A stretch of 64,000 nt of DNA, taken from the NCBI GenBank assembly GCA_963816145.1, contig CAWFJP010000003.1, forward strand, positions 839,848 through 903,847, given 5' to 3'. Within the stretch, counting starts at the first letter, position 1; each line of letters begins with the position of its first letter. Below, piece after piece: positions 1-64,000 of the stretch. Under the pieces are notes generated by a model. That model made no database searches. It was not told where the DNA came from and saw only the letters and a list, made by a program, of their open reading frames with translations. The position numbers were made by a program, and so were the translations under genes. The stretch comes from an uncultured delta proteobacterium. Its GTDB lineage: Bacteria; Desulfobacterota; Binatia; UBA9968.

Positions 1-744
1 ACGCTGTACAGTTCCCTGCTCGCCAGCGGCGAACTGCCCAAGCGCGAAGCATCCCGGCTGCGCCGCTGCACCTCCGCCGGCGAGGCGCTGCCGCCCGACG
101 TCGGACGGCGCTGGTTCGAACACTTCGGCGTCGACATTCTCGATGGCTTGGGCTCAACGGAGATGCTGCATATTTTCTTATCGAACCGGCCCGACGCCAA
201 CCGCTACGGCACTTCCGGCAAGCCGGTGCCGGGCTATGAAGTTCGCCTGCTCGATGAAGATGGCAATCCGGTGCCAAAAGGCGAGCTTGGCGAGCTGCAC
301 ATTAACGGGCCGACCAGCGCCGCCTATTACTGGAACAATCGTGACAAGAGCCGCAATACCTTTCTCGGCCCCTGGACCAGAAGCGGCGACAAGTACAGCG
401 AGAGCGACGACGGCTATTTCACCTATGGCGGGCGCGCCGATGACATGCTCAAAGTCAGCGGCATCTGGGTGTCACCCTTCGAGGTCGAATCGGCGCTGAC
501 CTCCCACGCCGCCGTTCTCGAAGCCGCCGTGGTCGGCCGAGCCGATGAAAATGGCTTGATCAAACCGAAAGCCTTCGTCGTTTTGAAACCAGACGTACCG
601 CAATCGGACGAACTAAAAGCCGCGTTACAGCAGCATGTCAAAGCGCATTTGGCGCCGTACAAGTACCCGCGCTGGATCGAATTCGTCAGCGAACTGCCCA
701 AGACGGCGACGGGAAAAATCCAACGCTTCAAGCTGCGCGCTTGA
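1..744 (+). CDS. Benzoate-CoA ligase family protein (5' end outside window)
   Basis: Open frame from base 1; motifs SAGEALP, DGLGSTEMLHIF, RSGDKY, GRADDMLKVSG, LPKTATGKIQRFKLR. Confidence 0.9.
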   Translation, partial: TLYSSLLASGELPKREASRLRRCTSAGEALPPDVGRRWFEHFGVDILDGLGSTEMLHIFLSNRPDANRYGTSGKPVPGYEVRLLDEDGNPVPKGELGELHINGPTSAAYYWNNRDKSRNTFLGPWTRSGDKYSESDDGYFTYGGRADDMLKVSGIWVSPFEVESALTSHAAVLEAAVVGRADENGLIKPKAFVVLKPDVPQSDELKAALQQHVKAHLAPYKYPRWIEFVSELPKTATGKIQRFKLRA

Positions 745-792
745 AATCGATCTCGATTCTGTCAAAAAAAGAGCAATCTTGCGGAGGTACCC

Positions 793-1971
793 GTGAAACT
801 CACGCGTCGCAAATTCCTCACCCAGACCGCTCTGCTCACCGCCAGCGCGCTGTTGCCGCAGCCTTTCGCCATCGCCCAGTCGCCAAAGATCCGCGTCGGC
901 CTGATGCTGCCCTACACCGGCACCTACGCCCAGCTCGGCACCGCGATCACCAACGGTTTCAAGCTCGCCGTCAACCAGCGCGGCGGCAAACTCGGCGGCC
1001 GCGATTTGGAATACTTCACAGTCGACGACGAAGCCGAACCGTCGAAGGCGCCGGAGAACACCAACAAACTGGTCCAGCGCGATAAGGTCGACGTGCTGGT
1101 CGGCACGGTGCACAGCGGCGTGCAGATGGGCATGGTCAAGATCGCCAAGGAAACCAACACGCTGATGATCATCCCCAACGCCGGACTCGACGCTGCCACC
1201 GGGGCGCTGTGCGCGCCGAATATATTTCGCACGTCGTTTTCCAACTGGCAGCCGTCCTACCCGATGGGCAAAGTGCTCGCCGACCGCGGCATCAAGAACG
1301 TCGTCTCGCTGGCCTGGAAATACGGCGCCGGCGAAGAAGCCGTCGCCGGCTTCACCGAAGGATTCATCAAGGCCGGCGGCAAATCGGTGCGCGGTTTGTG
1401 GATACCGTTTCCCAATGCTGAGTTTCAGGCATTGCTTACCGAGATAGCCTCGCTCAAACCCGATGCGGTCTTCGTTTTTTTTGCCGGCGCCGGCGCCGCG
1501 AAATTCGTCAAGGACTACGCCGCCGCGGGATTGCGGAAAACCATCCCGCTGTTTGGCTCGGGGTTTCTGACCGACGGCATCTTGGACGCAATCCAAGACT
1601 CTGGTCAGGGCCTGGAAACGACTTTGCACTATGCCGATGGTTTGAACAGCAAACGCGATAAAGAGTTCCGTGCCGCGTACACGAAAGCTTTTACCAGCGA
1701 ACCCGATGTCTACGCGGTCCAGGGGTACGATGCCGGGTTACTGCTCGCCGCCGGACTCGACGCGGTGAAAGGAGACATCGCGAAGCGCAAAGAAATGATT
1801 GCCGCCATGGAGAAAGCCAAGATCGACAGCCCGCGCGGCGCCTGGACCCTATCGAGAGCGCATAATCCGATCCAAGATATATATCTGCGCAAAGTCGTCG
1901 GCAAAGAAAATCGCCTAGTCAGCATCGCCCATAAAGCGCTGGCCGATCCGGCAAGGGGATGTAAACTCTAG
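793..1971 (+). CDS. ABC transporter substrate-binding protein, LivJ/K-like (likely aromatic acid), with Tat signal
   Basis: N-terminal TRRKFL twin-arginine motif; VGLMLPYTG, VGTVHSG, YAVQGYDAG; next to the CoA ligase. Confidence 0.9.
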   Translation: MKLTRRKFLTQTALLTASALLPQPFAIAQSPKIRVGLMLPYTGTYAQLGTAITNGFKLAVNQRGGKLGGRDLEYFTVDDEAEPSKAPENTNKLVQRDKVDVLVGTVHSGVQMGMVKIAKETNTLMIIPNAGLDAATGALCAPNIFRTSFSNWQPSYPMGKVLADRGIKNVVSLAWKYGAGEEAVAGFTEGFIKAGGKSVRGLWIPFPNAEFQALLTEIASLKPDAVFVFFAGAGAAKFVKDYAAAGLRKTIPLFGSGFLTDGILDAIQDSGQGLETTLHYADGLNSKRDKEFRAAYTKAFTSEPDVYAVQGYDAGLLLAAGLDAVKGDIAKRKEMIAAMEKAKIDSPRGAWTLSRAHNPIQDIYLRKVVGKENRLVSIAHKALADPARGCKL

Positions 1972-1988
1972 CCGCGCCATAGCCGCGG

Positions 1989-2090
1989 CGTTCAACCCGT
2001 TCAAGCCGTTCAAAACGTTCAAGTCGTTCCGGAATCCGACCGGTTTCCGATAACGATTTGAACGTCTTGAACGACTTGAACGTTTTGAAC
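1989..2090. repeat. 9-bp-period palindromic repeat element (GTTCAA)n...(TTGAAC)n
   Basis: Tandem cgttcaa units followed by inverted ttgaacg units; same family at 19439-19600 and 30295-30420, variant at 12540-12573. Confidence 0.8.
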
Positions 2091-2948
2091 ATGTTCTATC
2101 TGATCCAGCTATTAAATGCGGTTCAATACGGCCTCCTGCTATTTCTTTTATCCAGCGGCCTGACGCTCATCTTCGGCATCATGGGCGTAATCAATCTCGC
2201 CCATGGCAGTTTCTACATGGTCGGCGCCTACCTGACCTATGGGTTGGCAAAATGGACCGGCAACCTATGGTTGGCGATACCCATCGGCGTCGCGATCGCG
2301 TTCGCCATTGGGCTTTTACTTGAGACGACGATCATTCAACGGCTGTATCGGCGCGATCACCTTTATCAAGTGCTGCTCACCTTCGGCTTGATTTTAATCT
2401 TGGAAGAGCTGCGCAGCATTTTCTTCGGCGACGAAGTGCACGGCGTCGCGGTGCCGGAGCTTTTGAATTATTCCCTGCCTCTGACCGAGACGCTGTCCTA
2501 TCCGGTCTACCGGCTGTTCGTCACAGCAATCTGTTTGTTCCTCGCCATCGTCATGTATTTCGTCATTCACAGAACCCGCGCCGGCATGATGATCCGCGCC
2601 GGCAACAGCAACCGTGAGATGGCCGCGGTTCTGGGCGTCAATATTCCTCTGCTGTTCGCTCTGGTGTTCGCCTGCGGCGTGGCGCTGGCGGCTTTTGCCG
2701 GCGCCATCGCCGCGCCGATCACCTCGGTCGCGCCGGGCATGGGCAATCAGGTTTTGATCATCTGCTTCGTCGTCGTGGTCATCGGCGGCATCGGTTCGAT
2801 CAACGGCGCTCTGCTTGCCGCGCTTCTCATCGGCGTTGCCGACACGCTTGGCAAGGTGCTGGCGCCTGAATACTCCGGCGTCGCCGTCTATCTCCTGATG
2901 GCGGCGATACTCTTGTGGCGGCCGCAGGGCTTGGCCAATAGGTCGTAA
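2091..2948 (+). CDS. livH: Branched-chain amino acid-type ABC permease
   Basis: GLTLIFGIMGVINLAHG, VVVIGGIGS motifs; the upstream ORF extension is only repeat sequence. Confidence 0.88.
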   Translation: MFYLIQLLNAVQYGLLLFLLSSGLTLIFGIMGVINLAHGSFYMVGAYLTYGLAKWTGNLWLAIPIGVAIAFAIGLLLETTIIQRLYRRDHLYQVLLTFGLILILEELRSIFFGDEVHGVAVPELLNYSLPLTETLSYPVYRLFVTAICLFLAIVMYFVIHRTRAGMMIRAGNSNREMAAVLGVNIPLLFALVFACGVALAAFAGAIAAPITSVAPGMGNQVLIICFVVVVIGGIGSINGALLAALLIGVADTLGKVLAPEYSGVAVYLLMAAILLWRPQGLANRS

Positions 2949-2954
2949 TCCGCC

Positions 2955-3962
2955 GTGACCCATATCACCCTGCCATGCTGGTTTTTGTTGGGAGTCGTGC
3001 TGCTGCTGGCCCTAGTGCCCTTTGGCGCGACGACTTTCTATCTCCAGCTCGGCGCCAAGATCATGATCATGGCGATCTTCGCCTTGAGCCTCGACCTGCT
3101 CATCGGCCATACCGGATTGGTCAGCTTCGGCCACGCCGCCTACTTCGGCGTGGCCGCCTACACGCTGGCGCTGATCACACCGAAATATGAAGCGGCGAAC
3201 TTCTGGCTCACCCTGCCGGCGTCAATCGCCGCCGCGGGCCTTGCCGCGCTGGTCATCGGTTTTTTGGTCGTGCGCACCGCCGGAGTCTATTTCATCATGG
3301 TCACTCTCGCCTTTGCGCAGATGCTTTATGCGATCTTCCACGACACCAAGCTCGGCGGCGGTTCCGATGGCGTCTACATCAACGTCCGGCCGGAAATGAC
3401 GGTTGCCGGCTTCAAGCCCCTCGACCTCGAAAGCCCGGCGCAGTTTTATTACCTGGCGCTGATCCTGCTGGTCGCGGTCTATGGGCTTTTGCATAAAGTC
3501 TTGCACGCTCCATTCGGTCGGGCTCTCGCCGGCATTCGCGTCAACGAACAGCGCATGCGTTCCATCGGCTTTCCGGTCTTCGCTTACAAACTCGGCGCTT
3601 TCACCCTCGCCGGCGCCCTCGGCGGACTCGCGGGTTACCTCGCCGCCTGCCAATTTGGCTTCGTCAATCCGGAAATCCTCGCGTGGCACCAGTCCGGCAC
3701 CGTGCTCATGATGGTAATCCTGGGCGGCATGGGCCGGCTCCACGGCGCCGTCATCGGCGCGGCGGCTTATGTTTTATTGCAAGAACTGTTTTCTTCATCG
3801 GCTCTGTTCGGCACCTACGCCAAACATTGGCAGTTGTCGATGGGCGCCTTGATCGTCATCATCGTGCTCGCCCTCCCCCATGGCGTCGGCGGAGTCATCG
3901 ATGTCGCCTGGCGCCGTCGCGGCTACCGTCAGGATGGTAACGCGGAGGCCGCCGATGGCTGA
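2955..3962 (+). CDS. livM: Branched-chain amino acid-type ABC permease
   Basis: SLDLLIGHTGLVSFGHAAYFG, YFIMVTLAFAQ, MVILGGMG. Confidence 0.88.
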   Translation: MTHITLPCWFLLGVVLLLALVPFGATTFYLQLGAKIMIMAIFALSLDLLIGHTGLVSFGHAAYFGVAAYTLALITPKYEAANFWLTLPASIAAAGLAALVIGFLVVRTAGVYFIMVTLAFAQMLYAIFHDTKLGGGSDGVYINVRPEMTVAGFKPLDLESPAQFYYLALILLVAVYGLLHKVLHAPFGRALAGIRVNEQRMRSIGFPVFAYKLGAFTLAGALGGLAGYLAACQFGFVNPEILAWHQSGTVLMMVILGGMGRLHGAVIGAAAYVLLQELFSSSALFGTYAKHWQLSMGALIVIIVLALPHGVGGVIDVAWRRRGYRQDGNAEAADG

Positions 3963-4713
3963 CCCGATCTTGCAAGCGCGTAATCTCACCAAACACTTCG
4001 GCGGCTTGGCCGCGGTTGATGATGTATCGCTGGCGGTTTGTCCCGGCCAGTTGCATGGCCTCATCGGCCCCAACGGCGCCGGCAAGTCGACCTTGATCAA
4101 TCTGCTTTCCGGCGAGCTGCGCGCTACTGCCGGTCAAATCCTTTTTCAAGGGCGCGAGATCGGCCGGCTCGCACCGGAACAACGTTCCCGTCTCGGCATC
4201 GGTCGCAGTTTTCAAAAGACCAACATCTTTCCCAGCTTCACCGTCCTGGAAAATTGCCGCCTTGCCGTCCAGTCGCGCCAACCGCGGCCGCTCGCATGGT
4301 GGCGCGACGCGCTGAGTTACGACTCGGCAATGCTCAAAGCGCGTGAGGCTCTTGCAGCTGTCTCTTTGAGCGAACGCGCCGGCGATTTCGCCTTCGCCCT
4401 CAGTCACGGCGAACAGCGCCAGTTGGAAATCGCCATGTGCTTGGCCACCGAGCCGCAGTTATTACTCCTCGACGAGCCGCTCGCCGGTATGGGCATGGAC
4501 GAGTCGCTGCGCATGATCGAACTCATCAAAAAACTCAGCGCCGCTCACGCCATACTCCTGGTCGAACATGACATGGACGCGGTGTTTCAGTTGGCCCAAG
4601 TGCTGACCGTGATGGTCGATGGCCGGCTTCTGGCATCCGGCACGCCGGCAGAGATCCGCGCCGATCGTGCGGTGCAAGCCGCCTACCTCGGCGCAGCGGA
4701 GAGTCGGCCATGA
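3955..4713 (+). CDS. livG: ABC transporter ATP-binding protein
   Basis: Walker A GPNGAGKS, LSHGEQR, LLLDEP, VEHDM; ATG overlaps the livM stop. Confidence 0.9.
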   Translation: MADPILQARNLTKHFGGLAAVDDVSLAVCPGQLHGLIGPNGAGKSTLINLLSGELRATAGQILFQGREIGRLAPEQRSRLGIGRSFQKTNIFPSFTVLENCRLAVQSRQPRPLAWWRDALSYDSAMLKAREALAAVSLSERAGDFAFALSHGEQRQLEIAMCLATEPQLLLLDEPLAGMGMDESLRMIELIKKLSAAHAILLVEHDMDAVFQLAQVLTVMVDGRLLASGTPAEIRADRAVQAAYLGAAESRP

Positions 4714-5426
4714 GCGCTGCGGCGATCATAGAAGCCCGGGAGCTGCATACTTATTACGGCACAAGTCACGTGTTGCACGGCATAGATTTCAGCGTGCGCC
4801 CGGGTGAAGCCGTCGGCTTGATGGGCCGCAATGGCATGGGCAAGACGACGCTGATTCGCACTCTGCTCGGCCTGGTACCGGCGCGCCGCGGCGAAGTTCG
4901 TATCGACGGCAAGGCCATGACCCGCGCCGCACCGCACCACGTCGCGCGCCAAGGGATCGCCTATGTTCCCGAAGGGCGCGGCATCTTTGGCAATCTAACG
5001 GTGCGGGAGAATCTCCTTATGGCGGCCAGGCCGGGAACCGAGGGTCAGAATCTCTGGAGCTTCGAACGCGTGCTGCAAACCTTCCCGCGCCTGTCCCAGC
5101 GGCTGTCTCATGGCGGCCAACAGCTTTCCGGCGGCGAACAGCAGATGCTCGCCGTCGGCCGCGCCCTGATGACCAATCCAAGGCTTTTGATCCTTGACGA
5201 AGCCACCGAAGGATTGGCACCGCTCATCGCCAGCGAGATCTGGCGCATCCTCGCCGCCATTCGGCGCAGCGGCATCGCCGTGATCATCGTCGACAAAAAC
5301 TTCGCCGCGGTCTCGGCGCTCACCGATAGAAATGTTATTTTGGTCAAAGGGAGGATCGCGTTCGAAGGGAGCGGAAGTGAATTGACAGTCCAACCCGATC
5401 TCATGCAGCAATATCTGGGCATCTGA
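4710..5426 (+). CDS. livF: ABC transporter ATP-binding protein
   Basis: GRNGMGKT, YVPEGR, LSGGEQQML, LILDEATEGLAP. Confidence 0.9.
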   Translation: MSAAAIIEARELHTYYGTSHVLHGIDFSVRPGEAVGLMGRNGMGKTTLIRTLLGLVPARRGEVRIDGKAMTRAAPHHVARQGIAYVPEGRGIFGNLTVRENLLMAARPGTEGQNLWSFERVLQTFPRLSQRLSHGGQQLSGGEQQMLAVGRALMTNPRLLILDEATEGLAPLIASEIWRILAAIRRSGIAVIIVDKNFAAVSALTDRNVILVKGRIAFEGSGSELTVQPDLMQQYLGI

Positions 5427-5550
5427 ATCAGCGCGCCTCACCACAAACCTCGCCGCGGCGAAGGATCAAAGCTGCGAGCCCTAAAGCGGACCGATTCTGC
5501 GAGCCCCCGGCCGAAACCCGCAACTCGAAACCAAATTCTGCGACATAGTG

Positions 5551-5746
5551 TAATCGAGTGGGTACTGACTTTCTGGAAAATTACTCTCCCGTGGCCAGTT
5601 CCTCCCTTTCGCAAAGGGAGGTTAGGAGGGATTTTTCATGGCTTGGAAGATCGTCTCCAGCAAAATCCCCCCAACCCCCCCTTTTTCTAAAGGGGGGCGA
5701 AACCTACAAGAACAGCATTTCTTAACAAATTTCACCCACTCGATGA
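5551..5746. mobile_element. MITE-like element with terminal inverted repeats enclosing a REP-like hairpin pair
   Basis: taATCGAGTGGGT...ACCCACTCGATga ends; internal cctccctttcgcaaagggagg and cccccctttttctaaagggggg hairpins. Confidence 0.6.
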
Positions 5747-5763
5747 CGCGAATAGCCCAAATT

Positions 5764-6111
5764 CTAAACCGGCCAGCCATGCTCGGATAGATCGATCAGG
5801 TTGCCGTCGGGATCGGCAATGCGGTATTCAGCCTCCCGGTTGGGCGGTCGTTTCTGCACTTCGGTTTTAGCCCCCAGCTCTTTCGCGACCGGCCGCAAAG
5901 CGTCGATGCTGTCGAGCTCCATGCCGAAATGATAGAGCCCCTCATTGTAATGCGGCCGTTTTTCAATGATCGCAAGATTAATATAGCCGTCGGACAAATA
6001 GATTGCCGGCCCGACGCCGTCGATCACTTTCAGGCCGAAAGCTTCGGTGTAGAATTTCACCAACCGCTCGCGGTTCTCACTGACGATCGCTAAATGCCGA
6101 ATCCGTGCCAT
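5764..6111 (-). CDS. VOC/glyoxalase family protein
   Basis: IRHLAI...FYTEAFG, LYHFG, DPDGNLIDLS; RBS aaggag before ATG at 6111. Confidence 0.85.
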   Translation of the reverse strand: MARIRHLAIVSENRERLVKFYTEAFGLKVIDGVGPAIYLSDGYINLAIIEKRPHYNEGLYHFGMELDSIDALRPVAKELGAKTEVQKRPPNREAEYRIADPDGNLIDLSEHGWPV

Positions 6112-6204
6112 GATTTGTCTCCTTTGGCTGATTGATGCTTCAAACATGAATGGTGCGGCGTTTCGTTCAACTGCCGCTGCACAGCGAACTCGCGACCTCA
6201 CCCT

Positions 6205-6447
6205 CTATTCTTCGCGCCAAACGCTTTCCGGATGGCGTTCGATCAGTTCATGAACGAATTGCGCGAACTGCCCATTGGACTCCGAACCGTCCGCTTGAAC
6301 ACCGCCGGCGTGGGCCCCCAAAAGACACATGACCCGGCCGTCGTTCTCAGTGATCTCGATGAACGAATTGGTACCGAACAAAACCTGAACCCTCTTATAA
6401 CCATGCTGCCGGTCGCCCTCGACCACAACACCCCGGATTTTCGCCAT
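6205..6447 (-). CDS. Hypothetical protein (80 aa)
   Basis: Good RBS (aaggag), host-like codon usage, co-oriented in operon. Confidence 0.7.
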   Translation of the reverse strand: MAKIRGVVVEGDRQHGYKRVQVLFGTNSFIEITENDGRVMCLLGAHAGGVQADGSESNGQFAQFVHELIERHPESVWREE

Positions 6448-6467
6448 GGCGCAACTCCTTTGGCAAT

Positions 6468-7556
6468 CTACCGATGCAGTAAATACTCCTCGCGTAATTG
6501 CTGGTAGGGACGATCGAACTGCACAGCGTCCTCGGGCGTCAACACCAAAACTTTTACACCCTTGGCTTGAATGTCGAGGTCGGGGTAGCGCGGCCTGACA
6601 TCGCGCCGGCCGGAGATTCTCCCGCTCTCGGAGAAGATTTTTTGCGCCGGCTCCGACAAGATGTAGTCAAGCAACAGTGCCGCCGCGTGTGGCCGCGGCG
6701 TTTTCCTGACCACTCCGATGGGGCTCGGCGTCGCCGGGGTGGGGTTGGGATACGAGATTTCCACCGGGCAACCGCGCGTGTGTTTCATATCCGCCAAGCG
6801 ATAGGCGTAGAGATCGATGGCGGCTTTGAATTCGCCGGCGCATAAAAGCTGGGCCAGCAACGTATGCCCCTTGCGGACGACGACATCATTCTTGCTGATC
6901 CCTTGGAGATACTTCTTGGTCCGCTCTTCGCCCCAAGTCTTGAACCAACCCATGATCGACTTGTCGGGGTCCATATCGAGGGCGAAATTTCCCTTCCACT
7001 TAGGCTCCAAGAAATCCTCATATTTTTTTGGCGCCTCGGTGGCCGACACCATCCTCGTGTTGTAGGCGATCACGGCGATATTATAGTCCCACGCCGTCCA
7101 ATAGCCTTGCTTATCGACAAAGATCTCGCCGAAGGCAGCCCGCTCTGGAGAGTAGTAACGTCCGGCAATACCCGCTTTAATCAACACTGGCATATGCTCA
7201 TTGCTCGGCGCCAGCACATCGGCGTCGAGCTTGCCGGCGCGCGCTTCAGTCAAGAGCCGATTGGCCACGCGTTCTCCCGAAGCGCGGTAGCCATCGATTC
7301 TTATGCCATAGCGTTTCTCGAAATCGATGCGCAGCCGTTCCAAATGATCGCTGCTGATATTGCCGTAGATAATCGCCTTGCTGCCTTCGCTCTTGGCGCC
7401 GGCAACCAGCCGCTTCTGGCGCTCGTCGGCCGGCAGCTTGTTGAGCTCCTGCCAAATTTCTTCAGGCTCCTTGGTTGCAGCCGCGACAGCCTGGCGCGAC
7501 GGCATGGCGACGATCACGATGATGAGTAAGCCGATACCGCGTGGAATCATTCTCAT
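6468..7556 (-). CDS. Extracellular solute-binding protein (Fe3+/thiamine-type ABC family)
   Basis: Signal peptide; IAYNT, DFLEPKWKG, PRPHAAALLLDYILS. Confidence 0.85.
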   Translation of the reverse strand: MRMIPRGIGLLIIVIVAMPSRQAVAAATKEPEEIWQELNKLPADERQKRLVAGAKSEGSKAIIYGNISSDHLERLRIDFEKRYGIRIDGYRASGERVANRLLTEARAGKLDADVLAPSNEHMPVLIKAGIAGRYYSPERAAFGEIFVDKQGYWTAWDYNIAVIAYNTRMVSATEAPKKYEDFLEPKWKGNFALDMDPDKSIMGWFKTWGEERTKKYLQGISKNDVVVRKGHTLLAQLLCAGEFKAAIDLYAYRLADMKHTRGCPVEISYPNPTPATPSPIGVVRKTPRPHAAALLLDYILSEPAQKIFSESGRISGRRDVRPRYPDLDIQAKGVKVLVLTPEDAVQFDRPYQQLREEYLLHR

Positions 7557-7611
7557 GGAGCTCTCCTCGGCATGGCGACAATCCACCGCAAAGATTTAAC
7601 TTCTCCTCGAT

Positions 7612-8643
7612 TTACTTCAGCAGCTCCCGCAGTTTGTTAACGACCGTTGGATCGGCTTTGAAAAAGCCATTGACGATCCGTTCCAGTTCTTCGCCGGCCA
7701 CCGGCGTCAACTCGAAGTTGCCTTTCTTCGCCTCGGCGACGAACTCGGGGTCCTTCATGGTCTCTTGGAACGCCCGTCGCAAAATCTCGGTGCGCTCCTT
7801 GGGCGTACCCGGCGGGAAGGAATAGATGTAGGTGATGGCGCCGACATCGTGCAAACCAAGCTGCAGCAGCTTCCTGCCGAAGTCGGTCTTGGCGAAACTC
7901 ACCGCCGTCGCCACGTCGCGCAGCTCCGGATGAGGCTCCGCCGCGTTCTGCAACACGACTTTGATGTCGCCGGATTCGAGCTCCTTGCGCCAGGTGACTT
8001 TGGTCGAAGCCCAGGCGAGACCGCAAATGCCGGACACTTCGTTAGCCGCAACCGCAAGCCGGATTTCCGCCGTGCCCTTGTAACCTGAGACGATTTGCAC
8101 CGGCACGCCGATCGCCTCCTTGAGAATCGCGACATTGTCGTAGGGGCTCGAACCGGGCGGCGTCGCGCCCATTTTGACCGGCGTCGGCGAACTCAGCCAT
8201 TTTTGCGCGCTGTCGATGCCGCTGGCCTTGGACATCACGCATGTGTCGTGGTTCTTTACCGGCGCGCCGATATATTCAAACCTGCGCGCGTCAAATTCGA
8301 CGCCCGGTTTGCCGATCAGCTGATGAACCACCAGGTTGCCGATCCAGTTGCCCATCGTGAGGCCGTCCGGTTTGGCCTGGCGATAGAGATAATTGGTGCC
8401 GATCAAAAACGCCGCGCCGGGCATGTTCTCGATGACGATGCTTGGATTGCCCGGGATATGCTTGCTCATGTGGCGGGCAATCATGCGCGAGTACGCGTCG
8501 AAGCCACCGCCCGGCGTGGTCGCGACCACGATACGAATGGTTTTGCCTTTGTAAAAATCTTGCCCGTACGCCGGCGAGCGGTTCAACTCAAGAGCCGCCG
8601 CCAGCAGCAAGAACATGATCCCCAACCGCTTGCCAATGGACAT
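7612..8643 (-). CDS. Tripartite tricarboxylate transporter substrate-binding protein (Bug/TctC family)
   Basis: FYKGKTI, PGGGFDAYSR, ENMPGA, GYKGT, PPGTPKER. Confidence 0.88.
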   Translation of the reverse strand: MSIGKRLGIMFLLLAAALELNRSPAYGQDFYKGKTIRIVVATTPGGGFDAYSRMIARHMSKHIPGNPSIVIENMPGAAFLIGTNYLYRQAKPDGLTMGNWIGNLVVHQLIGKPGVEFDARRFEYIGAPVKNHDTCVMSKASGIDSAQKWLSSPTPVKMGATPPGSSPYDNVAILKEAIGVPVQIVSGYKGTAEIRLAVAANEVSGICGLAWASTKVTWRKELESGDIKVVLQNAAEPHPELRDVATAVSFAKTDFGRKLLQLGLHDVGAITYIYSFPPGTPKERTEILRRAFQETMKDPEFVAEAKKGNFELTPVAGEELERIVNGFFKADPTVVNKLRELLK

Positions 8644-8690
8644 CGTTTACCTCTCCTTTAGTTTTGGTTGCTCCCGGACTCCGGCAACTC

Positions 8691-9941
8691 CTAGCGCCGC
8701 GTGCGCACTAATTCAAGCGGAAACTTATTCAGACAATGCGGTCCGTCTTTTTCGATGGCAAAGAAATCGCCGACAAACAAACCCCGCGTATGGCTCTTAT
8801 CGACGATATGCATCTGCAAGGTAAAGACATGGCCGACCTGGTAGACCAGCCTGCCATCGGCATCGAAAAGATAACGGTCCTCAGCGCTCTGCACCCGATC
8901 AAAGCCGATCTGCGGTTCGTGGCGCGGATTGGCGCCGAGCATGCCCTGGAGAAAGCCGCCGTAAAACTCGAATGGCGAATCTTTGACGAACTCCATGGCG
9001 GCAATCGAATCGTCGCTCGACTTGCCGGCGTAAAGCGTCGGCACCAGCCGCCGGTAGCCTTCGAGCGCGACCTCGAACATCGCTTTATACTCGGCGGTCG
9101 GCGCGCCGGTCAGCACCGGCCTGCCGCATTGGGCTTCGTAGCCGTTGTAAAAAATCCCGAGCTCGTTATTGATGATATCCCGTTCGCCGATGACGCGATC
9201 CACCGGCCGCGGCCGTTGATCGTTGACATCGGGATCGAGCATGGAGCAGGAGCCGATTTGAATCATGCCCATCTCGCCACCGGCTTTGAGCACCGCCTCG
9301 TGGACGATGCCGAACACTTCGCCCTCGGTCATGCCCGGCTTCACCCGCTCCTGCATGGCGCGCAAGCCAGCGTCGCCGAACTCGGCTGATTTTTCCAAAA
9401 ACTGAATTTCTTCGGCGCTCTTGAGCAACCGCATGGCGATGAACTCTTTGGTGACGAAGACAAACTCCGCCTGGGGCAGATTGCCGGTGAAAAAATCCCA
9501 GTGGTTCTTTGGAATCGACGTGTAGGGATCGTATTCGACGATGCCAATGCGCCCTCTGTCATAACCGCGCTCTTTAATCTCGTTGACGATCGCGCCGAGC
9601 ACGCTGGGTTTGCCGACGATGACATTGCGCACCGCCGTGCGTGCCAACATGCCGCCGGCCAAGGAATGGCCCGGCCGGGTCACCACCGCGGGGTCGCCGT
9701 CCTTGGGGAAAAAACAGTAATTCGCCATCTCCGCCTTGCCCATCATGTTGGTGACGTAGCGGAAGTTGAACCACAGCCGTCCATAGGCCGCCGAGCCGCC
9801 AATGATCAACATGCAATCGAGCCGCTGCTCGCGCATCATCCTGCGAATATTCGTGTAGCGCCGCTCATACTCCGCCTTGGAAAAACGCGGGTACGGAAAG
9901 CGCCTTTGCATTTTTTCCAGCTCATCTTCGCCAAGCAGCAT
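8691..9941 (-). CDS. M24/creatinase-fold protein with non-canonical active site
   Basis: FSKAEYERR, KSAEEI, KPGMTEGEV pita-bread motifs; metal ligands substituted. Confidence 0.75.
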   Translation of the reverse strand: MLLGEDELEKMQRRFPYPRFSKAEYERRYTNIRRMMREQRLDCMLIIGGSAAYGRLWFNFRYVTNMMGKAEMANYCFFPKDGDPAVVTRPGHSLAGGMLARTAVRNVIVGKPSVLGAIVNEIKERGYDRGRIGIVEYDPYTSIPKNHWDFFTGNLPQAEFVFVTKEFIAMRLLKSAEEIQFLEKSAEFGDAGLRAMQERVKPGMTEGEVFGIVHEAVLKAGGEMGMIQIGSCSMLDPDVNDQRPRPVDRVIGERDIINNELGIFYNGYEAQCGRPVLTGAPTAEYKAMFEVALEGYRRLVPTLYAGKSSDDSIAAMEFVKDSPFEFYGGFLQGMLGANPRHEPQIGFDRVQSAEDRYLFDADGRLVYQVGHVFTLQMHIVDKSHTRGLFVGDFFAIEKDGPHCLNKFPLELVRTRR

Positions 9942-10077
9942 CGAAGCCTCCCATTTAACGAACCGCGCCCAATATTTGCGTGGTTGCGGATCTTGTCCGA
10001 CATCCTCCCCCTCGACGGGAGAGGATTGAGAGGTGAGGGTGCCTTTGAACACCCCTCATCCTAGCCTTCTCCCGCAA

Positions 10078-10209
10078 GAGGCTGTGTCGTATTGCGCAAA
10101 TGCCCCACATTTGTCATCCCGAGCGCAGCGAGGGATCTCGTGTTTTCAGCCACATACGAAGAAGAGATTCCTCGGCTTCACCTCGAAATGACAGTTACGA
10201 CACAGTCTC
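10078..10209 (+). mobile_element. 132-bp MITE, copy 1
   Basis: TIR GAGGCTGTGTCG...CGACACAGTCTC; CAA duplicated on both sides; near-identical copies at 20666 and 23443. Confidence 0.85.
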
Positions 10210-10304
10210 CAAGGGGAGAAGGAACGGGAATTGCCAATCACGAGTTTCACTGCGCGCCGCGAAATTCGCCGACAGCATCACCCACGGTCACGAACACCAG
10301 TTAT

Positions 10305-11309
10305 CTATTTCCCATCGCCGCCCAAGCGCCGGCACAAGCCGAGATCGATGACATCATCACTTTTCAATGAAGCGGCCTTAGGATTGATACCCAGTTCAGC
10401 CATCAATTTTAGAATCGAGCGCACGCCCGCAGTGGTCGGGCAAATATTGCGCGGCAGCTCCTCGACCAACTGCGCATAGAACGGCTCGGCACGCTCCGGC
10501 GTGGCGATTCTCAACTGCTTGACCATGGTCTGCAGCACGCTCTTCTTATTCGTTGGATTGCGAATGAACTGCACCGCCTCCGCCGTCGCCCGGCCGACCC
10601 GTTCAATCATCAGCGGGTCGCTGCGCAGGATCTTGCGCGTCGTCACCATGCCGCTTGCCTGAAACGGGATGTTGAGCTGGCCCATGTCGACGAGAACCGT
10701 GAAACCTTGGCCTCCGATCTGTCTGGTCATTTCCGGCGCCAACAAAGTCGCCTGGGCGTTGCCGCTCTGCAAGGCGGCGACCCGCACCGGCTCCTCGCCG
10801 GTTAGCAACAAGGTAATGTTGTCCCGCTTGGCATTGAGGCCGAGATAGTCTAACGCCACATGCGCGCCCAGGGATGCCAAACCGCCGGCGCTGGCGCCGA
10901 TGGCAACTCTTTTGCCTTTTAGATCCTCCACCCGCTTGATGCTCGGATGCGCCACCAGTTGATAACGCACGCTGTTCTGGTTGCCCATGAACATCACCAG
11001 ATCGCCGCCGGCGGCCACCGCATTGGCGACATGGGTCGGCCCGATCAGGCCGACATGCACTTCGCCGGCGAGCATCGCCTGTGCCGCCCGGCTGGCAATG
11101 ATGAACACCGGTTCGAGATCGACGTTGTGTTTGGCGAACATTCCCTGCTCGCGCGCCACCCAAGTCGAAGTCATGTACGCGTTGATGGCGCCGTAGGCGA
11201 AGATGGCTTTGGACGCCATTTCCGCTGCGCCAGCAATTGCTGAACAGCAACTTGATAGCATCATAAATGCTACCAGCTGTCCGAAACGAAACTTCATCGA
11301 CGTTTTCAT
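10305..11309 (-). CDS. ABC substrate-binding protein, NitT/TauT family
   Basis: Signal peptide; AMLAGEV, IKRVEDLKGKRVAI, RVAALQSG. Confidence 0.85.
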   Translation of the reverse strand: MKTSMKFRFGQLVAFMMLSSCCSAIAGAAEMASKAIFAYGAINAYMTSTWVAREQGMFAKHNVDLEPVFIIASRAAQAMLAGEVHVGLIGPTHVANAVAAGGDLVMFMGNQNSVRYQLVAHPSIKRVEDLKGKRVAIGASAGGLASLGAHVALDYLGLNAKRDNITLLLTGEEPVRVAALQSGNAQATLLAPEMTRQIGGQGFTVLVDMGQLNIPFQASGMVTTRKILRSDPLMIERVGRATAEAVQFIRNPTNKKSVLQTMVKQLRIATPERAEPFYAQLVEELPRNICPTTAGVRSILKLMAELGINPKAASLKSDDVIDLGLCRRLGGDGK

Positions 11310-11328
11310 TGGGTTTTTTTCAATCCAA

Positions 11329-11377
11329 CCCCCTCCTTCATCCTCCCCCGCGTCGCGGGGGAGGAAAGAGGTGGGGG
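11329..11377. repeat. REP-like GC hairpin (cctcccccgcgtcgcgggggagga...ggtggggg)
   Basis: Same family at about 10005, 19525, 20577, 23360 and 30330; related hairpins at about 24505. Confidence 0.75.
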
Positions 11378-11392
11378 CCACGTCCGAAACAG

Positions 11393-12505
11393 CTAATACA
11401 TCCCATACAGCCGCGCGCAATTGTCCCAGAGAATCTTCCGCCGGCTGGCATCGCTGATGTCTTTGATCTCGAAAAACTCGTCGAGGGCGTGCGGGAAATG
11501 GGCGTCAATATGCGGATAGTCGGTGGAGATAAGAATCGTCCCGTCGCCGATCCGTTTGATCACGTCGGTCACCAGCTCCTCATCGGGGTCCATGGAAATG
11601 AAACACTGCTGCAAAAAATAATCGCTGGGCTTTTTCGACAGCGGCACATCGGCCAACGGCCCATGCAGCTTGGCCCGCTCGTCGAGCCGATAGAGCAGCC
11701 AAGGTAGCCAGGCGCAGTTGCCTTCGAGAAACGCCACCCGCAGCTTGGGAAATTTCTCGAGCACGCCGCCGGCGCAGAAACAGGATATCGCTTGAATCAG
11801 CTCCACCGGATTGCGCAGCGCCAAGGCGACGATGCTGGCGTTGGGGTGGCCGAAAAATTTATTCGCCACCTGCTCCTGCTTGGGTCTTGCCGGCGGATGA
11901 AAGCATAGAGCGACGCCGAGTTTCTCGATCTCGGCCCACAGCGGATCGAAGTAGCGGTCATGAATGCGCTTGCCGTTGATCGGTTCCGGGCATAGCGACA
12001 GGGCGCGAATGCCGAGCTCATGGACCGCGCGCCGAACCTCGTCCACTGCCAGGTCGACGTCATGCAGCGTGATCAAAGCCGATGCTTTCAAACGCGCGGG
12101 ATCTTCTTTGCAAAAGTCGGCGATCCAACTGTTCCACGCCTTGCACAAATCGTTGGCATACTCCGCTTCCAAAGTCTCGTCGCAATGCAGCGGCGAGGTG
12201 CGAAACAACACGGCAACATCCAATCCCTCGATATCCATGCCTTGGATTTGGGAAACCGGATCGTAGTCCCGCGCCACGGCGAAATCATAGCGATTGGCGA
12301 CTTGCTGCTGGCCATGGTTGATCACGTCGGTGATCGCGCGCAGGGCCTGGCCGCCGCCGAGCTTGAATTCCACCCTGCCATGCTTGCCGTTGCGCTGCCC
12401 CTTGGGAATGCGCTCGCCCCATTTGGGGTTCATGTACTTGTCATAAAGATTCGCCGCGTCGTAAACATGCATGTCGCTGTCGAAAGTCTTGAAGCCATGT
12501 TTCAT
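11393..12505 (-). CDS. Amidohydrolase family protein (amidohydro_2)
   Basis: FDSDMH, FHP, FLEGNCAWLP, STDYPH, KILWDNCARLY. Confidence 0.9.
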   Translation of the reverse strand: MKHGFKTFDSDMHVYDAANLYDKYMNPKWGERIPKGQRNGKHGRVEFKLGGGQALRAITDVINHGQQQVANRYDFAVARDYDPVSQIQGMDIEGLDVAVLFRTSPLHCDETLEAEYANDLCKAWNSWIADFCKEDPARLKASALITLHDVDLAVDEVRRAVHELGIRALSLCPEPINGKRIHDRYFDPLWAEIEKLGVALCFHPPARPKQEQVANKFFGHPNASIVALALRNPVELIQAISCFCAGGVLEKFPKLRVAFLEGNCAWLPWLLYRLDERAKLHGPLADVPLSKKPSDYFLQQCFISMDPDEELVTDVIKRIGDGTILISTDYPHIDAHFPHALDEFFEIKDISDASRRKILWDNCARLYGMY

Positions 12506-12586
12506 AAAGCACCTCTGAAACGCATTGGGTCCGAAACCCTTGGAACGATTGGAACTCCTGGAACCTTTGGAACTGAATTTCGAAAG

Positions 12587-13609
12587 TTATTTTTTTGGCA
12601 GCAACAACTCCGCCAGTTTCTTCAATACCGGCGGTGAAATATTTTTGAACCCTGCGATCGTCGTAGCCAACTCCTCGCCGGAAATCGGATCGACTTCCTG
12701 CTGCGCGGTCTTCGCGTCGGCCAGAAAGGCCGGGTCTCTGAGCGTCGCCTGCACGCCATTGCGCAAGGTTTGCACTTTGTCTTTGGGAGTTCCCGGCGGG
12801 GCCGAATAAGCCAGAGTGATCGCGTTAAGATCATGGATGCCCACTTCGATCAGCTGCTTGGCTTCGTCTGTCTTAGCAAAACTGATCGCCAACGGCACAT
12901 GGGTCAATTCGGGAATCGACTTGCGGTTGGCCTGCAACACCACATGGACATCGCCGGCCTCGTACTGGCGCCGCCAGCTGCTCTTCAACCCTTGCCAGCT
13001 GGTGCATTGACCGGCCAGCTCGCCGGCTTCCGCAGCCATGGTGATATCCGCCGTGCCTTTGTAGCCTTGAACCAGCTGGATCGGCAGGTTGAGAGCGGTT
13101 TTGAGAATCGTCGAAATGTCATCGGGCCGCGTGCCCGGCACTTGCCCGCCCATCTTGAGCGGTGTTTTCGCTGTCTGCCATTTCTCCATGCTGTTGATGC
13201 CGCTCGCTTTGGTAAACGCGCACAGCATCGTCTGCTGCACCGGCACGCCGATCCATTCGAACTTGAGCGGATCGAATTCCAGGCCTGTGCCGCCGAGCAT
13301 TTTTTGCAGCGTCAAGCTGCCCACCCACACGCCGATGGTCAAACCGTCGGGCTTGCTGCGATTGTAAAGATGATTGGCGGCGATCACCGTGCCCGCGCCC
13401 GGCATGTTCTGCACCACGATGATCGGATTGCCCGGGATATTGCGGCCAAGATGGCGCGCCACGATGCGCGTCATGGTATCGAAACCGCCGCCGGGAGGCG
13501 CGCCGACGAGAAATGTTACGGTCTTGCCACGATAGTAAGACTCCTGGGCGCCGGCCGTCGACACGATCAACAACAGAATCCCAAGACTGATCCAACGCAT
13601 GACCACCAT
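12587..13609 (-). CDS. Bug/TctC family substrate-binding protein
   Basis: YYRGKTV, PGGGFD, QNMPGAG, KPDGLT, GYKGT. Confidence 0.88.
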   Translation of the reverse strand: MVVMRWISLGILLLIVSTAGAQESYYRGKTVTFLVGAPPGGGFDTMTRIVARHLGRNIPGNPIIVVQNMPGAGTVIAANHLYNRSKPDGLTIGVWVGSLTLQKMLGGTGLEFDPLKFEWIGVPVQQTMLCAFTKASGINSMEKWQTAKTPLKMGGQVPGTRPDDISTILKTALNLPIQLVQGYKGTADITMAAEAGELAGQCTSWQGLKSSWRRQYEAGDVHVVLQANRKSIPELTHVPLAISFAKTDEAKQLIEVGIHDLNAITLAYSAPPGTPKDKVQTLRNGVQATLRDPAFLADAKTAQQEVDPISGEELATTIAGFKNISPPVLKKLAELLLPKK

Positions 13610-13628
13610 TCATACCTCCGCGGTTGGG

Positions 13629-14609
13629 CTATGATTTCGGCTTGATCCCCATCTCTTTCTGCACTTCACGAATAAAACTGAAGTCGGCAACCTCGCTCAG
13701 CGCCACCGGGCGTTCAATCTTCATCGCTTCACGGCCCTGGTCGACGACCAGCTTCAGGCCACTTTCCGAAATGCTGCCGTCTTCGCTGAAGATCTTCCAG
13801 GTCGAATCGTAGGTCGCCGCCGCGCTTTCGCGATCGACCTTGATCCAGTCCATCATGGTCTGAATCGTGCCTTCGCGATTGGCACGGACAAATCGGTTAG
13901 CCTTGAGCATGGCCCGGATCATTCGTTTCACTTCGTCGGGCTTCTCCTTGAGCTTTTTCAAGTTCGCGCCTATTCCGGTGAACGGCAGCTTGTACAGTTC
14001 ATAAAAGCGCGACAACACACGGAAGCCGTTGCGCTGGGCGTCGGTATCGGTCGGCGGCGACAACACCGCGACGTCGACGATGCCCTCTTTCAAAGCCGCG
14101 TAACGGCCGCGCTCGGCGCCGAGCTGAATGATTTTCAATTCCTTTTCCGGATCGACGCCGCCATGTTTCATCATCATGCGTGCCGCCACGTCCGAGGTCG
14201 CGCCGTAATTGCTCACCGCCAGAGTCTTGCCTTTCAAGTCACGGATGGTTTTGTACTCGGGCCGGGCGATCAGCAAATGGGTCGAGCTGTCCATGAAGCT
14301 CGCCACCACTCGCATCGGCATGCCGCGCAGCGCGCCGCGCACTACCGACGCGAAAACCATGGTGTAATCGATATCGCCGGTGCTGAGCGCCGTGATCGAC
14401 ACGTTGGCGTTCATGCGAATCAATTCGAGATCCAAGCCTTCGTCACGAAACATGCCGCGCTTGAGCGCCACGCCGGCGGTAAGAAACGACACATCGACCG
14501 CCGAGATCGACATGCGCACCTTGTCGGCGGCTGAAACAATGTTACCCACCAACAAAAGACCTAAAATCACCACCACCCATATTTGGGTTAGAGTCCGCTT
14601 ACTCCTCAC
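13629..14609 (-). CDS. ABC substrate-binding protein, NitT/TauT family
   Basis: FRDEGLD, ALSTGDIDY, DLKGKTLAV, RYAALKEG. Confidence 0.88.
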   Translation of the reverse strand: MRSKRTLTQIWVVVILGLLLVGNIVSAADKVRMSISAVDVSFLTAGVALKRGMFRDEGLDLELIRMNANVSITALSTGDIDYTMVFASVVRGALRGMPMRVVASFMDSSTHLLIARPEYKTIRDLKGKTLAVSNYGATSDVAARMMMKHGGVDPEKELKIIQLGAERGRYAALKEGIVDVAVLSPPTDTDAQRNGFRVLSRFYELYKLPFTGIGANLKKLKEKPDEVKRMIRAMLKANRFVRANREGTIQTMMDWIKVDRESAAATYDSTWKIFSEDGSISESGLKLVVDQGREAMKIERPVALSEVADFSFIREVQKEMGIKPKS

Positions 14610-14619
14610 TACTTGCTCC

Positions 14620-15585
14620 TTACTTAACTTCTCGCTGAACCTGCCGCAGCAACGAATAATCGACGATATCTCTCATGTTAATATCCTTCTTAACGCCGGT
14701 CTCGAGCTTGGTCTGTTCCAACAAGTCCTTCAACACCGCATCGCTCACCGTGCCGTCATCGCTCAATGTTTGCAGCACGATGCGATGCGTCGCTTCCGCG
14801 GTGGCGGGGTCGAGGCTGAACCTGCGGCCGATGAACTCCACCACATCCTTTTTGTCTTCCTTGACCGCTTTCAGCGATCGGAGAAAGCCGCGCAGCATCT
14901 TTTTGATCTGTTCCGGATTGCGCTCGACTCGCTCTCTCGATGTGGCGATGCCGGTCAATGGCTGGGACAGCACCTTGCCGGTGAAGATCAGTTCCTTGAA
15001 GCCCTTTGGCGTCAGGCGAAAATTCCATGGCACCGGCATGATCGCGGCTTCCACCGAACCCGCTTCCAACGCCGCCATGCGGATGGAGGCGGCGCCGATG
15101 ACGATCAACGTCACGTCTTTGTCAGGGTCGACCCCCAAGGCGCGCAACGACGCCCGGGTCGCCAGCGCGCCGGTGCCGCTCAGCGACGCCACCGCGACTT
15201 TCTTGCCCTTCAGGTCCTGCCCGGACTGTACGTTCGGATTGCCCATCAAGTAAAACAGCAAGCTTTTGAAATCATGGGACACCACTTTCATCGGTAAACC
15301 GCGCACCGCCGCGGTAATCGCCGTCCCCGCGCCGTACATGAAGTCGACGTCCTTGCCGCCGACAATCGAACTCACCGCCAGTTCGCCGCGCAGAACGCGA
15401 AATTGCAAATCGATGCCCTCGCGCCGGTAGAAGCCCTTTTCGATGCCGTAAATCAGCGGCGTGATGCTGATGCTTTCACTCGAATGGGTGATCAGCAGCT
15501 TTTCCGCAACCTGCGCAGACACTGGCGAGACCAAACCACAGACCAAGAGAAAGGCACAGCCGAAAACAAACGTTCTGAATTTCAC
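14620..15585 (-). CDS. ABC substrate-binding protein, NitT/TauT family
   Basis: GFYRREGID, DLKGKKVAVAS, RMAALEAG; GTG start chosen by signal peptide. Confidence 0.85.
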   Translation of the reverse strand: MKFRTFVFGCAFLLVCGLVSPVSAQVAEKLLITHSSESISITPLIYGIEKGFYRREGIDLQFRVLRGELAVSSIVGGKDVDFMYGAGTAITAAVRGLPMKVVSHDFKSLLFYLMGNPNVQSGQDLKGKKVAVASLSGTGALATRASLRALGVDPDKDVTLIVIGAASIRMAALEAGSVEAAIMPVPWNFRLTPKGFKELIFTGKVLSQPLTGIATSRERVERNPEQIKKMLRGFLRSLKAVKEDKKDVVEFIGRRFSLDPATAEATHRIVLQTLSDDGTVSDAVLKDLLEQTKLETGVKKDINMRDIVDYSLLRQVQREVK

Positions 15586-15717
15586 GTCGAACCATCGCCT
15601 GCGATCAAAAAAAGCCAAATTTGACAAGGGTAACTCCATCGGTTAACTAACAGCGAAGCATCAACTAGATTGAAATAGCAGAATCGAACGGTCGCGCCAA
15701 CCAACCGAGAGGTGTTT

Positions 15718-16770
15718 ATGAGCGGAGTCATGCCGAATCTCGCAGAACTCGATCGCAGGCTAGCGGAAAAATGGATTTCCGGCATTTGGCGTATCCCCGC
15801 CGGCGCCCGGCCGGGCGATCCAAAAACCAAAATCCAACCGCATCTGTGGAAATGGGCCGACATCTACGACGGTCTGGTGCAAGCGCGCGATCAGATCAAA
15901 CTCGAGCGCGGTCAAGCCGAACGGCGCACACTGCGGCTCGTCAATCCCGGCGCCCAAGAGATCGAGATGACCAGTCACACCCTGCTGTTCGCCTTTCAGA
16001 TGATCCAGCCCGGCGAAGTGGCGCCGCCCCATCGCCATACCATGTCGGCGATCCGTTTCATCCTCCAAGGCAAAGGCGCCTACACCAATGTCGACAATCA
16101 GAAGATGGTGATGGAAGACGGGGATCTGATTCTGACGCCGCGCTGGGCCTGGCATGAACATGCCCATGAAGGCACCGAGCCGATGATCTGGATCGACGGT
16201 CTCGACGTGCCGTTCATCCAATCGCTGCAAGTGGTTTCCTTCGAGCCGTTTCCGGAAAAGCGCATGCCGCTGGAAGCGCCGCGTTACGACTCGAGCGCCT
16301 ACGGCATGGCGCGGCCGGTGATCAGCGAAGCGGAGAAACCAATGGCGCCATTGCACTATCGCTGGAAAGACATTTATCCGGCGCTCAAGAAACTCGCCGA
16401 AGGGGACCCGAATCCGTACGAAGGTTACGCGATGGAATACGTCAACCCGCTCACGGGCGGCCCGACACTGCCGACGCTCTCCTGCTGGATTCAACTGCTC
16501 AAACCCGGCCAGCGCACACAATCGCACCGCCACACCAGCACCGTGCTCTACCACGCCTTCCGCGGCCGCGGCACAACGGTGATCAACGGGCAGAAATTCG
16601 ACTGGGAGCAAGGCGACAACTTCGTCGTGCCGCTCTGGCACTGGCATGAACATGCCAACACTTCGGCATCGGACGACGCGATCCTCTTCTCGATGAACGA
16701 CGCGCCGGTATTGAAACCCTTCGGGTTATACCGTGAGGAAGGCCCGGGAAAGCCGCAAATGGGGCTCTAG
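15718..16770 (+). CDS. Gentisate 1,2-dioxygenase-like bicupin
   Basis: ERRTLRLVNPG, PPHRHT, WHEH, WIDGLDVP, SHRHT, VPLWHWHEH. Confidence 0.85.
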   Translation: MSGVMPNLAELDRRLAEKWISGIWRIPAGARPGDPKTKIQPHLWKWADIYDGLVQARDQIKLERGQAERRTLRLVNPGAQEIEMTSHTLLFAFQMIQPGEVAPPHRHTMSAIRFILQGKGAYTNVDNQKMVMEDGDLILTPRWAWHEHAHEGTEPMIWIDGLDVPFIQSLQVVSFEPFPEKRMPLEAPRYDSSAYGMARPVISEAEKPMAPLHYRWKDIYPALKKLAEGDPNPYEGYAMEYVNPLTGGPTLPTLSCWIQLLKPGQRTQSHRHTSTVLYHAFRGRGTTVINGQKFDWEQGDNFVVPLWHWHEHANTSASDDAILFSMNDAPVLKPFGLYREEGPGKPQMGL

Positions 16771-16792
16771 CGCGAAAAACGGATACGATGTC

Positions 16793-16873
16793 TCACCACG
16801 AAGGCACGAAGGACACGAAGGTTTCGGAAAATAGTATATCCGTTCTTCGTGCTCTTCGTGTCCTTCGTGGTGA
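16793..16873. repeat. (CACGAAG)n...(CTTCGTG)n palindromic repeat
   Basis: tcaccacgaaggcacgaaggacacgaag...cttcgtgtccttcgtggtga; copies at 17875-17953 and 32678-32755. Confidence 0.8.
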
Positions 16874-16892
16874 AAATGAATTTCTCTGCTAA

Positions 16893-17856
16893 TTAAAGAT
16901 CCAGCGTGTTCGCTGCAAACAGTTCTTCCACGCGGAACCCGCTTCTCCGCCAATCCCTGTTCGTACAGATACCCCATCAGCGTCTCGACCACGTGGCGGT
17001 TTTTCTCGAAGCCGTAGGGCCAGGGATCGTCGCCGAGGATCTGCTGCTGCTCCGAAACCGGCTCACGAAACCACGCCAGACTGATTTTGTACGGCGACAA
17101 ATCATTCAAGCGCGCATAGGCATCCTCCTTGGCGCGCTGAAAGGCCTTGTACAAGCTGCGCGCTATCCACGGATGAGCTTCCCAGACATCCTGCCTGAGC
17201 GCGATGGCATGCATAATCGGAAAGATGCCGGTCTTCTTGAAATACGCCGCTTCGACTTTCGGCGCGTCTTCGAACAACCGACGCACATGGGGTGGCGGAT
17301 TGAACAACGACGGAAACAGACTCGGCACCATGATCGCGTCGAGTTCGCCGTTGAACAGCATCTGATCGGGCTTCTGGTCCGGCCTCAACTGCGTCACCTT
17401 GTAGCGCTTCGGCAATTCCAGCTCCATGCGCGAGCGCGGCGTCCAGGTGAACCACTCGATCTGGTCGAGATCGACGCCATATTCATGCTGCAGCATACCG
17501 CGCATCCATACCGTCGCGGTCTGTTGAAACTCGCCCAAGCCCATGCGCTTGCCCATGAGATCTTTGGGATCGCGAATCCCGCTCTTGGTGTTGATGAATA
17601 TGTACGAATGGCGAAACGCCCGCGCCGGAAACACCGGGATCGCCGTCAGCGATTTGCCCAGGGTCCGGGCGATGGCGTACGACGCCAGGGAAATCTCCGA
17701 GGCATCGAAGTCATAGTAATTGAGCATGCGAATCCAGATTTCCAAATGCGGCAGGGTCAGCCAGTTAAGCTCGATGCCCTCCGGCCGGATGGAACCATCG
17801 ATCAACGGATGCGTCCGGTCGTAATCCCCGCAGGCGAGGGTGAGTTGTAGTGCCAT
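16893..17856 (-). CDS. 4,5-dihydroxyphthalate decarboxylase (Pht5)-like protein; frameshift near the C-terminus
   Basis: LTLACGDYDRT, FDASEISL, FRHS, QTATVW, IFPIMH, DPWPYG; expected VEELF...DL* ending is in a shifted frame. Confidence 0.8.
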
Positions 17857-17874
17857 TGATGATTCCTTTTTGTT

Positions 17875-17953
17875 TCACCACGAAGGCACGAAGGACATGA
17901 AGGTTTCGGAAACTATTTTGTTTGAACTTCGTGCTCCTCGTGCCTTCGTGGTG
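17875..17953. repeat. (CACGAAG)n palindromic repeat
   Basis: Same family as 16793-16873. Confidence 0.75.
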
Positions 17954-18015
17954 GCCGTAACCGATTTTTTTTGCGCTCTTTGCGCTTTTTGCGGTTAACT
18001 TTCTTATTCCGAATC

Positions 18016-19437
18016 TTACGACAGCTTGTTAGGCCATTTTGCTAGAATGCGGTCGCGCAACTCCTTGCTCGAACGCGACACCGGCGGAAAACTATCCTTC
18101 CACTCATAGGGCCGCGTCGCATCGATGATCGCCCGAGAGTTAAAGCCCTTGGCGTCCTTATGAATGATCGGGTCGAGCGGACCGCTCCAACAGCGGCGCA
18201 GGATCTCGATATCCTGGGACGGATCGGAGCGCGTGCACACCGCCCAGAGAACTTCGTTCAGATTGGTCGGATCGATATCGTCATCGACGACGATGGTGTA
18301 GCGCCCCAAATAAGCCGCGGCATGGCATTCCGTGGCGATCAAGCCGGCTTGGCGCGCATGGCCTGGATAGCGCTGCTTGATCGCGACGACAAGAAATAGA
18401 TAGGCCGCCCCGGCTGCCTCGTGGTACCAGACGCCGCGCACGTCCGGCACGCCGGCGGCTTCGAGATCGTCCCACACCAGCGCCGCCTTGAGCGGCGCGC
18501 GCCACTTGCGCGTGTAGCCTAGCAGGATCGGTTCATTGCGATGGGCCACTTGGTGGATTTTTACGATCGGCTCGGGGCGCGACGAGCTGCCGTAGTAGCC
18601 GGTCCACTCGCCGAACGGTCCTTCGATCTTTTCCGGACCCGGCACGCACTCCCCTTCGAGAACGATTTCCGCCGTCGCCGGAATCGGCAGGCCGGTGAAC
18701 TCGCCTTTGATGACATCGACCGGCTCGCCCTGAATCCCGCCGATGAAATCGTATTCACACACGCCATAGGGAACTTCCAACGCGCCGGCGAGAAAGATCA
18801 ACGGATCATGGCCCACGGAAATCGCCACTTTGAACGGCTCGCCGCGGGCAAACGCCTTGTCGCGATGAATCCGTCCATGGCGCCCCGGCGCGATGTAAAA
18901 GCCCACGGTATTTTCGTCGTGGATCATCACCCGCGCCGTGCCGAGATTGGTCCAGCCCTCTTCCGGATCGTGAGTAATGTTGACGCTGCCCGTGCCGATA
19001 TACCGGCCGCCGTCCAACTCGAACCAGCGCGGCGTCGGGAACTTGAGAATATTCACATCCTCGCCGCGCTGAATATTTTCCAACACCGGCCCATCACGAA
19101 CCATTCGCGGCGGAATGTGCTTCAAGTCCTTCGAGCGCCGGCGCCACTCCGATACGAAATCCATGGCGCTGAGATTTTGCGGCATCCCGAGGCTCAGCGC
19201 CAACCGCTTGGTCGAACCCAACGAGTTGACCAGCACACGATAGCCCTCCGGATACCCTTTGACGGAATCGAACATGACGGCCGGCGAACTGCCGCGCTCG
19301 TTGACGATGTCCGCCACCCCGCCGATCTCCAGATCCCAATCCGCGCCGTCGATTCTTCGGATTTCGCCGAGCTTTTCGGCTTCGTTTAACCAACTTCTTA
19401 ACCCGTCTGGTTGCTTCATAACTTCAATATCCTGCAC
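18016..19437 (-). CDS. UbiD family (prFMN-dependent) decarboxylase
   Basis: DGGRYIGT, EIVLEG, EGPFGEWTGYY, VVDDDID, IDAT. Confidence 0.9.
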   Translation of the reverse strand: MQDIEVMKQPDGLRSWLNEAEKLGEIRRIDGADWDLEIGGVADIVNERGSSPAVMFDSVKGYPEGYRVLVNSLGSTKRLALSLGMPQNLSAMDFVSEWRRRSKDLKHIPPRMVRDGPVLENIQRGEDVNILKFPTPRWFELDGGRYIGTGSVNITHDPEEGWTNLGTARVMIHDENTVGFYIAPGRHGRIHRDKAFARGEPFKVAISVGHDPLIFLAGALEVPYGVCEYDFIGGIQGEPVDVIKGEFTGLPIPATAEIVLEGECVPGPEKIEGPFGEWTGYYGSSSRPEPIVKIHQVAHRNEPILLGYTRKWRAPLKAALVWDDLEAAGVPDVRGVWYHEAAGAAYLFLVVAIKQRYPGHARQAGLIATECHAAAYLGRYTIVVDDDIDPTNLNEVLWAVCTRSDPSQDIEILRRCWSGPLDPIIHKDAKGFNSRAIIDATRPYEWKDSFPPVSRSSKELRDRILAKWPNKLS

Positions 19438-19438
19438 T

Positions 19439-19600
19439 CGTTCAAACCGTTCAATCGCTGCGCTCCGTTCAAGCCGTTCAAACCGATTTCGGAGGTCTCA
19501 ACCGTTGGAACCTCCGTGTCTCTTTCCTCCCCCGCATTCGCGGGGGAGGATAAAGGTGGGGGTTGAACGGCTTGAACGGCTGGAACGGTTTGAACGGCTA
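19439..19600. repeat. Composite repeat: (GTTCAA)n + GC hairpin + (TTGAAC)n
   Basis: Visible tandem/inverted units flanking a cctccccc...gggggagg hairpin. Confidence 0.75.
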
Positions 19601-20552
19601 TTTAAGGTTTTGTTGCACTTCCCGCAACAACCGCAAATCGAGCACCCGCGCCAGCGGCGTTTCCTCTTTCAAATTCATTCGCTCGGTCTCGCGCTTGAGC
19701 GCATCACGGATGCCCTTCTCGTCCATACCGCCATCTTTGGAAAACGCCGGCAACATCGATTTGTAAAGCTCATCCGCCGTAGCCATATCGACACCGTATT
19801 CCTTGCCGATAAACTGGGTCACTTCAGTCGCGCGCTGCGGAATGTAGCGCAAGCTCTTCAGAGTTGCGCTCAACATGCGTTTGACCAACTCCGGACGTTC
19901 GCGAATCAATCGGTCTGAAGTGCCGACGCCGGACAGCGATTGCTCGACGTAGTCGCCGAAATAAGCCAGCGTCCGATAGCCCATCTGCTTGGCCATGCCG
20001 TTAAACGGCGGCGACAACACGCCGGCGTCCACCGTCCCCGCTTTCATCGCGGTAAGAATATTGGAGGTCGTCCCGGTGCCGATGAAGGCGACGTCCTTGT
20101 CCGGGGATAGTCCGTTTCTGCTGACCAGAAAGCGCGCCAGCGTATCGGTCGATGAACCGATGGCGGTAATGCCGATGACCTTGCCTTTGAGTTCAGCCAT
20201 CGATTTTATCTCCGGCTTGGCCATCAGCCAAAAAGAAGGCTTGACGGTTAGAAACCCGACAACTTTCACCGGCAATCCGCGCGCCGCGCCGGCCATCACC
20301 TGGGACTGCGCGCCGGAAAAATCGATATCGCCGGTGGTGAGCGCCGCGACTTGAATGGTGGAGGCGACCAAAACCATCTGCAGGTCGATGCCTTCAGCCT
20401 GAAAGATGCCTTTGTCGCGGCCCAGGGTAATGGGAAGATAGTTGAGGCTCTTCGCCGGATAGGCAAAACGCACGCGATCGGCGGCGAAACCAACGTCGCT
20501 GCCAATCGACAACATGAATGAATATAAACAAGGCTGTCGCGATTGCCGCCAT
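19598..20552 (-). CDS. ABC substrate-binding protein, NitT/TauT family (likely 1-bp frameshift in signal peptide)
   Basis: GIFQAEGID, ALTTGDIDF, ELKGKVIGI; the ORF track extension runs into repeats. Confidence 0.8.
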
Positions 20553-20665
20553 ATCGTTCCCCGCACGATCCGATTTCCTCCCCCTTGATGGGGGAGGATT
20601 AAGGTGGGGGTGCGCAACATTTTCAACAGCGTGCGCAGCACCCCCATCCTTACCTTCCCCCGTCG

Positions 20666-20797
20666 CAGACTGTGTCGCAACTGTCATTTCGAGGTGAAGC
20701 CGAGAAATCTCTTCTTCGTATGTGGCTGAAAACACGAGATCCCTCGCTGCGCTCGGGATGACAAATGTGGGGCATTTGCGCATTACGACACAGCCTC
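20666..20797 (-). mobile_element. 132-bp MITE, copy 2
   Basis: Reverse-complement copy of 10078-10209; TCG duplicated on both sides. Confidence 0.85.
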
Positions 20798-20868
20798 TCG
20801 CGAGGGAAGGAATCGATCCATCGGACAGTGACTCAGGCGTAAGTTGATAACTATTCTTCAATCCCATT

Positions 20869-21849
20869 TTATTTCATCCCCAACTCCTGCAATGCTTCTC
20901 GCAAGATACTAAAATCGACCACTCGCGCCACCGCCACCGGCTCTTTCACCTGTTGATCGCGCCGCGCCCGCTCGATGTCGCTCTCCAAGACCCGCTCGCC
21001 AACGATACCGTTCGAGCTCATGCCTTTGACGTAAATATCATAGGATGCTTCGGCGATACCGGGTTCGAGTTTCAACCAATCGGCGATGATGCGGACACTG
21101 TCGGCTTTGTTGCCGCGAATAAAACTCTGCGCTTTCAAAAGCGCGCGCAGCATTTTTTTGACCTGCGCCGGTTTGTCCCTCAAGGTGTCATTGTGCAGCG
21201 CCAGTCCCGAGACACTAGTCTCGAACACATCCGCTGCGGCGACCAATCGCACGAAGCCTTTGCTTTCCGCCTCGAAATTGAACGGCGGCGGCACGATCGC
21301 CGCGTCGAGTTTGCCGCTGAGCAAGGCTTGCAGGCGTTGGCCGCTGCCCGAGACTTGGAAAGCCTGGACATCTTTTTCGAGCCCCATTCCAGCCTGGCTG
21401 AGCATGGCGCGCAGCATGAATTCGGTGGAATCGCCATAACCGGCAAAGCCGATCACTTTGCCGCGGAGGTCGGCTACAGATTTCAACTCGCGCTTGGCGA
21501 CCAACACATGGAGCGGACGGCCGTTGAAGTAGGTCACGATCTTGATCGGCAACCCCTTCACGCCGGCGCGCAACGCGGCGCCGACGGCGGTGGTGTAGCC
21601 GATCTCTTTTGTCGTGACGGCGACGAGACCGACATTGGTGGCGATGCGAATTATTTCAGCATCGATGCCTTCCTCGCGAAAAAAGCCCTTGGCGTAGGCC
21701 ACCTGCGGCGCGACAAAACTCAATGACAGGCTCGGCATGCCGATGCGAACCTTTTCCAAATTTTGCGCGCCAACGCTTTGTGCCCAGGCCAGGATCAAAA
21801 CCAATAAAACGCTGCGAACGAGTATCATGCCAAGTTGCTCAACTTTCAT
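20869..21849 (-). CDS. ABC substrate-binding protein, NitT/TauT family
   Basis: GFFREEGID, DLRGKVIG, RLQALLSG. Confidence 0.88.
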   Translation of the reverse strand: MKVEQLGMILVRSVLLVLILAWAQSVGAQNLEKVRIGMPSLSLSFVAPQVAYAKGFFREEGIDAEIIRIATNVGLVAVTTKEIGYTTAVGAALRAGVKGLPIKIVTYFNGRPLHVLVAKRELKSVADLRGKVIGFAGYGDSTEFMLRAMLSQAGMGLEKDVQAFQVSGSGQRLQALLSGKLDAAIVPPPFNFEAESKGFVRLVAAADVFETSVSGLALHNDTLRDKPAQVKKMLRALLKAQSFIRGNKADSVRIIADWLKLEPGIAEASYDIYVKGMSSNGIVGERVLESDIERARRDQQVKEPVAVARVVDFSILREALQELGMK

Positions 21850-22814
21850 TTGCCTTTAATCCCAAGCTCTCGTTGCGCCTCGCGCAAAGGCGTCAGATCC
21901 GCCACCTCGCCCACGGCGATCTCCCGGCTGATATTGGCTTCGCTGCGAGCCTGCTCCAGCACCAGACGCAAACCGCTCTCCGGAATCGTGCCATCGGCGT
22001 TGAAGACCTTCACTGCGGCATCGTATGCCGCAGTGGCGGAGTTGCGGTCGGTGCGCCCCCAGGCGGTGAGAATTTGAATCGACTCATCACGATTGTCGCG
22101 AATAAAGCGATTGGCGCGCACAAACGCTTTGAGCGTGCGCTTCACTTCGTCCGGCTTGTCGCTGAGTTTCTTTGTGCTCGTTCCCAGGCCGACAAACGGA
22201 AAAGTAAAGATTTCGTAGGCGCGGGCTAAAATATTGAATCCCGCTTTTCTCCCTTCGGAGTCCATCGGCGGCGCGATCACCGCGACATCGACAATGCCCT
22301 CCTTCAACGCCGCAAAGCGGGCGCGATCGGGACCCAGGGCGACGATCTTCATCTGTTTCTCCGGATCGACGCCGTAATGTTTGATCATCATCCGCCCGGC
22401 AATATCGTCGGACGCGCCGTAGGACCCCACCCCCATGGTTTTGCCGCGCAAATCTTTGACCGATTTGAATTCTGGCCGGGCGATCAAAGCATGGGTAGAG
22501 CCGTCGATCCAGCTCGCCACCACCCGCACCGGCAGGCCACGCACCGCCGCGCGCACCACCGAACCGAACACCGTCGTGTAATCGATATCGCCGCTCGCCA
22601 GCGCCGTGATCGACACCGGCGGGCGCATGCCGATGATCTCCGGCTCCAACCCTTCGTCGCGGAAGTAGCCTTTTTTGGCGGCGACGCCGGCGGTCATGAA
22701 CGAAACGTTGAAGTTCGCCACCGCGATGCGAATCTTGTCCGCCGCGAAACTCTGCCGCGACCCAGGGCAGACAAGCGCCGCGCTTGCGAGGAACGCCAGA
22801 AAGGTTTTTCTCAT
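21846..22814 (-). CDS. ABC substrate-binding protein, NitT/TauT family
   Basis: GYFRDEGLE, ALASGDIDY, DLRGKTMG; close paralogue of 13629-14609. Confidence 0.88.
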   Translation of the reverse strand: MRKTFLAFLASAALVCPGSRQSFAADKIRIAVANFNVSFMTAGVAAKKGYFRDEGLEPEIIGMRPPVSITALASGDIDYTTVFGSVVRAAVRGLPVRVVASWIDGSTHALIARPEFKSVKDLRGKTMGVGSYGASDDIAGRMMIKHYGVDPEKQMKIVALGPDRARFAALKEGIVDVAVIAPPMDSEGRKAGFNILARAYEIFTFPFVGLGTSTKKLSDKPDEVKRTLKAFVRANRFIRDNRDESIQILTAWGRTDRNSATAAYDAAVKVFNADGTIPESGLRLVLEQARSEANISREIAVGEVADLTPLREAQRELGIKGK

Positions 22815-22820
22815 TGGGAA

Positions 22821-23312
22821 TCAGTCCTTCGACTTGGGATCGCCTTGCGCCGCTTCGAGAATCGATTGGGCGATGGCGCCGTAGGCGCCGCAACGGCAGA
22901 TGTTGCCGCTGAGCCATTCGCCGATCTGCTCGCGGGTGGGATCGGGATTTTCCAAAAGAAGCGCTTTTGCCGCCATGATTTGCCCCGGCGTGCAGTAGCC
23001 GCATTGAGCGCCGATGTTGCGGATGAATGCCTCTTGCAGCGAGTCCAGTTTGTCGCCTTGAGCGACGCCTTCGATGGTCAGCACCGACTTGCCGCTCGCT
23101 TCGAACGCCAAGTAGTTGCAAGAACTCACCGGCCGGCCGTCGACCAGCACAGTGCAGACGCCGCAGACTTCCGACTCGCAGGAGCGCTTGGTGCCGGTGA
23201 GTTTGAGCCGAGAACGGAGAAACTCAAGCAGGGTGACTTCGATCGCTACTTCGCCGGACCAGGGTTTGCCATTGACGCTGAATGATAAATTGAATGTACT
23301 TCGCGCTTCCAT
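22821..23312 (-). CDS. (2Fe-2S) small subunit, CoxS/XdhC-like
   Basis: CESEVCGVC, QCGYCTPG, NICRC. Confidence 0.9.
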   Translation of the reverse strand: MEARSTFNLSFSVNGKPWSGEVAIEVTLLEFLRSRLKLTGTKRSCESEVCGVCTVLVDGRPVSSCNYLAFEASGKSVLTIEGVAQGDKLDSLQEAFIRNIGAQCGYCTPGQIMAAKALLLENPDPTREQIGEWLSGNICRCGAYGAIAQSILEAAQGDPKSKD

Positions 23313-23442
23313 TTTTTTAATAATCCGCCCGCTTAGCTGACCGATCCCCAATCCGATATCCTCCCCCGCGACGGGGGAGGATTAAGGTGGGGGTTCGTCC
23401 TCGCAACTAAATCATGCCCCCATCCTAACCTTCCCCCGTCGA

Positions 23443-23574
23443 TAGACTGTGTCGCAACTGTCATTTCGAGGTGAAGCCGAGAAATCTCTTCTTCGTATGT
23501 GGCTGAAAACACGAGATCCCTCGCTGCACTCGGGATGACAGATGTGGGGCATTTGCGCATTACGACACAGCCTC
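23443..23574 (-). mobile_element. 132-bp MITE, copy 3
   Basis: Reverse-complement copy; TCGA duplicated on both sides. Confidence 0.85.
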
Positions 23575-23595
23575 TCGAACGGGGGAAGGCATCAC

Positions 23596-24462
23596 TCAAT
23601 CTTCGAGAATCACGCTCGCCTGCTCCAACGTATCACCGAGCATGACCCCGGTCATATACAACTTATACTCGGCGCTCCCGAGCAGATCATCCACTGGTCG
23701 CAGAAGCTCGCGCAAATACTTTTTCTCTTCCGCAACAACCTTTTTTGCATCGGCCAACGTCACGCCACCAAGCTTCCCCTCCAGCTCCGCCAAGCGCTGC
23801 GCCTTCGGTCCGACACAGCCCACAGCCAAACGCGCCTCGGCGATCATTTCATTATCGACTCTCACCGCAACGGCGACGCCGAGCGTCGGGCGCTGATAGC
23901 GATGTAATCGCTGGTACGCGCTCATCATGCCATCGGGCAACCACGGCACTTCGACCTCCAACAGTAGATCGCCAGCTTCGAGCGCCGTGGCGTACATGTC
24001 GACGAAGAATGTATCTAAGCCAATCCGCCGCTCGCCCGTATCGTTACCGATGACCACCGAAGAATTGTGAACCAACAGCACCGTGCCCGGATCGGAGTGC
24101 GGATCGTTGAACGCCAGATTGCCGCCCAAGGTGCCTTGATTGCGCACGCGGATATTGGCCACCTGCGACTCGGCGTAAGCCAGCGCCGGCGCGTGCTGGC
24201 GCAAGAGCGGGTTTGCCGCCAACTCGCGATGAGTCACGCAGGCGCCGATGCGGAGCAAGCCATCTGCCAAACTCACCGCATGAAGCCGGGCGATGTTTTT
24301 GACGTCAATCAACACCTCCGCGTCGAGCAAGCCGTTGCGCAACAGTAGCAACAGCTCTGCGCCGCCGGCGTAGAGCTTCGCCTTGTCGCCGAACTCGGCG
24401 AGCGCGCGCGACGCTTCAGCGACAGTGCTTGGCTGCAATAATTGTAAAGGCTGCAACATCAT
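23596..24462 (-). CDS. FAD-binding medium subunit, CoxM/XdhB-like
   Basis: YAGGAEL, VRNQGTLGGNL, SAEYK. Confidence 0.9.
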   Translation of the reverse strand: MMLQPLQLLQPSTVAEASRALAEFGDKAKLYAGGAELLLLLRNGLLDAEVLIDVKNIARLHAVSLADGLLRIGACVTHRELAANPLLRQHAPALAYAESQVANIRVRNQGTLGGNLAFNDPHSDPGTVLLVHNSSVVIGNDTGERRIGLDTFFVDMYATALEAGDLLLEVEVPWLPDGMMSAYQRLHRYQRPTLGVAVAVRVDNEMIAEARLAVGCVGPKAQRLAELEGKLGGVTLADAKKVVAEEKKYLRELLRPVDDLLGSAEYKLYMTGVMLGDTLEQASVILED

Positions 24463-24679
24463 TAATCCCAATCAACCGGCGAATCGGACGAAATCTTACT
24501 TCATCGCCCGCTGGGAGAGGAGTGAGGTGAGGGCATCTGGTAGGGGCGACCGGCAAACGCCCTTGCCCTCACCCAGGCCCTCTCCCGGAGGGTGAGGGTA
24601 AAAGAACTGCGCTTCACACCAGCCCGCTAATCCGAATCCGAAAAACATTCTCCATTCTCCATTATCAATTTTCCATTAT

Positions 24680-26989
24680 TCAGATTCTCCCCATCGCCCG
24701 CAGAATCTTCTCCGGCGTGATCGGCAACGATCGGACTCTGACTCCAAGAGCGTCATAGACGGCGTTGCCGATGGCCGGAGCGACAGTGACGATCGAGGTC
24801 TGCGCCATGCCCTTGGATCCAAAGGGGCCTGGGCCGTCGCCCTTTTCCAGCATCGACGAGTTAAATTTCTCCGGCAGATCCTGCATCACCGGCAGGCGAT
24901 ACTGAAACGGATCGCCATTTTGAAACTGCCCGTCTTGATAGATCGTTTCTTCGAACAGCGCATGACCGAAGCCCATCACGGCGCCGCCGTCCACTTGTGA
25001 CTTCGCCGACGGGTAATGAATCGCTTTACCGGCGTCGGCGATCACCGCGTAGCCGAGCACGCGCAGCTCGCCGCTGTTGCGGTTCACTTCGATCTCCACG
25101 GCGGCGCCGCTCGGCGCCCAGTGATCCATGCCGGTGAATGCCGATTCTTTAACCATGGGCGGCACGCTGTGATAGCCGACCGCCTTGAGGACCACGCTGT
25201 TACCGACCACACGGATAATTTCGTTGATCGAAAAACTGCTCTCACCCCAGCAAAGCCGCCCGTCGACGATTTGCCACTGGTCCGGTTCGCCGCCCTTGAC
25301 TTGAGCGGCGAGCGACAGCAGATCCGCTTTGATAGTCTTGCAGGCGTTATGCACGGCGTTGCCCATCTGCATGGTGGTGCGCTGGGCGCTGACGCCGGCG
25401 AAGGGCAAATTTACCGCGGTGTCCGGCGTCTTCACCCGAATCTGACTTTGCGGAATATTTAGCGTCTCGGCGGCGACGACACTGAAAAGATTATGCGTAC
25501 CCTGGCCGATTTCCGGCGCGTTGTGTTGCACGGTGACGATGCCGCGCGCGTCCATTGTCACCAGCGCGTACGCGCGCCCGCCGCCCTGGGAGCCATGGCG
25601 CAGACTGAGCGCCATACCTCGCCCGCGCACCCAGGGCGAGCCCTTCGCAGAATTTGTTTTCTGCGCGAGATTCGCTTTGCCGTCCCAACCGATGCCGGCG
25701 ATCGCTTCCTGCATCAAGTCTAGATAGTCGGTGTCCATCTTCGGCGTGCCGGTGCAAACAAAATCGCCGCGCAGCAGCACATTCTTCTTGCGAAAATCAT
25801 AGGGATCGATGCCCAGCTGGCGCGCCACGCTGTCCATGGTGCATTCTATGCCCCAGGTGGTTTGAATCTTGCCGGTGGCGCGCGTGTGGCCGGCCGGCAC
25901 TTTGTTGGTGTACACGCCTTTGCCACGGATGCGCAGATGCGGCAGACGATAGCAGCCCCAGGCGGAGATCACCGAATTGTGCACCGCCGTCAGACCGCCC
26001 GTGGTGTAAGCGCCGGTGTCGACCACCAGCTCGACGTCGAGCGCAGTCAACGTGCCGTCGGCTTTGACACCGACCTTGGCTTTGAACACTTCGGCGTGGC
26101 GCGAGTTCTGTCGGAAACTTTCTTCCGCCGACGGGATCAAGCGCACGGGCCGGCCGACTTTGCGCGATAAGAATAGCGCAGCAAAATGCGCCGGCGTCGG
26201 AATCTTCGAGCCGAAGCCGCCGCCGACGTACGGCACGCGGACGCGAACTCTGTCAGGCTCGATGCCGAGAAAGTGCGCGAACTCCGCCGCATCACGGGTC
26301 GGTGAGCTGGTGGGGATCCAGATATTCGCCTCGCCATGGAGATAATGCGCGAGAAAGCCGCCCACCGGCTCCATCGGGTGATGGAACATGGATGGCGATG
26401 AGAACGTTTCTTCGAAGATGCGGTCCGCTTGTTTGAAACCTTCGTCGACATCTCCCCAAACCAGACTATCTTCGGCGAGGAGATTGCTGCCACGCGCTTC
26501 ATGCAAGATCGGTGCACCGGGCGCCAGCGCGTCAATCGCATCGAACACCGGAGGTAGCGGCTCGTATTCGACATGAATCTTCTTCAGCGCCTTTTGCGCC
26601 GTGCGCAGATCTTCAGCGACGACCACGGCCACCAGATCGCCGTCGTAGCGAACTTTCTCAGTGGCAACGAAATCCTGATCGTCGACGCCCTTGAGATGCT
26701 CATGGGGCGCCAGCTTCAGCCGCGGATTGACGCCGTCGAGATGTTCCCGGTCGACGACAGCCAAAACGCCGGGCACTTTCAGAGCTTCCGACGAGTCCAG
26801 ACTTCGAATGCGCGCATGCGAGTAGGGACTCAACAACGCCGCGCCGAATACCGTCCCGGGCAGGTCGGGCAAGTCCTCGACGTACTGCGCCGCCCCCGTG
26901 ACCTTATCGCGCATATCGATGCGGGGAGCCAAATCAATTTTCGTCCGCGGGGCCGCTTTTAGATTTTGGATTTTGGATTCCATGCTCAT
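24680..26989 (-). CDS. Xanthine dehydrogenase family molybdopterin subunit (degenerate active-site motifs)
   Basis: KVTGAAQY, VGGGFGSK, EIGQG, GPFGSKGMAQ. Confidence 0.88.
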   Translation of the reverse strand: MSMESKIQNLKAAPRTKIDLAPRIDMRDKVTGAAQYVEDLPDLPGTVFGAALLSPYSHARIRSLDSSEALKVPGVLAVVDREHLDGVNPRLKLAPHEHLKGVDDQDFVATEKVRYDGDLVAVVVAEDLRTAQKALKKIHVEYEPLPPVFDAIDALAPGAPILHEARGSNLLAEDSLVWGDVDEGFKQADRIFEETFSSPSMFHHPMEPVGGFLAHYLHGEANIWIPTSSPTRDAAEFAHFLGIEPDRVRVRVPYVGGGFGSKIPTPAHFAALFLSRKVGRPVRLIPSAEESFRQNSRHAEVFKAKVGVKADGTLTALDVELVVDTGAYTTGGLTAVHNSVISAWGCYRLPHLRIRGKGVYTNKVPAGHTRATGKIQTTWGIECTMDSVARQLGIDPYDFRKKNVLLRGDFVCTGTPKMDTDYLDLMQEAIAGIGWDGKANLAQKTNSAKGSPWVRGRGMALSLRHGSQGGGRAYALVTMDARGIVTVQHNAPEIGQGTHNLFSVVAAETLNIPQSQIRVKTPDTAVNLPFAGVSAQRTTMQMGNAVHNACKTIKADLLSLAAQVKGGEPDQWQIVDGRLCWGESSFSINEIIRVVGNSVVLKAVGYHSVPPMVKESAFTGMDHWAPSGAAVEIEVNRNSGELRVLGYAVIADAGKAIHYPSAKSQVDGGAVMGFGHALFEETIYQDGQFQNGDPFQYRLPVMQDLPEKFNSSMLEKGDGPGPFGSKGMAQTSIVTVAPAIGNAVYDALGVRVRSLPITPEKILRAMGRI

Positions 26990-26997
26990 TCTAGGCA

Positions 26998-27062
26998 CGT
27001 AAGGGGTGAGGCGTCAGGAGTAAGGGGTCCGGACGCCTCACCCTTCACCCTTTACCCCTTAC
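26998..27062. repeat. 7-bp-period palindromic repeat
   Basis: gtaaggggtgaggcgtcaggagtaaggggt...acgcctcacccttcaccctttaccccttac. Confidence 0.7.
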
Positions 27063-29343
27063 GATTCTTGATTCCGTTTCGTACCACTTCCGGCACCAGC
27101 GGCACGGTCTGTATTCTCACTCCAGTGGCGGCGAATACCGCGTTGCCGACCGCCGGCGCGACGGGGAGTATCCCGCCCTCGCCCATGCCTTTGGCGCCAT
27201 ACGGTCCGGGACCTCCTCCGCCTTCCATGATGTAGGTTGAAAACGTCGGTGGCAGATCGCCAAAACGCGGCAAACGGTAATCGATCAAACTGCCGTTGAG
27301 CAACTGGCCGTCTTGATAGGCGAGATCTTCGAACAGCGCCTGGCCCAAACCGAACACCGCCGCCCCTTCGTCCTGGCCGTGGCATTGCAGCGGGTTGATC
27401 ATCTTGCCGGCGTCGGTGAGCGAGACGTAGCGCAGCAATTTCACTTCGCCGGTTTCGACATCGACTTCCACTTCGGCCGCACCGAAACCGATTTCCCAAA
27501 ACGGCGAGGGAAAACCGAGCGGCACATTCTTGTCTTTCTCGATCTTGAAGTAGCCGCGGCCCCAGATCTCGCCCTCCGATTCTCTGAAATGGCGCTGCAT
27601 CACTTCGCGAAAACTGAGTCGCTGCTCGCCATAGCTGGCGACGCCGTTGTCCAAAACCACCTGATCGATCGGCGCTTTCAACACCGTTGCCGCCGCTTCG
27701 ATAAACTGGCGCCGCGCATCCCGCGCCGCTTTGAGCACCGCCTGGCCCATGATCGAAGTGGCACTGCTGGCATTGGTGCCTTTGTCGAACGGCGTGTAAT
27801 GGGTGTCCAACGCGGCAACGCGCACCTGGGACGCCGGCATCGCCAACTCCTCGGCGACCACCTGCAAAAACGCCGTGCGCATGCCCTGGCCGACTTCGAC
27901 GGAACCGGTGGACAACAGCGCGCTGCCGTCAAAAAATATTTTCACCGACGCGTTGGCCGGTTTGTTGGTCCCGCCGCCGTCTTTCATCGCCGTGGCGATG
28001 CCGATGCCGCGCCGTTTGGGGCCGGCACTCTGATGGCTGTCAGGACGGGCATCCCAACCGATCGCTTGCGCGACGCTGCGCAAACCGGCTTTGAGATCGC
28101 AATCGATGGGGGTATCCGCCGGAGAAAAACTCTCCCCTCTATCGAGCAGGTTTTTCATTCTGATTTCAATTGGGTCCATGCCTAAACGGTGAGCGATCAT
28201 GTCGATATGGGTTTCGTAAGCGTAGGCCACCTGGGGCCCGCCGAAACCTCGGAATGCACCGCCAGGCACGGTGTTGGTATAGACGGAATAAGCGTTGGTC
28301 AGCACATAGGGCAGGCGATACGGGCCATGAGCGCGGTAGCCGGCTTTTTCGGTGACGGAAGGCCCGGAGTTGGCGTAGGCGCCGCCGTCGAGATAGACCT
28401 CGCAATGGCGCGCGACGAACGCGCCGTCTTTTTTCACGCCGGTTTTCAAGGTCATTTTGGCGCGCGGCTGGCAAATCGTTTTAAAGGTTTCCTCGGCGCC
28501 GAAGGCGAGCTTGACCGGCCGGCCGGTCATTTTCGACAAGCAACCGGCGATCCCTTCGGTCTTGATGCCGCTCTTGGCGCCGTAACCGCCGCCGACGCTG
28601 GGCACGATCACGCGCACGGCGCTGAACGGCAAACCGAACAAACGCGCCAGCTCCTGGCGCACCGGAAACGGGCTCTGGGTCGCCGACCAGACGGTCAGCA
28701 CATCGCCCTCGAAATGCGCCACGCAGACATGGGGTTCCATCGGGTAGTGCTGGGCGCTGGGGAAATGAAAAGTGTCTTCAAAGATCAGATCAGACTGCTG
28801 AAATCCGGCAGCCACATCGCCCTTCTCATGGCGAAAATGCAGACAGATATTGCTGTCGTCGTGAACGATATGCGAGCCACCGCGACCGTAGCCTGGGTCT
28901 CTGCGTTCCAATCCTTCGTGCACCAGCGGCGCGCCCGGCGCCAACGCCGCTTCGATGGAAAATACGGCGGGCAATTCTTCATAATCGACTTCGATCAAGC
29001 TCGCCGCCTCTTGCGCGGTCGCGCCATCGACCGCGGCCACCGCAGCGACCATATCGCCGACGTAGCGCACCTTGTCCGTCGCGACAATCTGCTGGTCGCG
29101 CACGTAAGCGCCGAACGAATTGGACGCGACAGCAATCGTATCGCGGCTGAGGATCGCGAGCACCCCCGGCAGCGCGCTGGCCTTGCTGCTGTCGATACGC
29201 CGAATGCGCGCGTGGGGCATCGGGCTGCGCAGCACCTTGGCGATGGCCATGCCGGGCAGGCGCAAATCGCCGGCGTAGATCGCACGGCCCGAAACCTTGT
29301 CCACGCCGTCAATGCGGCGAACGTTAGTACCGACCGCGTTCAT
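27052..29343 (-). CDS. Xanthine dehydrogenase family molybdopterin subunit
   Basis: ATQSP, VGGGYGAK, AFRGFG, EVGQG, GAKGMGE. Confidence 0.9.
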   Translation of the reverse strand: MNAVGTNVRRIDGVDKVSGRAIYAGDLRLPGMAIAKVLRSPMPHARIRRIDSSKASALPGVLAILSRDTIAVASNSFGAYVRDQQIVATDKVRYVGDMVAAVAAVDGATAQEAASLIEVDYEELPAVFSIEAALAPGAPLVHEGLERRDPGYGRGGSHIVHDDSNICLHFRHEKGDVAAGFQQSDLIFEDTFHFPSAQHYPMEPHVCVAHFEGDVLTVWSATQSPFPVRQELARLFGLPFSAVRVIVPSVGGGYGAKSGIKTEGIAGCLSKMTGRPVKLAFGAEETFKTICQPRAKMTLKTGVKKDGAFVARHCEVYLDGGAYANSGPSVTEKAGYRAHGPYRLPYVLTNAYSVYTNTVPGGAFRGFGGPQVAYAYETHIDMIAHRLGMDPIEIRMKNLLDRGESFSPADTPIDCDLKAGLRSVAQAIGWDARPDSHQSAGPKRRGIGIATAMKDGGGTNKPANASVKIFFDGSALLSTGSVEVGQGMRTAFLQVVAEELAMPASQVRVAALDTHYTPFDKGTNASSATSIMGQAVLKAARDARRQFIEAAATVLKAPIDQVVLDNGVASYGEQRLSFREVMQRHFRESEGEIWGRGYFKIEKDKNVPLGFPSPFWEIGFGAAEVEVDVETGEVKLLRYVSLTDAGKMINPLQCHGQDEGAAVFGLGQALFEDLAYQDGQLLNGSLIDYRLPRFGDLPPTFSTYIMEGGGGPGPYGAKGMGEGGILPVAPAVGNAVFAATGVRIQTVPLVPEVVRNGIKNRKG

Positions 29344-29544
29344 TACTTCGATCCTCTCCCCGAACTGAACGACCCTCATTCCCGCTTTAGAGTCACCCCG
29401 GTGAAAACCGGGGTCCATCCCAATCCCCTTTACAGAGAAGCATTACGAAAATCAGGCCATCGCAATTCCGAACGTTGACAACGATCCGACCCTTCGGTTA
29501 AGTGATTTCACCGGAACAATTTTCATGCCGTGAAAGGAATTATC

Positions 29545-30283
29545 GTGGCCGAACATATCAAAATGACTGCGCAGGAAGCAAAACAAAAAGCCGAAGCGAT
29601 TCGCAAAGTCATCCTCGACACCTACCACAACGAAGTTAAGCCTTCACCGTTCTTCACCGATCTGCGCGCCGGCACGTTGTCGAAGGCGCGGCTTCAAGGT
29701 TGGATCACCAATTGGTACAGCTTCGCCCTCGAAGTCAACACCGGAATGGCCACGTCTTACCACCAGTTCGTCGGTTTTTTTAAGCGCCATCCCGAATTTG
29801 GAAAATCGCATCGCACAGAAGATCGGCGAAGAATTTACCACGCCCGCCATTGGCGGCCACGCGCGCATGCTGCCGATTCTCGGCAAAGCGCTTGGAGTGA
29901 CCGAGCAACAGATGATCGAATGCGAATTGATCCCCGAAGCGCGCGGCCTGGTGGATTTCTTCGTGCGCTCCTGGATCGATATCCCGCTTGCCGAATGCTA
30001 CGCCGTGCACATGGAAGAAGAGATCTTCGGCTTCATCTCCCGCGACTTCCGCCAAAGCCTGCCGAAATACGGCATCACCAACGAGGACATGAAATATTTC
30101 CGCGTCCATGAAGAAGCCGACCTCGACGAAGACCACGGCGGCACCAACCAAGCGATCCTCGAAGTCGCCCTGCAAGAAGGTTACGGCAACGAACGCGCCG
30201 GCTGGCCGCTGGAATACTGCGGCAAGATCGCCGTACAGATGATCGGCAATTTTTATGATGGAGTCTACCGGCGCTTCGCCTAG
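29545..30283 (+). CDS. TenA/PqqC/CADD-like heme-oxygenase-fold protein (frameshift at about 29800)
   Basis: Two overlapping ORFs join into one protein; PFF, EE...GH, YFRVHEEAD...DH motifs. Confidence 0.7.
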
Positions 30284-30294
30284 GCGAAGCGCCT

Positions 30295-30420
30295 GTTCAA
30301 ACCGTTCAAGTCGTTCAAAACGCTCAAGCCCCCTCCTGTCATCCTCCCCCGCGTCGCGGGGGAGGAAAGAGGTGGGGGTTTGAACGGCTTGAACGAAGCG
30401 CAGCGGTTGAACGATTTAAA
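30295..30420. repeat. Composite repeat: (GTTCAA)n + GC hairpin + (TTGAAC)n
   Basis: Same architecture as 19439-19600. Confidence 0.75.
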
Positions 30421-30440
30421 CCATCCCCGGAGGTTAAGAA

Positions 30441-31475
30441 ATGGACCACCCCAAAGAAATCCAGGAGTTGAATGATCTATTGACACCGCGCTGGGTCTCG
30501 GGCTTGTGGAATGTCGATCACGCCGAGCGGCCATCCGATCCGAAGACGCGCGTCAAAGCCCACCTGTGGAAGTGGCACGATATCTACGACAGCCTGGTAC
30601 AAGCCAAAGACAAGATTTCCGTTGCCAGCGGCAGCGTCGAGCGACGGGTGATTCGCCTGGTCAATCCCGGCATGGCCGAGACCGAGATGACCAGCCACAC
30701 GATCCTGTTATCGTTCCAATTGATCCAGCCCGGCGAAGTCGCGCCCGGCCATCGCCATACCATGTCGGCGTTTCGCTTCATCCTCCAAGGGCATGGCGCC
30801 TACACCAACGTCGACGGCAACAAGATGGTGATGGAGTCCGGCGACTTGATTCTTACGCCGCACGGCTGCTGGCACGAGCACGCACACGAAGGCGATGAGA
30901 ATATGGTTTGGATCGACGGCCTCGACGTCCCCTTCGTTCAAGCGCTGCAGCAAATATCGTTCGATCCTTACAAACAGGGCCGTTTGCCGGTCAACGAAGC
31001 GATCGACCCGACGACGTTCTATGGCATGACGCGTCCGGTCGGCAGCTCGATTCCAGAAAGCCCACGCGTGCTGCACTATCACTGGAGCGACACCTACGCT
31101 GCGCTGCAACGCTTGGCGAAAACGTCAGGCGATCCCTACGACGGCGTAGCGCTGGAATTCATCAACCCCGCCACCGGCGGCGCCACCTTGCCGACCATGT
31201 CCTGCCGAATCCAAATGTTGAGAGCCAACGAAAAAACCAAATCCCACCGCCACACCAGCACCAGTATCTACCACGCCTTCCGCGGCAGCGGCACGACGAC
31301 CATCGACGGGAAACCCTTCCACTGGCAAAAAGGCGACACGTTCATCGTGCCGCTGTGGGCGTCGCATGAACATGCCAATGCGTCGTCCACCGACGAAGCG
31401 ATTTTGTTCTCGATGCACGATGAGCCGATCTTGCAGGCGTTTGGGTTGTACCGAGAGGAAGCATCATCAAACTAG
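30441..31475 (+). CDS. Gentisate 1,2-dioxygenase-like bicupin (paralogue of 15718-16770)
   Basis: ERRVIRLVNPG, GHRHT, WHEH, SHRHT. Confidence 0.85.
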   Translation: MDHPKEIQELNDLLTPRWVSGLWNVDHAERPSDPKTRVKAHLWKWHDIYDSLVQAKDKISVASGSVERRVIRLVNPGMAETEMTSHTILLSFQLIQPGEVAPGHRHTMSAFRFILQGHGAYTNVDGNKMVMESGDLILTPHGCWHEHAHEGDENMVWIDGLDVPFVQALQQISFDPYKQGRLPVNEAIDPTTFYGMTRPVGSSIPESPRVLHYHWSDTYAALQRLAKTSGDPYDGVALEFINPATGGATLPTMSCRIQMLRANEKTKSHRHTSTSIYHAFRGSGTTTIDGKPFHWQKGDTFIVPLWASHEHANASSTDEAILFSMHDEPILQAFGLYREEASSN

Positions 31476-31486
31476 CTGGAGAATGA

Positions 31487-32424
31487 ATGACCAAGTTCGG
31501 AGTTTTTCTACCGGTCTCCGGCCGCGCCGCCAGCCGTAAGACACTCATGCAAGCGGCGCAAGAGGCGGAAGCGCTTGGCTACGATTCGGTGTGGGCCGCC
31601 GACCGTTTGGTGATCCCATGGAAAATCGAAACGACGTACCCGTACAGTAAAGAAGCGACGTTCATCGTCCCGCCCGACCGGCCGTTCTTCGACACCATGA
31701 CTTGCCTGGCGTTCCTGGCCGGCTGCACGGAAACTATCCAGTTGGGCATGAGCGTCATGGTGCTGCCCTACCGCCATCCGCTACATTGGTCGCGCATCGC
31801 CACCACCATCGATCAATTGTCTGACGGTCGACTGATCCTCGGAGTCGGCGTCGGCTGGATGGAAGAAGAGTTCGCCGCCATGAACGCACCGTTCAAAGAG
31901 CGTGGCCAAGTATCCGACGAACAATTGACGCTGGTCAAACAGTTGTGGAGCGAAGAGCATATTACTTTCCACGGCAAGTATTATCAGGCCAACGACATCG
32001 CGTTTTTGCCCAAGCCCTATCAGAAACCCCGGCTGCCGATCTGGGTCGGCGGCGAAGGCAAATTCGCCCAGCGCCGGGCCGGCCGATTCGGCGACGCCTG
32101 GTTTCCTTATTTCGTCAAAGTGACGCCGGAGCAGCTCGCTGCCGGATACGATATCGTCCGCGCCGAAGCGAAAAAAGCCGGCCGCAACCCGGACGAGGTT
32201 AAGCTGGCATGCTGCCTGCCGGTAGAGCTGACGCCGAACGATGGGCCGCCGATAACCGACTATCTCAAGGGCAGCATGCGACAGGTCACCGAACGGTTGA
32301 AACAGTTCATCGCCGTCGGCGCCATCCACATCGGCCTGCAGTTCATGATCCCGCACTATCCCGAGCGCCGCGAGCAGATCGAACGCTTCGCCAAGGAAGC
32401 GCTGGCGGAGTTGAAGCGTCGTGA
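31487..32424 (+). CDS. LLM-class (F420/flavin-dependent) oxidoreductase; true stop uncertain (ORF reads to 32707)
   Basis: GYDSVWAAD, IDQLSDGRLILGVGVGW, PIWVGG; the tail beyond about 32420 runs through repeats. Confidence 0.85.
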
Positions 32425-32852
32425 TCGTTGCCGTGTAGATTCTATTCTCCACGAAGGTATGAATGAGCACGCTGGGTCTACAGAGTATGAACATTTGCCG
32501 ATCTTCGTGCCACTCCGTGATTACTATTCCTTGAAGCGTATGCGCGGCGGCGGCAAATTTGCGGGGTACGAAATTTCTCGAATTCGGAAACTTATCGCCG
32601 GTAAGACGCGAAGCCTCGTGCGAAGTTCGGACGCGCCAGATCGATATTCCTGCGAATTATGTTCACTATTTCTGAGGAGGCACGAAGGACATGAAGGGTT
32701 CGGATAACTACTTTTCCGAACTTCGTTGTGGCTCTTCCCCTGTGCCTTCGTGGTGCAAATATCCGTCACAAAACAACTCCACAGCTTGAACTTCCCACCG
32801 GAGGTGGATAAAAAATAGTACCGACAATCACGGAGAAAGAAGGATAGTTTTC

Positions 32853-33857
32853 ATGGCCAATTTACCCAGAGTTGCGTTGATTTTAACCGGCGGCACCATC
32901 GACTCGGTGGGCAAGGACCGTCTCGATCTCGCTTGGTACATCGAAGCGGGCAAGCGTTTGAACGACGGCGAGCTGCTCCAGCAGTTGCCCGAGCTCAAGG
33001 AGATCGCGCAAGTCGAGGAACTGCCGTTCCGCCGCCTGCCGAGCCACGCGCTGGTGGACAAAGACTGGCTCGATCTGGTGCGCACCATCGACAAAATCTT
33101 CGACGAAGACAAAGCCGACGGCATTGTCATCACCCACGGCACCAACACCATCGAAGAAACCGCCTACTTTTTAAATCTCGTGCTCAAGACCGATAAGCCG
33201 GTGGTCGTCGTCGGCTCTATGCGGCCGTCGTCGGCGATCAGCGCGGACGGTTATTTGAATCTCGTGAACGCGGTGAAAGTCGCCGCCGACCCGAGTTCCC
33301 GCGGCCGCGGCTGTTTGCTGGTGATGAACGATACGATTTTCAACGGCCGCGACGTGACCAAAAACGCCACCTATCGAGTGGAAGCTTTTCAGTCGCGCGA
33401 CTTGGGTCCGCTCGGCTTCGCCGACGGCGACGGCAAGATCGTCTACTACCACACGCCGGTGCGCAAGCACACGACGGCTACCGAGTTCGACGTGCGCAAT
33501 TTGGAATCGCTGCCGCGCGTCGACATGGTGCTTTCCTACGTCGGCGCCGACGGGACTATGATCGAGGCGGCGGCCAAAGCCGGCGCCAAGGGGATCGTCA
33601 GCGCCGGCACCGGCGCCGGCCGGCCGACGCCGGCGGAAGATGCCGCCTTCGATAAATGTTTCAAGGAAACCGGCATGCTCATGTGCTTATGCAGCCGCGT
33701 CGCCTCCGGCCGGGTCGTGCGCAGCCCGGGATTGCAGCGGCGCGGTTTTGTCGCCGGCGACAACCTGCAGCCCTGGAAAGCGCGCTTGCTGCTCGCCCTG
33801 GCGTTGACCAAGACTACCAACCCCGACGAGATCCAGCGCATGATCGATACTTACTAA
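32853..33857 (+). CDS. L-asparaginase family protein
   Basis: LTGGTI, ITHGTNTIEETAY, GSMRP, SADG, VTK, GTGAG, KARLLL. Confidence 0.88.
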   Translation: MANLPRVALILTGGTIDSVGKDRLDLAWYIEAGKRLNDGELLQQLPELKEIAQVEELPFRRLPSHALVDKDWLDLVRTIDKIFDEDKADGIVITHGTNTIEETAYFLNLVLKTDKPVVVVGSMRPSSAISADGYLNLVNAVKVAADPSSRGRGCLLVMNDTIFNGRDVTKNATYRVEAFQSRDLGPLGFADGDGKIVYYHTPVRKHTTATEFDVRNLESLPRVDMVLSYVGADGTMIEAAAKAGAKGIVSAGTGAGRPTPAEDAAFDKCFKETGMLMCLCSRVASGRVVRSPGLQRRGFVAGDNLQPWKARLLLALALTKTTNPDEIQRMIDTY

Positions 33858-33881
33858 TCCCGCCTCTCCGCCGTTGCTGTT

Positions 33882-33953
33882 TGTAACTTGAAGCATAATG
33901 TTGCCGAAATGGCAGCATTATGCTTCCAAGTTTTCTCGGCAACATTATGCTTT
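33882..33953 (+). repeat. Tn7-like end, copy 1 (putative TnsB-binding sites)
   Basis: TGTAACTT then GAAGCATAATGTTGCC (33890-33905); inverted copies at 33911-33926 and 33938-33953. Confidence 0.65.
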
Positions 33954-34517
33954 CCAGAATCGAGTTCAAATATTCTCGGCGGGCGCAACAGGCTGAAATC
34001 ACAAACAATTGTTTTGATTTAACTTTGCACTCCACAGCGCCGCGGACCATAGGGTCGAGATCCCACCGGCTGTGTGATCATCGACCACCGGACGTTTCCG
34101 GCCGGAGAAAGCGCAGGGCTAGAGAAGGCAAACCCTTTGCGGGTCAGCTTACTGAGTACCGCTCGGCATATTCTTTTGGCTCGACCTCGGTTGGAACGGT
34201 TATCCGAGTAGTGGACCTCACTTCAGCTCACGCAATCGACTTGACCGATTATAATGATTGGTAACACGGTTAACTGAGGTAGTTCACAAGCCTGCGGGCT
34301 AATGTTGGCGATCTTCTGATTTGCCGGATTGATTATTCGTGTCGGTGGAAACTAGAAGGGGTCTTCGCATCTCTTCGCATTCTCAGCGATTCGTATTCTA
34401 GTTAGTTTTGACAACCTGTGACCTAGTCGACGACAAATTTGACATTTTTACATCCTATCCAAGAGAGATTCTCTGTGTTTCCTCGTCGCCCCACTCGCTT
34501 TCTGGCTGGCACCTATC

Positions 34518-34532
34518 TGGCATCTTGATTGC
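34518..34532 (+). promoter_or_regulatory. Sigma-54 (-24/-12) promoter candidate
   Basis: TGGCATCTTGATTGC = GG-N10-GC. Confidence 0.45.
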
Positions 34533-34770
34533 TGTTAGTTTTCTGTAGTTCACCGTCAGGAGGGAAGCAATGCCAAAAATCGTAAAGGAGCCATTCGCCC
34601 CAAAGAGACGATTTTTGAACCTCCATAAAACTCGCATCCGTGGTGGCGTGGACTTTTTGCCAACATTTCTCTGAATTTCTTGAAAGCTTAATCCTGGTGA
34701 GATGATCCGAGAGCGCAATGATGATTGCCGGTAACTGCCGCAAACAAATTTGAAGGAGAGGGGCGAGACA

Positions 34771-34917
34771 ATGAACGCCGAAATGGACGATGGGTGTACG
34801 TGTCCACGATGTCACGACCACATTCCAGCGCAGTTCTACTGCCGTCATTGCGGCTACCTGCCGGACTGGCGGCAGAGGGCGTCCGAGAAGCACGAGATAC
34901 GCAAGGAAGCGGCGTAG
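34771..34917 (+). CDS. 48-aa zinc-ribbon microprotein (not in ORF track)
   Basis: RBS aaggagagggg; MNAEMDDGCTCPRCHDHIPAQFYCRHCGYLPDW...; CxxC...CxxC. Confidence 0.65.
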   Translation: MNAEMDDGCTCPRCHDHIPAQFYCRHCGYLPDWRQRASEKHEIRKEAA

Positions 34918-35215
34918 ACGCGAGCTAGTTAACGAGCAACGAAATGTTGAAACTGAAAGCTGAACGTATGCGGAAAGCAAAGGAGGAAGACCTGAAAGAA
35001 AAAGCTGAGCGTCTGTGGAAAGCTGGTCAAGTATAACTTTCTTCATGGAAAGAAGGACCATCCCCACCGCCGAGGCGCCTCGCGTGCGACCCGCCCCAAT
35101 CGCCGGCCCACTCGCGTCACCAAGCAGTTATGTCGATCGAGTGAGCGCTGATAGTTCTGCGAAGCTACGCCTTCGATACTGATACGACCCTAGTGACTAT
35201 TCCCTTATTCAGGAG

Positions 35216-35449
35216 CTAATCGGTAACAATCAGGCACGGCAGCGGGGATTCTTCGCCAAAGTCGAGCAAGTCTTTTGCCGTTTCTAAGTCGACGACAGCA
35301 TAATTGTCTTCTGGGCCATCTACAACTACACAACACGCCGGATCCTTGCTATCGAGTCCACGGTTGACTTCGCGGCAGGCGGCAAGCGCTTCCCCTTCAG
35401 TGTCGAAAAATTCACAAAAATCCATCATGGGTTCAGTATATTTTTTCAT
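35216..35449 (-). CDS. 77-aa acidic Cys-containing hypothetical protein, copy 1
   Basis: Three diverged copies keep frame and length; motif VVDGPEDNYAVVD. Confidence 0.75.
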   Translation of the reverse strand: MKKYTEPMMDFCEFFDTEGEALAACREVNRGLDSKDPACCVVVDGPEDNYAVVDLETAKDLLDFGEESPLPCLIVTD

Positions 35450-35518
35450 GACATGGGACGCGATTTGACTGCTTTCTTTTTTGAAGAGGGCTTACGCCTT
35501 AAATAAAGATTTGACCCC
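35216..35518 (-). mobile_element. ~303-bp GGGGTCA-ended module, copy 1
   Basis: Shared with 36348-36650 and 37546-37848; similarity runs from GGGGTCAAATC to the ORF stop codon. Confidence 0.65.
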
Positions 35519-35664
35519 ACTCCTCCGTCTGACCCCACTCCTCCGTCGTTGCGATCTCCACATCGCATGAGACCAAAGGATGGTCTCAGCCCCACCGGCA
35601 AACGCTAATGGACGATATTTTCTAAGAACTGAAGAAATGATTTAAGGAAAATTTCTTAACACTA

Positions 35665-35700
35665 AAAAGCCGCCAGACCCCTCGCGGGACGTGGCGGCTT
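35665..35700 (-). terminator. Rho-independent terminator of the basic protein gene
   Basis: aagccgcca...tggcggctt stem followed by a T-run on the minus strand. Confidence 0.6.
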
Positions 35701-35725
35701 AGTTGAATCAGAAGTTAGCCCCGGA

Positions 35726-36058
35726 TTACTTCTTGCCGGCTTTCTTCGCCGCCCAGTAAGCCTTCAATTTGGCCGACAACTTCGCTCTGGTCGCCGAACT
35801 AAATGTTTTCTTCTTGGCCTTCGTAGTGGGTTTGACTGGTTGCGTTGCTGGTTTAGCTCGTCGCAAGTTCGCCGATCTTGCTTTTTGAGCTACCGCAATT
35901 TTCTTTTTTGTGGCGGCGCTCATAGTCCGCTTTGACACAGCTCCGGATTTGGCAGACCCACCGAGGATACTACGGAGCTCGTTGTTCAGAGCCTCGATTT
36001 GTTCTTTGATCGCGGTAGCGCGTTTGAGTTGGGTAATTGTAAGGTCAAATAAATTCAT
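35726..36058 (-). CDS. Small Lys/Ala-rich basic protein (histone-like/nucleoid-associated candidate)
   Basis: N-terminal coiled coil plus two repeats MSAATKKKIA..QKAR / FSSATRAKLS..LKAYWA. Confidence 0.7.
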   Translation of the reverse strand: MNLFDLTITQLKRATAIKEQIEALNNELRSILGGSAKSGAVSKRTMSAATKKKIAVAQKARSANLRRAKPATQPVKPTTKAKKKTFSSATRAKLSAKLKAYWAAKKAGKK

Positions 36059-36347
36059 GGGGTCACTTAACATTCAAAGCCGCTGGAAATCAAGCACCGG
36101 CCAGATTCAAACAATACCGTCGCAAAAAGTGTATGCCTTTGTCAAAATTGATGGTGGAACAGATAGCATTCTCAGGTGTTTTTTTTAGTTTTTCACGTGT
36201 CGATTACGAATAACGAGCATGCAGATAGCTTTTATCGCAGCGCGAACAGGATGAGCGGAAATTGAATCGGCCAAGCAGGTTTTTCGCTTGGATTCATAAT
36301 TCAAGAAGGATTGTTAATAACTCGGGGCATACCTAGGATCGCAGTAG

Positions 36348-36581
36348 CTAATCGGTAACAATCAAGCACGACAGCGGGGAGTCTTCGCCATAGTCGAGCA
36401 AGTCCTTTGCCGTATCCCAGTCGACGACAGCGTAATTGTTTTCCGGGCCGTCCACGACCACAGAACACCCCGGGTCCTTGCTGTTCAGTCCGCGATTGAC
36501 GTCACGGCAGGCGGCAATCGCTTCCTCTTCCGTGTCGAAACATTCACAATAATCCATCATGGGTTCAGTACGCTTTTTCAT
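36348..36581 (-). CDS. 77-aa hypothetical protein, copy 2
   Basis: Homologous to 35216-35449. Confidence 0.75.
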   Translation of the reverse strand: MKKRTEPMMDYCECFDTEEEAIAACRDVNRGLNSKDPGCSVVVDGPENNYAVVDWDTAKDLLDYGEDSPLSCLIVTD

Positions 36582-36650
36582 GACATGGGAAGCGATTTGA
36601 CTGCTTTCTTTTTTGAAGAGGGCTTACGCCTTAGATAAAGATTTGACCCC
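36348..36650 (-). mobile_element. ~303-bp GGGGTCA-ended module, copy 2
   Basis: Ends in ...AGATAAAGATTTGACCCC at 36650. Confidence 0.65.
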
Positions 36651-36665
36651 AATTCCGCAATTCCG

Positions 36666-37254
36666 CGCGGTGAAAGTCGCCGCCGACCCGAGTTCCCGCG
36701 GCCGCGGCTGTTTGCTGGTGATGAACGATACGATTTTCAACGGCCGCGACGTGACCAAAAACGCCACCTATCGAGTGGAAGCTTTTCAGTCGCGCGACTT
36801 GGGTCCGCTCGGCTTCGCCGACGGCGATGGCAAGATCGTCTACTACCACACGCCGGTGCGCAAGCACACGACGGCGACCGAGTTCGACGTGCGCAATTTG
36901 GAATCGCTGCCGCGCGTCGACATGGTGCTTTCCTACGTCGGCGCCGACGGGACTATGATCGAGGCGGCGGCCAAAGCCGGCGCCAAGGGGATCGTCAGCG
37001 CCGGCACCGGCGCCGGCCGGCCGACGCCGGCGGAAGATGCCGCCTTCGATAAATGTTTCAAGGAAACCGGCATGCTCATGTGCTTATGCAGCCGCGTCGC
37101 CTCCGGCCGGGTCGTGCGCAGCCCTGGACTGCAACGGCGCGGCTTCGTCGCCGGCGACAACCTGCAGCCCTGGAAAGCGCGCTTGCTGCTCGCGCTTGCG
37201 TTGACCAAGACCACCAACCCCGACGAGATCCAGCGCATGATCGATACTTACTAA
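36666..37254 (+). pseudogene. Duplicated 3' part of the asparaginase gene (no native start)
   Basis: Matches 33269-33857 with only synonymous differences. Confidence 0.9.
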
Positions 37255-37279
37255 TCCCGCCTCTCCGCCGCTGCTGTTG

Positions 37280-37351
37280 TGTAACTTGAAGCATAATGTT
37301 GCCGAAATGGCAGCACTATGCTTCCAAGTTTTCTCGGCAACATTATGCTTT
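37280..37351 (+). repeat. Tn7-like end, copy 2
   Basis: Same TGTAACTTGAAGCATAATGTTGCC end, 25 bp after the duplicated stop codon. Confidence 0.65.
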
Positions 37352-37545
37352 CCAGAATCGAGTTCAAATAATCTCGGCGGGCGCAACAGGCTGAAATCAC
37401 AAACAAATTTTTCGAACGTGTACGTATCTCTTATCCTACGTGAATAGGTTCAGCGAAAATCAAATCAGTCAAACCGATGATTCGGTTGGATTCATACGTC
37501 GGGAAAGATAGTCGATAATCAAGGCCGGGCGCCGGCATGCGGTGA

Positions 37546-37779
37546 CTAATCGGTAACAATCAGGCACTGCAGCTGGGATTTTTCGCCGAAGTCGAGCAGG
37601 TCTTTTGCTGCTTCTAAATCGACAACAGCGTAGTTGTCTTCCGGGCCATCCACGACTGCACAGCATGCCGGGTCCTTGCTGTTCAGTCCGTGATTGACTT
37701 CGCGGCAGGCGGCAATCGCTTCCTCTTCAGTGTCGAAAAATTCACAAAAATCCATCATGGGTTCAGTATACTGTTTCAT
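37546..37779 (-). CDS. 77-aa hypothetical protein, copy 3
   Basis: Homologous to 35216-35449. Confidence 0.75.
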   Translation of the reverse strand: MKQYTEPMMDFCEFFDTEEEAIAACREVNHGLNSKDPACCAVVDGPEDNYAVVDLEAAKDLLDFGEKSQLQCLIVTD

Positions 37780-37848
37780 GACATTGATAAAGATCTGACT
37801 GCGTTCTTTTTTGAAGAGGGCTTACGCCTTAGATAATGATTTGACCCC
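37546..37848 (-). mobile_element. ~303-bp GGGGTCA-ended module, copy 3
   Basis: Ends in ...AGATAATGATTTGACCCC at 37848. Confidence 0.65.
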
Positions 37849-37891
37849 TTCTCCCCCCTCCCTCTAAACCGAGCACACCGAAATAATCAGC

Positions 37892-39508
37892 CTAATATCG
37901 CTTTAATTTCCGACGCATCTCATTGACGGGAATCTTAGAAATGGCCACGCGATAGCCATACCCGATTAGACGGTTGCAAGCTGCCCGCAAATTCAAACGC
38001 GAAAAGAACGGTATCGTTAACGCTGTAGCTTTAGTGTCACTGACAATCGCGAAAACCACCTGATATTCGTCGCGGTCAGGGACTTTTCGTGGATCGAGTA
38101 TTTTGTGCGTGTCTGGCAAGGTTTCATTCACTATTCGACGAAAGGCTGCCTGTGTATGAAACAACTCACCCGACACCGCGCCCTGCGCAAAGAAATGACT
38201 AAACACTTTTGATTGTCCGTACCGTTTTACATGAATAATATCCTTGCTATTTGTATAGACGTCGCAGAATTCGATCCCGCTACGCGGACCACCGTAACGT
38301 ATGAGCCGTTTATCCATAAGAGCTAAAGTTTGGGGATTCTCGCTACAGACACGCTCGTTATAGCTTCCCTCCGAGCTGTCATCGTAGTGAGGTAGATTGA
38401 CCGAGTAACGCGGCAATTGAGCAAAGTATTTATTGACGTCATCGACAAAATTTCGGTCAACACGGTACCACTTACCGCTGCTAAGCAGATACATTTGACC
38501 ATCGTGATCAATTTCACAGTACAGACAGTTATATAATGACCATTTACGTATAATCTGTTCATCATCTCCTATGCACCGCACGCTTCGATTCTTAAAGACA
38601 GTAAGATTAATTTTCGATACGCTTCCCGAGAGGTCTTTGAATTCGTCGATAAAATCAGGAAGGTGCAAGTCGTGATATTTGGCGTTTTTTGCCATGAGGC
38701 CAAACCTGAATCCATCGACCTCCGACCAGTCGATTATGTCGGGGACGGCAAACCAACAACGATCGAGTTTTTCCGAACGTATATCTTCAACCATTTTATT
38801 GTTTAATACGTCTTGGAGTGAACTTCCCTTGATTTCAGAAATGTGATCAACCCAAGGAAATGTCTTCTTATAATAACTTGCGCCAGACTGGTCGAGGTGT
38901 TTCTTTAGCAGAGCAGGCAAGTCCTCAAGCGTAATCCGTACGGAAGATCTTAGTGCGTCCATGCCCGTTAAGCGGTCTCCGAGTGATCTGTCATTCGGGG
39001 TTCCAGTTACTGCACGGACAAGATCTTGTTCAACGTCGAAGCCAAATTCCTGTGGAGACGCCTCTTTACTCGATTGCACTCTCGAATGTGTCGTGAGCGC
39101 ATCGAACGTACTTTTGTCTATTGTTTTAATCTGGTCCTGGTCGATCGAGTTTAGTACGGCGAGCAAACCGTAACGCTCTTCCCAAGAATCCTGGTCGAGA
39201 ATGAATCGACCGCTTTGACCAAACGTAACCGCAAAAATCCGTTTGTCGACAGGTACGAATAATACGGCTCCCGCAGCATGATTTTCGCCGAGAAACTCCG
39301 CGTTAACATGATCTTCAAGGAATACACCCCATCTTGGCGGATGAGGGGACATCCGGCGAACATATAGCTCGCACTTACACCCGTTCCGCAGTGTCAAATT
39401 TTTATGTTTCAAGTACTTGCGATTGGAATGAATCGGAAGGGGTGTGCCGCGTTCTTCTTTGATTAAGTAAGCCGTAATCGTGATTTGTCGTGGTGGACCG
39501 GGAGGCAT
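37892..39508 (-). CDS. DUF6119 / TIGR04141 sporadically distributed protein
   Basis: AYLIK, FAVTFG, LVRAVTG, FPWVDHI, GKWYRV, IEFCD, IHVK, SHFFAQG, IPFFSR. Confidence 0.75.
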   Translation of the reverse strand: MPPGPPRQITITAYLIKEERGTPLPIHSNRKYLKHKNLTLRNGCKCELYVRRMSPHPPRWGVFLEDHVNAEFLGENHAAGAVLFVPVDKRIFAVTFGQSGRFILDQDSWEERYGLLAVLNSIDQDQIKTIDKSTFDALTTHSRVQSSKEASPQEFGFDVEQDLVRAVTGTPNDRSLGDRLTGMDALRSSVRITLEDLPALLKKHLDQSGASYYKKTFPWVDHISEIKGSSLQDVLNNKMVEDIRSEKLDRCWFAVPDIIDWSEVDGFRFGLMAKNAKYHDLHLPDFIDEFKDLSGSVSKINLTVFKNRSVRCIGDDEQIIRKWSLYNCLYCEIDHDGQMYLLSSGKWYRVDRNFVDDVNKYFAQLPRYSVNLPHYDDSSEGSYNERVCSENPQTLALMDKRLIRYGGPRSGIEFCDVYTNSKDIIHVKRYGQSKVFSHFFAQGAVSGELFHTQAAFRRIVNETLPDTHKILDPRKVPDRDEYQVVFAIVSDTKATALTIPFFSRLNLRAACNRLIGYGYRVAISKIPVNEMRRKLKRY

Positions 39509-39528
39509 GAAGACTAACCGCTTGTCTG

Positions 39529-42514
39529 TTAGTAGTACTGCCGAATATACCCGTAGGCCTTGTCGAACAGCTCCTGGTCCGTGTGCAGTTTGTATTTGAG
39601 AAGTGTTCGGCGCAGTTCCTTCTGCACTAAACGCTCGCCCTGCGTGGTGTGCTGCCAGTCGGGAAAGCGGACCTTCTTCACGATGTCGTCGATGTCCGCG
39701 ACGATGCGCTCGACGATGATGTGCGTGTTTGTGTTTTTGGCTTCGTTAAAGAGTTCGGTCAGCGCTTCCTTCGCCCGGTCCCGCTCTTCGACGGGATTGA
39801 CGTCTTTCTCAGCCTCAACAACTTCCTTCGCCAGTTCGAGCATCTGTTTCAGGAACTCCAAGCTCGTCAGAAATCCTTGCTCGTGACGCTCTTTGATTCT
39901 CTCCAAGCGTTCGCCCAGGGCGGTGAACTTTGGATTGCCGAGATGTTTCCGCAGGCGGGCGATCAGTTTGATTTCGATTTCTTTGCCGCGCTTCGCCGGG
40001 ATCAATCTCCTTTAGGAAGTCTTCGAGCACCTGCGCGTCGAGCACGAGGGTTTCGATGTCGTCGCGAATGGACTCGACATGGACATTCTCGTTGATCAGT
40101 TCGATCGTTTTCGCGCCCAGCGCGTGCCAGAGCAGCTTGCCGTTGCCGCTCGGCGGTTTGACCGATTCATACACTTGGGTCAGCCAGCGATAGTCGGTCT
40201 CGGTAGCGGACTCAGGCACGGGTCGGGTGACAGCGCCTCCCAGATGTGTCCGAGCACGGAATACTCCGCCGCGAACTTATCCCGCACTTCGTTGTTCGGC
40301 AGGCATTGCTGCGCCGCCATCAGACCTTCGTAGCCGCCCACGGTTCGATCGACGCCAGGGAAGAACGCCAGACATGTCTGCATCTTCACCGGCAATATCT
40401 TGCGCAGCTCATCGATATTGGAGACCACCATGCTGCACCGACTTTCTCGTCAAAGTCCAGCGCCTGCGCCACGTCGTCGAAGATGCCGATGTAGTCCACG
40501 ATCAGACCGTGGGTCTTCTCCTGGCCGATAGGTGCGGTTGGTGCGGCAGATGGCCTGGAGCAGGTTGTGATCGCGCATCGGCTTGTCCAGATACATCGCC
40601 TGCAAGATCGGCGCGTCGAAGCCGGTCAGCAGCTTCGCCGTGACGATCACGAACTTTAGCGGGTCGGCCGGGTCGCGGAAACGGTCGAGCAGCTTCTCTT
40701 CGGCGTCCTTGTCGCGGCTGTGAGCTTTCCACTCGGCTGGATCGCCCGGAGCGGTCGACATGACGATGGCGCTGGCTTCCGGGCCCGATCAGTTCGTCCA
40801 TCACCGCTTTGTAGAGCACGCAGCATTCGCGGTCGAACGTCACCACCTGGGCCTTGAAGCCGTTCGGCTCTACCTTCGTCTGGAAGTGCTTGACGATGTG
40901 CTTCACGACGGCCCGGACGCGCTCGGGGTTCTTCACCAGCACGGCCATCTTGGCGGCGCGCTTGGCGAGGTCGTCGCGGTCCTGCTCGCTCAAGTTGCCG
41001 GTGATTTGCCTGTAGGCTTCGTCGATGGCCGCCTTGTCGATCTTCAGCTTCACTTCCGGCGCTTCGAAGTGCAGCGGCAGCGTCGCCTTGTCGCGGATGG
41101 ATTCCTGGAACGAGTAGCGGCTCATGTAGCCCTTCTCGTCCTCGTCCGCGCCGAAGGCCCAGAAGGTATTGTTGTCGGCGCGGTTGATCGGCGTGCCGGT
41201 GAGGCCGAAGAGAAACGCATTCGGCAACGCCTCGCGCATCTTGCGGCCGAGGTCGCCTTCCTGCGTGCGATGCGCTTCGTCCACCATCACGATGATGTTC
41301 GAGCGCTCGTTCAGCCTGCCGTCCGCCTCGCCGAACTTGTGGATGGTGGTGATGAGCACCTTGCGCACGTCCTGCGCCAGCAACGTCTGCAACTCCTGCC
41401 GCGTCGCCACGCCGACCATGTTCGGCACGTCGGCGGCGTTGAAGGTGGCGGTGATCTGCGTGTCGAGGTCGATGCGGTCCACCACGATCATCACCGTCGG
41501 GTTGCCGAGCTTCGGGTGCATCCGCAGCTTCTGCGCGGCGAAGACCATCAGCAGCGACTTGCCGCTGCCCTGAAAATGCCAGATGAGCCCCTTCTTCGGG
41601 TAGCCCTTCACCACGCGCTCGACGATCTGGTTCGTGGTGAAATACTGCTGGTAACGGCAGATGATCTTGATGCGGCGGTGCTTCTTGTCCGTGGCGAAGA
41701 GCGTGAAGTTTTGCAGGATGTCCAGCACCACCTCGGGCCGCAGCATGCTCGTGACCGACGGCTTTGACGTGGTGCAGTTGACCTTCCTCCTGGTTCTCCT
41801 CGTCGCGCCACGGACCCCACATGTCGATCGGCATCCGGATCGAGCCGTAGCGGAACAGCTTGCCCTTCGGTGGCAAAGGAGAAAACGTTCGGCACGAACA
41901 TCGCCGGCACTTGCTTCTCGTAAATCTCGTTGACCTGGAACGCGCCATCGAACCAGGTCACCGCGCTGCGCGTCGGCGTCTTGGCCTCGCCGATGACCAC
42001 CGGCAGACCGTTGACCAGGAAGACCACGTCGAACCGCTTCTCCACCGGCCCGCCTGGTACGTCCACTGGTTGGCAGACCGTGAGTCGGTTGTTCGCCGGG
42101 CTCGTCGGCGTCCACCAGCCGCACGTGCACGTGCTCGCCGTTGGGGCCGAAGGGCATCGTCTTCTCGCCGCGCAGCCAGGCCATGAAGTTCTCGTTGGCC
42201 CGCACCAGTCCGTCGGCTCTGCACGGAGAGCAGGATGGCCCGCAGCTTGTAGATCACCTCGTCGGCGCGGTCGGGCTGGGCGGCGATTTCGGGGTTGAGC
42301 CGGATCAGCGCCTCGCGCACCCACGATTCCACCATCACGTCGCTGGTCTGACGCGGAAGTCTGGGGCGGGCACGTAGTCCCAACGGTCGGACGCAACTCG
42401 CCGCGAGCGATCGACCCAGCCGGCGGATTTCGCGACGATCACGACTCAACGGCTGCGTTCGCTGACAGCATCGAGAATCATCTGCTCGACGGTGTTGGAT
42501 TCGGTGAAGCTCAT
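39529..42514 (-). CDS. hsdR: Type I restriction endonuclease subunit R (multiple frameshifts)
   Basis: [10 protein letters not shown] start; [49 protein letters not shown] spread over shifted frames. Confidence 0.85.
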
Positions 42515-43732
42515 GCAAATCGAACCTGCGTTGACAACTAGCGTCATGAATTGCCGATTGCCTACAAGCACTGTCGATATCAGATTGCTTGCGCAGTCAA
42601 TTCGTCGAAGTCGCAATCGTCCTCAATCTGCACGCTGTTTCAGATCGGTGGAGACAGGCATGGAATCCTTCCATTGACTTACGTCCGAGTTCACGATGCT
42701 GTAGATGTCGCCTGTAGCGATGTCGACGACAGCACTTTGCCGAAGTAAGCTGGATCGAAACAGCGAAGCAGAGATACTCGGTGAATCACGATCTGCATCG
42801 AGGCAGCTGAATCAGCGTAAGTATACGGAATCAGCAGTCGTGCAATCTTCGCCACGAGATGACGCGTACCGCCAACCAATCTGCGCTTCTCCATCTTCAG
42901 TATCAGCACGATCTCCGCCTTTCGCGAAGCGCGATATCGTTCTGCGATAGTCACGTTGCCGAAGTCATCTGCTGCAAGATCGAGATCTATCGATTGACAT
43001 CTCCACTTGCGATACACTCAGTATACTGTCCGTAACTTCACCAGTATCGCGTCTCTCTGCGTGCGGCGTTGAATCTGTCCATTGGCAACGTTCGCGACCT
43101 CACGCATCCGACGTGCCAGCACTGCTGGCGCTCGTCTTGTCACGGATCGAAAATGAGCGCAGTCATGCGAGCGATCAGCGATTGCGCAGTCTCGGGCTGC
43201 ATTGCTGCATTGCAAGACCATCGTCCACCGCCCAGAGGATTTCGGCGATGCGGCGCTGCTGGTCGAGCGGCGGCAGGGCGAACTCGAAGCTGGCGAGACT
43301 GCTCCAGTTGGTGCGCGGCGAGAGCGAACCGGCGGAAGTCCCGACCGCGTGCTGAAAGAACCGCTCCGAGAGGCAGAGGAACGGCAGGAGTTCCGGCAGC
43401 AGCCGGTCGCCCTTGGGCGCGAGCACGTAAATGTCGCCGGACACCACCGCGTCGAACTCCGCCACGGCCACCTTGCGCTGATAGGCGCGGCGCTTGCCGA
43501 AGAGCACCTGCCCCGGCCGGCAGCGCCGCGTGAACGTCGTGCCGTCCGCCACGTTGCCCCACGCCCGGATGTGCAGCGACCCGGGTTCAAGATGCTCCAG
43601 CCCGATGAACCGCTCCAGCCCGGCCTCGGCCGGATTGCACTCCGTCTCGTTGACATTCTCCACCACATCGCCGAACCGAACCGGTGCCGTTCCAGCCTTG
43701 TCGTTCAGAGCGGGAGTTCGCCCAACTGGCAT
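42511..43732 (-). CDS. hsdS: Type I RM specificity subunit S (3' half garbled)
   Basis: VRFGDVV, FIGLEHL, GQVLFGKRRAYQRK, LPPLDQQRRIAEIL; lies between hsdM and hsdR. Confidence 0.75.
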
Positions 43733-43745
43733 CGGTGCCGCGCAG

Positions 43746-45271
43746 TCAAGCTTTCACGTTACTGGCGCGATGCTGGCTTCCGGCAGAACGTCGTCGCAAG
43801 GCGTTCAGCGACTGTCGATCGCGAGACTTCAGCCAGCCGATTCCAACGTGCACCAGCCAAGCCTGAGGTTGCTCTTCCACTTCGACCGTGCCGTTGCTCG
43901 TCGGCGGCGCGACGTAGAGCGGAATGCTGAGGTTGCCGTCCTTGGCGCGGATTTCCTCCAGCGTGACGACGCGGGTGAAGCCCGGCTTCGTCCTTGAACT
44001 TCTCGTAGGCTGCGACGATGCGCTCGATGTGGTCGTCGGTGAGAAAGCTCTGGGCGCGCTCGCGGGTGACTTCGTTGACGGCGTTGATGAACAGGATCTT
44101 GCCCTTGCGCGCCTTGGGCTTGGCCGTCCGGCAGATGACGACGCAGGCTTCCATCGGCGAGTTGTAGAACAGGTTCGGCCCGAGGCCGAGCACGCATTCG
44201 ATGAGGTCGGCTTCGATGAGCTTGCGCCGCATCTCCGCCTCTTCCTGGCGGAAGAGCACGCCGTGCGGGAAGAGGATGGCGCAGCGGCCGGTCTTGGGCG
44301 TGAGGCTGCACAGGATGTGCTGCCAGAAGGCGTAGTCGGCGCGGCCCTGCGGCGGCGTGCCGTAGAGGTTGCGGCCCCACGGGTCGGAGGCGAAGGCGTC
44401 GCGGTCCCACTGCTTGATGGAGTAGGGCGGATTGGCCAGCACCACGTCGAAGCGCATGCAGGCGATCGCCCTGCGACGAACTTCGGCTCGGCCAGCGTGT
44501 CGCCGCGCACGATCTGGAAATCCTCGATGCCGTGCAGGAAGCAGTTCATCCGGGCGATGGAGGAGGTCATCAGGTTGCGCTCCTGCCCGTAGAGGCGGAC
44601 GTTGCGCCATTCCTTGCCTCTGTCGGCGCAGGTGCGCGATGCAGGAGAGCAGCATGCCGCCGGAGCCGCAGGTCGGGTCGTAGATGGATTCGCCCGGCTG
44701 CGGCTCCAGCATCTCGGTCATCAGATGGACGACGGTGCGGTTGGTGTAGAACTCGGCGGCGGTGTGGCCGGAGTCGTCGGCGAATTTCTTGATCAGGTAT
44801 TCGTAGCCCTGGCCCAGTTCGTCCTCGGGCAGGTTGGCGACGGTCAGTTCGAGCGAGCTGAAGTGCTCGATCAGGTCGCGCAGCATGGCGTCGGACAGGC
44901 GGTCCTTGTTGGTCCACTGCGCGTCGCCGAAGATGCCGTAGAGCTTGTCGGGGTTGGCGGTCTCGATGGCGCGCATGGCGGCCTGGAGCGCCGGCCGACG
45001 TTCTTGGCCGACCTGCCGCACCTCGCGCCAATGGGCCTCCGGCGGAATCTGGAAGCGGTGGTTCTCCGGGATAGAGCGCGAACTGCTGGTCGCCGCCGGA
45101 TTCCGCCAGCGCGGTCTGCGTCTCCTCGTCGAACACGTCGCACAGGCGCTTGTAGAACAGCAGCGGGAAGATGAACTGCTTGTAGTCGCCGGCGTCGATG
45201 GTGCCGCGCAGGAGCACGGCCGCGCCCCAGAGGTAGGATTCGAGTTGTTGTTGGGTGATGCGGGCGCTCAT
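43746..45271 (-). CDS. hsdM: Type I RM methyltransferase M2 (NPPY; putative m4C), frameshifted
   Basis: LESYLWGAA, AEFYT, YDPTCGSGGML, VVLANPPYS. Confidence 0.85.
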
Positions 45272-46778
45272 CGCAGCAGTCCCTCGCGTTTGAGGATGGC
45301 GATGAGCTTGTCCTCGGCCGCGAAGGCCGCCTGCGGCGCTGTCCTGCAGCCGCTTCATCGCCTCGTCCACGGTCAGTCGTCTCCTGCTCGACCTTCGGCT
45401 CGACGTAGCGCGGGATGTTCAGGTTGTAGTCGTTGGCGGCGATCTCGTCCAGCGTGACCACGCGGGCGACGCCTTCCACATCCTTGTAGTCGCGATACCA
45501 GCCGTAGATGCGCTCGACGTGCTCGGGCAGCAGTTCGTTCTGGGCGCGGCCAGTCTTGAACTCCTTCGAGGCGTCGAGGATGAGCACCTTATTCTTGCGG
45601 TCCTTGCGCCTTGCGCTGGCGGAAGACCAGGATGCAGGCGGCCAGGCCGGTGCCGTAGAACAGATTCGGGCCGAGGCCGATGACGGCTTCGAGCAGGTCC
45701 ATGCCGAGGATCTTCTGCCGGATCTCGCCTTCGCGCCCATGCGGAAGAGCGCGCCGTGCGGCAGCACGACGGCCATGCGCCCGGTCTTGGGCGCCATGGA
45801 CTTGATCATGTGCTGCACCCAGGCGTAGTCGCCGCTCTTGGCCGGCGGCATGCCGGCGAAGTTGCGGCCGTAGGGATCGCTGGCCCAGACCTCGTCGCCC
45901 CACTTCTCCAGCGAGAACGGCGGATTGGCGATGACGCAATCGAAGGTGGCGAGGTTGTCGCCCGGAAAGAACGCCGGATTGCGCAGCGTGTCGCCGCGCA
46001 CGACCTGGAAATCCGCCGCGCCGTGCAGGAAGAGGTTCATGCGGGCGATGGCGGAGGTGGTGAGGTTCTTTTCCTGGCCGAAGAGCTTGCCCCAGAGCGT
46101 GCGGTCGTCGCCGTGGTTCTCCTGCACGTGGTGAATGGCTTCGAGCAACATGCCGCCGGTGCCGCAGGCCGGGTCGTAGATGGACTCGCCTTCGCTGCGG
46201 ATCGAGGATGTTCACCATCAGCCGCACCACGGAGCGCGGCGTGTAGAACTCGCCGGCCTTCTTGTTGGTGGCGTCGGCGAACTTCTTGATCAGGTATTCG
46301 TAGGACTGGCCGAGGATGTCGGCCTGCGCCGCCTGGTTGCCCAGCGCGATGCGCGAGAAGTGCTCGATCAGGTCGCGCAGCAGCGCATCGGAGAGGCGGT
46401 CTTTGTTGGTCCACTGGGCGTCGCCGAAGATGCCGTAGAGCGTTTCCGGGTTCGCCTTCTCGATGCCACGCATGGCCGTCTGCAGCGCCTGGCCGACATT
46501 GGTCGTCACCGCCCGCACGTCGCCCCAGTGGCAATCTTCCGGAATCTGGAAGCGGTAGTTCTGCGGGAAACAGCGCGTATTCCTCGTCGCCACCGGACTC
46601 CGTCCAGCGCGGCCTGGTATTCCTCGTCATGCACGTCGGAGATGCGCTTGAAGAACAGCAGCGGGAAGACGTAGGTCTTGAAGTCCGCCGCATCCACCGG
46701 CCCGCGCAGGATGTTGGCGGCTTCCCACAGGTGGGATTCGAGTTGCTGCAGGGTGAATTGAGAAGTCTCGGGGACCAT
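45268..46778 (-). CDS. hsdM: Type I RM methyltransferase M1 (NPPF; putative m6A), frameshifted
   Basis: LESHLWEAA, AGEFYTP, CVIANPPFS, VLPHGALFR, YNLNIPRYV. Confidence 0.85.
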
Positions 46779-47524
46779 CTAAAATGCAGACCCTGCTGCA
46801 GCGCTAGTTATCGAATTAGGGACACGGAATAACGCAATTCCTTAACCCTGACCGGTCAAGCAAGGTCGTTCGACTTTGCTTGGCTACGCTCCGGTCAGGC
46901 GCTCCGCTCAAAACGTAAAATTGCTCGGGGATGAGTCGGCCAAAATCCTTTTCACTTTACTGGAATCGGCGGGGAGGTGGCAAGGGCACTTGCAATCTTT
47001 CGTGGGTGTCGGCGGTCTCGTTCCAATAGTTCCAGTCGTTCCACAGCTTCCAGCGGCAGCTTTTAATCGTTCAAAGATTGGAATCTCGAGATTCGGGCGG
47101 GATGACAGCCGGACTCTGAAAGAGATAAGATATCGTGATCGTGGAGAGAAAATGTAGTGATCGCTTCGCTCCGTTGTGACTCCGTTCAAAAATTGAACCG
47201 CTACAAGGCAGAGCTTACACAACAGGTCCACTGACTGAATCGCCTGTGAGGCATTACGTTTTCTAGATCTCGTGAACCTTCGTGATTAGCGGTGATGACT
47301 AGGGTCTTGGGGCCACTTCGTGTGGTGAATTATCGACCGCCGGTCGAACACGTGATAGCCTAACGGAGACTGAAAACTACACGACTATTGAGGATTTTCG
47401 AATATCAGCTTGCTCTAGAACCCCAACCACCAACCCAAACGGATTTTTCTGCGCTCTTGCAACATGCTGGCGCGTGACTCGATACTGAAAAGGTTTTCTC
47501 TCGGTTTCGTCCGGCCGACGTAGG

Positions 47525-48425
47525 TTATCCGTTCCCTGAAAAGTCTATAAACTCGTGGCATTGGAGTTGACTATTTCTCAATACAGATTCTTTTTTTTTT
47601 TTTGGTTTGGTTTTCTGAGCCGCTATATCCACCTCTTTCTTTGCTCTTTGCCACGTCTCCCGTAACTCCGGGTCGCGAAAGTCCGTCGTGCTTTTAAGCA
47701 GACCTTGAACCCTTTTTGCACTCGGGTATATCCCTTGATCGCTAAGGTCGCTGACGATGGTTTTAATTTGCTGACAAATTTCCTGTCTTCTTTGTCGTTT
47801 CCTCGCCTGCACGTATTCATAATATCGAATCGCGATAGAAGAGCATTGTGCCGGGAAGTAACGACGCAGGGCATCGTCATGGCATCCCAGCCGCATCGCG
47901 ACTTGATTTACGGACGGCGGTGGAAACTCGGCTCCCGCAGCGAATCTTTCAACGCGAGCCTTAATCTTCGCAATCCGGAGCTTTATTCGTCGAGACGACA
48001 GGTATGAGCTAGCACGCAGAGTGCTGCCAGGAACGGTCATAAGTTTCTGAGGATTTTCGAAACTTTCGTCGCCCATAAGCAGTGCCTTAAGCGATACGCC
48101 GAGGCTAAAGGAAAGGCGTAACAAAATGTCGATATTCGGCAGAGACCCCCTTCGAGCCCATGATTGGAGAACTCGCGGACTTACCTTGAGAATCTCACTT
48201 AATCGCAAATAGGAGTTACCTCCGACAAACGCCAAACAAGCCATCAGTCCAGCCAGGCCCCTTTTTCTGCTCACAGAAAAGCCCCTGGGCAAACTAGGGC
48301 GCTGTGCTGATCAACTCACCAACCGACGTTGCTACCCAGCCATGCCATTTGAGCCTTGCCAAATCCCCTTTGCAATCTTATCTTGCCGGATCGAACTCTT
48401 ACCCAAGTCAGACCGGCATTTACCG
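47525..48425 (-). pseudogene. tniQ: TniQ/TnsD-family target-selector remnant (C-terminal part)
   Basis: Shifted-frame KCRSDLG and WHGWVATSVGELI pieces, then HTH (LQSWARRGSLP), PPPSVNQVAMRLG, RRYFP, GIYPSAKRV, as recalled for long TniQ/TnsD proteins. Confidence 0.6.
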
Positions 48426-48468
48426 TGAGATTCCTGTTGAAGGAGTTCTCAAAGTCTCAGCGGGTTCA

Positions 48469-49635
48469 TTAGACTGAAGGCTGAGTGGGAATCTGATACA
48501 ATCGCGCGCAATTGTCCCAAAGAATCTTTCGTTTTGAATCGTTGTTCACCCCCTCGATCGCCAGAAACGACTCCGTAGCGCGAGGGAACAAGCTGTCGTC
48601 ATGCGGATAGTCCGTCGAAACGACGATCCGGTCGTCGCCGATCTCATCAATTACTACTTTGAGGGCGTTCTCGTCGGGATCCGTGGCGATAAAGCACTGC
48701 CGAAAAAAATATTCGCTCGGCTTTGCGGAAAGTTTTACACCACATCCCGGTCCAAACTTTTCCCATTGCTCATCGAGGTGCTCAAGCCACCATGGAAGCC
48801 ATCCGCAGGTGCTTTCGAGAATGGCAACAGTGAGTTTTGGATGTCTCTCCAACACGCCGCCCATGGACAGACTAGCGTAACCCATCATGCTTTCGAGCGG
48901 ATTGCGCACCGCGTGGGAAATCGGCCCGCTGGCGGGATGGTTCATAAAACGACGGGTGACGTCATCCCGTAGTGACGAGACCCCCGTGGGATGAAGCCCG
49001 AGCGGGACCCCTAACCGCTCAAGCTCGGTCCAGAGCGGCTCAAAAATCGGATCGTGCATGTGCTGCCCGTTGATGGGGTGAGGGCTCGCTACCACGGCAA
49101 CAGCGCCGAGCTTTTCCACGGCGCGACGAGCTTCGTCAGCGGCCGATTCCGGATCGTGAAACGCCAATTGTGCCGCAAGCTTCAGCCGGGCCGGATTGTA
49201 CTGACAATAATCGTAAGCCCAGTCGTTATAAGCGCGCGCAAGGGCCAATGCGTACATCGGATCCAATTCGTCGTGACTCAATACTTGCCGTCCTCGCGTG
49301 CTATATAAAACTCCAACATCCACGCCCTCTATATCCATGGCTTCCACATGGGTCTGAGGATCGAAGCCATTTTCAATCGCTCGAGCATAGTGTGGGCTGC
49401 GAGCGTGGGCTCTTCGTTTCAGATCGCTTCGCACCTGGACCGCTTTGAGGTCAGTATGGAGAAATGGGCTTTCTCCGGAAGGGACCGTAACTGTCTTGCT
49501 CCGTGCTGGAAAAAGCGGATTGGGTGGGAATTGAGGTGCTTTCGGCTTCCATTTCTCATCCATATACCTTTGCCACAAATCGTCCGGCTCCATCATATGA
49601 AAATCACTATCCATCACGAAATAACCGTTCTTCAT
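48469..49635 (-). CDS. Amidohydrolase family protein
   Basis: MDSDFH, LGLHP, ILESTCGWLP, STDYPH, KILWDNCARLY. Confidence 0.88.
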   Translation of the reverse strand: MKNGYFVMDSDFHMMEPDDLWQRYMDEKWKPKAPQFPPNPLFPARSKTVTVPSGESPFLHTDLKAVQVRSDLKRRAHARSPHYARAIENGFDPQTHVEAMDIEGVDVGVLYSTRGRQVLSHDELDPMYALALARAYNDWAYDYCQYNPARLKLAAQLAFHDPESAADEARRAVEKLGAVAVVASPHPINGQHMHDPIFEPLWTELERLGVPLGLHPTGVSSLRDDVTRRFMNHPASGPISHAVRNPLESMMGYASLSMGGVLERHPKLTVAILESTCGWLPWWLEHLDEQWEKFGPGCGVKLSAKPSEYFFRQCFIATDPDENALKVVIDEIGDDRIVVSTDYPHDDSLFPRATESFLAIEGVNNDSKRKILWDNCARLYQIPTQPSV

Positions 49636-49657
49636 CTTCCGACCTCCATCTATGAGT

Positions 49658-50677
49658 TTACCGTCGGGCGCCGAAATATTCCTCGAATTTTGACTGATAC
49701 TGCTTGAAAGTTGACGGCGCAAAGATTTTCACAGGGACGGGTGATAACTCTAAATCCACAGAGCTAAGCGGAGAAGTTGGGGGCATAACCCCAGGGCGAA
49801 TGACCGATTCGTTATTTTCGTAAAGTACCTTTTGTCCGTCATAGGAAAGTAAAAAATCAATCCAAAGTTTTGCCGCGTTAGGATGCGGTGGCTGAGCCGA
49901 CATGGCTACATTGTGTGCGTCAACAACGATGGGTTTCGTCGTTCTCACCCAGTTAATCGGAGCGCCAGTTGCCCTAATGACAGTGGTCCGCGTCGCGTAA
50001 CCCAGCCCCAAGGGGAACTCACCCGCAGCCAGAAGCTGCGCGATATTCTGCTGGCTTTTTTGCCATCGAACCCCTTGTTTAGCTAGCCCTGTCATCAGAC
50101 TACGAGTCTTCTCTTCGCCAAGATACGCTTCCATGCCTGCGAGCCAAGAAAACTCCTCTGGATCGATGCTAATCTTTTCACCTCTCCACTTTGAGTTTAA
50201 AAGATCACCCCAATCTCGCGGCGTATCCACTTTGGAAACTAAATTTGTATTGTACATGAGCACGTAGTGGTTGCCGACAATAGCCGACCAGAGGCATTGG
50301 GGATGGCGAAATGCGGCCGGAAACACCTTAGCTTCGGGCGAACAATAAGGTTTAATGAGGTTTAAAGGTTCAAGTAGTGGAACAGGCGATGCCGAGACCA
50401 CATCAAAGAGGATTTTCCCAGCTAACTTCTCGGTCTGTATTTTGTTTATGATCTGCTCCCCAGATGTCCGGGTAATATTGACCTTCAAAAACGGATATTT
50501 ATTCTCAAACGCCGAAGCCACTTTTCGCATTGTGGCGAGATTCTTACCTGTATAGTAAGAGACCTCACCCTCGTTTTTTGCAGCATGGATAGTAGCGGGG
50601 TCTTGGGCTCGCACGATTCTTGGCCCAAGAAACAAGAGGTGAGCGAAAAGAACTAACGTTACGATGTGCTTTGCCAT
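49658..50677 (-). CDS. Extracellular solute-binding protein (Fe3+/thiamine-type ABC family)
   Basis: AAKNEGEV, FENKYP, MYNT, PHPNAAKLWIDFLLS. Confidence 0.85.
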   Translation of the reverse strand: MAKHIVTLVLFAHLLFLGPRIVRAQDPATIHAAKNEGEVSYYTGKNLATMRKVASAFENKYPFLKVNITRTSGEQIINKIQTEKLAGKILFDVVSASPVPLLEPLNLIKPYCSPEAKVFPAAFRHPQCLWSAIVGNHYVLMYNTNLVSKVDTPRDWGDLLNSKWRGEKISIDPEEFSWLAGMEAYLGEEKTRSLMTGLAKQGVRWQKSQQNIAQLLAAGEFPLGLGYATRTTVIRATGAPINWVRTTKPIVVDAHNVAMSAQPPHPNAAKLWIDFLLSYDGQKVLYENNESVIRPGVMPPTSPLSSVDLELSPVPVKIFAPSTFKQYQSKFEEYFGARR

Positions 50678-50939
50678 TTTCGACTTCGTCCACCCTTTTC
50701 ATTTGGGGCCGCAATCCGTCGTAATACTTACAACACGGATAAACCACTGCGCGATATGACGTTTCGATAAAGGCGCCGACGCCACGAACAATAAAACTGG
50801 CCTGGACAATAGACTAGGTCGAAAGAGCAAGTCAAGGTTGTCGAAACTACCAGTTGTAGCAAAGTGAATCTGACAGGAGGGGTTAACAGCAATGTAATTG
50901 TGTCAGCGTGGTAGGACGACAACGTTGGACATACAAGTC

Positions 50940-51101
50940 GAGAACGGGTCGACGTCCGTCAACGAGTGTATCGCAGCGAGCTGCCGGTTTTTGAATCCGC
51001 TCAGTCACTGACTATCAGCGAACGGCCGTGTTACCGGCTCAAAGCCCGGGTGAACACGGCCGGAATCAAGGACGTGGCTCATGGCAACCGTGGACGGCCG
51101 C
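50940..51101 (+). pseudogene. ISNCY/IS1202-like transposase N-terminal remnant
   Basis: ERVDVRQRVYRSEL...ISERPCYRLKARV...AHGNRGRP HTH signature, then truncated. Confidence 0.5.
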
Positions 51102-51208
51102 GCTCGGGACCCCAACTAAGACTATCCCAATCAGAGCTCGGCGCTGTTGAATGCCATTCGAATCTCGGTCGTGACTAGACGCTGAATTAGCCAACAAAGC
51201 CCAACAAA

Positions 51209-51254
51209 AACAAGCCCCGAGCGCCTCTGTGAATGGAGGTTCTCGGGGCTTGTT
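51209..51254. terminator. Stem-loop, probable terminator downstream of the NRPS
   Basis: aacaagccccgag...ctcggggcttgtt with flanking A/T runs. Confidence 0.55.
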
Positions 51255-51453
51255 GCTTCTTGTAAGCGGACAAAAGGCGGACAGTCGGAACGTCGTCTAG
51301 GATTTGGTTGAAGGAAAAACCAAATCAGATCAATCTCAGCCTGCAGATGGAGGACATCGCCTGATTACCGACCCCGATCCAGCTTTATCTCTAACGCGGC
51401 TCGTCGTCGAGTCTCTCGGTAGATTGTACGCGGATAAACGCCTAAACGGCAAA

Positions 51454-54400
51454 CTACTTTTTGGTGGTTGTAGAATTAATTTCGCTCACAATCCCCTGAG
51501 CTTCAGCGTCCGACAGCGACGCTAATTCGTCTAGGATAGTCGCCAACTGGCTCTCGGCTAACATCGTCCCTTGATATGCGGTGATCACCGCGGCCATTTC
51601 GGCAATGGTCGGCGTCTCGAATAATCTGCGCAAGGGGAAGTCAATCTGGAACACAGTATTTACGCGCGAGACGACCTGAGTGGCGAGCAGTGAATGGCCG
51701 CCCAGGTGAAAGAAGTTGTCATGGATGCCGACCCCGTCGAGATTGAGAACCACGGCCCAGATGTTGGCGAGGATCTCCTCGACGGCAGTTCTCGGAGCTG
51801 CGAAGGTATCGTCTAGTTCTGGTCTGCTGTGATCCAGAGCCGGCAGTGCCTTGCGGTCTATCTTGCCGTTGGGGGTTAGTGGTAGGGACTCCAGGAACAC
51901 GAAGGCCGAAGGCACCATGTAGTCGGGCAGCTTGTGCTGGAGAAAGCTGCGCAGGTCATGGGTTGAAATCGTCGAGCCGTTAGTAGTGACAACGTAGGCG
52001 ACCAACCGCTTGTCACCTGGAGTGTCTTCACGAGCAAGGACAACCGCCTGTTGGATCGAGGGATGATGAGCCAGTACAGTTTCTATCTCGCCCAACTCGA
52101 TGCGGAAGCCCCGGATCTTGACTTGATTATCGATGCGGCCGAGGAATTCGATGTTGCCGTCGGGTAGGTAACGGGCCAGATCGCCGGTCTTGTAGAGTTT
52201 GGCGTAACCAATTTCTGGAAAGGGATTATCGATAAAAAGCGCTCGACTCTTCTCTTCATCGTTCAAGTATCCAAGCCCGAGGCAGATGCCAGAGATATAA
52301 AGCTCTCCTGGAAACCCGCCCGGAACAAGCTTTTTGTTTTTGTCCAGGACCAAAGCGTGGACATTCGAGATCGGCCTCCCAATGGGAATTCTACCGCCTT
52401 CTTTGCCGTTAACCTCGTAACAGATGCAGCCGATGGACGCCTCCGTTGGCCCGTACAGATTGACGACACGAACATCCGGGAATTGGGCCATGAAGGTATA
52501 GGTCGTTGAGGGAGTGATTTCCTCACCTCCAACGATAATGGTACGCAGGAATTTCAATTTCTCGCGCACCAATTGGTCGTCAACCAATTGAGGAACGATT
52601 GTATTGAAAACGGATGGGACAAAGTCCGTGATCGTAACTTCATTTTTGTGGATCAGGCCAGCCAGGTAACCCGCATCCGTTTCCCTACCCGGCGAGGGAA
52701 TAACCGTCTTCCCACCATTGATCAGCGGCCAGAAGAGCTGCCAGACCGCGCTGTCGTACACGTGATGTGTGGTTTGCAAGGCCGCCGCTGCTGTCGGTGA
52801 CCCGAAAAATTCGTTCATCCACAAGAATCGATTGGTAATCCCCCGATGAGGAACAACGGCTCCTTTGGGCTTTCCGGTCGAGCCTGATGTATAGATGACG
52901 TAAATGGACTCTCTCGCATCCACGTTAATATTTGGATTAGCCGCCGGCGAGGGGATATCAGTTCGTCCACTCACGGTGAGAAAGGAACAGCCTAACGCCT
53001 TTTCACCATAAGGCGTCTTCTGGTTTACAAGAATAAAGTCGCTCTTCAGATCGTCCAGAATCTGCTTGATTCTCGCGTCGGGCCACTCGATATGCAGCGG
53101 CACAAAGGCGGCCCCGGATTTCATGATGGCGAGCATCGCGATCACCACCTCGATGCTCCGATCCATCAAAAAGGGGACGTATGAACCTGGGCCGACTCCT
53201 CGATCAGCAAGCAAGAGGGCGAGCCGATTCGCCGCCGCATTCAGTTCCCGGTAGGTCAATCGGTGCGCCTCAAATACGACCGCCACCACGTCCGGTGTTC
53301 GCTCCGCATGAGCCTCGAAGAGCTGATGGATGCGTTGATCCGTCGGATATCCTCGTGTCGTGTCGTTCCACTCCACCAAGAGTTGATGCTTCTCAGCTGC
53401 AGTAAGAATAGGTAGTTCCGAAATGTGCTGGTCAGGATCAGCGACAATACCTTCAACCAAAGTCTGAAAATGGCCCAGCATCTTTTTAATGGTGACCTCG
53501 TTGAAGAGATCCGTTTTGTACTGTAATGAACCTCTCAGTCCTTCCGCCTCGTCGCTCATTGTCAGCGTGAGTTCAAACTTCGTCGTCTCAGTTTCGGCTG
53601 TAAATGGTCGAAGCGTCAGACCTGCAAACTCAATTAATGAAGCCGGTGCATTCTGCAGCACAAACATCACCTGGAATAGTGGCGAGTGGCTGAAGCTTCG
53701 CTTTGGCTGCAATTCCTCCACCAGTTTCTCAAACGGTAGATCCTGGTGAGCGTAGGCGCCCAGAGCAACTTCCCGCACGCGCCTCAGCAGCTCCCGAAAC
53801 GTAGGATCGCCGGACAGATCAGATCGCATCACTAGCGTGTTGACAAAAAAGCCGATCAGACTCTCCGTCTCTTGGAGGTTGCGATTGGCAATCGGAGAGC
53901 CCACCACGATGTTGTCCTGTCCCGTGTAGCGATGGAGCAGGGTTTGAAACGCGGCCAAAAGCGTCATGTACAGCGTTACTGCATGACTACCGCTAAGCGC
54001 TTTGAGGGCCAGGGTCAGTTCCTTGGATATCTCGATGGATTGGCTTGCCCCACGATAACTCTGCACCGCAGGCCAGGGCCGATCGGTGGGTAGATTAATT
54101 ACAGATGGAATATCTTGAAGCTGCTTTCTCCAATAGGCTAGTTGGCCCTCCAAAACCTCTCCTTGCAACCAATTCCGTTGCCATACACCAAAGTCGGCAT
54201 ACTGGATCGGAAGGTCCGTAAGCAGCGACGGATTGCCCTTAGAGAAAGCCTCGTAAAGAATCGCTAGCTCTCCCAAAAGCACATTGTCAGACCAGCCATC
54301 GAAAACCATGTGATGAGTGACAAATAACAAAAGGTGATTTTGTCCGCCTAGTCGATATAGACAGGTCCGCAACAAAGCTCCTCGAGCCAAATCGAAAGGT

Positions 54401-56580
54401 TTTTGCGACTCCCTGATGGCTTGACGGAGAGCTTCAGACTCTCGCTCACCGTAAGGCAGTTTACTTAAGTCGATTAACGGCAAATCTACGTTACGATTCG
54501 GAGCAATGACTTGAACCGGTTCGCCATCGATGACCTGGAAATTTGTGCGCAATACTTCGTGACGACGCACAATCTCATTGAGGCATTGCTCGATAGCTTG
54601 TGTCTGGAGTTTACCGGTTATGCGCAGGGCTAGAGGGCGGTGGTAAACGATGCTTGCCGGTTCTAGCTGACTTAGAAACCATAACCGCTGCTGGGCAAAC
54701 GAGAGAGGCAGCTTTTCGTTCCTTGAAACCGGCTGTATGGGTGAGGCTTCCAGCGGCGGCTTTGTCCGACGGGTCCTTTCAATGTAATCAGCGAGATCAG
54801 CCAGCCTGGGGTTCGCAAAAAAACTCAGGATCGACAACTCCGTTTGCATGGACTCTCGTACTCGAGAGATTACCTGCGTTGCGCGGATCGAGTCTCCGCC
54901 CAAATTGAAAAAATTGTCGTGGATGCCAATATGCTCGACTCTCAAAACTTTCGACCAGATGGCGGACAAAGTCTTTTCTACTTGAGTCTGCGGCGGAACG
55001 AACTCGTGAATCGCCTGCTCTGAAAGAAGCGCGCCAAACTTTTCCGCCATGCCAACTCGCTGGGGTTTGCCGGTAGCGCTCGTGGGAATTTTATCGACGA
55101 ATAGGATTCGCTTCGGTATCTTGAATTCCGTTAGGTGAGCGGCAACGAACGACTGTAGCTCACCTTCGGTCACCGCGGAATTGTTCCGCAGCACTACTGC
55201 AGCTGCGACATCTTCGCCGAGGGTCTCGTGTGGCATCGCAAAAGTGATGGCTTCGGCGACGGCCGGATGGCGCAAAATGACCTCTTCGACTTCGCGCGGC
55301 GCAATCTTTTCTCCACCCCGATTGATGAGTTCCTTTAGTCGCCCGGTGATGAACAGATAACCGTCTTTATCGAGATGCCCCTGGTCTCCCGTCCTAAACC
55401 AACCCCGCGTGAATGCTAAGGCATTGGCCTCACTATTGTTTTCGTAACCGTGCATGACGTTGGCACCACGAATCACGATCTCGCCAATTTTACCGGGGGA
55501 TAAGAGTTGACCGGTTTCATCCATGATGGACACTTTTGGGCCAGCCGCTAGACCCACCGATCCAATCTTACGCTGAGCAGGCGGCAACGGATTGCTGGCC
55601 ATCTGATGCGCCGCCTCGGTCATTCCGTATGACTCAATAACGGGCACCTCAAACAGCTCTTCCAGTCCCTGCATCACTGGCGCGGGTAGCGCCGAAGATG
55701 AAGAACGGACGAATCTGAGCGAATGCTTTCTAACCAGCTTAGGAATTGCCTGCGCGCGTGCGAGTACCGCGTGATGAATCGTGGGAACGGCGGTGTACCA
55801 TGTCGGACGAAACGCGTCTAACCATGGGAAAAACTGTTCTACGTCGAAGCCCGATGTGCAGATTACGCTGGCACCTGACATCACCGATGAAAGTAGTCCG
55901 CCCACAAGCCCATGAATGTGAAACAATGGCATAACGTTGAGGCAGCGATCCAGTTCGCAGAGCCCCAAGGTGGCGGCAATATTGTCGGCTGAAGCCAAAA
56001 GGTTTGCATGGGTCAAGGGGACTATCTTGGGGCGGGAAGTCGTCCCTGAGGTATGTAAGATCAGCGCAATATCGTTTGCGTCGGGAAAGGCAACATCTGA
56101 TGAATTACGTGACCGCTCGTTATTTCTTAAAGTAAAGATACCGGCGGAGGCCTCAGGTTCGGGTAACAACTCGATAGTCGAAATCCCGTACTTTTCAGCG
56201 ACGGCGACCGCCGAACCGCTCATACCCGACTGGACAATCACGGCTTTTGGATTGATGGCGGATAGATAAAAATCAAATTCGTTTTCACGATAGGCTGGAT
56301 TAAGCGGAATGCTCGTTGCCAAACTTGAAATTGCCAGAAAAGCTGTGGCCAGATCGGGACCTGCGGGAAGCACGACGGCAATTCGGTCACGGCAGGTAAT
56401 TCCATTCGACTTGAATGATTCAAGCGTTTGATCCACCTGAAAGAGCAGTTGACGATATGTGAGAGGACGACGCCCGGGTGCGACGATAGCGATGGCTTCA
56501 CCATTTTGCTCGGCACGAGTCCTAAGCAGACCGTAAATCGTATTGGTTTCCTTTTCCCGCATTGAAGTGACGTTTTTCAT
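51454..56580 (-). CDS. Non-ribosomal peptide synthetase A(acyl-CoA ligase-like)-T-C-A-T
   Basis: HTSGTTSRPK, YGMTE, GGDS; C domain HHMVFDG; YTSGSTGKPKG, NLYGPTE, GGHS; COM-like tail; no TE domain. Confidence 0.9.
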   Translation of the reverse strand: MKNVTSMREKETNTIYGLLRTRAEQNGEAIAIVAPGRRPLTYRQLLFQVDQTLESFKSNGITCRDRIAVVLPAGPDLATAFLAISSLATSIPLNPAYRENEFDFYLSAINPKAVIVQSGMSGSAVAVAEKYGISTIELLPEPEASAGIFTLRNNERSRNSSDVAFPDANDIALILHTSGTTSRPKIVPLTHANLLASADNIAATLGLCELDRCLNVMPLFHIHGLVGGLLSSVMSGASVICTSGFDVEQFFPWLDAFRPTWYTAVPTIHHAVLARAQAIPKLVRKHSLRFVRSSSSALPAPVMQGLEELFEVPVIESYGMTEAAHQMASNPLPPAQRKIGSVGLAAGPKVSIMDETGQLLSPGKIGEIVIRGANVMHGYENNSEANALAFTRGWFRTGDQGHLDKDGYLFITGRLKELINRGGEKIAPREVEEVILRHPAVAEAITFAMPHETLGEDVAAAVVLRNNSAVTEGELQSFVAAHLTEFKIPKRILFVDKIPTSATGKPQRVGMAEKFGALLSEQAIHEFVPPQTQVEKTLSAIWSKVLRVEHIGIHDNFFNLGGDSIRATQVISRVRESMQTELSILSFFANPRLADLADYIERTRRTKPPLEASPIQPVSRNEKLPLSFAQQRLWFLSQLEPASIVYHRPLALRITGKLQTQAIEQCLNEIVRRHEVLRTNFQVIDGEPVQVIAPNRNVDLPLIDLSKLPYGERESEALRQAIRESQKPFDLARGALLRTCLYRLGGQNHLLLFVTHHMVFDGWSDNVLLGELAILYEAFSKGNPSLLTDLPIQYADFGVWQRNWLQGEVLEGQLAYWRKQLQDIPSVINLPTDRPWPAVQSYRGASQSIEISKELTLALKALSGSHAVTLYMTLLAAFQTLLHRYTGQDNIVVGSPIANRNLQETESLIGFFVNTLVMRSDLSGDPTFRELLRRVREVALGAYAHQDLPFEKLVEELQPKRSFSHSPLFQVMFVLQNAPASLIEFAGLTLRPFTAETETTKFELTLTMSDEAEGLRGSLQYKTDLFNEVTIKKMLGHFQTLVEGIVADPDQHISELPILTAAEKHQLLVEWNDTTRGYPTDQRIHQLFEAHAERTPDVVAVVFEAHRLTYRELNAAANRLALLLADRGVGPGSYVPFLMDRSIEVVIAMLAIMKSGAAFVPLHIEWPDARIKQILDDLKSDFILVNQKTPYGEKALGCSFLTVSGRTDIPSPAANPNINVDARESIYVIYTSGSTGKPKGAVVPHRGITNRFLWMNEFFGSPTAAAALQTTHHVYDSAVWQLFWPLINGGKTVIPSPGRETDAGYLAGLIHKNEVTITDFVPSVFNTIVPQLVDDQLVREKLKFLRTIIVGGEEITPSTTYTFMAQFPDVRVVNLYGPTEASIGCICYEVNGKEGGRIPIGRPISNVHALVLDKNKKLVPGGFPGELYISGICLGLGYLNDEEKSRALFIDNPFPEIGYAKLYKTGDLARYLPDGNIEFLGRIDNQVKIRGFRIELGEIETVLAHHPSIQQAVVLAREDTPGDKRLVAYVVTTNGSTISTHDLRSFLQHKLPDYMVPSAFVFLESLPLTPNGKIDRKALPALDHSRPELDDTFAAPRTAVEEILANIWAVVLNLDGVGIHDNFFHLGGHSLLATQVVSRVNTVFQIDFPLRRLFETPTIAEMAAVITAYQGTMLAESQLATILDELASLSDAEAQGIVSEINSTTTKK

Positions 56581-56757
56581 CCAGATCACCAATAAGTATG
56601 GGTTGAAGGCCGGAACCCAAAAGTGGAAAGCTCCTTGCTGCAAGCCAACCGCAAACTTCGGTTTGCTTCACCCCTCGCAGGAACGAGCCGAATTTGTTCT
56701 TGAACGATAGTGATTTCTCCTAATTTGTTTAATTAAATCTGAAGGTGATAACAGCAT

Positions 56758-57201
56758 TCAAAAGACCCTGTTTGATGGCCTCAAATCGAATACGACCAAG
56801 CTGTCGTTGTGAAGGACACAAAGGAACTTCGAGCGAAGGTAGCGATCTAAGCCCTGATAGTAGTCGAGCCACCAGAAGGCTGGCCATCCAAATACGAGGA
56901 AGCTCGCCCCCGTTATTCTCAAGCGCTCAAATTCCCGAATCGCCGTAGCATCAGCAGGTGGAAGGCCCCAATACTGCCCATCTCTTTCCATAAAAGGTAT
57001 GGTACGGCGGCTTTTATATCCCAGCTGCTCTTGATCGACCAAGATCAGACGATCTCCTGGCGGGATCAGCGAATCAAGCTCCCTACTCGCCTTCTCCAGT
57101 TTTTCTTTCCAATGTTTATTTTGAAGCTGTTTCTTGGAAGCTTCCTTATAGGGGGTTACAGGCTCTCGAGGACTCGTTGAGCTACTCATGTGCCTTGGCA
57201 T
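56758..57201 (-). CDS. Hypothetical protein (stand-alone WPAFWWLDYY domain, possibly a fragment)
   Basis: YWGLPPADATAIREFERLR...FGWPAFWWLDYY resembles a domain usually fused to glycosyl/methyltransferases. Confidence 0.55.
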   Translation of the reverse strand: MPRHMSSSTSPREPVTPYKEASKKQLQNKHWKEKLEKASRELDSLIPPGDRLILVDQEQLGYKSRRTIPFMERDGQYWGLPPADATAIREFERLRITGASFLVFGWPAFWWLDYYQGLDRYLRSKFLCVLHNDSLVVFDLRPSNRVF

Positions 57202-57780
57202 TGGAAGAATTTTAGTAACGCATGAACCAATAATTCTTAAATTTCACAAGCGCGCTCTTGCGAACGCTTAGACCATTGGCAAGCACGCTGATGTGGATAG
57301 TAAAGTTAAAGTAGGCAGTCTATGTCAATCGTTCGCTACGCAATTTCATGATAATTTACAAAGACTTGTCACTTCAGAAGTCATTTTGTAACAATTGGAA
57401 AAAAAAGTTATAAAAAGGAACAATTGGAAATATTTACACAGATATCGCTCTTTAACGGTGCCAGCCGAGTAAGAATCAATGTTTTAACTTTGCCCATCCA
57501 GGTGGCGTGACCGATTGGCCCCGGACCCCGGTGGCGTATATCTTCGCCAAGTGAGATTGAGAAACTGTCCTCTTCCCCACGATTCGGAATCTCCACCGTT
57601 TTCCAGAATGGAATTATTGTGTCCCCGGACATTGCGAACGACGTGCTGACCGTAACTTTAAACTTCTTTCGACAATTTTCTGGCTCAACCGCTGAGTTAG
57701 TCACTTCCTATTTATTTAAAACGCCAGAGTCGGCGAAGTTCGGCATCGTGCCGTATCCAATGAGATCCATGACCTTGCCA

Positions 57781-57927
57781 TCAGTTGATTACGATGACAT
57801 TAGGTTCCGCTAGCCGCGCGCTGAGTGCGACAATTTCATCTTTGACCCGTTCATCGTGGGTTCGGTGGTACTCTCTCACCAGTTCGTCGATACGATGCTC
57901 TATCTGTTCGCGGATTTCGTTGTCCAC
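57781..57927 (-). CDS. 48-aa helical microprotein (not in ORF track)
   Basis: RBS agggag; MDNEIREQIEHRIDELVREYHRTHDERVKDEIVALSARL... Confidence 0.5.
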   Translation of the reverse strand: MDNEIREQIEHRIDELVREYHRTHDERVKDEIVALSARLAEPNVIVIN

Positions 57928-58468
57928 ACTCGCTCCCTGGCTGGAAATGGCGCACCTATATCGCTGTGGCCGTTACCGTGTCAAGGCGTTTGAGAGTGAA
58001 TACGACGCGGGGAGATCCGAGTCTGGTTGCCGCCAACAATCTCACAGCCTATCCCGCTTCAACACCTTCCGCCCAATCTCGATGGTAAGCAGAATCATCA
58101 CAAGAATCACGAGCACGCACACCCACGGCCCGAAGAAGGCGCTAACATAACCGAGTGCGCCGCCTACGATCATCGCAGCCAACAAGAAAAGCTCGAAAAC
58201 TTTACCCGGTACGACATACCGCGCGTCTCTACCGTAGGCCAAGCAGGGAAAGCAATCTTCGCCGCATCATGCTGGCGGAATTTCGGCTTGCCGACTTGCT
58301 GAAACGATTCTAGGCAGCCACTGCACCAGCCACGGTGCGCGAGTGCGCGTTTTTCTTGTCCGTATCACTGCCCACGCCATTCGATAGCCGCAGCGAATGC
58401 ATCGACCGTTAACGGCCTGTAGCGCAGGGTTCTCAGCGGTGCGGCAGTTGGCAGCGCTGCGGGACTGC

Positions 58469-58627
58469 TCAGATGACGTTAGACACGATGAGCACGGTGC
58501 GTACGATGGCAACAATCGAGGCGCAGAACATGACGGCAACTATGACCAGGAGAATTACTTCGAGACTGCTGTTAATCATACCGAGTAAACCCTGAACTCT
58601 CTCATCGTTTCTCAACTGTGCCAGCAT
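58469..58627 (-). CDS. 52-aa membrane microprotein, degenerate Flp pilin-like (not in ORF track)
   Basis: RBS aggaggtg; MLAQLRNDERVQGL... plus hydrophobic helix; directly downstream of the Flp pilin. Confidence 0.5.
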   Translation of the reverse strand: MLAQLRNDERVQGLLGMINSSLEVILLVIVAVMFCASIVAIVRTVLIVSNVI

Positions 58628-58667
58628 GCTCACCTCCTGGAGTATAGTCCCGTTCTGCCGATGTTAC

Positions 58668-58856
58668 CTAAGCTGTACACGAGAAAGGTCCATTCACGCA
58701 GGCCTGCACTTTAGACCATCCGTTTTGTAGACTGATGCCAATATTCGTATCTCTAACTCCCAGCCAGAAAACCAACGCCACCAATAGAACGATAAACGTA
58801 TACTCTACTAATCCCTGCCCGTCTTCTTCGGTACACAACCGTTTTACTAATTTCAT
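58668..58856 (-). CDS. Flp/Fap family type IVb pilin
   Basis: EEDGQGLVEY plus hydrophobic helix; RBS aggaggaagg. Confidence 0.8.
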   Translation of the reverse strand: MKLVKRLCTEEDGQGLVEYTFIVLLVALVFWLGVRDTNIGISLQNGWSKVQACVNGPFSCTA

Positions 58857-58943
58857 TTGCCTTCCTCCTGTTTGATCATTGTTGTTTGCGATCTACCACA
58901 CACGCAAGCCATTGCCAGAATAGGACTTTGTGGAAACGTTATA

Positions 58944-58958
58944 GCAAGAGGAGTGCCC
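58944..58958 (-). promoter_or_regulatory. Sigma-54 promoter candidate for the pilin
   Basis: Minus strand GGCACTCCTCTTGC = GG-N10-GC. Confidence 0.5.
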
Positions 58959-59500
58959 GAGGTAATTTCCAGAAATTGCGCAGTTTTTTAAGTGAATACG
59001 TCGCAAGCGAGAGCGGTAGCTGGTCTGATTTGGCAATCCGGTGACAAATTGACAAAGGGCTTGTCACTGTCTGCTTGCCTAATCTCTATATCGGATGACT
59101 TTGTGATGGGGTTTGGGGGGGAGCTTTCCCGCGGCACCATCCAGTCTGAAATCGCAGCGATTAGCGGGGGTTACGCTGTCAATAATTCATAAGCGTTGAT
59201 GGGACGGTCACCATTGGAATGCGGCGGCTGGTTCACCACAATCCAAAAATCGTCGCGGCATTTGGGACAGGTTCGGGCTATATACCAGGGCATGGTGGCG
59301 GACACATATCGCAGGGGGCACCGGCGAGTCAACTTGCGGTATAAGACTGTATGAGAATTTAGTTCAATTCTACGCGCTGCAATTGGCAAGCAAAAATGGC
59401 ATGCCGAAGTGCACCAACGTTCCTAATCCTCGTGAGATACCTGTGAAGAGCGTAGTTGCGATCATGGGTCCGAGTTTTTGTACAGTAGACAAATGGCGAC

Positions 59501-59515
59501 TGGCACATTGCTTGC
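59501..59515 (+). promoter_or_regulatory. Sigma-54 promoter candidate for the amidinotransferase
   Basis: TGGCACATTGCTTGC, close consensus match. Confidence 0.55.
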
Positions 59516-59606
59516 TCGATAGACTCTTGAGGACGATCAAGTAGGGCAAAATGACTAGGGAGAGAGATTAATAATTGAGTAACTTTTACTCGCGTCTCGG
59601 TCGGCA

Positions 59607-60545
59607 ATGTCGAGGCCCAGCGTGGCGAGCGTTTTCGGTCATGGATGGCCCGTTTTGAAACGCTCTGTAATCCATCACACAGAAGAAAGTGATAACAAGA
59701 TTTCTGAAGGGTCACAGGTAGCTTTTTGTCGCCCAAAGGCTACGACGATCCTGATGTGTCCACCCCTATATTACGGAATTGAGTACGAGATCAATCCGTG
59801 GATGAATCTCAGCCGTCAGAGCGATTTTCTCCTTGCACAGGAGCAATGGCGGGGGCTCTATCAACTCCTTCGGAATCGATTGGATATGAACGTCTCCTTG
59901 ATTGAAGCCAGGCGAGGCCTACCAGACATGGTATTTACGGCTAATGCCGGGCTCGTATGGGAAAACAAATTTATCATAAGCAACTTCCGCTACAACGTCC
60001 GGCAGGGCGAAGCCGGACATTTTGAGAACTGGTTCGTGTCCAACAACTATGAAATTTGTCACCTTCCCGAAGGGAATTTCTTCGAGGGAGAAGGAGACCT
60101 GTTGTCGTGCGGCGATCTCTTGTTTGCGGGATATCCTTCCCGATCTTCACTTATCTCCCATCAAAGTGTAGCCGAAATCATCCAGCGGCAGATCCTGTCG
60201 CTCAAACTTACCAACGATTGGTTCTACCATCTAGACACCTGCTTTTGTCCTTTAAATGCTCACACTGCCATCTATTATCCGGGTGCTTTTGACGCCAATG
60301 CGATAAAAGTATTGGAAAATCGCATCGACACCCTCATTCCAGTCACCGAAGAGGAAGCGCGGGGCTTTGTCTGCAACGCGATTGTTGCGGAGAACAACGT
60401 CATCATCAATGCGGGTTCCCCTAAGATTCGAGGCCAATTGGAATCTTTGGGATTTTCTGTGTTTGAAATCCCGCTAACAGAATTCATCAAGTCCGGCGGA
60501 AGCGCAAAATGCCTCGTCCTCAGAATTCCCTACTACACCCGTTGA
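59607..60545 (+). CDS. Amidinotransferase / dimethylarginine dimethylaminohydrolase family protein (start uncertain)
   Basis: MCPP, YEINPWM, LPDMVFTANAG, FEGEGD, FYHLDTCF, KSGGSAKCL. Confidence 0.88.
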   Translation: MSRPSVASVFGHGWPVLKRSVIHHTEESDNKISEGSQVAFCRPKATTILMCPPLYYGIEYEINPWMNLSRQSDFLLAQEQWRGLYQLLRNRLDMNVSLIEARRGLPDMVFTANAGLVWENKFIISNFRYNVRQGEAGHFENWFVSNNYEICHLPEGNFFEGEGDLLSCGDLLFAGYPSRSSLISHQSVAEIIQRQILSLKLTNDWFYHLDTCFCPLNAHTAIYYPGAFDANAIKVLENRIDTLIPVTEEEARGFVCNAIVAENNVIINAGSPKIRGQLESLGFSVFEIPLTEFIKSGGSAKCLVLRIPYYTR

Positions 60546-60584
60546 CCGCTGCAAGTGTATAGGAGACGATTCGGGGGGGGTGTC

Positions 60585-60875
60585 ATGTCGAATCGAATTC
60601 AATTGCACCGACAGGCTATGCGTCTTGCATGCGTGATCGCGGTCATGACGTGGATGCAAGGATGTGCTGTGGGTACGGTTGTCGGCGGGGTAGTGAGCGT
60701 CTCAACGACGGTCATCGAAACAACCGTCGATGTGGCAGGCAGTGCGGTGAAAGCGACTGGCAGGGTTATCGGTGCGGCGGTCAACGCGGTCACGGAATCA
60801 AGCGGCGAGAAGAGAAACGAGAAGAACGGCGAGAAGAGCAGCGAGAAGACCGATGAGAAGAAGAATCCTGATTAG
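60585..60875 (+). CDS. Hypothetical small lipoprotein
   Basis: Lipobox-like MQGC, Gly/Val/Thr-rich body, acidic/basic repeat tail. Confidence 0.6.
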   Translation: MSNRIQLHRQAMRLACVIAVMTWMQGCAVGTVVGGVVSVSTTVIETTVDVAGSAVKATGRVIGAAVNAVTESSGEKRNEKNGEKSSEKTDEKKNPD

Positions 60876-60999
60876 CGACGATTCTCCGCTACAATCTGAC
60901 TTGAGCACTGGGCCCATTGTTTCCCAGTACGTCGTGTACGGCGGGCCGGGTACGGCTCTGCCGGAAATCTAAAAGCCGTTGTGCTGCTGCATTGAATGT

Positions 61000-61676
61000 T
61001 TATCCCTCAACCGGCGCGATACAATCCGGAGCGTCGTACTTTGGATTGTTGATCCGCTTAGAAATCTCGTGTGCCGCCATCAACTCCGCTGGAAAAGGTT
61101 TTAGTAAAGGTTGCACCTTATCGAAGGGAACACCCAAGCAATCCAGCCATTGATCTTCGTCCTCACGCGAAAGGATCACCGGCATGCGCCTATGAATCGA
61201 GCGCATCAGCTCGTTGGGCTCCGTCGTGATGATGGTGAATGATTCCAAAACTATTCCATCCGGCTGTTTCCATGTATCCCACAAACCTGCGAGGCCAAAT
61301 GGTTCTTCGCTCTTCAAATAAATGTAAAAGGGCGTCTTGGGCGGCTTCACTCCCTGCCATTCGTAGAATCCTTCAACCGGAATTAGGCACCTGCGCCTAT
61401 TCAGCAGCCGCTTGTAAGTCGCGCTTTCCAGCAGCCGTTCAGCCGTGGCGTTGGACTGGTGCTGTATTTGAGCCGCATCTCTTTTGCGAAGGATGGAATC
61501 AACGGCCAATACATCAAGCGGCCTTCGTTTCCTGCTTCACTGCGAACGACCGTAAGTATGTCGCCACGATCCGGCCCGATATTGTTGGACGGCTTGAACC
61601 CCGGCAAATCGTTGAAGAGATTCCAACGAACCTTTGTTTCTCGGAACTCAAACGAGGCTCTTACTCGGTTACACAT
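61000..61676 (-). CDS. SOS response-associated peptidase (SRAP/HMCES), frameshift at about 61465
   Basis: MCNR start; RRCLIPVEGFYEW, LAGLWD, FTIITT, IHRRMPVIL. Confidence 0.85.
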
Positions 61677-62064
61677 TTTTCGGTCGCTCTATTGCGTGAC
61701 GATCACCTTAAAAGCTCAACACGACACTCTGAAAATAGCACAGCCTCGTGATTGGTAAACAATTGAGCATTTCGGCTCATGCCAAAAGACATTAGTAGGA
61801 GTCGGCGACACTTGATTTCGAGTCTCGTGAAGATCAGTCGAACCGCCAATCACCAGCAAAAACCAACAGAAAATCAGCGCCTCTCTCCCCTCTTCTCTGT
61901 CCGTGATTGCTCGTGTTTGTGGATTGAACTAGCACAAAACTAGCACAGCGGATTCGGCATCGCCTTGCAGGCAGCATCCGTCGATATTAGATTCGCAAAG
62001 GCTGGTGGCGACAGCGGCATCTAGGGCGGCTTTATTTTGCACACGGACAGGCAAAGGAGTTTTT

Positions 62065-62972
62065 ATGCGTTGGCATTTATTGATCCTCACAATCGTCGGG
62101 ATGTTGGTGGTTGCGGCGGCTTTCCCCCTTGGCGCTCGGGCCGTCCCTCCCACTGACTCTGAGCCACTGGCGCGACGCCTTGAAGTGGCACGGTTGCGAG
62201 CGCATTTCGACGCCGTCGATGCCGAATTGCGCCAAGCCAAGGAGTTTCAGTTGACACCGAGCCAGCGAACAGCCAGGGCCACGCTCATTGGCTGGCTCCA
62301 AGAATATCGGGACGCTGGCAAGTTCCCTCGCAATGACCAGTTCCCGAAGTTCGCGATGCCATTCTTTCGTGATGACCACGGCGCTCTTTGTGCGATGGCG
62401 TATCTGATCGAGCGATCAGGGCGGCGTGATCTCGTCGACCGCATTGCTTTGACACGAAATAATGCGTTCATTGCTGAACTGGGGAATGATGCGGAATTGC
62501 GCATTTGGCTCGATAGCGTCGGCCTCTTAGCGACCGAGGCGGCCCGTATTCAGCCGACATATTCGTATTCGGGTGATTTGAGAGTCGACAAGGCTATCGT
62601 TGCTCAATTCGTTGCGGAATACGACAGCGCCTGGAACCAGCGGGACACGAGCGCAGTCAACCGCCTCCTTGCGCCGGAATATAAATATTCCAACTCGCAG
62701 GGTGGGGTGAGATCTCGTGCCGAAACTTTAGCCTTACTGAGCGCTCCCGACTATCGGCTTGACCACGCAAATCGGTCCGAGATCGCAGTGTCCCTTGGTG
62801 GCTCACTTTTGGCTCGGTAGCCGTCGTGAGCAGCCGTTGGATAGCTAACGGAAGCTATCGAGGCAACGCATTCAAGGATGATCAACGCTGTAACCAGACC
62901 TGGCGGCAAACGAGTCAAACGTGGCAGCTCCAAAGCGAGCACTGTGTCCAGATCACTCCAGCAACCAACTAG
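62065..62972 (+). pseudogene. Secreted protein with C-terminal NTF2/DUF4440-like domain, interrupted by an 11-bp insertion
   Basis: Signal peptide; FPRN..PFFRDDHGALCAM..EAARIQPTY; NTF2-like tail continues in a shifted frame after tggctc-acttt-tggctc. Confidence 0.6.
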
Positions 62973-63941
62973 CGCACGCAGCTGACGGACGTTTCACACC
63001 AATGTAGCGTCACATAGGACGTCCGTTGGGCCAACTGACAAATATGAAAGGCTACGCAATCACCATTTGTGCGCAGGATATAAAGAAAAGAGAACGAACT
63101 TGATTCCCAATCAAGTGCACGCGGGAATCATCAACAACTACCGGCCTGCATCTGAAGACGTGAAATCCGTACGTGGCCCAAATCAACCCCCCCGACACGG
63201 AGATTGTAGATCTCCATCGCCTCTGTAACCACGAGAAATCACAATGCAATTTCTTAGCTTTGCCATTTCTTTGCCAGAAGATTGTGGGGCAAGTACTGAA
63301 ATCAATGTACGTATCGCATGCTGAAATAGTCACCGAATATAAAACAGAGCCGGGCTCGGTACTGGGACGTGATGCCCAGACACTTATCACAGCAACCGCC
63401 AGCGAGTAAACTTGTAGGATTGGACTGTGAGGATCGTAGCATCTTATAGTTCAAGCCGACGGCGATATTAGAGATTGAGTGTGGTGTAGCAGACGAAATC
63501 ACTTGCCAATCGCTTGCTGGGGCAAGCTGCCGCACAGGTAGCTTTTGGCTGTAAACTCAACATTGCCCATCCGAAGTAGCTGGCGGAATTGCGACCGATT
63601 TTGAGGTTATTTTCAGGGCCGCCGCCGATACCACTACCGCGCTAGCCTAGTTGAACTAATAGCACAGGTGACCTACCCAGCGGGTTGAAACCAACAGGGC
63701 GGCTCACCCGAAACGTGATGCGTACTGAAATCTCCCATCAATCCATTCCCAAGGCTGTTCTTCACGTGCTCGCTCTTCTCAAGAACGGCTTCTCCATAGG
63801 CGGACACTGAACCAAATTTCGGCCGCCGCCATAGGCTCGTTGTCATTGCTCGCCGAGATTTTATTAAGCCAGACGGCTCGCCGGGCGCCTAACAAAGAAC
63901 ATTACCCTCGGCGTAGATTGCTGTCAGTCTGGTAGGAGCTG

Positions 63942-63988
63942 GAAGCATAACGTTGCCACGAACAACTTTTCGGTAGCATAAGTTTGCC
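63942..63988 (+). repeat. Two copies of the Tn7-like end repeat (putative distal end)
   Basis: GAAGCATAACGTTGCC (63942-63957) and GTAGCATAAGTTTGCC (63973-63988) match GAAGCATAATGTTGCC. Confidence 0.6.
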
Positions 63989-64000
63989 TAAAGTGCTCGT

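What the first reader, a model, noticed from the sequence alone, without database searches (positions are those of the whole stretch)
32853..34008. Candidate new Tn7-like attachment site: insertion 24-25 bp downstream of an asparaginase gene
Seen: the accessory island starts with TGTAACTT followed at position 9 by a 16-bp site (GAAGCATAATGTTGCC) present three times. The TGT is 24 bp after the asparaginase stop; in the duplicated allele the same end is 25 bp after the stop (after ...CTGTT vs ...CTGTTG). Known: Tn7 ends are an 8-bp TGT terminus followed by TnsB sites, and TnsD directs insertion about 25 bp downstream of glmS. Inference: a TniQ/TnsD reads the 3' end of this asparaginase gene, and the 1-bp offset records two independent targeted insertions. 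I do not know of asparaginase as a described att site.
Basis: partly seen in the sequence, partly recalled or inferred. Interest (0 to 1): 0.85.

Follow-up and report, generated by a model that had tools for sequence, protein, structure and literature searches.

The report
Relic Tn7-like transposon beside asparaginase gene
The repeats just after this asparaginase gene are the end of a decayed, roughly 30-kb Tn7-type jumping element, and related bacteria carry the same kind of element at the same spot, which points to an insertion site not yet described for this transposon family.

Summary
TGTAACTT starts 24 nt after the asparaginase stop, followed by three copies of a 16-nt site (one forward, two inverted). 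A second copy lies 25 nt after a duplicated gene fragment.

It is a transposon end. The same termini bound a 6.5-kb autonomous element (L053) that encodes a TnsA-TnsB fusion transposase, TnsC and TnsD. These are close relatives of the solved type I-B2 CAST proteins. Mixed site orientation is a published hallmark of that TnsAB clade.

The partner end lies at the window/contig end, so the element spans about 30.2 kb. It holds no transposase, only a 5'-truncated TnsD relic (47525-48353) plus cargo.

In congeners the same end sits 22-29 nt after the stop, always in the same orientation and behind unrelated spacers. Other congeners have empty sites with ordinary terminators. This fits TnsD-type targeting of the conserved 3' end of the gene.

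No intact element was found at an asparaginase site. No cognate selector and no target-site duplication were found either.

The 1-bp offset lies inside a 749-bp duplicated block, so two independent insertions are not shown.

Verdict: new member of a known kind, with a probable new attachment site.

The parts
32853..33857 (+). Type II L-asparaginase gene, the presumed target gene
   Evidence: Pfam Asparaginase and Asparaginase_C. NCBIfam TIGR00520 at 331 bits, above its 314.3 cut-off.
33795..33857 (+). Conserved last ~60 nt of the gene, the candidate TnsD recognition region (inferred)
   Evidence: This is the only sequence near the insertion point that is conserved between occupied and empty genomes. 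The role is inferred by analogy with TnsD-glmS and TnsD-tRNA homing. It was not tested.
33858..33881 (.). 24-nt spacer between the stop codon and the transposon terminus
   Evidence: Its first 20 nt are homologous to the empty allele G022b. Spacers of other species are unrelated.
33882..34167 (+). Asparaginase-proximal (TnsD-side) transposon end, copy A. It has the terminus TGTAACTT, site 1 at 33890-33905(+), site 2 at 33911-33926(-) and site 3 at 33938-33953(-).
   Evidence: It is collinear with the TnsD-side ends of the autonomous elements L053, L068 and L069. Positions 33900-34167 recur at 97% at the end of contig C9.
36666..37254 (+). Duplicated 3' fragment of the asparaginase gene (aa 138-334)
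   Evidence: There are 10 differences in 589 nt, 8 of them in the last 90 nt.
37280..37415 (+). Proximal end, copy B (25-nt spacer)
47525..48353 (-). 5'-truncated TnsD (TniQ-family) relic, C-terminal DNA-binding half only
   Evidence: 28% identity over 174 aa to L053 TnsD residues 384-555, E 1e-22. 33% identity to L068 TnsD. PDB TnsD 8v32_J residues 262-460, E 8e-19. An extra short match upstream of the ORF. No TniQ Pfam domain in the genome.
63942..64000 (-). Inner part of the distal transposon end (sites at 63942 and 63973). The terminus lies about 117 nt beyond the window, on the end of contig C9.
   Evidence: The C3 end plus the reverse complement of the C9 end is collinear with the distal ends of G017 and G003, with a gap of at most 1 nt.
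33882..64000 (.). Body of the non-autonomous element (about 30.2 kb with the 117 nt beyond the window). Cargo: DUF6119 at 37892-39508, decayed type I R-M at 39529-46777, amidohydrolase at 48469-49722, NRPS at 51454-56643.
   Evidence: Pfam scans. No TnsAB or TnsC homologue by tblastn of the whole genome.

Best explanation
The TGT terminus and the three 16-nt sites are the target-proximal end of a Tn7-like transposon of the TnsAB-fusion clade. Intact relatives of this clade encode TnsAB, TnsC and TnsD. The window's copy runs from 33882 to about 117 nt past the window end, about 30.2 kb. It has lost its transposition genes except for a truncated TnsD relic, so it could move only if the proteins were supplied in trans. 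Past its distal terminus lies another proximal end that lacks its first 18 nt. This suggests an array of successive insertions.

Shown:
- the end architecture;
- the identity of the termini with those of an autonomous element;
- the partner end;
- occupied versus empty sites at a fixed distance and orientation.

Inferred: a TnsD-type selector bound the conserved last tens of nucleotides of the asparaginase coding sequence, recruited TnsC and TnsAB, and directed insertion 22-29 nt past the stop. This parallels TnsD at glmS and TnsD at tRNA genes. The end's hairpin plus T-run probably now also terminates asparaginase transcription.
For: (1) The sites are far above chance.

(2) The exact 21-nt terminus pattern found L053, a 6.5-kb element with inverted copies of the terminus. 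L053 encodes:
- a 937-aa protein with rve and Mu-transpos_C, aligned over residues 40-918 to the 898-aa chain 9bw1_M (E 0, 1099 bits);
- a TnsC (E 3e-113 to 8fcu_Q);
- a TnsD (E 4e-110 to 8v32_J).
PmcCAST TnsAB is 898 aa and is a natural TnsA-TnsB fusion (PMC11915506, passages read).

(3) The first ~48 nt of the window's end align collinearly with the TnsD-side ends of L053, L068 and L069: 8-nt terminus, forward site, 5 nt, inverted site. Sites in both orientations in one end are reported as special to the TnsAB clade (PMC9881144, passages read).

(4) The partner end is present.

(5) In the genus, the occupied sites are the window's genome (24 and 25 nt), G004 (22), G018 and G043 (23), G017 (24), G014 and G006 (26) and G003 (29). 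The same end always faces the stop. G473, in another genus, keeps a 12-nt relic at 22 nt. Empty sites with other sequence, several with GC-rich terminators, are G005, G007, G008, G011, G012, G016, G021, G022 and G045, plus 13 genomes of other genera.

(6) The empty allele G022b aligns with the window's left flank up to nt 20 after the stop. It also aligns with G003's flank beyond its distal terminus.

(7) Occupancy needs at least 5 changes on a tree of the asparaginase gene (8 occupied of 30 rows).

(8) Relatives insert at similar distances from a conserved determinant with the same end facing it: L069 lies 26 nt after tRNA-Leu. L053 and L068 lie 29-33 nt after NPPYG codons of DNA methylase genes.

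(9) A TnsD relic lies inside the island.
Against: - No intact element was seen at any asparaginase site. The ORFs scanned downstream in G003, G004, G014, G017 and G018 are cargo, apart from one HTH_Tnp_1 (IS-type transposase helix-turn-helix) hit in G014.
- TniQ Pfam was found in 0 of 31 genus genomes, although the control genomes did not ring either.
- L053 TnsAB was found in 0 of 123 genomes of the order.
- L053 TnsD was found in 2 of 401 genomes of a phylum sample: the window's relic and G073.
- No 5-bp duplication flanks the window's element, the G003 element or L053.
- G004, G014 and G018 keep only the proximal end within 20 kb.
- The TnsD relic lies 10-13 kb from the proximal ends with no end beside it. 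It is only 28-33% identical to the relatives' TnsD, so its target is unknown.
- The tree is a tree of the target gene, not of the species.
- A single old insertion with spacer decay and later losses is not excluded.
Confidence: 0.72

Rival explanations
1. There was one ancient insertion in an ancestor of the genus, inherited vertically and later eroded or deleted in some species. Under this reading the asparaginase 3' end is not a recurrently used attachment site. The constant distance only reflects common descent.
For: - No transposase of this clade in 123 genomes of the order.
- Most copies are one-ended relics.
- The spacers have diverged beyond alignment.
- No target-site duplications.
Against: - At least 5 state changes on the gene tree.
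- The nearest relative by this gene, G021, is empty and has an intact terminator hairpin.
- The empty allele G022b matches both flanks without a scar.
- The non-coding ends are more conserved than the gene: 91-94% against 85-87% for G004 and G017.
- One G017 terminus is 24 of 24 identical to that of L053.
- Arrays of a distal end abutting a proximal end occur in the window's genome and in G017:C12.
- A relic at the same distance occurs in another genus, G473.
Confidence: 0.15
2. The repeats are simply the intrinsic terminator or a regulatory hairpin of the asparaginase gene and have nothing to do with mobile DNA.
For: A 17-pair stem at 33890-33926 followed by CAAGTTTTCT was called terminator-like. 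The RNA fold is -40.8 kcal/mol with z -6.9, and none of 200 shuffles folded as well.
Against: - The repeats are absent from 9 congeners, which have other terminators.
- The same sequence bounds autonomous transposons in other phyla.
- In G017 and G018 site 1 is a variant that pairs poorly with site 2.
- A partner end exists 30 kb away.
- A secondary terminator role is compatible with the best explanation.
Confidence: 0.03
3. The site is an attachment site of a tyrosine or serine recombinase island that integrates into the 3' end of the asparaginase gene and duplicates it. The inverted pair of sites with a 5-nt spacer would be the recombinase core.
For: 3' fragments of the gene lie downstream of the full gene in the window's genome, G003, G006, G017 and G022. 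Further partial matches occur in G012, G043 and G490. The site pair resembles a recombinase core.
Against: - No integrase among the ORFs scanned in 30-64 kb. Small ORFs were not all scanned.
- The G022b fragment is followed by an empty site with no TGT end, so gene-end duplication and the TGT end are separable.
- The ends match TnsAB-type transposons.
- A second process that duplicates the gene end probably acts at this locus alongside the transposon.
Confidence: 0.05

Closest known systems
Tn7-like transposons of the TnsAB-fusion clade: backbones of type I-B2 (PmcCAST) and I-D (CyCAST, McCAST) CRISPR-associated transposons and their non-CRISPR cyanobacterial relatives
   Same: - The autonomous relative L053 carries the window's termini. 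Its proteins match the solved TnsAB, TnsC and TnsD strongly.
- Binding sites occur in both orientations within an end (PMC9881144).
- TnsD-directed homing a few tens of nt downstream of a conserved gene: 30-33 nt after tRNA-Leu for CyCAST (PMC10293859).
- L069 lies 26 nt after tRNA-Leu.
   Different: - The target here is a protein-coding gene (type II asparaginase), not a tRNA.
- No CRISPR module.
- The host genus is labelled delta-proteobacterial in one public record, not cyanobacterial.
- The window's copy lacks tnsAB and tnsC and keeps only a TnsD fragment.
Tn7 and its attTn7 site downstream of glmS (TnsD pathway)
   Same: Insertion occurs in one orientation about 25 bp past the stop codon of a conserved gene. 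The selector binds the end of the coding region (abstract of PMC2918618 seen in the listing; the 25-bp figure is recalled). The ends are TGT...ACA with several subterminal sites placed asymmetrically.
   Different: - TnsA and TnsB are separate proteins in Tn7.
- All TnsB sites of one Tn7 end point the same way (PMC9881144).
- The 5-bp duplication typical of Tn7 (recalled) was not found here.
Tn5469 (TnsAB clade, no cargo, one TniQ)
   Same: L053-type elements are likewise minimal, with TnsAB, TnsC, one TniQ-family gene and a small HTH gene. Tn5469 is described in PMC9881144.
   Different: Tn5469 is thought to insert without a specific site. The L053 and L068 insertions both lie just after NPPYG codons of methylase genes, which suggests targeting.

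Membership tests
Tn7-like transposon, TnsAB-fusion clade | Asymmetric ends with a short terminus (TGT...ACA) and several subterminal transposase-binding repeats | tested here: met
   The proximal end has 3 sites within 72 nt. The distal end has a terminal site plus 2 sites at about +145 and +176.
Tn7-like transposon, TnsAB-fusion clade | Binding sites in both orientations within one end (clade hallmark, PMC9881144) | tested here: met
   Site 1 is forward and sites 2 and 3 are inverted. The TnsD-side ends of L053, L068 and L069 show the same pattern for their first two sites.
Tn7-like transposon, TnsAB-fusion clade | TnsAB (DDE transposase fused to TnsA nuclease) encoded inside the element | tested here: not met
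   No hit in the window or the genome. TnsA_N Pfam gave 0 hits in the genome, with silent controls. TnsAB is present in L053, L066-L073 and L111, which have related ends.
Tn7-like transposon, TnsAB-fusion clade | TnsC AAA+ regulator encoded inside the element | tested here: not met
   No tblastn hit in the genome. Present in the relatives.
Tn7-like transposon, TnsAB-fusion clade | TniQ-family target selector (TnsD) | tested here: inconclusive
   Only the C-terminal half survives, at 47525-48353. The N-terminal TniQ domain is absent.
Tn7-like transposon, TnsAB-fusion clade | Site- and orientation-specific insertion at a fixed distance from a conserved sequence | tested here: met
   22-29 nt after the stop in 8 genus genomes, with the same end facing the gene. 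Empty sites occur in 9 congeners. The empty allele G022b matches both flanks.
Tn7-like transposon, TnsAB-fusion clade | 5-bp target-site duplication | tested here: not met
   The window has CTGTT|...|GTTGC, G003 has TATCA|...|ACGAG, and L053 has GACAA|...|GTAGG. The flanks may have been altered by later events.
Rho-independent terminator | Stem-loop plus T-run conserved downstream of the orthologous genes | tested here: not met
   A stem and T-run are present here. The sequence is absent from 9 congeners and from 13 genomes of other genera in the family.
Integrase-borne genomic island | Tyrosine or serine recombinase gene next to the att repeat | tested here: not met
   None among the 20 larger ORFs of 30-64 kb scanned with Pfam. 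ORFs under about 100 aa were mostly not scanned.

The most novel reading that the evidence does not exclude
The 3' end of type II asparaginase is a live, undescribed attachment site read by a TnsD variant, whose truncated relic survives at 47525-48353. Under this reading, the TnsAB clade, known mainly from cyanobacteria and tRNA sites, has selectors that have switched between tRNA genes, a metabolic gene, and the region just after the NPPY catalytic motif of DNA methyltransferase genes. The last of these would knock out restriction-modification genes on insertion. Successive insertions at the asparaginase site would then have built the main accessory and defence region of this genus: 30 kb here, plus a further array on contig C9.
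Probability: 0.35. Interest if true: 0.62.

Novelty: new member of a known kind. Interest (0 to 1): 0.5.

Why it matters
Tn7-like elements are valued because their selectors place large cargo at one predictable, harmless site. Each new selector and site pair widens that toolbox and explains where genomic islands form. Here the evidence points to a protein-coding attachment site not mentioned in the searched literature. It belongs to the clade that gave rise to type I-B2 and I-D CRISPR-associated transposons, and it occurs outside cyanobacteria. It also explains why the region after this asparaginase gene is a variable island hotspot in the genus. The weak point is that only relics sit at the site, so the selector that reads it remains to be found.

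Tried and rejected
- Looked for tns genes next to occupied sites in G003, G004, G014, G017 and G018 by Pfam. Only cargo was found, plus one HTH_Tnp_1 hit in G014.
- TniQ, TnsA_N and Mu-transpos_C family searches in the genome and genus. The one Mu-transpos_C hit, in G013, is a MuA/MuB-like pair at a contig end with unrelated ends.
- Searched 5 genomes for a second end with the 16-nt site. Nothing useful.
- Looked for a proximal end beside the TnsD relic. The score was at the shuffle level.
- The search for homologous proteins with the relic, longer proteins only, found nothing. The relic is unique in the genus.
- L053 TnsAB in 401 genomes of the class of its own genome: 2 of 401, one of them a pseudogene.
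- Of the 10 stretches, L055-L058 and L062 have only the terminus and look like chance. L054 (a cyanobacterium, mini-element of about 0.9 kb) and L060 (Ktedonobacter, proximal-type end) look real but were not pursued.
- G003's right flank has no match in the window's genome.
- I first called the family TnsA-less and thought of cointegrates as the source of the gene-fragment repeats. Searches showed a TnsA-TnsB fusion, so that idea is kept only as a weak possibility. PmcCAST is reported to form cointegrates (PMC9881144).
- Read laying showed no joints and no empty-site contigs in 4 runs. Uncovered parts are not evidence.
- G489 and G490 have an ambiguous TGCCAAATTGG 23 nt after the stop. They are counted neither as occupied nor as empty in the text, and as empty in the tree.
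- Supplementary tables of PMC8649781, PMC10293859 and PMC9881144 were closed. They may list attachment sites, including this one.
- Claims that use unpublished genomes: G005 and G485 are counted among the empty sites and are rows of the tree. No conclusion rests on them alone. G482 and G493 appear only in the tally.

Full report
**Observation.**
The asparaginase ORF (32853-33857, type II by NCBIfam) ends 24 nt before TGTAACTT (33882). A 16-nt site follows at 33890(+), 33911(-) and 33938(-). A second copy of the block follows a gene fragment (36666-37254) after 25 nt. The window holds eight matches with up to 3 mismatches, against 0.39 expected. In the whole genome, the near-exact copies lie only at these two places and at the ends of contigs C3 and C9. 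The window ends at the end of C3.

**What the repeats are.**
Congeners gave the first clue. In G004, G014, G017, G018, G043, and next to gene fragments in G003 and G006, a related TGT-terminus sits 22-29 nt after the stop. The spacers before it are unrelated. G005, G007, G008, G011, G012, G016, G021, G022 and G045 instead have quite different sequence there, several with GC-rich terminators.

A second, inverted end type (TGTAACTTTACCCATA..., with two more sites about 145 and 176 nt inside) was found in three places:
- in G003, 7.7 kb from its proximal end;
- in G017;
- on the last 117 nt of the window genome's contig C9.

The end of C3 (window 63942-64000) and the reverse complement of the C9 end together align collinearly with those distal ends, with a gap of at most 1 nt. 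The window's element therefore runs from 33882 to about 117 nt past the window, some 30.2 kb. Directly past its distal terminus lies a third copy of the proximal end that lacks its first 18 nt. In G017:C12 a distal terminus is followed after 5 nt by a proximal end. Both arrangements look like arrays of successive insertions.

**Family.**
An exact search with the 21-nt terminus found L053, a 7.3-kb contig with inverted termini 6.5 kb apart. Between them lie:
- a 937-aa protein with rve and Mu-transpos_C;
- an AAA_22/TniB protein;
- a TniQ-domain protein of 565 aa;
- a small HTH gene.

Against solved structures these match chain 9bw1_M (898 aa, E 0, aligned 40-918 to 7-882), TnsC 8fcu_Q (3e-113) and TnsD 8v32_J (4e-110). 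PmcCAST TnsAB is an 898-aa natural fusion of the TnsA nuclease and the TnsB transposase (PMC11915506, passages). The family is therefore the TnsAB clade of Tn7-like elements.

That clade is reported to sit mostly at tRNA sites recognised by a TnsD-like protein. It is also reported to have binding sites in both orientations within an end, unlike other Tn7-like families (PMC9881144, passages). This explains the one-forward, two-inverted arrangement. The first ~48 nt of the window's end align with the TnsD-side ends of L053, L068 and L069.

Fourteen metagenome loci encode relatives of L053 TnsAB at 41-100% identity.

**What is missing.**
The window's element has no TnsAB or TnsC. It keeps one relic. 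ORF 47525-48292(-), plus a short match upstream of it, aligns with the C-terminal half of TnsD. The N-terminal TniQ domain is gone, and no end lies beside the relic.

No tns genes were found next to any occupied asparaginase site examined. Wider searches gave:
- TniQ in 0 of 31 genus genomes, with controls silent;
- L053 TnsAB in 0 of 123 genomes of the order;
- L053 TnsD in 2 of 401 genomes of a phylum sample.

G004, G014 and G018 keep only the proximal end within 20 kb. No 5-bp duplication flanks the window's element, the G003 element or L053.

**Is the site targeted?**
Evidence for targeting:
- The distance (22-29 nt) and the orientation are constant across unrelated spacers.
- The last ~40 nt of the gene are the only conserved sequence nearby.
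- The empty allele G022b matches the window's left flank up to nt 20 after the stop, and also G003's flank beyond its distal terminus.
- At least 5 state changes are needed on the gene tree.
- The ends are better conserved than the gene.
- A 12-nt relic lies at 22 nt in another genus, G473.
- Relatives show the same geometry. L069 lies 26 nt after tRNA-Leu(CAG). L053 and L068 lie 29-33 nt after NPPYG codons of DNA methylase genes. CyCAST homing occurs 30-33 nt after tRNA-Leu (PMC10293859).

Evidence against: only relics are seen, the tree is a tree of the target gene, and no cognate selector is known. I put about 0.72 on a TnsD-type attachment site and 0.15 on a single old insertion.

**The 1-bp offset.**
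Copies A and B share 749 nt, from 33269 to 34017. The differences are:
- 10 in the 589 nt of gene, 8 of them in the last 90 nt;
- one substitution and the 1-nt indel in the spacer;
- 2 in 128 nt of the end.

The spacers are the same sequence. One insertion followed by duplication and a 1-nt indel is therefore the simpler reading. The mosaic divergence leaves room for an imported allele. Two independent insertions are not demonstrated.

Gene-end fragments also occur without any transposon end (G022b). Some other process therefore duplicates the gene end at this locus.

**Terminator.**
Sites 1 and 2 form a 17-pair hairpin followed by a T-run. This probably now ends asparaginase transcription. 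As the sole explanation it fails, because the sequence is absent from the empty sites and bounds transposons elsewhere.

**Literature.**
None of the Tn7-like papers listed contains the word asparaginase, and none of the 10 papers listed does. The 12 papers that hold both asparaginase and Tn7 are unrelated by title. The main texts of PMC10293859, PMC8649781 and PMC9881144 have no 'asparagin' and no 'methyltransferase'.

**Verdict.**
This is a real, decayed Tn7-like element of the TnsAB clade at a probable new attachment site. It is a new member of a known kind. Interest 0.5.

Noticed in passing
L053:7071-7328, L068:6014-6119, L066:1-583, L068:1-483: Autonomous relatives with the same termini sit inside DNA N6-adenine methyltransferase genes. 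The TnsD-side end lies 29-33 nt after the NPPYG codons in L053 and L068. The flanks at the other side of the element in L053 and L066, and upstream of tnsAB in L068 (where no distal end was found), are also methylase fragments. This may mean targeting of restriction-modification genes. The main texts searched do not mention it.
   Followed up: partly
L069:14935-15046: A relative with two TniQ-family genes (720 and 359 aa) lies 26 nt downstream of tRNA-Leu(CAG), the classical site type of this clade.
   Followed up: yes
window 36666-37254; G003:C2:180415-180702; G006:C206:6314-6466; G017:C2:242677-242808; G022:C106:3022-3252: 3' fragments of the asparaginase gene are repeated downstream of the full gene in several genomes. 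The G022 fragment has no transposon end after it. Some second process (an integrative element, homologous recombination or a cointegrate) duplicates the gene end.
   Followed up: partly
window 35216-35449, 36348-36581, 37546-37779 (all -); start of contig C2: A 77-aa ORF with its flanks (300-nt repeat, 86-88% identity) is present three times in 2.6 kb and again at a contig start. It has no Pfam or NCBIfam match.
   Followed up: partly
window 39529-46777: A decayed type I restriction-modification system inside the island. hsdR is split into pieces, and two hsdM copies lie in tandem with a period of about 1497 bp (75-92% identity). A DUF6119 gene at 37892-39508 lies beside it.
   Followed up: partly
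window 9991, 11329, 19514, 20568, 23347, 30330: A family of REP-like palindromes (CCTCCCCCGCG...CGCGGGGGAGG) lies between genes. There are also GTTCAAAC-rich repeats at 2058, 19440 and 30294-30421.
   Followed up: no
window 51454-56643 (-): A 1729-aa non-ribosomal peptide synthetase (A-T-C-A-T) is carried as cargo. PKS/NRPS genes are also cargo of the G003 element.
   Followed up: no
L054:4126-5018 (Cuspidothrix) and L060:1682 (Ktedonobacter): The same terminus bounds a mini-element of about 0.9 kb in a cyanobacterium and forms a proximal-type end in a Ktedonobacter genome. The end family therefore spans several phyla.
   Followed up: partly
G013:C213:20300-22424 (L052): A MuA-like C-terminus, a MuB-like AAA_22 ATPase and an HU-like gene lie at a contig end. 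This is the only Mu-transpos_C hit in the genus and is unrelated to the ends studied here.
   Followed up: partly
window 15934-16711 and 30654-31431: Paralogous cupin genes (73-77% nt identity) lie 14.7 kb apart. Other diverged segment pairs are at 14041/22255 and 10065/20648/23444.
   Followed up: no
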